This document shows positions 1 through 64,000 of a stretch of 64,000 nucleotides of DNA, piece after piece (positions within the stretch are counted from its first letter, which is position 1; each line of letters starts with the position of its first letter). Below the pieces are notes generated by a model. It saw only the letters and a list, made by a program, of their open reading frames with translations, was not told the DNA's origin and made no database searches. The stretch spans positions 2,976,001 to 3,040,000 of the forward strand of contig CM022671.1 of the NCBI GenBank assembly GCA_012295275.1, written 5' to 3'. Made by a program: the position numbers and the translations under genes. This stretch comes from Chrysomallon squamiferum (taxonomy: Eukaryota > Animalia > Mollusca).

Positions 1-350
1 TAGTCCGCATACAGTAGTGCTTCTATCATCTCACTCTATCACAGAACTAAACAAGAACAACCAAAATTAATAACATTTTTGTGGCATGTTGGACAGAATT
101 GCTTTGTTTGCCATTGGATGGTGTTGAAAACATCATCAAATCTCTACAAAGAATTGCTATGCCAAATGCTAATGATTTGGTAGGTTATTTTGATTCGACT
201 TATATGAATGAACACTACAGGAAATTATTTAGAAACGGCTGTAACATCATCAGTAACATTCTTGGACAGTTTCAATCAGACGTCTGGTGTGCACTGGAGG
301 CAACTCTCAGTGAGTGGGAAGGATGGAACAACACGTTTTTTTCACTTGTC
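1..350 (+). mobile_element. Degenerate Mutator-like (MULE) transposase fragment
   Basis: Translates to VRIQ*CFYHLT (CxxH motif), LLCLPLDGV, LVGYFDSTYM and EGWNNTF, typical of the MULE transposase C-terminal half. Contains stops and deletions. Confidence 0.75.
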
Positions 351-659
351 ACGGTGACTAGTCAGACTGGTATTAATGCTTTAAAGTTGGCTCGTCCCGT
401 CTAAGGGTTAACAGACTATAAAAGCGTCACGTGACAAAGTGTTAATGATCTGAGGCAGTTTAAACTACTAAAAGACTAGTTTGTATCCACTAGAGAATAA
501 TAACGCAAACAAGAATTGAATATGGGTAATTGTTTCATGTATCACATAAATTAACCATCAATGGCAAACAAATGTAATTTAATCGTAAGATTCTTACGAT
601 ATAATGCAAATGAAAATAACGCTGATATACGTTTTGTAAACATATAAATCATTATTTTA

Positions 660-2421
660 TTTTATTTTATTTGTTAAATATTTTATAAATGCTGATATCA
701 GGATAACTGTCAGATTTGTCTATTGAAGAAACAAAATATGAAAACTGTTCATCGTATTTAACAACTCGTCTCAGTAACGGACATTTCTGTGGTCGTAAAT
801 TCCCCGAGAAGAAAAATTCTAACTAAAGAAATATACCTTTGTTTACATACTGAATGGAGTTAAAATACATTTCTGTGCAGTGGTCGTAATTCCCCGAGAA
901 GAAAGATTTCTATCTAAAGAAATATAACTTTGTTTATATACTGAATAGAGTTACAATAGATTTCTTGAGAATGCGAAAGTGATCACCACACATGGTCATT
1001 TGATAGCTGTCGTAGTAACTTTTAGATCACGCGAGTTTTCACGACTAATTAAATAAATAAAAAAGGAAGATATTTTGTATCTTATGAGTTGAAACAAGAT
1101 TATTAAAGTGGTTCCTTTAGTCGTGTTAAAACTGTCGTCTACTTTTTCATTTTATTTTACTTTTGTTTTTTCATTATTTCAAATGCACTATAATAATTGT
1201 TATTAAAAGAAAAAAAAAAAGTATTTCCTTTGTTTATATATTTATTTATTTAGTAGTGGTAATAGCTGTCGCGGTTGTTGATGTTGTTGTCGTTGTACTG
1301 TCTTAATGTTATCTTTTATCGAAACAGCCATTCATCATGATGCATTAAATAGAAATTTAATATATTTAGCACCATATACGTTTTTCTAACAATTCATGTA
1401 TATTGTGCATAAATGATTTTGTAAAAACCTTCGTTTAACCATTATCTTTAGAAACATGATTAACAAGGAAGACTGAAGTTTCTATTAAGCATAACATTAC
1501 ATAAATCAACTAAAAAACAGTGAGTACGATTATATAATTTATTAGTAACGTTAACAAAGTAATAAATATAAAAAAAATAAAAATAAAAATAAAACAGTTT
1601 TTACATCACGGAAATTAGATATAAGTGAAAAATAGATTAATAACAAAGCCTACTATGGAAAGAAAACTTGCCCATGCAAACAAAACCTACAAAGTTAAAA
1701 GTCTCTGTATTTCTTTGTCAACTTAGCACAGGTGATAATACTTCTACGCAGATTAAAGTAGTTTTTATTAACTATTACTCGGTAAAACAAAAAATGTACT
1801 AATGTTATTTCAAGTTGACTGATAATATAGATCAAACGGCTAAAAAGGCAGAAGGAAAATTGTATATAGTAATAGTATGATATAGACTTTTGGTAAGCAC
1901 TTTTGGCCAGGAAGAACGCCCTTCGATCTCTACCCCCATAAAAAATTAAAACAACCAAAGTTGGATAACAGATTTAAAGTTTGGTTTTATAATAGTTACA
2001 TTTGGTATTTATTATCACGTTTATTTTTTTAAATTCCACATTATTTTGTACTATTTTATACGTAACTTAAGGAAATCCTTCATTGTGTGATAGGACACTT
2101 CGTCGATAGAAATTTGTTTTGTAAAGTATGCGTTCTTGAATACATTTACAAGCCAAAATGTTACCGCCAATAATATTTTCTTACTTACAGAATCATTTTT
2201 TTTAATTTTTTTTTTTTTTTTTTTTTTTTTTTGATTTTTGATTTATTTATTTAATTTATTTATTTATTTTTCTTTTTTTTTGATTTTTCATGTTTAGCTG
2301 TATATAGTTAAAAAACGACATGATGAATTTTGTTACTGGTTTTAAATCACATAATGCAAATTTGTGCAATCCAGCATTTATATTAATTGACTTTACAAAA
2401 TGAAGATAAAACTACAAGAGT

Positions 2422-2498
<77 letters not shown>

Positions 2499-2715
2499 TT
2501 CTTATGAATTTTAAATTTGTCACTGGTACATGACAAAAATACGTATACACTTAGATAAGTATAAAACTAGATGATGCAGATAATTTACGAACACATAATG
2601 ATAATAATAGCAAATATCACAAAACGAACGAGTGCCTTACTACACATGCAATAAAATCAACCTTAAACAAATAATAATAATAAAATAATAAATTAAATAA
2701 TAATAATAATAATAA

Positions 2716-2746
<31 letters not shown>

Positions 2747-3290
2747 AAGAAGAAGACGACGAACAATAATAATAAGTAAATAAATAAATAGAAACCATCT
2801 ACTAATCAAAGGAAAAAAGTAATGGAATTTTTTAGCATGTGATTATGATCACATGCTGTAACTTTCCACTGCTGTTTGAATATATCGATACAATCATTTT
2901 CGAGGAAAAGAAATACTATCCGGTTAAGAACAGAATATAAATTTGTCGTTGTCTCGGGTTTGCTCAGTTAGAACAAAACACCCGACCTAAATGTGTGAAT
3001 TCGCTATTCGGTTTTGTGATGTCAAACCGGGCTTAGAAACGATCAAGTAAGCAATGAAACATTAGGTAAGTAGATCTGTGCGAGTTTGAAGGTTATTTTT
3101 ATTGCTTTGTTGTTGCTGCTGTTTTTATATTTCAATGTTATTTCAGATGTTTCTGTTGGTGCTGATAACGAAAATATTACTGATATTATTATCATTTTGA
3201 CTGTTATTATTATAGTTATTGTTGTTGTTGTTGTTATTATTATTAATATTATTATTAATTTCTTAGTGTTCAAAACGGGTATTAAGTAGA
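660..3290 (+). repeat. Older duplicated non-coding module A (copy A1; duplicate A2 at ~10915-13470)
   Basis: Colinear but diverged blocks shared with 6205-9280: gatatcaggataactgt; attccccgagaagaaag; ttcttgagaatgcgaa; ggtaaaacaaaa..tttcaag; (AG)n; ttcgaggaaaagaaatactatccgg; gacctaaatgtgtgaattcgct; gtaagtagatct. Confidence 0.85.
2424..2492 (+). repeat. (AG)n microsatellite
   Basis: Perfect AG run. Counterparts at 8542-8610 and 12584-12664; an unrelated intronic (CA)(AG)(CA) compound run lies at ~26410-26535. Confidence 0.95.
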
Positions 3291-4446
3291 TTTCGGCGCG
3301 ATCCTTACTGGGCGGTCGCCAGAGTGGACAGCATCAAAAAGTGCGGCCTTCAAAAATTCCCTCGTGTAGGTGATTTAAAAAATCTTTTTAAAGAAACTTA
3401 GTTTGATAACGTTTTATACATATCTCGCCACAAACTCGCTTTTGATTTCTGAATACTGATCACGGAGAAGTTTATCAAATTTTTGATGAAAAAATATTTT
3501 TTGTAAACGTCAGCAGTCAGCGATCATTGGAAAAATCTTAGATGAGTCAAGCAATCAAAATACGTTCCCCGTATAGATATGCTACTTTTGTGCTTAATTT
3601 CAACAAATGTTATGTTCGCTAGCGAAGATTCTGTGGTTGCGAAAAACTGTATACGTAATGCGGACGCAATTAACAGTGCATTGTTTTAAAGATGGACAAA
3701 CAGTTCATCACTGATTGCTCTTGTGTTTCGAAGGAAAATCCATCGAATAAAGTTATTTTAGCGGTAGGCATCAGTCACGGTGCTCACACTTTTAAACATC
3801 TTGGATGTTTTATTAAGACTCAGCCTGGAGTACCAAAGTGCTTTAATGACCACCTAACAACGAATATAAATTGACAGCAATCTATATAAATCAATAAGTC
3901 TATCTATCCACTAGAGAAATAAACACAAGTTAAGGTTCACGTTAATTATTTAATTATGATAAACAGGTGACGTGATAATATTATTTTATACAATCACAAA
4001 ACATATGTTTAAGTAATTTTGATTAATGAAACGAGTAAGTCAAACAGGGAACCAAGACAAAATAAGAATCTGCACGGAGGAGAGATTAAAACCTTAGAAT
4101 TTTAGGTATAATAAATGTTATTGACACAGATTAATTGCTCATTACACTCTTATCAAAATAAGAATAGACAGTTGCTTACCATACTCGTCCGTAAAGACAA
4201 TAGCATTCAAAAACATTGGTTTCCCCGCCTTTCTGAGATTTCGTGTTGACCTGTTCCTTTGCTCCGTAATTATTTGAACCTTGAATCTTGAAAAAAATTA
4301 ACGTGCTAATCAGAGCAAGCTGTTGTGAAGCACGTCTACGACAGGTACGCTTTCTGACAGGTAACCTGAATTATCAAATACCGGCCCTTTTTATAAGAAT
4401 GCCATGGAGTTTAAAAATTGGCTAAAACAATAAAAAAAACGTGTAT

Positions 4447-4590
4447 GTGGTGAAGTAACAATTTGTTACGCAATTTCAATTCCGTGGCATAAAAATAAAA
4501 AGCGCAGATGTGATTGAAGTAACAGTTCGTTACGCAATAAAAAGTGGGTTTGTGATCGAAGTAACAAATTGTTACGGAATCTCAATTCCG
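4447..4590. repeat. Three spaced copies of the palindromic motif GTAAC-N5-GTTAC (duplicate at ~14628-14770)
   Basis: gaagtaacaatttgttacg (core at 4455), gaagtaacagttcgttacg (4519), gaagtaacaaattgttacg (4561). Confidence 0.8.
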
Positions 4591-4699
4591 AGTCAGTGTT
4601 AAAACAATTCAAGGATCTAATGTCAAGTGGCATACTTCTAATCATCATTTTGACCAGTATTTTATAGTTGTATTTTTCGTACAGCAATAAGCATCAGTA

Positions 4700-4880
4700 G
4701 CACGCGTGAATCGAAAGCGCGCTAGAAATTTTACACAGCCAATCATCTGTACAGAAAATATGAACAGAAGTTTTAGCGTGTGTTGTGTCAGTTTATCGCC
4801 TCTGTCAGATCACTTTACTGTCATCGCTTTCCTGTAACGTGTGTCCGATTGGCTAATACTCCGTCACGTAGGCCTATATT
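4700..4880. promoter_or_regulatory. Possible promoter: opposed CCAAT boxes plus a CRE-like motif in a CpG-enriched patch (duplicate at ~14880-15060)
   Basis: agccaatca at ~4737, gattggct at ~4847, cgtcacgt at ~4862; locally CpG-rich. Motif evidence only. Confidence 0.3.
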
Positions 4881-6086
4881 TTATCCTTATAGGGGAATGA
4901 TTTGCAAGTGATTTGTTTATCCACTCAGCCTATGGCTGTATTATCACAGTGTAACCCGGTTAAGAAAGGTGATTATAATACACAAGGAAAAAAATGTGAA
5001 GTAAATGTTTCTAATGGGAGCTCACTAATTGTCTGACAATTGAAGTGTCCCAAGAACAACAGGTGTACAACACAATCCCTTTAAAGATCACTGCAAAATC
5101 TGGCACACGGTAGAATTATCCCCATAATATCCCCCCATGTTAGTGATGTATTTCAGATACTGAAAAGTTGATATTACAAAAAAGGCCACATTTGAGAAAA
5201 GGGGGGAATACAAAAAGAAATTCAGCATGGAAGGAAGTTTTTATTTTTATTTTATGTTATACTGTGTTGTAACAAAGAAAATAATTAAAAGAGTTTCTAA
5301 TATAATACTGAACATCCCAGAATCTATATAATCTTAGAGTATTGTGTGTCTTAGCTTTTAAATCTGTTAATTTAATAAATAAACACTGTACTTCTTTTTA
5401 TATTTGTCCTGTCAGTTATATAATATGGGTGTTGTTTATTGTGACCGCGGGAAGAAAATATACAAGTATAATTACACAGACTGAACAAAATAATTTTAAC
5501 TGTTACAAACCTGATAATGGATTGCTATTAAAGGCCTCTTTTTATTTTTATTTTTATCTTTAATTCTGATCATTTTATTTTCTTTCATTCATTCCTTATC
5601 ATTTACTTATTATAGTTATATTTTTCTCACCTTTCTAAATGTTAGAACAATTTATTTATTCATCATCGTCATCGTTATTTTTATTATTCAAAGTAGAGCA
5701 TAAATTATTGATGTAAATCTGTGGAATAAGGCAGATATATTCGACTTTTTTCATGATACACCTCCACACGTTTTAGATCAATTTAAGCTAAAGCATCTTC
5801 ACGTTAATTTTCGATTTGAATTTTCAAGAGCTATTTAGGTAGCTTTGATGAAAATGGTTAAGTCATGTTCTTCTGCCATTTTTTATTTGAGCGTATGTTT
5901 GAATGTTTTGTAATTTTTCTTTTGATAGTAACAAATGATATAACTAAAGCTGGTGTTAGACACAGTAATATAGACAGTTTCCAGTTTTACAAGTGCCCTC
6001 TATATATTCAGAATAAGATTCACAGTATGTCATTATTGTGCAAACATATAAATCAGTATGTTATTTTAGTTGATTTTATTTTATTT

Positions 6087-6185
6087 TATTTCATTTCATT
6101 TCATTTCATTTCATTTCATTTCATTTCATTTTATTTTATTTTAGTTGATTTTATTTTATTTTATTTTATTTCATTTCATTTCATT
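6087..6185 (+). repeat. (TTTCA/TTTTA)n pentanucleotide repeat
   Basis: Visible tandem atttc/atttt units; shorter version at ~16250-16298. Confidence 0.85.
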
Positions 6186-6204
6186 TTATTTTGTTTTAGT
6201 TGAT

Positions 6205-8537
6205 TTTATTTGTTAAATATATTATATAAATGTTGATATCAGGATAACTGTAAGATTTTTGAACTGAAGAAACAAGATAAGAAACTATTCATTGTATTTC
6301 ACAACTCGTATCAATACCGGTTATTTCTGTGCAGTGGCCGTAATTCCCCGAGAAGAAAGATTTCTAACTAAAGAAATATACCTTTGTTTACATACTGAAT
6401 AGATTAAACTATATTTCTTGAGAATGCGAACGTGGTCACATGTGGTAATTTGATATCTGACGTAGCAACCGTTAGATAATGCGAATATATTTTGTATTTT
6501 ACGAGTTCAAATAATATCATTAAACTGGTTCCCTTAGTCTTCTTAAAACTGTCGTGTACTTTATTTTATTTTATTTATTTATTATAGTTATATTTTTTTT
6601 GTTTTTATTTTATATCAAAACACTATAATGATTATTATTAATGGAAAAAATGTATTATCTTTTTTGTTTATTTGTTTATTTAATTTATTTATTTATTAGT
6701 AGAATTAGCTGTCGCGGTCGTTGGTGTTGTTGTTGTTATACTATTTTGATGTGATCTTTTATTCATCATGATGCATTAAATATAAATTTAATATATTAAG
6801 CACCAGACGACTAGACTGAGTTCTCATTTAAGTTTTCAAATAATTCATGTCAGTAATATTGCATAAATTATTTTAAGTTTAAATTTTCGTTGAACTATTA
6901 TCTTTAGAAACATGATTAACAAGAAAGAGTGAAGAATCTATGAAGTTTAACATTACATAAAAACGGTTCTTTGTCATCATAAATAAAGAAAAATGTCTTA
7001 AATTGCCATCTCTAAAGCATCTTTCGGTTATTTACTTTGTACTAATTAGTTATTTTATATTTTATGTTAAAGTACGACGTTTATTTTCAGTAATCCAAAC
7101 GATAATCTCTATAATTACATAAAGCAATGGCCTGATAAATAACAATACACAAGCAAAAATAGATATTTTTTATATAAAAAGTACGAATGACCAATTCTAT
7201 TCATTGTATGTAATTTTAAATATCATTTCATTTTACATAAATAATTAATCTTAAAAATTCAATATTGGGAATAAACGATTGTTATATATAATGAAAAATC
7301 CTTTTTTCAATTCCAATGATGAAAAACAAGTTCCGAAAACTACTTATATATATATATATATACAGTGGTACCTCGTCGTACGAATGCCTCGACTTACGTG
7401 TTTTGGGAGTTACGAGCGAGCTTAAGATAGCCGCCGCTACTTGGTGCAACGAACAACACAACATCCTGTCGGCATCCCAGGTCTGTTGTGTTGTACTCGC
7501 GTTTTGTGCAGTGTTTTGCCAAATTTTGCCGAAGCGGATGATGTCAATTGAATTAAAGCTTGAATTCATAGAAAATTCGACTTGGCAAGGCAGTACGAGC
7601 ATAGTACTTATACGATATGTATCATACTGAACCTGAAGGGTCGATAAAAGCTGTAACTCCAACTAAAGGCGTTAAAATAATCTGTCTGATCTCCAAGATA
7701 AATACACTTTACAAAAGCAAATTATTTCTTTACATTCTGTTTTATTTTATTTTTTTATACAATATTTGTCATTTTTCTTATTTAAAACCACGATGCAAAA
7801 AATATAAAAAATGGTGGGGGGGTTTCGGGGCGGGGCTGGTAACAAATACCTAAATTTCCAGACTGCACCCAGTATAAGTACGTAACGCAGCAGTGGGCTA
7901 AGTATATATAATGATCTTTCAACTGATTTTGCTGTCGATGAAATCAAACCAAACTCATTAACAGTGAATAATATTAAGTCATCCACGAATATGAAAAGAA
8001 AAAACAACAACAACAACAACAACAACAACAGTAACTAATTAACTAACCAAATAAAGAAAGAAAGAAAAAACAACAACAACAACAGCAAAAATAATGTTTT
8101 ATCACTACAAACAGCATCTTTTATTGGTTACACAAATTTAAACTGTAATCAATCATACGTAATTATTAGTAGACAGAAATGTTTAAAAGGCATTGCCTAT
8201 CAGCTATTACCTTGGTAAAACAAAATATTTATTGATATTATTTCAAGTCGACTGATAATATATTCATATATGTGTGGAAAAAATAAGTCAAATGTCTAGA
8301 ATGTTAGAGGAACAATTCTGTGTAGTAATAGTTTGGTGTCTACTTTTGATGAAAGAACTTTCGGTATAAATTACAAAATCATTGTTGGTTTTTTTTGTTG
8401 TTTTTTTTCCATGTGCTTAGCTTAAAATAGTTCAAAAACGACATGATAAATTGTGTTGTTGTTATTCTTTTATATCATATAATGGAAATTTGTCCAATCC
8501 AAGGATCTAATTGTTTACAAAATCAAGATAGAATTAC

Positions 8538-8613
<76 letters not shown>

Positions 8614-9280
8614 ATAACGAAAACATAATGGTAATAAACAGAAGACAAAGGATAAGAGTTGTGAAGATTTGTGGTAACTTGACTGTGACACAATGTCACA
8701 AAACGAATAACTGTCTTAGTACATAAGCAATAAAGTGGCATCCGTAAAATAAATAAATAAATAAAAACAACCCATTAATCAAAATCAAAAGCCAAAGAAA
8801 AAAAAAATAATGAATTTTTTTACCATGTGTTTACATAATTTACATTTCAACTGCTATTTGAATACATCAACAACAAAAAATAAATAAATAAATAAATAAA
8901 TAAATTTCGAGGAAAAGAAATACTATCCGGCTGATAATAGTATATAAATTTGTCGTTATATATGTTTCGCTCAGTTATAACAAAACACCTGACCTAAATG
9001 TGTGAATTCGCTGTTTGGTTTTACTGTGTCAAAACGGGCTTAGTAACGATCAAGGAAGCATATCGAAAATATTAAGTAAGTAGATCTACGTGAATTTGAA
9101 TGTTTTTGTTATTGCTATGGTTGATGCTGCTGTTTTTGTATTGTTAATGTTATTTCAAACGTTGCTTTTGGTGATGATAATGAAAATGCTACTGATATTA
9201 TTATTATTATTATTAACTGCTTATTGTTTAAAACGGTCATTTGTTTTAATAAGTGAGAAATTTAGTTATCTGACGTCTTA
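6205..9280 (+). repeat. Older duplicated module A' (partial copies at 16295-18350 and ~20760-21150)
   Basis: Same ordered blocks as 660-3290, interrupted by a Tigger relic. The ttcgagaaaaagaaatactatccgg..aacaaaacacc block recurs at ~20975-21085. Confidence 0.85.
7363..7860 (+). mobile_element. Tigger/pogo-like DNA transposon relic
   Basis: TA|CAGTGGTACCTCG terminus after a (TA)n run. CENP-B-type HTH remnant KRMMSIELKLEFIE / DLARQYEHSTYTICIIL / KAVTPTKGVKII across frameshifts. The 3' boundary is uncertain. Confidence 0.75.
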
Positions 9281-10229
9281 AGCTGATCCGCTATTTTTAA
9301 TTTGATATAATACATGGCTGTCTAATTTACTGAACACATAAATGCAGTTAAGTAATGAAAATACTTTATTCACTTTAAGACTCAAAGAGAAAACAAAACT
9401 TAAAATCAAAATCAGTTGTTTCACAAATATTATGTAATGAGGCTACCTCTCACTGATTTTATTTATCCATTCTTCGTTATTCACAACAAGAACAGTTTTG
9501 TATGATTATCTATGTCTGTAGTAAATCCAATCTGAAATGTAGAATAGGTTTGTAACTTTATTTGTGTAAAATATTCTTTGCATTTGTCGACCAGAAGTAG
9601 TTTTGTCGCTAGAGGAAAATCATCTGGTGCTCTGGACAGTAAACAAATAATTATCGCCAGATCACGTGATCAAATACTTCTATTTGGTTGAACGTTTATT
9701 TTTATTCTACTGCAGTGGAATAAATGTGTGTAATTATACCTGTATAAAATTAATTAATTACAACTTTAGGTATTTTAGATTTTTAAATCTACCTGATATC
9801 CTGTAAATTCCGTAATTTATCTTGCTTTTTAAACAAGATAAAAAGATTTAATGAACTTCTCTCACAGTATTTGTTTCAGGAAAGCCTGAAGCAATGGATT
9901 GAAATTAAATGAATTTCTGGGATGTAAAACTGCCATTATTCCCTTATTTTTCAAAATATGTTCATGTTATTGGATCATTAAACTGGTGTTTTCATAATCC
10001 TTAATCATTTTAATTTGGGAATATTCTTCTTCTTCTTCTTCTTCTTCTTATTATTATTATTGCTATTTATTTATTTATGTATTATTTATTTGTGTGTGTG
10101 TGTATGTATGCGTGTGTGTTTTCTGTGGGTGCATTTGTGTCGTTTTGTTGTGTTTTGTTGTTGTTGGGTTTTTTTTTTGGTTCTTTTGGGAGGTGGATTT
10201 TGGTCAGGTTCACATTTTATATAACTGAA

Positions 10230-10610
10230 TAAAGCAGCCGCATTTCAGGCTGGGTGAATTGTATTTGGTAAGGAAGTCCGCATTCAGTAGTGCTTCTATT
10301 ATCTCACTCAATCACAGAACTAAACAAGAACAACCAAAATTAATAACATTTATGTGGCATGTTGGAATGAAATGGTGTTGAAAACATCATGCAATCTCTA
10401 CAAAGAATTGCTATGTCTAATGCTAATGATTTGGTAGGTTATTTTGATTCGAATTATATGAATGAACACTACAGGAAATTATTTAGAAACGGCTGTAACA
10501 TCATCAGTAACATTCCTAAACAGTTTCAAGCAGACGTCTGGTGTGCACTGGAGGCAACTCTCAGTGAGTGGGAAGGATGGAACAACACGTTTTTTTCACT
10601 TGTCACGGTG
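10230..10610 (+). mobile_element. Degenerate MULE transposase fragment (duplicate)
   Basis: AAAFQAG*IVFGKEVRIQ*CFYYLTQS ... LVGYFDSNYM ... EGWNNTF; duplicate of 1-350. Confidence 0.75.
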
Positions 10611-12583
10611 ACTAGTCGGACTGGTATTAATGCTTTAAAGTTGGCTCGTCCCGTGTAAGGGGTAACAGACTATAAAAGCGTCACGTGAAAAAGTGTTAAT
10701 GATCTGAGGCAGTTTAAACTACTAAAAGACTAGTTTGTATCCACTAGAGAATAATAACGCAAACAAGAATTGAATATGAGTAATTGTTTCATGTATCACA
10801 TAAATTAACCATCAATGGCAAACAAATATAATTTAATCGTAAGATTCTTACGATATAATGCAAATGAAAATAACGCTGATATACGTTTTGCAAACATATA
10901 AATCATTATTTTATTTTATTTTATTTGTTAAATATTTTATAAATGCTGATATCAGGATAACTGTCAGATTTGCCTATTGAAGAAACAAAATATGAAAACT
11001 GTTCATCGTATTTAACAACTCGTCTCAGTAACGGACATTTCTGTGGTCGTAAATTCCCCGAGAAGAAAAATTCTAACTAAAGAAATATACCTTTGTTTAT
11101 ATACTGAATAGAGTTACAATAGATTTCTTGAGAATGCGAAAGTGATCACCACACATGGTCATTTGATAGCTGTCGTAGTAACTTTTAGATCACGCGAGTT
11201 TTCACGACTAATTAAATAAATAAAAAAGGAAGATATTTTGTATCTTATGAGTTGAAACAAGATTATTAAAGTGGTTCCTTTAGTCGTGTTAAAACTGTCG
11301 TCTACTTTTTCATTTTATTTTACTTTTTTTTTTTTTTCATTATTTCAAATGCACTATAATAATTGTTATTAAAAGAAAAAAAAAAAGTATTTCCTTTGTT
11401 TATATATTTATTTATTTAGTAGTGGTAATAGCTGTCGCGGTTGTTGATGTTGTTGTCGTTGTACTGTCTTAATGTTATCTTTTATCGAAACAGCCATTCA
11501 TCATGATGCATTAAATAGAAATTTAATATATTTAGCACCATATACGTTTTTCTAACAATTCATGTATATTGTGCATAAATGATTTTGTAAAAACCTTCGT
11601 TTAACCATTATCTTTAGAAACATGATTAACAAGGAAGACTGAAGTTTCTATTAAGCTTAACATTACATAAATCAACTAAAAAACAGTGAGTACGATTATA
11701 TAATTTATTAGTAACTTTAACAAAGTAATAAATATAAAAAAAATAAAAATAAAAATAAAACACTTTTTACATCACGGAAATTAGATATAAGTGAAAAATA
11801 GATTAATAACAAAGCCTACTATGGAAAGAAAACTTGCCCATGCAAACAAAACCTACAAAGTTAAAAGTCGCTGTATTTCTTTGTCAACTTAGCACAGGTG
11901 ATAATACTTCTACGCAGATTAAAGTAGTTTTTATTAACTATTACTCGGTAAAACAAAAAATGTACTAATGTTATTTCAAGTTGACTGATAATATAGATCA
12001 AACGGCTAAAAAGGCAGAAGGAAAATTGTATATAGTAATAGTATGATATAGACTTTTGGTAAGCACTTTTGGCCAGGAAGAACGCCCTTCGATCTCTACC
12101 CCCATACAAAATTAAAACAACCAAAGTTGGATAACAGATTTAAAGTTTGGTTTTATAATAGTTACATTTGGTATTTATTATCACGTTTATTTTTTTAAAT
12201 TCCACATTATTTTGTACTATTTTATACGTAACTTAAGGAAATCCTTCATTGTGTGATAGGACATTTCGTCGATAGAAATTTGTTTTGTAAAGTATGCGTT
12301 CTTGAATACATTTACAAGCCAAAATGTTACCGCCAATAATATTTTCTTACTTACAGAATCATTTTTTTTATTTTTTTTTTTTTTTTTTTTTTTTGATTTT
12401 TGATTTATTTATTTAATTTATTTATTTATTTTTCTTTTTTTCTGATTTTTCATGTTTAGCTGTATATAGTTAAAAAACGACATGATGAATTTTGTTACTG
12501 GTTTTAAATCACATAATGCAAATTTGTGCAATCCAGCATTTATATTAATTGACTTTACAAAATGAAGATAAAACTACAAGAGT

Positions 12584-12670
<87 letters not shown>

Positions 12671-12891
12671 TTCTTATGAATTTTAAATTTGTCACTGGTA
12701 CATGACAAAAATACGTATACACTTAGATAAGTATAAAACTAGATGATGCAGATAATTTACGAACACATAATGATAATAATAGCACAATATCACAAAACGA
12801 ACGAGTGCCTTACTACACATGCAATAAAGTGATCAACCTTAAACAAATAATAATAATAAAATAATAAATTAAATAATAATAATAATAATAA

Positions 12892-12922
<31 letters not shown>

Positions 12923-15900
12923 ACGACGAACAATAACAATAAGTAAATAAATAAATAGAAACCATCTACTAATCAAAGGAAAAAAGTAATGGAATTTTTT
13001 AGCATGTGATTATGATCACATGCTGTAACTTTCCACTGCTGTTTGAATATATCGATACAATCATTTTCGAGGAAAAGAAATACTATCCGGTTAAGAACAG
13101 AATATAAATTTGTCGTTGTCTCGGGTTTGCTCAGTTAGAACAAAACACCCGACCTAAATGTGTGAATTCGCTATTCGGTTTTGTGATGTCAAACCGGGCT
13201 TAGAAACGATCAAGTAAGCAATGAAACATTAGGTAAGTAGATCTGTGCGAGTTTGAAGGTTATTTTTATTGCTTTGTTGTTGCTGCTGTTTTTATATTTC
13301 AATGTTATTTCAGATGTTTCTGTTGGTGCTGATAACGAAAATATTACTGATATTATTATCATTTTGACTGTTATTATTATAGTTATTGTTGTTGTTGTTG
13401 TTATTATTATTATTATTATTATTATTAATATTATTATTAATTTCTTAGTGTTCAAAACGGGTATTAAGTAGATTTCGGCGCGATCCTTACTGGGCGGTCG
13501 CCAGAGTGGACAGCATCAAAAAGTGCGGCCTTCAAAAATTCCCTCGTGTAGGTGATTTAAAAAATCTTTTTAAAGAAACTTAGTTTGATAACGTATTATA
13601 CATATCTCGCCACAAACTCGCTTTTGATTTCTGAATACTGATCACGGAGAAGTTTATCAAATTTTTGATGAAAAAATATTTTTTGTAAACGTCAGCAGTC
13701 AGCGATCATTGGAAAAATCTTAGATGAGTCAAGCAATCAAAATACGTTCCCCGTATAGATATGCTACTTTTGTGCTTAATTTCAACAAATGTTATGTTCG
13801 CTAGCGAAGATTCTGTGGTTGCGAAAAACTGTATACGTAATGCGGACGCAATTAACAGTGCATTGTTTTAAAGATGGACAAACAGTTCATCACTGATTGC
13901 TCTTGTGTTTCGAAGGAAAATCCATCGAATAAAGTTATTTTAGCGGTAGGCATCAGTCACGGTGCTCACACTTTTAAACATCTTGGATGTTTTATTAAGA
14001 CTCAGCCTGGAGTACCAAAGTGCTTTAATGACCACCTAACAACGAATATAAATTGACAGCAATCTATATAAATAAATAAGTCTATCTATCCACTAGAGAA
14101 ATAAACACAAGTTAAGGTTCACGTTAATTATTTAATTATGATAAACAGGTGACGTGATAATATTATTTTATACAATCACAAAACATATGTTTAAGTAATT
14201 TTGATTAATGAAACGAGTAAGTCAAACAGGGAACCAAGACAAAATAAGAATCTGCACGGAGGAGAGATTAAAACCTTAGAATTTTAGGTATAATAAATGT
14301 TATTGACACAGATTAATTGCTCATTACACTCTTATCAAAATAAGAATAGACAGTTGCTTACCATACTCGTCCGTAAAGACAATAGCATTCAAAAACATTG
14401 GTTTCCCCGCCTTTCTGAGATTTCGTGTTGACCTGTTCCTTTGCTCCGTAATTATTTGAACCTTGAATCTTGAAAAAAATTAACGTGCTAATCAGAGCAA
14501 GCTGTTGTGAAGCACGTCTACGACAGGTACGCTTTCTGACAGGTAACCTGAATTATCAAATACCGGCCCTTTTTATAAGAATGCCATGGAGTTTAAAAAT
14601 TGGCTAAAACAATAAAAAAACGTGTATGTGGTGAAGTAACAATTTGTTACGCAATTTCAATTCCGTGGCATAAAAATCAAAAGCGTAGATGTGATTGAAG
14701 TAACAGTTCGTTACGCAATAAAAAGTGGGTTTGTGATCGAAGTAACAAATTGTTACGGAATCTCAATTCCGTGTCAGTGTTAAAACAATTCAAGGATCTA
14801 ATGTCAAGTGGCATATTTCTAATCATCATTTTGACCAGTATTTGATAGTTGTATTTTTCGTACAGCAATAAGCATCAGTAGCACGCGTGAATCGAAAGCG
14901 CGCTAGAAATTTTACACAGCCAATCATATGTACAGAAAATATAAACAGAAGTTTTAGCGTGTGTTGTGTCAGTTTATCGCCTCTGTCAGATCACTTTACG
15001 GTCATCGCTTTCCTGTAACGTGTGTCCGATTGGCTAATACTCCGTCACGTAGGCCTATATTTTATCCTTATAGGGGAATGATTTGCAAGTGATTTATATA
15101 TCCACTCAGCCTATGACTATATTATCACGGTGTAACCCGGTTAAGAAAGGTGATTATAATACACAAGGAAAAAAATGTGAAGTAAATGTTTCTAATGGGA
15201 GCTCACTAATTGTCTGACAATTGAAGTGTCCCAAGAACAACAGGTGTACAACACAATCCCTTTAAAGATCACTGCAAAATCTGGCACACGGTAGAATTAT
15301 CCCCATAATATCCCCCCATGTTAATGATGTATTTCAGATACTGAAAAGTTGATATTACAAAAAAGGCCACATTTGAGAAAAGGGGGGAATACAAAAAGGA
15401 ATTCAGCATGGAAGGAAGTTTTTATTTTTATTTTATGTTATACTGTGTTGTAACAAAGAAAATAATTAAAAGAGTTTCTAATATAATACTGAACACCCCA
15501 GAATCTATATAATCTTAGAGTATTGTGTGTCTTAGCTTTTAAATCTGTTAATTTAATAAATAAACACTGTACTTCTTTTTATATTTGTCCTGTCAATTAT
15601 ATAATATGGGTGTTGTTTATTGTGACCGCGGGAAGAAAATATACAAGTATAATTACACAGACTGAACAAAATAATTTTAACTGTTACAAACCTGATAATG
15701 GATTGCTATTAAAGGCCTCTTTTTATTTTTATTTTTATCTTTAATTCTGATCATTTTATTTTCTTTCATTCATTCCTTATCATTTACTTATTATAGATAT
15801 ATTTTTGTCACCTTTCTAAATGTTAGAACAATTTATTTATTCATCATCATCATCGTCATCATTAATTTTTATTATCCAAAGTAGTGCATAAATTATTGAT

Positions 15901-18350
15901 GTAAATCTGTGGAATAAGGCAGATATATTCGACTTTTTTCATGATACACCTCTACAAGTTTTCGATCAATTTAAGCTAAAGCATCTTCACGTTAATTTTC
16001 GATTTGAATTTTCAAGAGCTATTTACGTAGCTTTGATGAAAATGGTTAAATCATGTTCTTCTGCCATTTTTTATTTGAGCGTATGTTTGAGTGTTTTGTA
16101 ATTTTTCTTTTGATAGTAACAAATCATATAACTAAAGCTGGTGTTTGACACACTAATACAGACAGTTTCCAGTTTTACAAGTGCCCTGTATAAGATTCAC
16201 AGTATGTCATTATTGTGCAAACATATAAATCAGTATGTTATTTTAGTTTATTTTATTTCATTTCATTTTATTTCATTTCATTTCATTTCATTTCATTTGT
16301 TAAATATAAAAATAATATTGATATCAGGATAACTGTAAGATTTTTGAACTGAAGAAACAAGATAAGAAAACTATTCATTGTATTTCACAACTCGTCTCAA
16401 TACCGGTTATTTCTGTGCAGTGGTCGTAATTCCCCGAGAAGAAAGATTTCTAACTAAAGAAATACACCTTTATTTACATATTGAATAGATTAATATATAT
16501 TTCTTGAGAATGCGAACGTGGTCACATATGGTAATTTGATATCTGACGTAGCAACAATTAGATAATGCGAACATATTTTATATTTTACGAGTTCAAACCA
16601 GATTATTAAACTGGTTCCCTTAGTCTTCTTAAAACTGTCGTGTACTTTATTTTATTTTATTTATTTATTATTTTTATTTATTTATTTATTTTTTTATATC
16701 AAAACACTATAACGATTATTATTAAAAGAAAAGAAAAAAATTATTTTTGTTTATTTATTTATTTATTTATTAGTACAATTTGCTGTCGCGGTCGTTGGTG
16801 TTGTTGTTGTTATACTTTTTTGATGTGATCTTTTATTCATCATGATGCATTAAATATTAACTTAATATATTAAGCACCAGACGACTAGACAGAGTTCTCA
16901 TTTAAGTTTTCAAATAATTCATGTCAGTAATATTGCATAAATTATTTTAAGTTTAAATTTTCGTTGAACTATTATCTTTAGAAACATGATTAACAAGAAA
17001 GAGTGAAGAATCTATGAAGTTTAACATTACATAAAAACAGTTCTTCGTCATCATAAATAAAGAAAAATGTCTTAAATTGCCATCTCTAAAGCATCTTTCA
17101 GTTTTTTACTTACTTTCTACTAATTAGTTATTTTATAATTTATGTTAAAGTACGACGTTTATTTTCAGTAATCCAAACGATAATCTCTATAATTACATAA
17201 AGCAATGGCCTGATAAATAACAATACACGAGCAAAAATAGATATTTTTTATATAAAAAGTACGAATGACTAATTCTATTCATTGTATGTAATTTTAAATA
17301 TTTCATTTTACATAAATAATTAATCTTAAAAATTCAATATTCGGAATAAACGATTGTTATATATAATGAAAAATCCTTTTTTCAATTCCATTGATGAAAA
17401 ACAAGTTCCGAAAATTACTTATATATATATACATACAGTGGTACCTCGTCGTACGAATGCCTCGACTTACGAGCAACACAACATCCGGCAGGCATCCCAG
17501 GTCTGTTGTGTTGTACTCGCGTTTTGTGCAGTATTTTGCCAAATTTCTTTTTTTCTGACCGTGGATCCTAAGAAAGTGAGTGCAAAGGACAGTGCTGAGA
17601 AGAAGAAGCGGATGATGTCAATTGAATTAAAGCTTGAATTCATAGAAAATTCGACTTGGCTAGGCAGTACGAGCATAGTACTTATACGATATGTATCATA
17701 CTGAACCTGAAGGGTCGATAAAAGCTGTAAATCCAACTAAAGGCGTTAAAATAATTTGTCTGATCTCCAAGATAAATACACTTTACAAAAGCATATTATT
17801 TCTTTACATTCTGTTTTATTTTGTTTTTTTATACAATATTTGTCATTTATAAATATATTTTTCTTATTTAAAAACACTTTACAAAAAATATAAAAAATGG
17901 TGGGTTTTTTTTTGGGGGGGGGGCTGGTAACAAACACTCAAATTTCCAGACTGCACCCAGTATAGTAAATACGTAACGCAGCACTGGGCAAAGTGTATAT
18001 AGTGATCCTTTCAACAGATTTTGGTGTCGATGAAATCAAACCAAACTCATTAACAGTAAATAATATTAAGCCATCCATGAATATGAAAAGAAAAAACAAC
18101 AACAACAACAACAACAGTAACTAATTAACTAACTAAATAAAGAAAGAAAGAAAAAAGAACAACAACAACAGCAAAAATAATGTTTTATCACTACCAACAG
18201 CATCTTTTATTGGTTACACAAATTTAAACTGCAATCAATCATACATAATTATTAGTAGACAAAAATGTTTAAAAGGCATTGCCTATCAGCTATTACCTTG
18301 GTAAAACAAAATATTTATTAATATTATTTCAAGTCGACTGATAATATATT
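10275..18350 (+). repeat. Tandem segmental duplication, copy 2
   Basis: Match to 2-8264. Similarity stops abruptly at 18350. Confidence 0.95.
17436..17950 (+). mobile_element. Tigger/pogo-like relic (duplicate)
   Basis: Same terminus; retains VDPKKVSAKDSAEKKKRMMSIELK, a typical Tigger transposase N-terminus. Confidence 0.78.
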
Positions 18351-18950
18351 GATCCTGACTTTAATCCTGTAATAAATACTTTTAATTTTTACAGTTCCAT
18401 ATACAAAATATTCAATTTACCTAACCATTTTATACTTAAAAAATGATATAGGCATTTATGAGGTCAAACTCTGATCTATGACTGATTTATCCAAACCTGT
18501 GATAAAAAAAAAAAAAAAAAAAATGTTTTTCTGTCTTACAGAATATACACATAGAACATCTCTGATTTTTCGAGAATACGTGTTACATGCCAATTGTTTA
18601 CTTCTCTCGTATATGATTATATATATATAAAACATTAACTATTTAATAACCTTCAGTTAAAATGTATTGAAGTATCGCAAACAAGTATCCACCTTTATTT
18701 TTAATTATTATTTTCTGTTAAATAAATCATTATTCACAAACCTTTATATAAATATGTAATTCCAGCTCAAAGGTCCGATAATAACTTATACATTGACTCA
18801 GAAAATATTAATCATTTGGTTCTGAAGTTGATGCCAAATTCTTATTTCTTAGATTATATCCGAACTCATTGCATGGTCTCCTTTTCAAGCTGACAAGAGA
18901 AGTGTTAGAAAAGGTTAATCCCTTCATCGCTTGAACACTGGTATTTCTAC

Positions 18951-20398
18951 GGTTCCATACCATTAGTCAGACCACAACCAGACCCCCACAAGCACTCCAT
19001 TAGTCAGAACCCCATTTGTCAGATACCCATATAATCTCTAGCCCACTACCTATGTGAATAATGAGCCTGGCCCAACTAAAACAATATAACTATAAGTCCA
19101 CATAACATATATAATTTAATAATTTACATTGTCCAGAGAACAGCACTATAAATTCGCATAAATTCGTGATGGCAGTGAACATAGTCCTAGGCTGAGGCGG
19201 TTGTCGATCTCCCTGTAGACTCGCTTGCGGGATGGAGAAGCGACACCGAAGTTCAGCTAAGCGAGCTTTAACTTGTCTGCCTTCTCGATCTACTTGAGAA
19301 TGTTCATCAGGCGGTATACGTTCGGATGGCGATGATACAGTGACCCACTCAACCGGTTGTGGAACCCTTCCAGGTTGTTGATGGTCCTTAGGCGGGAACC
19401 TAGCGTCGTCATCGACGTAGGATGAGGAACGGCTGGTGCAGCTTTCATGACCTCGACGCAGATATTCTGCACATCCGCCAGGGGAAGGAGAGGCAATTCT
19501 GCGGTATGTCGGACCCGTTGCTGCACGGTTGGAGCTTCCTTGTAGGCAAGTGCCAGGCTAAGATCTACAGTTTACTTCCACACGGCTTAAGTGAAATGAA
19601 AAAAGCATCCTTTCACCTCGGCTTCGTAGTGTACTGACGAACCTGATACCAGTGGAGTCTGCAGGAGGGTGGGTGTGGTCAGTGAAGTGTCTAATATAAT
19701 CCCCTACCGTCCTACATCTTCTGGTACTTGTCTTATCGGTACGTCTCCAATAGATACAATTCGGGCAAACCTTATTTTTATTGAAGAGATATCTCCGAAC
19801 CAGTACTTGGCGTATTCCTCTCTGGTATATATATATATATATATATATATAATCACTGATTCCCAAAACAAAAAGCTCATCGGTAGTCAGTCTACTGAAT
19901 TTATTTAGTACAAGAGGGTGGCCTTTCTCAAACAGATGTATTGTCAGTGAAACAATGTTTTTATTTAATACGTTAGGCTATTCCATCAGTTAAACAATCA
20001 GTATGCTTAGTCGTTAAAATGGATATAACGTTTAATAAGCGAGGTATTTTGTCATCTAACTTACGTCTGTGTTTGTCATTTATAAAACCTTTTAGAATTA
20101 TAAAGTAAAATCTGTGACAGGTATAATTTGTAAGAAACGAGAAAAAAGACTGGCGATCCCTCTGGGTGCTATCTACTGAAACTTCAATGATCAAATTATC
20201 TGGAAGAAATAAAATGTATAAATAATTATAAGCCTTTCTTTTATTTATTTATTGCCGGTAGACATACAATATACAACAATGTGGGATAATACCATTTTTT
20301 ATCTGGGTATCGGGCAGAGGATTAAGTGTGCACCAAATTTTGATCTGTGTTGTTATAAACTGTATGACAAAAAGGCATATGACTGATGGGAGGTAATC
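18951..20398 (-). mobile_element. Internally deleted FLYWCH-MULE (Mutator-like) element
   Basis: Minus strand has a FLYWCH-like finger (YLFNKNK..IYWR..C..HTH; 19558-19866) and a MULE C-terminus (LPLLPLADV; RTINNLEGFHNRL..HPNVYRLMNILK; 19290-19526). Weak inverted termini ggttccataccattagtcaga / tatgactgatgggaggtaatc (15/21). Confidence 0.7.
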
Positions 20399-20628
20399 TC
20401 TGCTACCCTTTAGACGGGACGAGCCAAATTTCAGATATTAGTACCACTCTATTCTTCTTCTTCTTCTTCTTATTATTATTAATACTATTACTATGATTAT
20501 TATTATTAATTGCTTAGTCGCTAAAATGGTTATTAAGTTTAATAAGCGAGGTATTTTGTCATCTAACTAACGTCTATGTTTGTCATTTATAAAACTTTAT
20601 AGAATTATGAAGTAAAATCTGTGACAGG
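20003..20628 (+). repeat. ~118 bp direct repeat (20003-20120 and 20511-20628)
   Basis: tgcttagtcg.taaaatgg...aataagcgaggtattttgtcatctaac...gtaaaatctgtgacagg occurs twice. Confidence 0.85.
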
Positions 20629-21283
20629 CGTGTAGTGTAAGAAACACCAGACAAAGGATAGGTGCTGTAAAGATTTGTATAAATGTATCCTGGTTGTAAA
20701 CGTCCATCTCTAAGATATATGATTGTGACAAGTCGAACAAGTGCCTTAATATACATACAATAACGTGGCGTTCTTAAAATAATAATAATAATAATAATAA
20801 TAAATAATACATAAATAAATGAAAACCACCTACTAATAATTAAAATCCAAACCGAAGGAAAGAAAAACTGCAAAGTTTTATGGATGTGATCAGGCACGTG
20901 TTCAATTTTACAAACTCATATGATCACATGCTGTAAATTTCCACTGCTATTTTAATACATCGAGTAAATAAATTTCGAGAAAAAGAAATACTATCCGGAT
21001 GAGAACAGTATGTGAATTTGTTGTTGTCTGTGGTTTGCTCAGTTATAACAAAACACCCAACCTATATGTGTGATCTCGCTGTTTGTTGATTTATTTGTAA
21101 TGTTAATGTTTTTTTCAGCCAACTATTGCTGATGATAATGAAAATGTTAACAGATTCTCCATCACCCTGACCCTTCCAAATAATACTTGAAATAAAAAGT
21201 CGAAGAATTTTTTAATTCTATTACAGTGAATATTTTACCTATTCTGGCGCTAATCACAACAAAAAGTAATAACATAAAATAAA

Positions 21284-21315
<32 letters not shown>

Positions 21316-21480
21316 ATTTATAAATAATAAATTAAAATATTGAAAATAAATAAATAAATAAACTGACAAAAGAAATTAGTATTATGGATTAACAGAAACC
21401 ATAATAAAGTAAAAGAAATTTAAATTTAATTTTTTTTTATAGGTTATTAATATTACTGAAGAAAAGATCAATTAGTAATC

Positions 21481-24400
21481 ATGAATGTGGCTAAATCTGT
21501 GGTATCTGCTGGATACAATTCCTTGTTCAGTCAGAAGAGTGATCCTGTTGTAACAAAATCAACTGACTCGAGACAACCAGGAAAGCCAGTGGTTCAAGAT
21601 GTTGGCTGTGATTTTATATCTATCAGCTGGGATAAACCACAACACAATGATGTCAGTTATTATGAAATCAAAATGAAACGTGTTTCTGAGACAGCATGGT
21701 CGAAAGTTCCACTCACTACAGATGACAACTCTACTTGTAAAACAATAACTGACCTTACCAAGGACACTGCATATGAGTTCAAAGTTCGAGCACACTATGA
21801 GGAAGAGGAAGGTCCCTTTAGTGAGAAGAGTGATCCTGTTGTAACAAAACCAATGGCTATGAAATCAGCTGATCCAAGACAAACAGGAAAACCAGTGGTT
21901 CAAGATGTTGGCTGTGATTTTATATCTATCAGCTGGGAAAAACCACAAGACAATGATGTCAGTTATTATGAAATCAAAATGAAACGTGTTTCTGAGACAG
22001 CATGGTCGAAAGTTCCACTCACTACAGATGACAACTCTACTTGTAAAACAATAACTGACCTTACCAAGGACACTGCATATGAGTTCAAAGTTCGAGCACT
22101 CTATGAGGAAGAGGAAGGTCCCTTTAGTGAGAAGAGTGATACTGTTGTAACAAAACCAATGGCTATGAAATCAGCTGACTCAAGACAAACAGGAAAACCA
22201 GTGGTTCAAGATGTTGGCTGTGATTTTATATCTATTAGCTGGGAAAAACCACAAGACAATGATGTCAGTTATTATGAAATCAAAATGAAACGTGTTTCTG
22301 AGACAGCATGGTCGAAAATTCCACTCACTACAGATGACAACTCTACTTGTAAAACAATAACTGACCTTACCAAGGACACTGCATATGAGTTCAAAGTTCG
22401 AGCACTCTATGAGGAAGAAGGTCCCTTTAGTGAGAAGAGTGATCCTGTTGTAACAAAACCAATGGCTATGAAATCAGCTGACCCAAGACAAACAGGAAAA
22501 CCAGTGGTTCAAGATGTTGGCTGTGATTTTATATCTATCAGCTGGGAAAAACCACAAGACAATGATGTCAGTTATTATGAAATCAAAATGAAACGTGTTT
22601 CTGAGACAGCATGGTCGAAAATTCCACTCACTACAGATGACAACACTACTTGTAAGACAATAACTGACCTTACCAAGGATACTGCATATGAGTTCAAAGT
22701 TCGAGCACTCTATGAGGAAGAGGAAGGTCCCTTTAGTGAGAAGAGTGATCCTGTTGTAACAAAACCAATGGCTATGAAATCAGCTGACCCAAGACAAACA
22801 GGAAAACCAGTGGTTCAAGATGTTGGCTGTGATTTTATATCTATCAGCTGGGAAAAACCACAAGACAATGATGTCAGTTATTATGAAATCAAAATGAAAC
22901 GTGTTTCTGAGACAGCATGGTCGAAAATTCCACTCACTACAGATGACAACTCTACTTGTAAAACAATAACTGACCTTACCAAGGACACTGCATATGAGTT
23001 CAAAGTTCGAGCACTCTATGAGGAAGAGGAAGGTCCCTTTAGTGAGAAGAGTGATACTGTTGTAACAAAACCAATGGCTATGAAATCAGCTGACCCAAGA
23101 CAAACAGGAAAACCAGTGGTTCAAGATATTGGCTGTGATTTTGTATCTATCAGCTGGGAAAAACCACAAGACAATGATGTCAGTTATTATGAAATCAAAA
23201 TGAAACGTGTTTCTGAGACAGCATGGTCGAAAATTCCACTCACTACAGATGACAACTCTACTTGTAAAACAATAACTGACCTTACCAAGGACACTGCATA
23301 TGAGTTCAAAGTTCGAGCACTCTATGAGGAAGAGGAAGGTCCCTTTAGTGAGAAGAGTGATCCTGTTGTAACAAAACCAATGGCTATGAAATCAGCTGAC
23401 CCAAGACAAACAGGAAAACCAGTGGTTCAAGATATTGGCTGTGATTTTATATCTATCAGCTGGGAAAAACCACAAGACAATGATGTCAGTTATTATGAAA
23501 TCAAAATGAAACGTGTTTCTGAGACAGCATGGTCGAAAAATTCCACTCACTACAGATGACAACTCTACTTGTAAAACAATAACTGACCTTACCAAGGACA
23601 CTGCATATGAGTTCAAAGTTCGAGCACTCTATGAGGAAGAAGGTCCCTTTAGTGAGAAGAGTGATCCTGTTGTAACAAAACCAATGGCTATGAAATCAGC
23701 TGATCCAAGACAAACAGGAAAACCAGTGGTTCAAGATGTTGGCTGTGATTTTATATCTATCAGCTGGGAAAACCACAAGACAATGATGTCAGTTATTATG
23801 AAATCAAAATGAAACGTGTTTCTGAGACAGCATGGTCGAAAATTCCACTCACTACAGATGACAACTCTACTTGTAAAACAATAACTGACCTTACCAAGGA
23901 CACTGCATATGAGTTCAAAGTTCGAGCACTCTATGAGGAAGAAGGTCCCTTTAGTGAGAAGAGTGATCCTGTTGTAACAAAACCAATGGCTATGAAATCA
24001 GCTGATCCAAGACAAACAGGAAAACCAGTGGTTCAAGATGTTGGCTGTGATTTTATATCTATCAGCTGGGAAAAACCACAAGACAATGATGTCAGTTATT
24101 ATGAAATCAAAATGAAACGTGTTTCTGAGACAGCATGGTCGAAAATTCCACTCACTACAGATGACAACTCTATTTGTAAAACAATAACTGACCTTACCAA
24201 GGACACTGCATATGAGTTCAAAGTTCGAGCACTCTATGAGGAAGAGGAAGGTCCCTTTAGTGAGAAGAGTGATCCTGTTGTAACAAAACCAATGGCTATG
24301 AAATCAGCTGACCCAAGACAAACAGGAAAACCAGTGGTTCAAGATATTGGCTGTGATTTTATATCTATCAGCTGGGAAAAACCACAAGACAATGATGTCA

Positions 24401-24964
24401 GTTATTATGAAATCAAAATGAAACGTGTTTCTGAGACAGCATGGTCGAAAATTCCACTCACTACAGATGACAACTCTACTTGTAAAACAATAACTGACCT
24501 TACCAAGGACACTGCATATGAGTTCAAAGTTCGAGCACTCTATGAGGAAGAGGAAGGTCCCTTTAGTGAGAAGAGTGATCCTGTTGTAACAAAACCAATG
24601 GCTATGAAATCAGCTGACCCAAGACAAACAGGAAAACCAGTGGTTCAAGATATTGGCTGTGATTTTGTATCTATCAGCTGGGAAAAACCACAAGACAATG
24701 ATGTCAGTTATTATGAAATCAAAATGAAACGTGTTTCTGAGACAGCATGGTCGAAAATTCCACTCACTACAGATGACAACTCTACTTGTAAAACAATAAC
24801 TGACCTTACCAAGGACACTGCATATGAGTTCAAAGTTCGAGCAAGCTTTGAAGAAGAGGCAGGTCCCTTTAGTGAGAAGAGTGATCCTATTGTAACAAAG
24901 CCATCAGGAACAACAGAATCAGAAGATAAATTTGGAAAGCCAACAGCAAAGGAACCTGGAGAAG
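21481..24964 (+). CDS. FN3-array GTPase gene, coding exon 1: 11 tandem near-identical fibronectin type III domains (101-102 aa each)
   Basis: Acceptor ttttatAG at 21441-42, upstream in-frame TGA at 21457, ATG at 21481. FN3 signatures ISISWEKP, YYEIK, ITDL..DTAYEFKVRA, GPFSE. Units start at 21580, 21886, 22192, 22495, 22801, 23107, 23413, 23717, 24019, 24325 and 24631. Compensating +1 (A-run 23536-40) and -1 (23769-72) indels. Donor AAG|GTAAAT at 24965 (phase 1). Confidence 0.88.
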
Positions 24965-25912
24965 GTAAATATAGTGACAATAGTGTTCCCATTACAATCG
25001 TAGATGACGGACACGGTTTTGATTTTGACATGACCACAGACAACAAGGCACCTATCAGATAGAGTGTGTCCATAGAGGAAAAACAATGTAATTTAAGCCA
25101 GTTATTAAATAAGTCTTTGAATGATAGCATGATATGATTGTAGAAAATGAGCTGATCTGAGGAATGTTTGAAGATCATTTCTATCAGTAATCCCATTAAG
25201 ATACCTACAGATGAAGACTTTTGTCAAATTTGTCAAATAAATACATCATATGCATGGTACAGATAAAGTTGATTTATTATTATTATTTTAATCTGTATCA
25301 CATTTTCTATATCATCTTGAATGATATATGATACTGGCTCCCTACGGATCAAGCTCTGTCATTTCTGATCATACAACTACATGTTTAATAGGTAGGTCTA
25401 CAACAGGCTATACTACATGTGACAAACAAACAAATCTGCTGTAATTATTTTGTCATATATATATATATATAATTGCTGAAAATCATCTTCTTTATATGCA
25501 TTTTAGTGCTTAAACGTATATACATAGATACAAACACCCGACACACACTCACACAGACACAGACATAAACACAACCTTGTTGCTATTTGAAGTTATTTTT
25601 TATTAATTGTATTACTGTTGTATTACTGTTGTATTTAGTTAAATAAATTTTAAAATAACACAATACTTCAAATTCTTTTTTTAATTATTTTTTTTTTTTT
25701 ACATGTCTGTTTTATATATTTGGCAGTACAATGGATTTCCATATACCACATACATTTATTTGTACTTGTTTATTAATAATTTTAATTCTATAATGGTCTT
25801 AAATACTTTTCTGTCAAGATACATTTTTGTATTTTTAATGAAGAGAGATTGACAAATGTACACTCATACACACAGTTTATTCTTCTGACATTTAATTGTA
25901 TAATCTGTACAG

Positions 25913-26335
25913 GAAAAATATCAACCAAGCCTGGTAAACCCGAGGATACCGATATTGGAAGTGATTTCATCTGTCTTTCTTGGGAAAAGCCAGAAAGTAA
26001 AAATGTGCTTTACTATGAAGTTAAGTATAAATCTCTTAATGAATCTCTTTGGAAGAAAAATTCTATATTAACAAAGGATAACCAGCCTATTGTACGTATC
26101 GAGGGATTATTACAACAAACTAAATATGTGTTTAAAGTGAAGGCACAGTTTGAAAACAGTGAAGGAGAATTCAGTGAAGAGAGTTTCCCTATTGAGACAA
26201 AAGCTTCTCCATCAATGCAAGTTTTACCTTCATGTAAAAAACTTCAAGATGGAGAACCTTCATTCTACAAACTTCCACTGACTGAAATTAAAGACGCTAT
26301 AAATGATAAGTACCGAACACGAAAATGCGAATTTG
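25913..26335 (+). CDS. FN3-array GTPase gene, exon 2 (divergent FN3 plus linker)
   Basis: Phase-1 acceptor tgtacAG|. Reads KPGKPEDTDIGSDFICLSWEKP..KYVFKVKAQF..GEFSEES. Donor TTTG|GTAAG. Confidence 0.9.
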
Positions 26336-26409
26336 GTAAGAAAAATAAAATTACTTTAGTCCATTTATCTGACATAATTATTACCTTTTGAAAAAAAGGT
26401 ATCACACAT

Positions 26410-26517
<108 letters not shown>

Positions 26518-26612
26518 ACACACACACACACACACGTTAGAGCAAGGAATATTATTATTAAGTATAATTGTAAATCATCCTTTAGCTTTGTACATGTGTT
26601 TCAATATCTTAG

Positions 26613-26788
26613 GCTCATCGGAACTACTTCGAGAGAAGACCATCATGATGATCGGAGCAACAGGATCAGGAAAAAGTACTCTGATTGATGGGATGGTCAA
26701 CTATCTTCTTGGTGTGAAGTGGAAGGACAACTTCAGATTCAAAATCATCGACTTAATGCCCGAGGAAGAAGCAAAACAAGGAAGAGAA
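26613..26788 (+). CDS. FN3-array GTPase gene, exon 3 (P-loop/G1)
   Basis: Phase-1 acceptor atcttAG|. Walker A in TIMMIGATGSGKSTLIDGMVNY. Donor GAA|GTGTGT (phase 0). Confidence 0.9.
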
Positions 26789-27197
26789 GTGTGTAATAAT
26801 ATATGTAATTGTTGTATGCAACAGCAAAAATAAGAAAAGTTTATTTTCTTTATATTTTTATAACTGCAGTCCACAGAAAATAGTAGATATATCTACATAA
26901 TCCCAAATATTTAAAACAAAATATAATAATTAAAAAATTATAAATTCTGTATTATGAAAATGAAATTATTTTTATCCCACATTTAAAATTAAAAAAAGAA
27001 TTAGATTTGTACAAGTATCAAATGCTTTGATTTTCACTGGTGTATATGCAGGAAATAGAGACATTTCACTTACGCACTTCAGAATGTTAATCAAGTAAAG
27101 TATCTCATTGTTTAAATATACTTTACTGATGTTTGCTTAATTCCAATTTGTAAATTAATCTTAATTTCTTCTTTTTTTATTTCTTTTATTTTTATAG

Positions 27198-28484
27198 TCA
27201 GAATCACAAACTGACTGGATTACCAGCTACAGGTTTCATCCAGTAATAGAGAATGTTGGTTATGTTTTGAACATTATTGACACACCAGGTTTTGGGGATA
27301 CGAGAGGATTTGAACGTGATAATGAGTTAGTGAAACAGATCCAAGCTTTCTTTTCAACTCCAGGCATCAAAGGGATTGAAACAATAGATGCAGTCTGCTT
27401 TGTCACCCAAGCCCCTCTTGCGAGAATGACACATGTTCAGAGATATATTTTTAATGCAATTTTGTCCATTTTTGGCAAAGATGTAGAGAACAACATTGTT
27501 GTGATGATTACATTTGCAGATGGAAAAGAGCCACCAGTCCTGAATGCTTTGGATTATGCCAAATTCCCATACAACAAATATTTTGTATTCAACAACTCGG
27601 CACTTTTTGAGCCTAATACAGAGGGAAAATGCAGCAATGTTTCTCAAATGTTTTGGGAAATGGGACGTTCAAGTTTCCAAGCCTTCTTCACTCATATACG
27701 CACTCTGAACTCACAGAGTCTGCAGCTGACAGCTGACATTTTGAAAACAAGAGAACAAATGGAAATCACAGTCGAAGGTCTCATGCCACAGATAGAGAAT
27801 GGTCTTCATGAACTTTCCACGATGAAAAACGAAAGGGATCTTGTAGAGAAATTTGAAAGAGACATACAAGACAACAAGAACTTCACATACAGCAGTGATG
27901 AACTCCATCAAAAGGAAGTAAAACTAGACTCTGGGGAGTATGTAACCAACTGCACCTTTTGCAATATGACCTGTCACTACCCATGTGCCATTCCTGACAA
28001 TGAAAATAAATATTACTGTAGTGCCATGGAAAATGGTTTGTGTATAGTTTGCCCCAAACACTGTTCATGGAAATTACACAGAAATAATAACTTTCGAATA
28101 GAAACCATTTGTGTAAAGGTGAGTAAAACATACGATGAAATGAAAAAGAAATACGAGTATGCAACCAAAGAGAAGGTTACAAAAAAAAATCTTCTTAAAA
28201 AAATTAAGGACAAATTTGTAAAAGTAAAGGATGTTGTTTGCAATAAGCTAATGCAAGTACGTGAAAACGGTAACTATCTTAGGACAAATGCTTTAAAGGC
28301 AAACCCACTAACAGAAATGGAATACCTTGATTTGTTAATCAATACACAATCACAAGCAAAAAAACCTGGGTTCGAAAAGCGTATTAAAATGCTTGAGATG
28401 TTGAAAAGACAAGCAGAGCTTGCAGAAAAAGCAGTACGCATTGATACTGATGAACTGTTGAAAGAAATGGGATTTGATTCATAA
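27198..28484 (+). CDS. FN3-array GTPase gene, exon 4 (G2-G4 of a septin/AIG1-like GTPase, coiled coil, Cys/His-rich domain, coiled coil)
   Basis: Long polypyrimidine acceptor tttatAG| (phase 0). SQT (G2), IIDTPGFGDTRG (G3), MITFAD (G4-like), CTFCNMTCHYPC..C..CIVCPKHCSWKLH; stop TAA. The joined CDS is 5370 nt (1789 aa). Confidence 0.92.
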   Translation, partial: SESQTDWITSYRFHPVIENVGYVLNIIDTPGFGDTRGFERDNELVKQIQAFFSTPGIKGIETIDAVCFVTQAPLARMTHVQRYIFNAILSIFGKDVENNIVVMITFADGKEPPVLNALDYAKFPYNKYFVFNNSALFEPNTEGKCSNVSQMFWEMGRSSFQAFFTHIRTLNSQSLQLTADILKTREQMEITVEGLMPQIENGLHELSTMKNERDLVEKFERDIQDNKNFTYSSDELHQKEVKLDSGEYVTNCTFCNMTCHYPCAIPDNENKYYCSAMENGLCIVCPKHCSWKLHRNNNFRIETICVKVSKTYDEMKKKYEYATKEKVTKKNLLKKIKDKFVKVKDVVCNKLMQVRENGNYLRTNALKANPLTEMEYLDLLINTQSQAKKPGFEKRIKMLEMLKRQAELAEKAVRIDTDELLKEMGFDS

Positions 28485-30425
28485 GTTTATTTGCATAATT
28501 ATAAGCATAACTATACTGAAAAATCCATTGGAGCTAATGCTTTTTAAAAAAAGTTTTGACCAGGAACGGAATTTACTTTTTTGAATAATCCTACGTTCAT
28601 ATTTCATTATTTCTGATTGTATTCACATATATGTAATGGAAACAACTCGGTGACAATGCTTTTTATGGATAATTATATCAGTATCACTGATGATAATATT
28701 TCACATAATATTATAATATTAAAATAATGTACATCTGCAAATAAATTCATCTGTACATGCAACTTTAAATTCACTAATAACTTTATGGTGATTTCTTAAA
28801 TATCTTCTCTATTATTATTTACTATATGAATATAATGAAATGTACAGACACCAAAGATAACCGATGATAAAATTATCAAAGGATCTTTTAAATTTTTAAA
28901 TTATTTTGGATAGGAGTTAGTGGATGTTTGTTTTTCATTTTATAAAACACTGATATAAAACAGAAAACAGTGACCTTGTGCCTTTAACTATTTTTTTTTG
29001 TAATAAAATCTAGTTTTTAAGTAATCTGAAATACATATTAAATATTATATTTAAGCAATTTCATTTGGCCATCATTTGTACACTATAGGAGTAATATTAA
29101 TATTAATATGTTCAACTGAAATACAGTAAATCCTGAATTCAATGAAATTGTTATTTAGCAGACTAATTTGAATGGACTTTTTTGTGTGTGTAATCATTCA
29201 GTGATTGTATTTTTTAACTTTTACAAGATTAAAAACTGTATAAAGCCTGTAGCTACTTCCCTGGTAATTGCTAGTATGCTACAATTTCAGTATAATGCTA
29301 TAAGAAATATTTAAATATACTTTCTAAAATTGTGATTGAAATGTCTTATCGCATAAATGGACACCCTTCATCCATATTAATTTGTAACATCAAGGGTCTA
29401 TTGAAACTTTATGCATTAATGAAATACTGAAAATATATTTAAATTTTTTTAATTTATCCTTTAATCTTAAGCAGCAAATATATAAGCTTTCTAATGCATA
29501 AACAGGAAATAGATTGTATGCAAGCTTTATTTTTTTAAATTGTTTCTTTGTTTTTTGTTAATTATTCTTGTATTTTTTTTATTCCCCCCCCCCATGTCCA
29601 TTGTAATGATAAAGCTTTTTTGTTAGCTATAGCTCAGTGGTCAGAACCCGTTTGTGTTTCATAAATACTTTTATAAATATACTTTGCTTAGGTGAAAAGT
29701 TGTATTTAAAATTATTTGTTGCTAATTGAAACAAACTCCTCTCAGTATCTCTTCATTTCTTTCTTTCTTTTTTTCTTTTTTTTTATCTAGATATGATCTT
29801 AGATTAGAAATGTCTTGAGAGTGTGATTAAATAAAACTTTTATTATTGTTTTTTGTTGTTGTTTTCTAAAAATTTGGCAGTATTTTTCATTTACTTTACA
29901 GAATCTGAAACCATACTCGTTGGCTGTAGAGTATATGTAACAAACTGTTTCAGTTGTCACATGTTATCTTTGTGGTTAAAGGAACTGGCAAATTCATGCT
30001 CTGAGGTGAAAGTCAGAGTTACAAAAAAAAACTAAAAAATTTTCTAACTATATTTGAAACCAGAAAAGCAGTTTATCTATAATAAATATCAAAATTTTAA
30101 AATATCTTGAGAACCAAGGTGTGAATATCGATTATTAGCCATCAAATTGAAAGTTACCATTTTTATAATTCTAGAAACCCTTACAAAATCTTCAGTCTGC
30201 TGTTGTAATCAATACTGTTCTGGAATAAAATATCATTACATATTCCAAAACAAATATTGAGGATTAGTGCTCATTTTTGTAAAGATAAAATAGTATCTGG
30301 ACATTTTCAAAGTGTCCTTAATGTCTTTTATTATTATGTTATTTTATTAGATCTTCAAAATATTAATTAACTTTTCTGAAACATCAGCTGTGTAGAATCA
30401 TTTGCAGAAATAAAATTCTGCACAT

Positions 30426-30472
<47 letters not shown>

Positions 30473-30569
30473 CTTCTTTTTATATTTAATTTATTCATAA
30501 CATTTTAAGTATTTATATAAATAGAATAAAATAAGAAAGAAACTTTTTAGTATAAAGGAAATAATTAAA

Positions 30570-30850
30570 TAATGTAACTGCTAGAATTAACACTTTACTA
30601 TAAAACTGCTTCATCTATCTTATTCAGTTAAGTAACTTTGAAACTAATTATCTTTAAAACCGATATGACTGTTATTTTAAAAGGAGCACAAAGTAATAAT
30701 AAACTAATGTCCCGAAGGCGGATATACTGACATTATGATTCATAAACTAAAGGTATATAAATGGAGTATCATAATCATATATTAAACTTGTTAAGTCTTT
30801 ATTTAAACTATGATTGTTTTGTTTTTTCTTAAATATTTTTAAATACTTTC
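30570..30850 (+). repeat. Diverged copy of the FANCD2 3' flank/UTR region (39160-39440)
   Basis: tgctagaat.aacac.tt.cta.aaaa..ttattcagttaagtaacttt.aaa..gactgttattttaa..gatatactga.at.atga is shared by both regions. Confidence 0.7.
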
Positions 30851-33800
30851 TCTTTTTGAATAGCTGTCTGTAGGTACATGACAAAATCGCACTTTACGCC
30901 CATTATCCGCGAATCAATGTTAGTAGTTGTATCCAGTTGAGGCGCACCATCTCCAGAACCTGTTCCCGCCCATTTTAGAATAAAACCTTTTTAGTGACTT
31001 AATACATATTACTTTTACTTCGTTGCTTCGCTTTTGAATTTATCCTATTGCTATTCTAAATATACCTTCCTAAAATCATCCAGACAGAAGAAGAAAACAA
31101 TATATATAAAATAAAATAAAATACCTTCACAAAATCATCTCGGCAGAAAAAAATAAAGAATTATTTCCCTCATGATCGTAATTTATTTATTTATTTATTT
31201 ATTTATTACTGACTTTATCCATTTATGATTAAACACAGTTATTTCGATTTTCTTTCTGTTATTATAATAAAAGTATGAGGCGTAAAAAATTAATTTAAAC
31301 AAAAACAAGTGAATGGTTGATTATTATATAAAAAGAAATTGATATGATTCAAAACGATATACACGGATCATCAGCCTCATGTAGTTCTTAGATCTCTCTC
31401 GCTCTCCATAAATGGCTCTCTTGGTGACTCAGTCTTTCTACTACGGAAATTAGTTATTCCCCTTATGCCATAAATAAATGGGCCGTTTTGTGGTCTTTTA
31501 TTTATTGTGCTATATGTTGGATTTATTTATTCATCATCAAAAATATATCTTTAGAATAATTATTTTCTTTATTATATTAATATAATGTGGTGTAAAAGAA
31601 ATTATATAAAATAAATTTAAACCAAAACAAATGAACAGTTGAGTGTTGCCGATATTACCATTATGTGTCACTTTAATAACGCCTCCATGTATCAACTAAC
31701 AAATATCTTTTTCCTGCTGTTTTAATGTTTCTACGATTACTTTAAATAATGTTATTCCACTTACCTCGTAAATTTGTTTCTATCTATCTGTCTTTTTTAT
31801 TTATTTATTTATCTGTACTAGAAAAAATATTTTAAAAATAATAATTTTTTCTTTGTCTAACATTATAAAGATGAGACATTTTACACACACACATGTACTT
31901 TATTTATGATAAAAAAATTATGTTTAAATAATTATTTGGATTTTCCGTATTAAAAAAAAAAAAAAAAGAAAGAAAGAAAGAACCACACATGCATATAGAC
32001 TTTTGATGGAGAATTCATTTTACAAAAGTATTATGCGATCTCTGTACCAAACTCTCCACTTCGCTACACCTATGCTATGATTATACATGAAAAGATAATC
32101 GTCTCTATCACGTATGGGCAAATTTGTTTGACGAGAGGCTGTATGAGTCAATGTGTGTCAGGCAGGCTCTGCTTCTAAAACAATTCAAAGTAATTTTAAA
32201 CTCATTACACTGAGTGTCATGACACCTCAGTGAACATCAGCAAAAATCGTTTCATAGGTTTGATGACTGTAATTAAGAAAATGTTCACAAATTGATAATG
32301 ATATGCTACTTTAAGTCTTTGGAATTTTTGTAAACATTATATGGATATAACATTAGAGAGCAATATTCTTATGTGCATTTGTCATGTTAATAAATGACAG
32401 TATTATAGCATCTATTGGGTTTATATATAATATTGTGTGTGTGCGCATACATGAATTAATAATTGAAAAACAAAACCCAAGTATTTAAAAATAAACATAT
32501 ATAGATGTTTTTACCTGTCATATGTATGTTATTTTTAATGTTATACAAGAGATGAAACCCACAAATGTCTTATAGACTTGTAACACCAAAAAGCAGTAAG
32601 TTTGTTTAGATAGTATTCTGACAAACAAATTAGGGGGTTTTGTGTTTGGAACTGGAAATACCCTACTGCAGAGGCTGTTCTATTGTCTGGCAAGCTCTCC
32701 AATTTCTGATGTCCAGTCAAAGTTCTATGACTGCCACTGCCTCAAGACAGTGAAACAGGAGTGTTTATTTCTAGAATTATCCTTGAAAGCAATATAGTTT
32801 TAAATACAACTGATAAATACGTAAAATAACTTCCATCATCTCAGGACCTAAAAACAATAGTCAAAATGGAGAAATTTTACGTATGGTGACTCTAACAAAA
32901 CAACAACAACAACAACAATAATAATAATAATAATAGAAATATATATATATATAGTGTTACTGCTTTGTGGTTTTTTTTTTTTTTTTAATTTAATTTTGTT
33001 TCTTTATTTCTTTTTTAATTATAATTTTTTTTTTTTTTTAAATTTATTATTATTATTATTATAATTATTTTTATTTATTTAATTTTTTTTTTTCAGATTT
33101 GATCTCACAATTTGTTTCAGGTGATCTGCAGATTGTTCCTAATTTTGTAACTTCTAGAATTCTCTTCCTGGATTACAAAGCACACATTAATATAAAAAAA
33201 GTGCTGTAGTACATATAAGATAAAATTTAACATAGGTACTCAAACATGGATGAATTTAATCAGAGGTACAAAAATAGATGAACACTGCCTATATCATTGT
33301 CATCAAAAATGTAATTAAGCTATATGGTCTTTTTCAAAACGTGTTAAATGAACATTCTATGGAAAAGAAGTATTTTAAAGAAAATTTATTAATTTTTACC
33401 CTGTGTAAGACATGAAAGTATCGTATTACTATCTTACAAACTAATAGTATGACAACAGGAAAAGTTAAATATTGTTTATTAGTCCTTCTGAAAATGACTT
33501 GTAACAGAATGTTTTGTCTTTACTTTATCAATCACAATACTATGCCATGCTTTCACCTATTTCCATAAGAATTAGTATGAAACATATTTGGAACTGTGAT
33601 CACTTCAGTGTAACATGGGAGATAATTATTCCCATGTATTAACAATAAAATGGATTGTTTTAGATTTATAGATTTATTAACTGTTTGTAAATTGTTTAAG
33701 TGTGTGTAAAATAATATTTTTTAATGTGGATAAACACAATTTTTATGTGGATAAACACAATGTTTTTGCTAATATATAATTTTTGATCTAAGGAATTATG

Positions 33801-34186
33801 GAAAGGTTTGGATTGCATTCAAAAGATGTAAGTATAATTTTTTAGCAAACATTAAATAAATATGTGAATAATTTGGTTCAGAAATATTTTGTTATAATGG
33901 AATATTTTGCTGTCACTTAGATTCAGAATACACTAATTTCACAAACCATAGGAATAACCTGTACATATTCATACAATTTAAATATACACATACAAATAAG
34001 TAACATACAGAAATAAGCCAGTGTTTGAAATTATATATGTAAAAGAAGAAATTAAATACAAAACACTATACATGACTTTCAGTTAGTAAAAAAGAAAAAA
34101 AGAATATTTTAACCATCACGTGCCTGACATGATATATTATTACACACAAGTGCACATATTAAAATATTATTATTGGATTCTGTCAG

Positions 34187-36320
34187 AATTGTAGCAATTT
34201 TCCTACAAAGAGTGGAAAGCCACTATGACTTAGGAAGTCATTGTGTCTGTCTGTCACGGAAAAGTCCTAGTAAAGATATTGTGTATTATGAAGTTAAACG
34301 GAAACAGAAAAAGGATTCCATGTGGGACAGGAAATCTGTAATGACAAAGGATAATACACCAGCTCTATGTATTGAGGAGTTGTTACAGGAGTCACAATAT
34401 TTATTCAAAGTCGGAGCTGTGTTTGAAGACAGTGAGGGAGAATTCAGTGAACAGAGTGACCCTGTCAAGACAAAACTGTCTCCAGCTAAACCTGTCAGAA
34501 TTTCAAGATGGAAACCCACCATTTTACAAGCTGAAGTTAAAAGATATCAGCTCTTCTAAAAATGATAACTACAAAAGGAAACTGCAGTTTGGTAAGTTTC
34601 TTACATTCTGTTAAGTATATTTATATGATTATGCAGGAATTGGCAACTATTGTAAAGGAATAAAGTAATCCATAGTAAAAACTTTATTGAATGGCAAAAT
34701 ATTAGAGAAAAAATAACAAAAATTGGAAATTAAGTTACATTGAAAACTAACTGGCTGACATTAAAAGTGTTTACAATTCTGTCTTGAGAAACATCATGTT
34801 TCTAGTGATCTTTAGCAATTTAGCTCACCATTACTCTATTAACAAATTGCATTATTCCATCCCACCACTTATTATCATTTTTTGTTGTTGTAGTTATTAG
34901 TTCTTATTAGTTCAATGTCTGCATTTTCTTTTTCTAAGGATCACCATCATATAACACTTTAGAGGAAAAAACAATCATGATGACTGAAGCAACAGGATCA
35001 GGAAAAAGTACTTTGATTGATAGGATGGTCAACCATTTTTTTGATGTCAAGTGGCAAGACCACTTCAGATTCAAAATCATCGACTTAATGTCTGAGGAAG
35101 AAACAAAACAGAGAATTGAAGTATGTATCCGGTAGTAAATCTGAACAAACAATTCTAACATGATGTTTTTCATCAAACACACCTGAAGAAAAATGATCAT
35201 TTTCTATTCTGAAATTGATTGAAGGGTTGTGCATTGAAATGGAAAATACCTAGTAGATATACTGAAACCAGATCTAATTATTGTTACTCTGTGAAGTTCT
35301 TTCAAAACATTAAATTCTACTTTATCTTATTATTAATGTTTCACAATTACATATATATATTTCTTTTTTCTTTCCTCCCCCCCCTCAAAACTCTGAAAAA
35401 TCCCTTTCAAGTGATCTGTATTTTTGTTATTAGTCATCTAAAATGAATAGAATAAAGTGAAGCTCTTTTCACTGAAAATCATAGACAGACAAGGGTATTG
35501 GTAGAAATGGCTTGCCTTAGAGGGGTGCCAGATTTATTAATATACATTTATGACAAATTACAATCTGTATACATATTCTGTATTGAACTGATATAGGTGT
35601 TAGTGATTATTAAATATTTTGATTGAAGGTGCATCCACCTGTCATCCAATGCAGAAGGAAACAAATTTGCAAAAATGTTTTGGGAGATGGGATCCTCAAG
35701 TTACAAAGACTTTTTTGCTTTTCTATTGACTCTGAAAACAAAGTCTTCAGCTGACAGCAGAAGTACTGACGAAGAGAAGTGAAATGAATGCAACCATGAA
35801 AGGTCTGATACCACAGACAGACAAAGGTCTAAATAAACTCAATGATATGAGAAAAGAAAGGGAACTTGTAGAAACGTTTGAAAGGCAAATAAATGATAAC
35901 AAAAATTTCAGATACAAGACCAATGAGTACCATGATATTAAGATTCCTTTGAAAGAAGAATATGTTACAAACTGCAACCATTGTCACAAGACATGCCATT
36001 ACCCTTGTGGTATTCCACTCTCTGAAGATAAAAATGAATGTACGGCTATTAATTATGACGGTTACTGTCACTGGACAATGCATACATAAGTTAAGGTGGA
36101 GAAAACACATGAAGACATGAACAAACAAATATGAATTAGCACAGAAAGAAAAAGTATCAAAACAAAATTTTGTTCATTCAATTCAAACAAAATTTGCTGA
36201 AGAAAAGGATGTCGTCAGCAAAATGCTAACGTGTGAGAGAATGTTCAAACTATTTAAGATTCAATGCTATGAAATCAAATCCACTGTCAGAAGTGGAATA
36301 CCTTAATATGTTTGATCATT
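34187..36320 (+). pseudogene. Decayed paralog of the FN3-GTPase gene
   Basis: FN3 exon ~34187-34591 (frameshift near 34495; same TTTG|GTAAG donor). P-loop exon 34939-35120 with G1 mutated to EATGSGKST. Exon-4 remnant ~35645-36320 (MFWEMG, EYVTNCNHCHKTCHYPC, NPLSEVEYL) with frameshifts and no G2/G3/G4 segment. Confidence 0.88.
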
Positions 36321-36539
36321 ACCAATGTCGCCAGTTAATTTAACACTGAAATTCAACACAGTCAATGGAAAAGTGCTAATTATTTGCTTGATTATATAAG
36401 CAATTATCATCTGCACAAAGTGATATTAGCAGAAATAGGTCATTTTCCTTTAATTTTTTTAATGTCAGGATCTCTTTAGTGCAGTAGCTGAATATACCGA
36501 TTATAATAGTGACTAAAAGGATTAATGATGATTTTGTTG

Positions 36540-36922
36540 CCTGTAAAAGAGAGTAAAAATGAATAAAGCTTATTCTTGTTTGTTTGCTCTATTAGAAACT
36601 TTAGAAATAATTAAACTGTATGCAAAAAGTAAAGTATAAAATAGTGATTATTGTCTTTGTAGTAAATAACTTAACAGTAGAATCAGTCAATCAGAGTGGG
36701 TGTTTTTCACTTCGTATCTCATGAAATCATAAAAGAACACTTCAAAAATTTCACTTATTTTATTTCACTGAAATATTTATGCAGCATTTATAGGACAAGA
36801 CAAAATAAACAGCTGTAAATGTGAATGGGTCAGTAGGAAGTCAGCAAATTTACTTCAGTAATTAATTTTTTTTTTACTTCTGTTTCTTTTATTATTATTA
36901 TTTATTTATTTTTATTACTTTA

Positions 36923-36953
<31 letters not shown>

Positions 36954-37550
36954 GTTGTTGTTGTTGTATTTTCTTATGTTTCTGTTTTTTTTTTTTTTTT
37001 TTTTTTTTTTCAATCCATGGATTACAACTGAATCTTAGGTTACATTTAATATTTTCTAAATTATATTGTTTTTAGTAATTTATATATTTGTCACTATCAT
37101 TGCTGCTTGTTGGGTTTTTGTTTGGTTTTCATTTTTTTCATAATTTGCTGTGGTGCTTTGATTTCTATATCAAGATTTGGCAACTAAGTTCAATAAACAT
37201 ATGGTCTACTTAATGTTTCATTTGACACTCGAATTCAACAATCAGTCTTTGAGGAGTGTTAATTGCTTTTTTTATTATATACACCACTATCAACTGCAAA
37301 GTTAATTTCAGATATACATGACATTTATTTACCTATAATTTTGTAAGGATGTCTTTAGTGGGTTGAATAAACAAATCTTTAAACAGCTACTTAACAGACT
37401 AAAAAGTATAAACTAAAAGGAAAATAAAGAAAAAGGTAAAGACAGCAATATTTGCTGAGATAGAAAATAAAAAAGCTTGTTCTTGATTGTTTGGTCTGTT
37501 AGAAAATTTAGAAAAAGTTAAACTGGATGGAAGCTGTAAAGTATAACAAA
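36540..37550 (+). repeat. ~100 bp diverged direct repeat (36540-36640 and 37455-37550)
   Basis: aaagctt.ttcttg.ttgtttg.tct.ttagaaa.tttagaaa.a.ttaaactg.atg.aa...gtaaagtataa occurs twice. Confidence 0.75.
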
Positions 37551-40206
37551 AACATGAAGATCAGTTGCACAGTAAGCCATCAGCCTTGATGTTGTTGTTG
37601 TTTAACATTTTATAATAAGTTTTACAGGATAATAAAGGGCACAAAAAGTATTAAATCAACATTCAGAATATAACATTTTGATAAAAATTCTGTTTCCTTC
37701 TAATTTTTGAAAACGAGAAACTTGTAAAAATTATCCCATGCATATTTGTTAAATATCTAATATTCTAACAAAATGAAATGAAACGGTTTATTAAAACATT
37801 TGATGCTATGTTTTATAATACTGTGACTATTTTTGTAACTATTTAGTGTGCATAATTCTGATAATTGTCTTTAACTTGCATGTATAATCTCTAGTGTGTG
37901 AAAAATAAAGATAATTTTCATCTACCAGTCATCTCTTTTGTTTTGTTTAAATGTTTTTTGTTTCACACAAACAAACAGATGGTATCATTGTTTATTTATT
38001 ACCAACATATAAAAGGGAATAAAAAAAAAATTAAAGAAAATTATGTTACATTAACGACTGGATTTTTAAGAAAACATTGATTTTGATTTCTATCAAAGTG
38101 TAATTATGAACCAAACTTCCTAACTAAGTTTTAATATTTGACAGAAGTATCTTGAGTAAAATGGAAAGAAGAGCTGAACATATCAATATGAAGAGGATAA
38201 ACATGTTTTCAGTTAGTTATGGATACTTTATTTAAGCAAGTGATTCAATAGGACTTGTTATTGAAAAATCAATTAATATTTTAATGAGCTGATAAAATAA
38301 TATAAATTATGATAAAAAAATATATGTAAGAAAAACTAAGGCATATAATAAAATATAAGAAGAGAAAAAAGAAAATTAAAGTAAAATCACCGACAAAGAA
38401 ATATAATTGTTTTTTATCTGAAGTAGATTTTTCTTTCCATGACTAATTTGATGCTCTCAAGACTAAAATTTCGAATCTTCAGGTTTTTTAAGCAAAACAT
38501 GATTGAAGTATATGTTGTTATGGTCTCTGAGACATGATTTGATTGCATATTAATAAATGCAGCTTGTTTCAAAATACATTTTTAAAATATTGTTGTAGCA
38601 TATTCAAAATGACATAATGCAAAATACATGTGTGTGTGTGTATATATATATGTATATGTATATATATGTGTGTATATATATATATATATGTATATGTATA
38701 TGTATATATATATATATTTATTATTTTTATTATTTTTTTAAAATTAGTTTAGGTCATTTAAAATACAAATTACATACTGCATGCTAGGTGAAATTATTCC
38801 TTTGAAATTAACCATATTTAACAAAGTTATGTATATAAATGAAAAAATTATAATTAAAAAATAACTATTATTTTTCTTGATACTCCGAAAGGACAAATTC
38901 ATGATCTAAGGGGAATAACTCAATTTAAAAGTTAGAGAAAGTAATAATTTTAAAACGAGAATAGCAGTGTACAATTATTTGCAAAAACAATTCTACATTC
39001 CTATTGTTTAAATTATATTCTGAATGTATATATTATTATTATATATGGTCCTTTCACATTTAATTTATTTAGAAATATTTTAGTATTTATACAGCATTTT
39101 ATATAGATAAGAAAACAAAAAAAGAAGAAAAGAAACTTACTGGTGTAAAGAAAATAATTTTTCTCATTGCTAGAATGAACACCTTCCTACAAAATATTTT
39201 ATTCAGTTAAGTAACTTTAAAAGTAGTTACCTTTAAATCAGATGACTAATTATTTTAATTATCCAAACTGTAGTATTATAAAATGGCTGTGAACTAATAA
39301 AATCTAATAGCCTGAATTCAGATATACTGATATCATGAAATAAAATATTAGTTTGAACTATAGAATTGGATTATCACCCACCCATAGTATTAAATTGGTT
39401 AAAATTTTATTAAAGCTATGGTTTCTTTCATCTTTTTCTTTCTTTCCTTTCTTCCATTCTTTCTTTATCCTTAAAAAAAATTTGTCTTTCTTTGTCTTCC
39501 TGACAGGCTTCCTGATAAGAATTTCCTTATCCCGAGTATCTTCAGGTGGAGATCAGCTCAGACGGACATTTGGATGGATATCACAGATTCTCATTTACTT
39601 GTGCCCTGGAATGCTCACACTCTTTAACAATTTACTGTCAGAGTTATCTCTCTTGACTGTATACAACTGTTGCTTTCTCACACATTTTCTTATCATTCAT
39701 AATAATAACAATAAATTATGGTTTCCATACTCACCACTTCACTCTCCTCATCTTCCTGAACTGATCCCTCGTCCTCCACATCACTCTGATTTCCATCTGT
39801 TAAAGAAACCTGCGACAAGATTTCCTCTCCCTGTTCAAAAACATACAAATAAAATACAAATAATACTGAATTAAAATTACATACAAGAGTAACACAGTCT
39901 TTGTTTCATATGGTTTGAAATAAACTATTCCATGAAAAAAACAAAATTAAAATCCTAAACCCTACTTTTAAAAAGAATATCAAGTTAAGTAATAAAAACA
40001 AAAACCTGCCAACATATCTATAAAAGTGGCATGATTAACATATTTTAATACAAAATTGTGACCTATTAGTATTAGGATTTACTAATCAAGTAAAATACAA
40101 AATTATCATTATGTTATTAAATGGTGTTTTTAATTTTAGAATCATTTTAATTATCCAAGCAAAGCTAGGGTTCAATTAACAGTTTGGAACTGCCAAAATG
40201 ATCAAC

Positions 40207-40353
40207 CTGCAGATCTCTGTTTTTCAGATTTCCCAGCCAGAATGCTTCCAAACAATTGTTAACAGTCAACATGGCCTTAACTCGATATACAAACTGTTCC
40301 AGTGCTCGTCTGAGAGGAAGCACCTTATTGGTCAGTGACACATCTCGGATTAT
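40207..40353 (-). CDS. FANCD2: FANCD2 conserved C-terminal exon (147 nt)
   Basis: [49 protein letters not shown] with AG/GT ends; open frame. Confidence 0.93.
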
Positions 40354-43300
40354 CTGTACACATGATAATATTTATAATAAAGATATGTCAATGGAAAATA
40401 CACAAACATATTATTTATCTACAGAGATATATTATAATGTAATGCTAGAAATAAATTTAAAAAATCTCCTGTTTTATGATGTTGTAATATATTTAGATGC
40501 TTTGATCCTTTTTTTTTTTTTTTTTAAATATGTCAAGTAAACAAAGCATTATAAGGTGTACTGTGACATTTAAAACATAACTAAGTAATCTGAGGCACTG
40601 AGGAGTCTCGACACAACTAAGATTTCTCTGCCCATAGATTTTTATTTACAAATGTGTGATAGAAATGTAACAGTACCTTGGAGTGACTTGACAAATGGTG
40701 AAGTGTGCGTGTACTGAGCTGAAAGTTTTTCAACAAAGACTGAACTTCTTCTCGGTCTGTGCGAAACATCTTGTCAAGCAGTGGCATTCCATTACGCAAA
40801 AACACATCCACAAACTGACGTCCATTCTGTTTAAGAAAAATCTTGTTAATTATAACATGTCATTATCCAGTATTAATTACTTGCACTTTATATAATTTAC
40901 AACCTCATTGTATTTCATTTGATTTTTGTTAAATGAAACACATTTAAAATTCTTTATGTGGGAAAACAAAATACTTCTCCTCACATTCTAAACCTTTTTA
41001 ATAACAATTTTTTATATCATATGGTAATCTAGAAAACTAAACGGAAAAAAGATCTGGTTAAAACCAATTTTGTCAACATTCTACCAACCTTCAAAGCAGC
41101 ACTAACAATCGATCGACTGTCAAATATCTGAAAAAAAAAAAATATTTATATATATATATATAAAAAAAATAAATCTATAAAACAATGTCACACATGATTC
41201 TTAATTAAGGTTAATGACAATTTCTTTGTCGTCATCTAAGAAAAATTAGGTGTTTTTTTTATATGTTTATTAGGAAACAATCACATCATTTTCTAGTGAT
41301 AACATGAGAACAATTTTTTTTTCAAAACATATATAGGCTATTCTTATTAATACAAGGGATCTTTAAATTGACTTTTTCGTAAAAAGATTAAATTGGAAAT
41401 AATCTGTATTGAATCATGGAGAACAGTCTGATAATTTTATTTTATTATATTCTACAATAAATTTATACAAATTAACAAGAACCATGTCAATATGTAATAA
41501 AAATGTTTCGCATATGGTTAACAAAATATTTTCCTTCTTAACATGTCTTTTCATATTTTGATATTATTAAATTTTATTGACAAACTTTTCTCATAAATAA
41601 TGAATTAATCTGTACACCATGACAAAGAGGTTTTAAAAAGAAACACAGCAACAAAACAGACAGTAGTGTGTGTAATTCTGCCTTCATACCTTAATTAAGT
41701 TTACCAAAACATGTAGAATTTTTACAGCTATGCTCCATCTTATCAGCTGATCTACCTTACCTGAAAAATATTGTTTAAAAATGCATGTCAGTAACATTCA
41801 TTGACTAATAATGCAAAAAGTTGAATTAAAAAAATAATGAAAAAAATTAAATATAAAATTAAACATTAAAAATGTTATTAATTATATTAAATTTAACTCA
41901 AATAAGATGTTCATTCCATTAACCAGTTTCAAATACTTGTTTTATTTTTTTTTTATATTCAATTACACTGACACTTCTTTTCTGAAATTTCCCACATTTG
42001 GAATTTTATTTAGCTTCCACAACTTCATGTATAGGATTACTAATCAGCATAAAAATTAAAAACTGTAATTCACAAGTTAAACTTAAAAATAAAATTTTCT
42101 CAACATAAAACAAAATAAAGAAAAAAAATAATAACCTCCCTGGAGTGACTGTTTGTGATGGGAGTCATTGACTTGATGTATCCCACAGTCTCACTGAAAA
42201 CAACTCGATAATACACTGGAAAACTTGATCTGTTACATTCAGAGTAAATCATTATATTTTAATACTTTGTAACGTAACTACATCCAAGTTAAAAGTATCT
42301 GTTATCACAAATAACTGAACACTTTTTCACACTGACTTATTACTACAGATTTTTTATCACCTTAGATATACTTTCCACAAGATATAAAAAAAACCCCAGT
42401 ATATAACAGATTTGTTTTACAAAAGAAGAAAAATGCAAACACAAAAATGTCAATTTACTGAGTAAATAAAAATATAAATAAAATATTGGACTGAAAGATA
42501 AAATAAATAGCTGAATAAGGTTTAAGTTAGCAACAAAAAACAGAATAAAAATAATAACGTAATTTTATCAAAACTGACCTGGTAAGAGAAGGAAAGGAAT
42601 CTGAAAATCCATTTTTGTCTGCCTCAATTAGCTCAGGAATTGCTTTTGTTGTGATCACTTCTGCTGCCTCCAGAGTGTCATCTGAATATGTTAGATACAT
42701 CCTATCAAAAAGAAATTTCAGCATTCAAAAAATCAAAACAAACCAGCCTGTAGACAGTCTGTGTTAATACCTCATAATAAGTATAACAGACATGTAATGG
42801 AATTTCACCTTTATTTAATGTCTCCCCATAAAAATTTTAAAAAATAAAATAAAATAAAATAAAAATGTCAAGTTTAATAATTTTTTTACCATTATTCTAA
42901 ATGACATATATATATGCAACCACACAGGCTATGTAGATGAGAGTGATATGAAAATGAAGATTATGCCAGAAGCAATATGAATGCTCCCATAACTTAATGG
43001 CCAAAAATATAATTTAAAACCCATTTCAACATGCAGGATTTTACATACTGACAACTCAGTCCCAACTATCAAATTTAGAACTGCAAAGAAAAAAACCAAC
43101 TATTGCCTGAAAATATAAATGAATTTAAAATTATACTTGCTTGATAATCATCTTTAAGTTATCATTGTGTTTAGCACCTTTCTCCTTTTCTCCATTTGCA
43201 CCAATCAATCCACTCTCGTTTAAAAAAACTTTCAGCAAGATTTCCTGCAAATTGTCAAATAAAGAAATATAAATGAACTGAAACTGAAATAAAAGTTAAA

Positions 43301-46300
43301 TATTTCTGTCAGTTACTACAGAATATTATCTACATGTTTTTTTATAACAAATCATTTATTTTTAAATCTGATTTTCTAAACGAGCCAAGATTACTGGTGA
43401 GTACTGAAACCTACCCAGTTTGTTAGATAGTTTGTGAACATCCACCTTAGCAGCAAGAGTTCCAAGAAGTTTGATAAGAGTAACAGCCGTGGAGATGTTG
43501 GGAACTGCAGCAGCAATGTTCTCCACATACTTGAATGCCACACTGCAACAAACACACAAAGATGATTTACTTCTTTTTCACTCTTTCTTAAGATGCAGAA
43601 GATTAAAATAGAAACATGTGTACTTAAGTTAACCTTCACTAAACCAACAGGTTTGAATTTACATAACTCCTGTGACTGATGTGTGAATACGCAATTGTAA
43701 TATACTGTTCAAATGTTATTTTAAAGAGTGTTTAATGCATCTATTCTCAATTAAAAGAGTATCTACAGTAACAAATCAATAAACACTTATTAAACATTAA
43801 TCAGTCTTCTTATACATGTTTTAAAACTGTACCAAATTTAACAAAATAACAAATGAAACAAAAATTGTTTTATTAAAATTTATAATATAAAAAGTAAAAG
43901 ATTTTAACAATTTTAACAATAATTTAAGTTTTACCTAACAAGTTCCTGAAATGAAATTTGTGTTGAGTCTAAAGTTTTAATTCTGCAAACAAGAACCTGT
44001 AGAGCTTTCTTCAACAGAGGCTGGTTTTCTGACTCCAAGAATCCATTCCTTCAACAGCACAAAAATCTTAGCATAATATCTCTCACACAAACAAATAACA
44101 CACAATATTCTTTAAGTAATGATATACCTGCCAATCACTAATATTTATTTAATGTCACAATAAACAAAAACAATAATTATTAATTTATGTGTTATTTAAA
44201 ATTTGGAATGTACGATGATTAATGTTAGGGATCACTCCAGATGATGTAATAAAAATTCATAATCTAAAAATGTTTATGTTAACACCCTTTCTGGTTATGA
44301 AACTAAACAGTCTGGAAAGATATAAATGTTTCATTTCGTGTTTATTAATGTAACAATACAACAGTTAATAAACAAAACTTTTTTCTTCATGTGGAAATGT
44401 TTCGGGCTTACCATTAAAACACAGACACCATTGAGTGTAGAAGTAGTTGAAAGCACGAAGTCATCAGAACAGCATCATCATCATCATAACCAGGGCCATC
44501 AATGAGTCTGTCATTTTCACTAATCATAGTCTGTACAAAAACGATTTTTAAACAATTTTAATAACCTCAAATGTTAGACAAAAGTAAAAAGGTTTCCTTA
44601 CCTTTTGTTATAAAAAGAATTTTAAGTTATCACAAAATAATTTCAAATAAAAAAGAATAAAACTGAATAAAACTTTGTTTAAATAAGGATTGTAATTCTT
44701 TATATTTTTCAAATGATGAAAGATTCAACCTATCATAATTTCACTTAATTATAAATAACACAAACATATATAATAAAATAGATACCAAAAAACGAATGTA
44801 ACTGAATAAATTAAACTTGAAAAAAAAAAGAATTTAATAATTAAATTATTATTTAACGATTTATTTTAAAGTGGGTAAAGCTGACCTGAAAAAATGTACT
44901 GACTGCTTCCAAGTGATTGCATAAGGCTGGTAACAGTCTCACAGCTTTTGCAGCTATTTGTTTTGGAGTAAACTGATCAAGTAGATGAAACCCAACATTT
45001 TTATTTCCTTTCACCTGAGGGAAATTACCAAATTACCAACCAAGGAGTCTTATAACAAATGAAATAAATAATTGCAATCTGTGCTTTATCAAGATAAAAG
45101 AACATTACTTTTTACTATTAGAATCAAAATAAAACAAACTGACAGGGTATCCATATTGCATTAAAGAAAAAGAAAAGTAATACTGAATAATTTACATGGT
45201 TTTAGTAAATGAGTAAAATTAATACTTTAAGAAACACTCTTCGTTTGCTGGCTGATGCAATCAGTGAATGGTTGAGTTTGTGTGCGAGATCCTCCAGAAG
45301 AAATTCTAGCTCAGCTGGTCGAAGGTGTAGACTTGTTTCATCCTGTCAATTAAAAACATTCAAATTATTAACATCTCAGCATATTTGGTGGTAAAATAAT
45401 TTATTATATTTCTAACATTTGAGGAATTTTTCAGAAATTTGATGTATATTCAGGTCTGTGCTTTAAGTCATGAAAATGAAACATATGACTTCATTATTGA
45501 CTTTATAATTAAATTAATTCACTGGGTGTCTGGGAATTTCAGACCTCTGTCTAAATACAGAACCTTACGAAATGAATGGTGAGAATTTAACAAATTAACA
45601 TAATGAAATTTAGGACAGGTACTGATTTTTGATAAATGACAATTCAACATTTCAAACTATTATTATTATCATTATTTAAAAAAGATATCTGTACATTTTG
45701 TGTGTAGTGGTTTCTGTAAATGTGTCATGTGAAGACATTTTTTTGTCAAAACTTTGTCCTGGGCATTTTGCTTTAAACTTATTTTTACCTTTGTGTTACT
45801 GTCTGTATCCATAGCTACAGCAGAAATTAGTTCATTGTTCAGTACAATAAACGCACTAATGTCCAACTCTCTGAAACAAACAAAATTAAATTAAAATGTA
45901 CCACTGATGATGTATCCAAAAAGCCTTAATACATTTTGTTTATTTTGTCTTTGCTAAAAAATAAGACAAAATTAACATGTTAATGAAGATATATGGAATT
46001 TGAGGTTTTTCCCCCCCCTTTATTGTGAAATCATTCTGAAATATTAAAATAGCAAAAACAAAATTCTGCGGTAAGTCACTTAGACATTGTAAATAAAACA
46101 ATTAAAAAATACCCCATTAAATTAAATAACTTAAAAATATTAACACAAAAAAACTTTTTTTATACCTGAAATATTGTCGATAATTTCCAAGGTTAATATT
46201 ATTTTCATCTCTGGTATCAGCTTTCACCTGATTCTGTGATTCTCTTGGACTACTTTTATCTGCATCCTGACAACAAAATAACTAACAACAGTAACATAAA

Positions 46301-47996
46301 CATTATTGACATGGTATTTTTAGTTCTCATGATCATTTTAAAAATTGAGAAAAAAAATTATATTTGAGGTTTATCCTAATTACAGTTTTGTGCATCTCCT
46401 CTATCTTACACTGACAGAGAAGGGAGGATACATCATATATTGAAATGGGTATAAAAAGTTTCTGTAATATCCTGGCTCAAAAAACTCATTTAAGAAACAA
46501 TATTCTTACTGAGAACATGAGCTTAGTCTACTTAGCTATGTGATTACAAACCAGTGACGTTGAGTCCCTTGATGTTTCATCCATGTCATCCATATTTTCT
46601 TTGTCGTTCTTTCCTTTAGCTTTCCTATAAATTAAATATGATTTTAAGTTTAAATTACTAACATTAAACATTTATAACCAATTTTGTTTTAAAAATGAAT
46701 ATATAAAGCTTATTATTTCTAAAATGATAAAAACAAATTGTGTAGGAGGATTGTTTCACTAAATCAAGAATTTTTTTCACAGAATATATTGTAAAATTCT
46801 AAGCTAAAATAAGTATGGCATCAAGAAAAGATTTTGATACAATTTATATTTAAGTTTAAAATGCAAAGCAAAATGTGATTCTTCTCATAACTGGCAAAAG
46901 AATAAACCTAGCTGTAAGGTTTCACAGTACTATTTAAAATAAAATTTTATTTGTGAAAAAAAAAATTAATTAGTAAAAAAATGGTGATAAAATTAAAAAA
47001 AAAAAAAAGTACAGAACATGGATCACCTTTTCCCTGGTTTTCTTCCTTTCTTTTTAACCTCTCCTGGGTCACTCTTGATCTTTGTTTCTTCAAGGTCAAA
47101 ATTAGCAAGTGGTGGTTTGAAGTGTGGTGTAGCTACAAAAAAACATTATTCCATTTAAATCATTGAAATATTAATAAAAACAATATCTTATCTAGTGTGA
47201 AATCATGTATCAAAGATTAACATCAACAAAAAAAAGAAAAAAAGAGTTAAATTACATTATATATTGAATATGAGTTTTATCTTAAGCACACATATTAAAT
47301 TTTTAAATTTATTTTTGAAAGCAAATGTAATGACATTTTTAACAATAACATGGTTCAGATAATGTAAACAGAAAAAGACCCAAAACACCAGATGAATATT
47401 TAAAATATTTTAATAACTGAAACTCAAAATCTCTATATTCTTGATAACCAATTAAAACATCCCCAAAACTACCAATGTAAACATTCACCATAATGAATCA
47501 GTCAACTCTCTAAACCCTCAAAATGTTTCATCTTAAAACCTTTCCCTGCATGATATCCCATCTGTTTACAAAATGACTAAATGACATAACTAAATTAAAA
47601 AACACACAAACCAATCAAGCACTTGATGAGAACTGTCTGCAGATCTGTGATATTCTTAAGTCTGGTAATGACCTTCACCTTCATTTCTATTGCTGTTTGG
47701 GTGGCAAAACTGTTAACCACCTTAAATGATAATAAAAATGAAAAATCATTAAAATAATATAGTTATTGTGATCCTTAACTAAAATGTACATCCATTTTTG
47801 TTTTAATTTTTCTGCATGAAAATGAAATGATTTTTTGGGCTAAAGGCACCTTTGTGTTACTTATCTGTCAAAGTTAAAAGAAAGAAAGAGTTTTTAAATG
47901 TTAAAATGAATCACTGATTATGTTATGTGTAGATAATTATTACAATTACAGTTGCTTTTAAACAGTACATTTTAAGAGGTTTCAAGTTAATACTAC

Positions 47997-49830
47997 TGGA
48001 TTATATTCAGATAATGGATTCCATTCATGGGTACAGGTTTACTAGTAGTCAACACTGATTACCTCTCTAAACCAGTTGATGTTGTGAAACAGTGTCTGAC
48101 AAATTATTTCTTTTTCCCTGCTTGAGAGAGATTCAAATTTGTGAAACACATCTTCCTTCACTGTGTACAGAGGACAACCTGAGCAAAAATAGTTAAAAAT
48201 CTTAACCATATTTCTATATCAATATGTGATTTAAAACACAAAACAGCAGTGTCAAATGAATGCAATGCTGAAATAATGATGTTCACTACATTGACAATAA
48301 TCTGTAAATATTTTCATCAAAATGTATAAATGACTTAAACACAGTGGATTACTGAGTCAGACTTTCTTCTTGTACCATTTCAGAATAAATAAATAAAAAA
48401 GAATTATGTATATTGTGGACAACCGACTACTCTAATAATTATGAATGAAGGTAATTTAATGTAGCCAGCAAAAGCACAAAATTAAGAATATATATATAGA
48501 ATACTGAGAATGATCAAGAAGAAAATGTAGAGAAGTTAAAAACAGAATTAAGGTTAACGTGGTGAATATCCATGGAAACCATTTAAAATTTTATATGAAG
48601 AACAGTTATTAAAAGCATAATTGAAAACAAGACAGGTTTATCTACTACAGTGATGATGGATTCTAAGCAGTCAAATGTTACCAAGAAGAGCGTCAATTTC
48701 TTCCAGATTCCCATCCTGCTGATGTCTCTCACACATCTGAACAAGACGAAAATGAGAACAGAGACAGAGAGGGTTGGGCGTCTTTCTGTCAAAATACACA
48801 GATTGTTAAGAGGTAAGTAGAATTTCTGTCATATTATTAACATGCAATGGTGCTAAAACAAATTATTAATAAATGAGATATAGTTTACTTGACATTATAA
48901 TTATTTAAACTGTTTAAATGATTTTATTATTTTATAGATACTGTTTAAATTAAATTATAAAAAATGAAAATCTGTTTTACATTTTCTTATAAATAAAATG
49001 AAATATATAAAACAGGATTATATTCAGATAATGGATTCCATTCATGGGTACAGGTTTACTAATAGTCAACACTGATTACCTCTCTAAACCAGTTGATGTT
49101 GTGAAACAGTGTCTGACAAATTATATCTTTTTCTCCGCTTGAGAGAGATTCAAACTTGTGTACAAAGGACAACCTGAGCAAAATAAATTTTAACCATATT
49201 TCTATATCAATATGTAATTAAAAACACAAAATAGCAAAGTGTCAGATGAATGCAATGCTGAAATAATTTGTAAATATTTTCACCATTCCGTGGAAATGAA
49301 ATTGGCTTAAAAACAATGTCACATATCAAACCTTTTTCTTGTACCATTTCAGTTTAAATATATAAATAAAAGAAAACAGAAAAAAACAAAATTAATATAT
49401 ATATATTTATTCTGAAATGGTACAAGAAAAAGGTTTGATATGTGAGATATGTTTTTATTCTCAATATACATATATATAGAATATTGAGAATAAAAAGAAA
49501 ACCAAGAAGGAAATGTAGAGAAATTAACAACAGAATTAAGGTTAACATGGTGAATATCTATGGAAACCGTATATAATTATGCATGAAGAACAGCTATTAA
49601 AAGCATAATCGAAAATATCACAGGTTTATCTACAGTGATGATGGATTCTAAACTAAGCAATCAAATGTTACCAAGAAGAGAAAATTATTAATAATTGAAA
49701 TTCAGATTACATAACATTATAATTATTTAAACTGTCTAAATTATTTTACTATATTATAGGTACTGTTTAAATCAAATTATTTATATAAAAGTGTTTTACA
49801 TTTAATTATAAACAAAATAAAATATATACA
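47997..49830. repeat. ~1 kb intragenic tandem duplication in FANCD2 (47997-49010 vs 49015-49830)
   Basis: ggattatattcagataatggattccattcatgggtacagg occurs at 47998 and 49015. The second copy holds a deleted version of exon 48063-48178 (49080-49173) and only the tip of exon 48682-48785 (~49671-49680). Confidence 0.9.
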
Positions 49831-51647
49831 ACAGTATTAAATCTAGCAGTAACGAGTATGTTATCAATGTTGTTATTGGGTATAACCTGTCTTTGTTGTG
49901 GTTGATGCTGTTGGTGTGAGACTGTATCACTAAAGGTAAAAGATTGATGGCAATTGTGCTTTCTTGTGCATCATCAAGACCAAACAACAATGCCAATGGA
50001 ATGTCTGTTGTGCTGAAGAAAAAAAACCAGGATCAGTTAATATGTTACAGGTTATTTTACCATGTATTTACTTTGTTAGATGCCAAAAATCAATATCTTT
50101 TTGTGCCAAGAGGTCATTAGATATTGGTATCTTATATAAAAATGCCCACAAATCCTAATAAAAACTAATTTAACAAAAGAAAAGTATAAATCAACACACA
50201 CAAAGAGACAAATAAAGTAAACAAAACCAGAAAGCCTTTTCCCTTCAATAAAAAGCACCTTATTTATCTGAATTATATCTCTTAAAAAAATAAAAAATAA
50301 ATTAATTCTGTATAAAACATGATGCAATATTATTGTTATGCATTATTACTGAAAGATTTAATCATGACAGTTAACCTCTATATTTTAACCCATATAGGAA
50401 TGAAAAATCTTTAATTTTCCGTATCTAAACTAGTTATAGTTGGAATGGGATATAATGAATAAATAAACATTTTTTTAAACTACTAATTAAAACTGACAAT
50501 GTTAAGTTTTTTCATGTACATACATCTACAACATAATTATCTTGAAAATCAGCAATAACATTTTCTGCAATCCATGTCTTGAAGAATAAAGCAAAAAAAT
50601 GACAGAAATAATAATGTAGTGGCAAGAAAAAACCAACAAAAAACTGCCTGATATATTAATACAAAAAATTTTAATAAAAAAATAATAATAATAAACTAAT
50701 ACAATAAAATATCACTGGAAAAAGAAAATTACACTTCAACTTACTATATTTTAATGTTTAATTTTTGTTCTTGATTAAAATTTGTGAAACAAAACATATC
50801 TTATTCTCACATAACAATGAAATGTTTTTAAAGGAAAAGATGTTTCTCAAAAATAAATAACATACTTCAACTTCTGATTTTTTCTGACCAAGACTAACAA
50901 TGGCTGATAACTCATCCATGAAGAGTGCTGCTGCTTCTGGCATCTGGTTACTGCTAGTTCGAACCAGCTGAAGTAAAGTAATGACCTGTTTACTGAGGTC
51001 ACTGGACAGTGTCTGGTCAGTCTGGCCACTACAAAATCAGTACAGTTGAAATGACCATTAAAGCAAATCAGAAAAGACCCATTATTAAACAAATAAAAAA
51101 AACCAAGTATTTTAATTCTTTCAGGTACAAACAAATCTAGAAACTAGTATTTTAAAAACTATATATTGAAACATTGTCCACAACAAACCTATAAACTATA
51201 TATTTTAAGACTATCCACTGCAAACCTTAAAATTATCTATTGTAGTTTGTCTTTTACTAACCTATCCATTACAAAGAAACCTATAAAACGGCATCTAAAA
51301 AGTATTTTGAATGAGTAAATAAACTTTAAAAATAAATAACAAATAGAAAAAATAACTAAAATAATCAGATCATCACAAACAAAATTACAATCATCTACTT
51401 CACAGAAGAAAATAAAAATCTGAGTATGTTACAAAATGCATTCAACCACTGTAGATATGTCAGCTACTCACCCAGTGAAAACTATACTTTTACATATCAT
51501 TACTATACTTTTACATATCAAAGTGTCTGTTGCTGGCAAGTTTTGTTTGGCTGTTCTGTGAATTATATTCTTTTCATGAATATATTTATACAAAATAATC
51601 TATATATATATATATATATATCTTGTTTTCTAACCTTCTGTATATAT

Positions 51648-52280
51648 TACATCCCTTTGAAATGCCGGAAGGGGTAATTTGTAAATATGACAGTTGCCAT
51701 TTCGGACTGCATCTATTTTGTTTAGGGACAAGATGTGAACTGCTGACCCAAAAACTGCAAAACAGTGGCATGACAGCCGGTCTAAATAAACGTGAGACGG
51801 ATATTGCTGCCATCTCTTACAGCATGAAGCGAGACCTCTGTACATGTGTAATGTGTATGTGAAAACTGCACAGATGTTACAACTTCATATGAGTTTCATG
51901 CAAATGATATGAAGCTTTAACATGATCATTCAGCGTAATAGTTGGTTTTTCTACTGATATTTTGATATGCTAGGCACGCTATTGAATTATTGAATGTTGA
52001 AGTACATTCAGTGTAAATTATTTTTAGCAAAAATATCACAATGTCATGCATGAAGACTGTAGTTTTTGTTAAACTTATTTTATAACAAAGAACTTAAGTT
52101 AACATTTGGTTCATTATGACTGCCTATGTATTTACCAATAATTTGTTTTACATTTTTATATTTAGTCTAGTATAACTTGATACTAAATTTGTTAATGCAA
52201 TGTTTTCATCACCCCCTAAAAAAACCTAAATTCCTAGTATTATTATCCTGTTTAACATCCCTGTTTTGTAGGCATTCACT
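51648..52280 (+). mobile_element. Possible piggyBac-derived non-autonomous relic in a FANCD2 intron
   Basis: Start resembles TTAA-CCC (ttacatccctttgaaatgccgg). Cys/His-rich remnants such as RPLYMCNV..LH; ggcattc near 52270. Boundaries are weak. Confidence 0.3.
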
Positions 52281-53196
52281 TATCCTGTGTGCCCTAGATG
52301 GAATGTTTGATCACTGAATGATATTAATATAAGATGTCAACGTGAGGCATGAAAACTGTAATTTTTCACAAAGTTATTACTGTACATACTATAAACGTGG
52401 TTTTTATTACCAGGATATTTTTTTCAAACAAATGTTGTTGGTAAAAATGTTTTTCTCCTAATTCTTCATCCCTGAAATATTTAGTTTATTCCCAATCCAA
52501 CATGTAGATAGTATTGATCTAATATTTAAAAAAAAAAATGTATACTGCTTTCTTTTCTCACACTCATATTAAATCAAAACAAATTCACAAGGAAATCAAG
52601 AAACAGAGAATATAAAAAATGTGTGGCTACATTATTAAACTTAAATTAACTACAATAATTCATGTTATCTTCCTGTGTCAATGATACTTTGCTTTGGTAT
52701 ATATATAAACAAAATTAGTTAAATAACAACATATTGCTATGATGTTAATTTAAAATACCTGTTGGCAGAAAGTGTCGAAAGTCACAAATGTTTTCTTGTA
52801 CATGGCACAGGCAAAATGGAGGATGCATGGTTCTGGAGATCGTAATAAAACTTCAGCAATGGACAAAATGGAAGGAAAATATTCCCAAAGTATCTGAATT
52901 AAATATTAATAAATAAATATGTTTTAATTAATAATTATGTGCTACATTATAATTTCAAATGCTTGACATTTAAATAATCCGAAGAATAATACGTAATCCA
53001 ACATAATTCAGAATTATAATTAGAACTATCAAAAAAATCATAAAATATTCATATTAAAAATATTCACTTATAAAGAAATATTTAAAAACACATGTTATGA
53101 AAGACAAAATTGATATAAATTATAAAACATAATACCATCATAATAGTAATAATTTTAAATCAGAATTCTATGAAAAGTGAACAAAAAAAACTTTAC

Positions 53197-53370
53197 CTGT
53201 CCATGTGACTGAAATGCATCATGTAAGAAGACTTCAGTAAAAGCACCTGCTCGGATCTTGTTTCGGAACACACTCTCTACTGGCTTGCGTCGATTTGTTG
53301 AATGTAGAATCAGCAGGATAAAAATATCTATCACTTTGTGCTCAGCAGACGTTTTCAGAGAATCTATAAC
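53197..53370 (-). CDS. FANCD2: FANCD2 exon (174 nt)
   Basis: VIDSLKTSAEHKVIDIFILLILHSTNRRKPVESVFRNKIRAG..SHGQ, donor CAG|GTAAAG. Confidence 0.9.
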
Positions 53371-53872
53371 CTTCAATGGAAGTTGTTAATTGTATGAATA
53401 AGCATTTTTTCTCATGCCAAAAGTGTTTATAAAAGCATTTATTTTGAAAAAAAGATTGTTAGAAATCATGATATTTTAACTGCACTTAGTGTCTGATCCA
53501 GAAGCAATGAATTCATGCTGGAACAGCCAATAGCTCCAAAGATTTGGAAACAAGCTGTTTGTTAGTTTTAGCAAAATAAATTCTGAAGAAAATTTCATTC
53601 AATTTAAAAATGATAGGTACAATCAAAAATTAAGACAAAAAACCCACAAAATGTTCACAAACTCTAACTATCTTCAGCATAAAGTGTATTTTTAAAACTG
53701 TTAGAAAAGCAATGGCATATTTTAATATAAATCAGACATGTCAAAAGGAAAAAAGGAAATAATTAAGTTCAGTCATATATAAAAAAATAACCCAGTTTTA
53801 AAAAATTAAATAAAGATAAAATTTCAGTTTGCAGTTCTCAGAATACTGAACCTTTTCTATTTTAGATATATA

Positions 53873-54469
53873 CAGGGTGTCCCAAAAGTAACCAAACCGC
53901 AAACTTAAATAAAATTAGATATTAAAAATAACAAATTTAATTCCATCGTTTTATGTCATTTTATGTTATCTTTTGTACTATTCATTTACTTCTGTCAGTA
54001 GTAGTCTTTGGAATGATTTTTGTTACCTGATTATAGTGTTCTTCGTGATCAAGACTTCTGTTTTAGTGCACACTACTGGACTTTCCATGGTTTGACTTGA
54101 AATGGTACCCTCACTCTTAAAAATGCAGCGAAGAACATTAGATTTAAACGAACGTATCTTCGTTATTAAGAATTACTATGCAATTACTAGCTACAAGCAT
54201 GTTGAAGAAAGATGGGAAGTAAATGTTAGAACACCTGTACTGAGTAAATCTACAATGTTCAATCTTGTATCCAAATTTGTGTCAAATACTCCTAAAAAAG
54301 GTCATCCAAAAACACTTCATCCAAAAACAGTTCATCAAAAGGTGTCATGATTGTATTGAAGTTCAAGGTAGACATTTTGAACATTTGTAAATACTAAATA
54401 TAATAATTTGTTGTTTTTATTATCTAATTTTATTTAAGTTTGCAGTTCGGTTACTTTTGGGACACCATG
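53873..54469 (+). mobile_element. Internally deleted Tc1/mariner-superfamily element with ~65 bp TIRs and TA target-site duplication
   Basis: ta|cagggtgtcccaaaagtaaccaaaccgcaaacttaaataaaattagata... and ...tatctaattttatttaagtttgcagttcggttacttttgggacaccatg|ta. An N-terminal HTH remnant (ERIFVIKNYY..SKSTMFNLVSKF) is joined to the C-terminal RCHDCIEVQGRHFEHL*; the catalytic core is missing. Confidence 0.92.
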
Positions 54470-57400
54470 TATATAAAATGATAAAGAAATATGAGCAATT
54501 TACTATTTAATAATCTATTAGTGCACATCTAAAAATAACTGCTCCAAGTGACAACAAAATAGAAGGAATGTGCAAAGACTGAATCAACAATGAATCAATT
54601 TATTAGTTTACTAATCCACATTATACATCATACACAACTAAAAGCTCTGAATTATTACAGCAACATCTTTCTGAAACCGAATTCCAGGTTGAGGACATCG
54701 AGGTTGATGACTTCATTGTCTCTAGTGACATCATCATCAGCCACTGACCTGACAAACAAGAAAAATATTAAAACCTTAGTCACATCCAAATGTTTGTATG
54801 AAAACACACAGAAAGAAAACATCACAATATAGGTATATGTTGTTGTTTTTAAATCACTCCTTCACGTGTTTCTTTAAAATATAACAAGTAAACCACTAAA
54901 TAAATTTTTAGATATTTGCATACTTACATTGATTTATTTATTTGTTGTCTCAAACAGTGCCTATATTGATGCTAATAAATAGACTACGTATATTACAAAG
55001 AATTAAAATATATCTTTTAACTAGCAAGCAGTCTTTGTTAATAATATAGTATAATTTCAATAATGTAATAATACTCCAAGTATGTTTATTTTTTATGTAT
55101 CTGTGACATCATGTTTATTATATACCAAAATATAAAGAACTAGGAAGAGATATAATTATTTATAGTTTAGCTTTCTAATAGAGCTTTTAACAAAAGGTTT
55201 AAGGTTTATAAGTTTAATACATACATAAACCATATAAAGGTATTATGGTATAAAACATTATAAAGAAGTTGTTACCTTTATTTCTGTTAATAATTACTTA
55301 GAAATACTGACTATAAACTTCTTATCTTTATACCAACCTGGGATTTTTCTTTTTTGTCTTAACTGGATCAAAGCTCAAATTTGCTCTAATCTCTGATACA
55401 ATCTGTTAAGGGAAAAAAAATATTATGAATAAATACAAAAAGGATTAAAATAGAATTTTTAAATGTTCTCAAATATCTGATTTACATAACTGACTAATTT
55501 TTTTTTTTATATCACTTTGACTAACAAGTAATTTTACAGAACAATGAAATAAATTGTAATATATGTTTAATTAAAAAATATAATAAAAACTGCATTCACC
55601 TCAACCGCATCATTAGATATAACAGTCTGTAGGAGAAATTTAACAACTATTGGAAGATCTTTCATTTCAACTGAGTCCAGTGTTCTGATCACAGAGTTTC
55701 GCACCTGTTCAAAAATACAGTTATATCTCTGAAAATGTTGTGTAAACCTCTAACATTCAAACTATGTCTTTAACTTTTAGACTACGGGATTAACATTGAA
55801 CAAAAACTGTGCCAGTGAGTACATTAATGTGCAAATGTATTATTGTATTGTAACATTTAGACTACTGGAACAATGTAGGATAAAACTGGTGTACATTCAT
55901 TCATCTATTTTGACTGAAGAATTTCATGTCTTAATCTTGTTAAAAATTCAGTCAAATCTTTTTTTATTTTTTATAAATGTGATTTTATTTTTGCACATTT
56001 ATGATTTGCTTGCATCAGTATTTATGTCCATTATTTTGATTCTTGTAATACTTTGAAACTGCTTAAAATAAATAAATAAATAAACAAATATGATTCAAAT
56101 CCAAATGTTTTAACTTTACAAGAAATAAACAGTAAAATTTGAGCTCTAAATTTCTATAAATTTTTACTTCGGTCAGTAATTCTCATTTCAATGCCAAGTT
56201 TGAAAGAGCATCCAGAATAGGAACTGTCAGCTGATTTCCTTCCAGTAAAATATCTCTGAAATAAATAAATACATATGTTTTCTTATTAAAATATAAAATG
56301 GTATAAATTAAATAAAATAAATAAATAAAAAAGTGAAAGAAAAAGGAAAAAGAAGTGTAAATTAAACCATACAAATATGTAAAGAAAAAAAATCAGAAAA
56401 AAAGCAACAGAATAATATTTAAAAAACCCAGAAGAAAAACCAAAAAATATTCTGATAAATGTGAAATAATAATTACTAGCATAAAAAAATGTTTCAGATA
56501 AACAATTAAATTTCATTAATATTTTCCAACTTATTAAACTTGGCTGTTTTTGAAAACACAGTTTACTTTGAAGTACCTTAGAGTTTTAGCAACATCTCCA
56601 TGTTCTGTATCTTCAACAACCTCAGGCAAACAACAGATCACTTCTCTCTGAACATCTAATGACGTCACAGGAATTATCTCTAATAGCTTCATAGTCAAAT
56701 CCTGTAAAAGTCAACAGTTTGTAAACAACCAATTTATTTTTAAACCATTTCAAAATCAAATCTTGAAACAATCAAAGGATGCTGAAATCTTAAATACTTT
56801 CTGTATGCCTGCGTGTGAGAGAGGCATAGATATGAAAATTAATTTTCAGGTAAAGTCAGATACTGTGAATCTAAATTACTTTATCTATCTGTAAATGAAT
56901 GTACATCTGTGCCTGTGTGTGTATATGTGACATGTATTATCTTAGTTTCAAAATCAAATACTGAAACAGCCAAAAAACATTCAAAATACTTTATTTCACT
57001 TCAAGTATGCATGTGCACATGGATATCATTTGAAAACTAGTTTTGAAACCAAATCCTGTAACCGTCAGATTTACCAACAAAGAATGTTTAATCTGTCCAT
57101 GTGAATATTTTGTATGTCACTGTTGTCAAGTCATAAAACAATCAACAGATAAAAGAGAAATAAAAGATGAATTAAAAGGACCCTGAAACTTGCTGATATA
57201 AACAAAAAGAAACCTTGCTGCAGATAACACGATCCAGCCATCGAAACTGACTAAGCAGAAGACGTGGAAAAGATACTTTTTCTCCATGATCAAAAATATT
57301 ACTGTAAAATGAATAGAAAATAGTTTTAATTAATTACTTGTACTATGCATCTATTCAGTATTTAGATTCCATTATGAAGTCTGTCTGGTTGTTAGCTGAG

Positions 57401-60400
57401 TCAAACTAGTGTTCAATTTAGTCTGTGAACCCAGTTTTGTAACTGACAAATTAATTAAAACAAATTTCTATTTATTAAAGACATGTTTCAGTAAATAATT
57501 TAATTATTTAAGGCAATAAAACTATGTTAATATTTTAAAAAGATAGATGTGTGATTTTTAAGAAAATGAAGTCTTTCTGATCACTATCAAAAATGAAGAA
57601 TGAATGAATAATATTTTAATAACATCTTAAATTTGTTTTTATTAAATCATTGTGACGTCATTATAAAGTCTTTGTAATAGCAAAATGATATAATCATTTA
57701 ATTAAACACACTAATGTAAATTGTAATCACTTACTCTTCTTCTCCAACAAACTCAGGAAGCTTTTCAAGTAACAGACACACCAGTTTAGGCTAAATAAAA
57801 AAATATTAATAAAATGTAGAAATTAAACATGAAAAAAATATATATATAAATTATAAATCAATAAAGAATTAAAATATGAAAGTTAGTTAAAGACATCAAT
57901 AAAGATAAACAATAACTATCTTGATCTGGGTTTTTTAATCATTATCATTATCATTATTTTTTTTGAATCAATAAAGAATTAAAATATGAAAGTCTGAAAT
58001 TAAAACAAGTTAAAGACATTAATATTTCCAATTGGATATAATCAGTAAATACAAACAAGAGCTGTCTTGATCTGTTGTGAGAATAATGATAATGTAAAAC
58101 TTTGTAAATGAGTTCCTTAAATAATAACTATCATGTTCAATAAATGCAGAACACAGTTGTATTTTGTAGATTTCAAAGTGAATTTCTTGTCAAACGGTAT
58201 AAGTCTATTTTATGTACTTTCAAATCAGTTCTGCTTCCATTCAAAGTCTATCCCTACTTATACTCACAGAGTCTAAATAGTTTTGAAAATTACTTGAAGG
58301 AGCTGATTTATTTAATAACAGTATAAATATATTTCAGATTTAATATTTTTTACTTGTATTAATTTATTCATAATTTATTGTAATTAAAATAACACAATTT
58401 TACCTGTATAATATCTATGCCAAGTAGAATTCTCACCAAACTATTCTGAATAGATGATCGAGCACTTAAAAAAAGAGAAAAAGATATATATAGACACACA
58501 CACACACACACACACAAATACCCACACACACACAGAGAAATACCCAATGATTTTATAAAATATTTGCCAGCAATACTAATTTAATAAAATTTGTGACATT
58601 TTAAGATTTCTTGTTATTATTTGCATGTTATATATATATATTTTTTCAAACATTTTATTTAATATCACATGATGTTAATATGACCAATCAAATTAACTAT
58701 CACAATGTCTGAAAATAAGGAGAGAAAGTAAAAAGAAGGTAACTACATCTTGTACTTTTTATTGTTACATTTTTTAAAATTATTTTCTTTGCTGTAAATA
58801 AAGACTGACAATAAATAACATGTCTGAGGAAAAGCAGAGACTGGTAGTTTCTCTATTTTCACAGCTGTGCAAATTCTAATGTTAAAGTAAACAGATGAAA
58901 CAATGCTGGATCCATTCTTCTGCTGGAGATTCTTTATATTTCTAAACAAGGAAAAATGGCGTGTTCCACACTTCTATTACATCATTATATTATTTCCATC
59001 CTTCATTATTAGTAAAGGTTTAGACTTAGTCAAAACAAAATACTTTGAAATGTACCTGTGTTATTATTCTTATTTTTTTATATTTTAAGTTTCTAAAATC
59101 AAAATGCAGCACATACCTTTCACAGTCCAATGATGTAAGTGTTGGCATCAAACTTTTATAAAATCTAATTTTGAAAAACAAAAGGGATAACATTACACCA
59201 TTTAATAAAAAAATATATATTAAAACTGGGAAAGAAGCATTCAATAATAACATCTTGATACATTTTAATATCAACTATCAGAAATCTTCTGCATATATAC
59301 CATTCCACTAATTAGCAACATGAATCTTTAATATGATAAATTACATAGGTACCACAAACTTTAATATTTCAGTCATTGAGAATTGGTTGGAACATGATAA
59401 AGTCAAAAAAGAAAAATATAAAATTATAAATGAAAACTAATATGATCAGTATTTAGAAGAGACATTTACCTTTACAGATATTTAAAATATTTAATATAGA
59501 CTAAACAAAAAATTAAACCTATACACCTTATCTTAAGTAGTTTAATAAAAATTATCTACATGTATGCAGTTTTATATATTATAATTTATTACTTAAAGAA
59601 AAACACACAACTTTTTATTTGTCTTTAATCATGCAATTTTCTGTTCTACTAGTGATGAAAAAGCTACATTCTAGTTGATCTATAATTATCTTGTGAGAAT
59701 AAGAATGTGGGTGTTTACACACACACATATAAATGCATACATACATAAATATATTTAAAATCATTCTAATTTTAACAAATTTCAGGGGTAAAATATTATT
59801 TTAAATAAAAATAACTAATGATTGTTACCTTTCAGATTTTTCAATATAATCTTGAAATCCTTGTAAAAATCTTCTACAACCTTCCAAAATAAAATTAATA
59901 ATAATGTACACACATTATAAAGTCACAAAAATACAAAAAAGAATATACATCTTCAACAAATTAATAACTGCAGGGCAGAAAAAAAAAAAAAAAAGGCAAA
60001 ATGATTTTACAAAATTGAGAACCAGTTTTACCCACAACATAAAATCTGAAAACACACTAATTAATAAAAATAAAACTATAAATAAATTATTTCTATTAAG
60101 AATTATACTTCTATATTTTTGTTTTCTTTTTATCACAGTTTTACACTTGTACTGGTAAACACATAAAATTCCAAAACATGTCTGGGATTAACAGATTAAT
60201 ATTTTCACACAACACCAATGGGAACAAATTCCAATACTTAGTTTTATGATAAATAGTTACTTTTATTTTTGGCATATTTTAATACTAGTACCCCATTTCA
60301 AACTTCTTCAGAAAAAGCATTTCTACAGAATAACAGAAATTAGTTTTTATATACACATTTCAAAAAGAAATAATATTTTGAAAAAACTGAAAAGTTGAAT

Positions 60401-60877
60401 GAAGGATATATGAAAGAAATTCTTAATATTTCCAAGATTTTCTTTCTGTCATTTTCCGGTGTTTGTTTCCAAATTTGTAATCAGTAGCACAAATAGTGTT
60501 CATGCAGTATCTGCCAGAAAATGTTATCTGTGTACATGAACTTTCTTTTGCAAAAAATTGAAACATTTGTCTGAAAATATACATTTTGTTTTTACATTTT
60601 CTTAATGGTTGAATCAAAAATTAAAAAAATGTATTAATTTCTTCAAATTTTCACATTTTTTTGTGCTTGTGTGTCCCCTTAACCAAACTAAGAAAATAAT
60701 TAAATAAATACATCAGGATAACTGTTGTGTCTCTTCAATGCTGTGTTAATATTTCTCTGAAACACTGCCTGGTCCACACCTGAAACAAAACAAAACATTA
60801 AAATTAACACAATATTCAGAACAAGCAGCTTGTGCATCAGTTGTAGCATGAAGGAAGAACAGTTTAAATAAATATTT

Positions 60878-60913
<36 letters not shown>

Positions 60914-63873
60914 ACATGTTTTATGCATACTTTTAAGGACCTTAGCAACAATAACTCAATGAGTTAGGAAATACGGAACCAGTGACCTATTTTTTTCAGC
61001 AAGAAGGCAAAGTTTTACACATATCTTTCCACAAATATGAAAATGCAAATTTTCATTAGTAGTAAAATGTGTGTTTAATAAAGTCACCCTATTTGATAAA
61101 TTATAAAAATACTTCAATTAAACTAAGAATTTCTGTGGACAAATGGCCTAAACATTATATACAGATTAAAGACAAAAAATAAAGTACAACAACTTGGAAC
61201 CTTTCACTGTGATGTTACTGTACTGAGATTATGTTGTATTGTGTTGTGGTATGTTTTGTTATTTTAACATCTTAACATATAAAACGTCCTCAGAAAATAG
61301 AGAGAAAAAAACAAAAGACAATTATTAGAAAAGGATGAGTTCATGAAAATTATGTTTTACAAACTGCTTTTATAAGGTTTATTTGTAACACTAAAGGTGT
61401 ACTTTAAAACATTTTTTTTTTTTTTTAAATCAGCCAGCATTTAATGTGGATACTATATCATGGTTTTGATTGTTTAACAAAGAAAAAAAAATGGAAATAT
61501 TATGTCCCAAACGTTTATATAATTTTATACACATACATAACCTTTACTTGTGTACAAGTCATGTCTTGATACAAAATTAATTAAATGCACATGGATATAC
61601 TGAACACTGGTGGTTTATAAAAAAATCTGCTGTTCTGCATTTATTGACTTTCATTTTTATTATAACTATTATACACAAAGGTGAGTGGGCAAGAACACAT
61701 ATAAAATTTCTATTAACTGATCAGTATAAAGTTGGCAAAATAAACTCTGTGTTCCAAATCCTACGTGCACAAGTCTTATCCCAACTTTCAGTAATGAATT
61801 AATCTACAACATGTGGCTATAAAACCTTTTGAATATGATCACTGTGAGTGTTCATATACAAAATAAAAAATATCTCCTGTCTGATTATTTATTGTAAACC
61901 ATACAAATGTTACCTATTTCATTATTTATCTTTCCCTGCACTAAGCGTGAAACCTGCTTTATAAACCATCTGAGCAAACAGAGACTTGTCTGTGTAAATA
62001 TCATCAGTTACCTCCTCTTCATTTCTCCGTTTCTGTTTACTCCCATCTGAAATAAATTACTAAACATTACAAACATACTAACAACTTAGACATCATCTCA
62101 CAATACAACATAAATCAAAAAGACTAAACTTTGGTGTATTGGTTTGTTCATAAACTACAGTTAAAATACACACAAATAAAAAAAGACATATGGCAATAAA
62201 ATAAGTGAGGGGTTTTTTTTTGTTTTTTTGGAGGATACAGTAGTTAAAGAAGAGATTAAATAATTTACTTATTTAGTCTTTTTCAGTTTCAATTCATTAT
62301 TTGTATATTGATCTTTTACACAAGCAAACAGACTAAACATACAGATAGATCAAAACTGAATATCTGTAAATTTTAAAATTTAAGCATTTCAAGAACAAAA
62401 CATTTAAAAACACAGGAGGAAATGAAAGTGGCTGCACTCTTTTCAAGGTGAATTATGTTATAGCTATACTTTTTTATTATTTAACCAGCTTTACAGGTTA
62501 TTGTTTTTTATTTTTTTTATTTCCATTATTAGTATTTATTGTAAAATTTTCGGAATTACTAATAAAATATCTTTTTTCTAAATATAAGTGTTGATTTTTA
62601 TTTATTTTTTTGTGCATAGCTTTGTTTTATTTTATATAATTTCTGGTGCATGGACAACTTGGCCTGTGGATTCTTGGAACAAAATTTGTAGAGATAAATC
62701 ATGCATGTGACAGTCATAATGTTAGCTGTGCATAGTGTAGAGTCCATGCCATAGCTTATTATAATAACAGTATCAGATGGGTTTCTAGAAAAGTATAAAG
62801 TAATAATAATGGCCATTGTACTGTTGGTAGACATGATCATGAAGTACCTAAAGCATAATCCACCCCAAAGTGCTCTTTATTATATTAAAATATGTTTGTT
62901 TTCCTTTAACTGACATTTTGGCTTAAGGTGGGACTATTTCAAAACCAACAGAAACAGATTCATTTATTCAAGAACAGTTTTAATTTAAAAAAACACTTTT
63001 AAGTTATAAGATTCTGTCCGTGTCCCATTTTTTCAGAACTGTGGGCTGAGTGGTTCCCTTTGGCCAAGCTGTTTGACATTCCCAGTTTATAATTTACTAC
63101 AATCAGCCAAAGATTGATTTACATTTAAACAAAATGAAAAAACACATATCAAACCTAAAGATGAAGAATTTTTTTCTTTTTGTTTTCTGCATTTTTCTGG
63201 AAAATAAAAATAATATATATAAATTAATGCTATTAATAATGTTACATGCGACTGTAATTGAAACAGAAATACAGATAGAAAAAATAAATAGCAATAATAA
63301 TTATTAAATTATTAGAACAATAACAGTTTTATTGTCTGAAAGTGAAAAGATTATATTTTATTTATTTATCATTTTTTTTTTTTTTTTTTTCTATAAATTC
63401 TATTATTATTATTGTAGTAGTAGTAATAGAACAATAAATTAGTTTTATTGTTTGAAAGGATTATATTTTATTTTTTTTATATAAATTCTATTATTATTAT
63501 TCTAGTAGTAGTAGTAATAGCAGAAATTTAATTTAAAAAAAAAAAAAAATAAAAACGTTTGCAGGTTTCGGGCCAAAGATCTGATCTGCGAGTATGAAAA
63601 CTACGTGTTCGATTGAAGGCATCAGTATACTATAACATAACATGATTATGATGATAATTATTACCAATTTACATCATTACAATGTAATTTACGTGTCATT
63701 GTTTGTGGTTTATTCGAGTCCTTGTTATTTGTTATCATTATCATATTATGTTTAAACTAGTGTCGTAATGACTTTAGAAGTTTAGCACTTTCTTTAGAAA
63801 GATAGGAAAAAGATTTTGTTTTCCAAAATTTCACATATATTTACAAACATAATCAATCCACCACTGGACTAAC

Positions 63874-63971
63874 CTTTCAACTAGAATAAATAAACATTTT
63901 ACTCTTTAACTGAATGTGAAAGTTATTTCCGAATAAAAATTATTTCCCGCGTTTTTATATTCTGCTTCCGG
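63874..63971 (-). promoter_or_regulatory. Putative FANCD2 non-coding first exon and promoter (E2F and ETS motifs)
   Basis: Strong donor AAAG|GTTAGT at 63873. TTTCCCGC at 63943-63950 (E2F consensus) and CTTCCGG at 63965-63971 (ETS) in otherwise CpG-poor DNA. FANCD2 is an E2F target in mammals. Confidence 0.5.
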
Positions 63972-64000
63972 ATTTTCATTATGCTAATTTCTAAAAAAAC

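What the first reader, a model, noticed from the sequence alone, without database searches (positions are those of the whole stretch)
39735..62046. FANCD2 appears recently pseudogenised: possible loss of the core Fanconi anemia repair step
Seen: in-frame stops at 56183-85 (TGA), 50512-14 (TGA) and 44414-16 (TAA). Frameshifts at ~61931-36 (+1), 59865-69 (-1), ~54688 (-1, with the exon 3' end EAWIK-equivalent lost), 43202-09 (4-nt ATTG duplication) and ~41757 (-1). A multi-exon block is also missing. Yet 38 exons keep their splice sites, and many match the human exon sizes I recall (68, 61, 125, 88, 105, 135, 120, 116, 109, 117, 129, 119, 123, 94, 39, 147, 96 nt). Known: the FANCD2-FANCI clamp is central to interstrand crosslink repair and common-fragile-site protection, and is usually single-copy. 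Inference: substitutional stops, a 4-nt duplication and exon loss are not typical homopolymer errors. This is either a unitary loss or a dead duplicate.
Basis: partly seen in the sequence, partly recalled or inferred. Interest (0 to 1): 0.85.

Follow-up and report, generated by a model that had tools for sequence, protein, structure and literature searches.

The report
Dead spare copy of FANCD2
This stretch is a broken copy of the DNA-repair gene FANCD2, but public reads of the same organism show a second, spliced version that has the missing part, so it is likely an ordinary dead duplicate and the repair pathway is likely not lost.

Summary
The lesions are in the window: all 3 stops, all 5 frameshifts and the missing block were found where stated. 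The block is about 116 residues and holds the lysine that matches human K561. I add a likely +1 shift in coding exon 1, an exon remnant at the deletion junction and a last exon that was not found. The animal is a gastropod, sister to Gigantopelta aegis in a 13-sequence tree. Pathway loss is not supported. In contigs of four public runs (two studies) laid on 44300-57800, the main version is about 1% different and reads Ser at the TAA. A spliced 3,644-nt contig carries 350 extra nt exactly where the window lacks its block. Window-identical contigs, one spanning the TGA at 50512-14, also exist at about half that depth. Best reading: a young, intron-bearing duplicate decaying beside an expressed copy, probably at one dose per genome. 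Humans also have FANCD2 pseudogenes. Only some lesions could be checked in reads; homopolymer shifts may be assembly errors. Low interest.

The parts
39735..63192 (-). FANCD2 unprocessed pseudogene, 38 coding exons (3,817 nt), 75% amino-acid identity to Gigantopelta FANCD2
63155..63192 (-).
61931..61936 (-). +1 frameshift in exon 2; not read-checked
59865..59869 (-). -1 frameshift in a T run, exon 4; not read-checked
56183..56185 (-). In-frame TGA in exon 10; inside the laid stretch but not among the rows shown
54659..54748 (-). Exon 13, 90 nt against 106 expected from P0002: -1 at ~54687 and 15 nt lost at the 3' end. The transcripts match three letters upstream of exon 14 that this exon end does not supply
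53862..54476 (.). 615-nt MITE-like insert with 71-nt, 93% inverted arms; skipped by the main contigs of X1 and X2
51504..52758 (-). Interval that holds the deletion of the block for P0002 E448-~553 (includes the K561-equivalent K536); repeat-rich near 51516-51966
51472..51520 (-). 32-nt remnant of the last missing exon (VMICKSIVFT, donor GTGAGT in the right phase) behind a 21-nt-period perfect tandem repeat at 51481-51520
   Evidence: 0 of 300 shuffles reach the score
50512..50514 (-). In-frame TGA in exon 17; spanned by a zero-difference contig of X2 (50107-50568, depth 97.8)
49011..49829 (-). 819-nt local duplication with a degenerate exon-20 copy (49173-49080); part of it (49416-49883) held letter for letter by X1 and X2 at low depth; skipped by a deeper X2 contig and an X6 contig
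44414..44416 (-). In-frame TAA in exon 28; all four laid runs read the Ser codon here
43202..43209 (-). 4-nt duplication, frameshift in exon 31; not read-checked
41755..41760 (-). -1 frameshift at the start of exon 34; not read-checked
39700..39735 (-). Last donor found; the final ~28 codons of homologues were not found downstream in the window (best E 6 over the minus strand of 1-39734)

Best explanation
The window holds a broken, intron-bearing copy of FANCD2 that is likely a young DNA-level duplicate decaying without selection, while a second version of the gene is spliced and likely supplies the working protein. Shown: the lesions; two sequence versions about 1% apart in DNA contigs; a spliced transcript of the other version. 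Inferred: a segment of at least 23 kb was duplicated. The spare copy then gathered stops, small indels, a transposon-like insert and a deletion whose junction lies inside an exon and removes the monoubiquitination lysine. Any transcript of it would stop within the first exons. Depth suggests one dose of the dead copy per two of the live gene in both DNA runs, so it is probably hemizygous (about 0.6 given a duplicate). The rest of that weight goes to other 2:1 arrangements, such as two live loci or a ploidy effect.
For:: at 44415 the contigs of 4 of 4 runs read the Ser codon; 10 of 12 homologues have Ser there. X8 record 23 (3,644 nt) lies on 5 listed exons, with an exact exon14|exon15 join; X6 record 18 shows the same join. 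Distances between anchors are 810 nt (window exons 810), 79 (82) and 350 (0); 350 nt is 116 codons plus 2, the size of P0002 E448-T563. Window-identical contigs: X1 49416-49883 (depth 6.6), X2 49416-49883 (105.9), X2 50107-50568 (97.8), against main contigs at 15-21.5 (X1) and 235-275 (X2). A shared-word model gives live:dead 2.1 in X1 and 1.85 in X2 (range 1.6-2.4); GC content does not explain it (0.23-0.24 vs 0.24-0.29). Differences are transition-rich, as real divergence is (table 1). Of 6 coding differences among the 40 rows shown, 4 change the protein; at 3 of these the window departs from a conserved residue (S to stop, G to R, R to W). At 0.7-2% divergence 1-3 stops are expected by chance.
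Against: No genome is held, so the live locus was not seen as a second place. The transcript's open frame is inferred from lengths and one codon, not read through; its first ~320 codons are not covered by one listed contig. The dose rests on 3 window-identical contigs and 10 main contigs, with gap events guessed, and the tool warns that depth is a poor copy number. X2, the only run that shows a stop, may be the assembly's own source. Divergence is patchy (about 0.9-1.0% in most contigs, 5.6% and 7.8% around 53668-55398). The 819-nt repeat differs from its neighbour by 5-18% per block, more than the two versions differ, so the history is not one clean copying event. At columns invariant in 12 homologues the window differs at only 7 of 145; in leave-one-out counts it is no worse than live genes (7-10 against 5-27), so protein-wide decay is not visible yet.
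Confidence: 0.82

Rival explanations
1. The window is a null allele (haplotype) of the single FANCD2 locus, carried in heterozygotes beside a working allele.
For: About 1% divergence is in the range of allelic difference in marine molluscs (my recall, no call). Patchy divergence and an old local repeat fit a long-lived haplotype. No second locus was seen directly.
Against: Heterozygotes should give 1:1 depth; both DNA runs give about 2:1. About a dozen separate lesions would have to pile up on one haplotype without recombining away.
Confidence: 0.11
2. One intact gene, made to look broken by assembly errors and a misjoin.
For: Four shifts sit in or beside one-letter runs (63170, 61931-36, 59865-69, 41757) and are unchecked. 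The neighbouring FN3 array also has two shifts in A runs. The TAA is in no listed contig. A repeat lies beside the deletion.
Against: Zero-difference contigs span a TGA (X2) and part of the 819-nt insert (X1 and X2, two studies). The differences are transition-rich. The deletion ends inside an exon at a 21-nt tandem repeat. Some single lesions may still be errors.
Confidence: 0.05
3. Unitary loss: the species has no working FANCD2 and has lost the central Fanconi step.
For: The window copy alone cannot make the protein. No protein of this organism came up in 2 protein searches.
Against: Spliced contigs in two studies; one carries the missing block by length, the other runs 357 nt into it; Ser at the TAA; the non-window version is the deeper one in DNA. 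The listed mollusc relatives have full-length FANCD2.
Confidence: 0.02

Closest known systems
Human FANCD2P1 and FANCD2P2 (PMC4657327, passages read)
   Same: Pseudogene copies of FANCD2 beside a working gene.
   Different: This copy is nearly full length (38 exons) and only about 1% from the live version. The passage I saw gives no structure for the human copies; that they are partial and intron-bearing is my recall.
Hemizygous regions and gene presence-absence variation in molluscs (bioRxiv 10.1101/2020.09.15.298695, passages read)
   Same: About half depth; the neighbourhood holds AIG1 GTPase genes and tandem duplicates, which that paper reports in hemizygous regions.
   Different: Here the passenger is a dead copy of a housekeeping repair gene. 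Hemizygosity is inferred from contig depth in two runs, and absence in other individuals was not tested.
Gigantopelta aegis FANCD2-like P0002 and P0001
   Same: Closest relative (75% identity, tree support 1.0). That species also has a second, 124-aa FANCD2-like model that skips two exons.
   Different: P0001 is a short piece closer to its own species' gene, so probably a separate duplication. P0002 is labelled low-quality by its source, so its frame was probably corrected there.

Membership tests
FANCD2 orthologue lineage | Collinear homology to FANCD2 over the whole protein | tested here: met
   Exons match P0002 residues 1-1395 in order; an exon hits 7 solved FANCD2 sequences; P0002 scores 1523 bits on Pfam FancD2.
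Functional FANCD2 | Open frame of about 1,400-1,450 residues | tested here: not met
   First stop at codon 16 of the plain join; 3 stops remain after reading through the shifts.
Functional FANCD2 | Monoubiquitination lysine (human K561) | tested here: not met
   Lies in the deleted block: P0002 K536 aligns to K561 of the 1,451-aa chain (role from PMC4657327). A profile of the block finds nothing in six frames (best E 0.06).
Unprocessed (duplicated) pseudogene | Keeps introns and splice sites, has disabling lesions | tested here: met
Unprocessed (duplicated) pseudogene | A working parent gene exists in the same organism | tested here: met
   Spliced transcript with the missing block and Ser at the TAA; its full open frame is inferred, not read.
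Unprocessed (duplicated) pseudogene | Sits at a locus separate from the parent | tested here: inconclusive
   About 2:1 depth argues for an extra copy; no genome held to map it.
Unitary pseudogene | No working copy in the genome | tested here: not met
Hemizygous / presence-absence region | Half the depth of two-dose DNA | tested here: inconclusive
   Live:dead 2.1 and 1.85 from 3 window-identical contigs.
Hemizygous / presence-absence region | Absent from some individuals | not tested

The most novel reading that the evidence does not exclude
The dead FANCD2 marks a young, non-recombining chromosome segment that stays at one dose (a sex-limited or supergene-like block) and is degenerating. It trades sequence with the live gene by gene conversion, which would explain the 1% versus 6-8% mosaic and could feed null alleles into an essential repair gene.
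Probability: 0.1. Interest if true: 0.5.

Novelty: new member of a known kind. Interest (0 to 1): 0.12.

Why it matters
Mostly as a warning: a near-complete dead copy 1% away from the live gene can pass for gene loss, and it will confuse read mapping, polishing and variant calls at FANCD2 in this species. It says nothing new about crosslink repair. If the one-dose state held in every individual of one sex or morph, the block would be a handle on a hidden non-recombining region in this snail lineage.

Tried and rejected
No whole genome is held, so no search for the second locus or for FANCI, FANCL, UBE2T, FANCM, FAN1 was possible. Two protein searches (8 hits and the best 120 of 1,002 listed) gave no protein near-identical to the window. 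A metagenome scan gave one weak 23-residue match, L001, rejected as likely chance and not read. Three look-ups of earlier findings returned nothing. Low cover at 56928-57800 was not used. One search had two segments out of frame and was replaced. The invariant-column test showed no clear excess decay. The last exon was sought by pairwise alignment, a profile and a motif without success; it is short and low in complexity, so a miss is weak. Literature: 0 papers held Peltospiridae + genome + FANCD2; 1 held FANCD2 + mollusc + gastropod + duplication (listing only, not read); one search listed no report of this case. No supplements were read.

Full report
What the sequence shows. The window is AT-rich animal DNA (25-39% GC per 2 kb). 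A minus-strand exon hits solved FANCD2 chains, and its best relatives are two FANCD2-like proteins of Gigantopelta aegis. Using P0002 I placed 38 coding exons from 63192 to 39735. Read through with X at each break, the copy is 75% identical to P0002 and 43-59% to 11 other homologues, and it is sister to Gigantopelta with support 1.0 (FastTree, unrooted, 12 of the 123 proteins fetched). The host is therefore likely a related gastropod; I did not name it.

Lesions. The gap between 52759 and 51028 lacks P0002 E448-T563, a block conserved in all 12 homologues (display). It includes K536, which aligns to K561 of the 1,451-residue solved chain, the monoubiquitinated lysine (PMC4657327, passages). 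New here: coding exon 1 is one base too long in an A run; 32 nt of the last missing exon survive at 51503-51472 with a donor in the right phase, scoring 44 against at most 22 in 300 shuffles, behind a perfect 21-nt-period repeat; the last ~28 codons were not found. The TGA at 50512-14 sits in an exon 3 nt longer than in the transcript, so it likely comes from two small indels, not a substitution (inference).

Reads. Eleven runs were listed, nine holding part of 52700-62100, from three studies. I laid 4 of the 11 on 44300-57800. All are contigs, and the tables were cut: 40 difference rows shown with 347 hidden, 32 pieces shown with 6,172 hidden. Two versions appear. The deeper one differs by about 0.9-1.0% in most pieces, reads Ser at the TAA in 4 of 4 runs, skips the 615-nt inverted-repeat element (X1, X2) and skips the 819-nt local duplication (X2, X6). 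The shallower one is identical to the window: 468 nt inside and beside the duplication in X1 and X2, and 462 nt across the TGA at 50512-14 in X2. So the window version is real DNA and not the only version.

Transcript. X8 record 23 (3,644 nt; the run is labelled DNA by guess, but the contig is spliced) lies on five listed exons. Distances between them are 810 nt where the window's exons give 810, 79 where they give 82, and 350 where they give none. 350 nt is 116 codons plus 2, which fits the missing block and the phase of the next exon. X6, on record as RNA and from another study, shows the same exon14|exon15 join and 357 further letters toward the block. This is strong evidence of an expressed FANCD2 with the missing part. 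Its open frame is inferred from lengths and one codon; I could not read it.

Dose. Taking the window-identical contigs as the dead copy's depth and correcting the main contigs for shared words gives live:dead of 1.7-2.4 in X1 (5 records) and 1.6-2.2 in X2 (5 records). One record per run that ran off the stretch was left out, and gap events were guessed from gap letters. A broken allele would give 1:1. One dose of an extra copy fits best, but this is rough.

Mechanism. Likely a segmental duplication followed by neutral decay. 1-3 stops are expected at 0.7-2% divergence, and 3 of 6 listed coding differences hit conserved residues on the window side. Against a simple story: one 1.7-kb patch is 6-8% diverged, and the local duplication looks older than the split between versions. 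Either the live version lost it, or the copies exchanged sequence. Invariant columns show no clear excess decay.

Comparison. Humans have two annotated FANCD2 pseudogenes (PMC4657327, passages). Hemizygous regions with AIG1 GTPases and tandem duplicates are reported across molluscs (bioRxiv 10.1101/2020.09.15.298695, passages); this window has an FN3-AIG1 gene, a decayed paralogue and a 10-kb repeat. I found no paper on this case in three searches (listings only).

Verdict. Observation confirmed; loss of the Fanconi step not supported; an ordinary unprocessed pseudogene, probably at one dose. Open: the place of the live locus, five unlaid frameshifts, and the other Fanconi genes. Interest 0.12.

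Noticed in passing
window 21460-28484 (+): Gene with about 11 near-identical ~306-nt fibronectin type III repeats followed by a P-loop/AIG1-family GTPase region. The repeat array has two frame breaks in A runs near 23540 and 23770, which may be assembly errors.
   Followed up: partly
window 34128-36330 (+): Decayed paralogue of the FN3-AIG1 gene (46-71% identity in pieces, with frameshifts, a stop and a lost stretch), just 3' of the dead FANCD2.
   Followed up: partly
window 2-8267 and 10275-18353: Tandem duplication with about 10.2-kb spacing, 90-98% identical (5.3 kb at 97.7%). Could be real or two haplotypes joined.
   Followed up: no
window 53668-55398: The main contigs differ from the window by 5.6% and 7.8% here, against about 1% elsewhere. 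Unexplained.
   Followed up: partly
window 49309-49455: 60-nt inverted repeat (88%) inside the 819-nt duplication.
   Followed up: no
window 43141: Exon 31 needs a GC donor to keep the phase of the next exon.
   Followed up: no
P0001 (Gigantopelta aegis protein): A second, 124-aa FANCD2-like model that joins residues ~224-287 to ~346-402 of P0002; its longest contig has the same length as that of P0002. Suggests a partial duplicate in that species too.
   Followed up: partly
window 51-404, 10371-10658, 19090-19977: Short open frames that looked like transposase remnants to me (recall); Pfam found nothing in 4 of 4 tested.
   Followed up: partly
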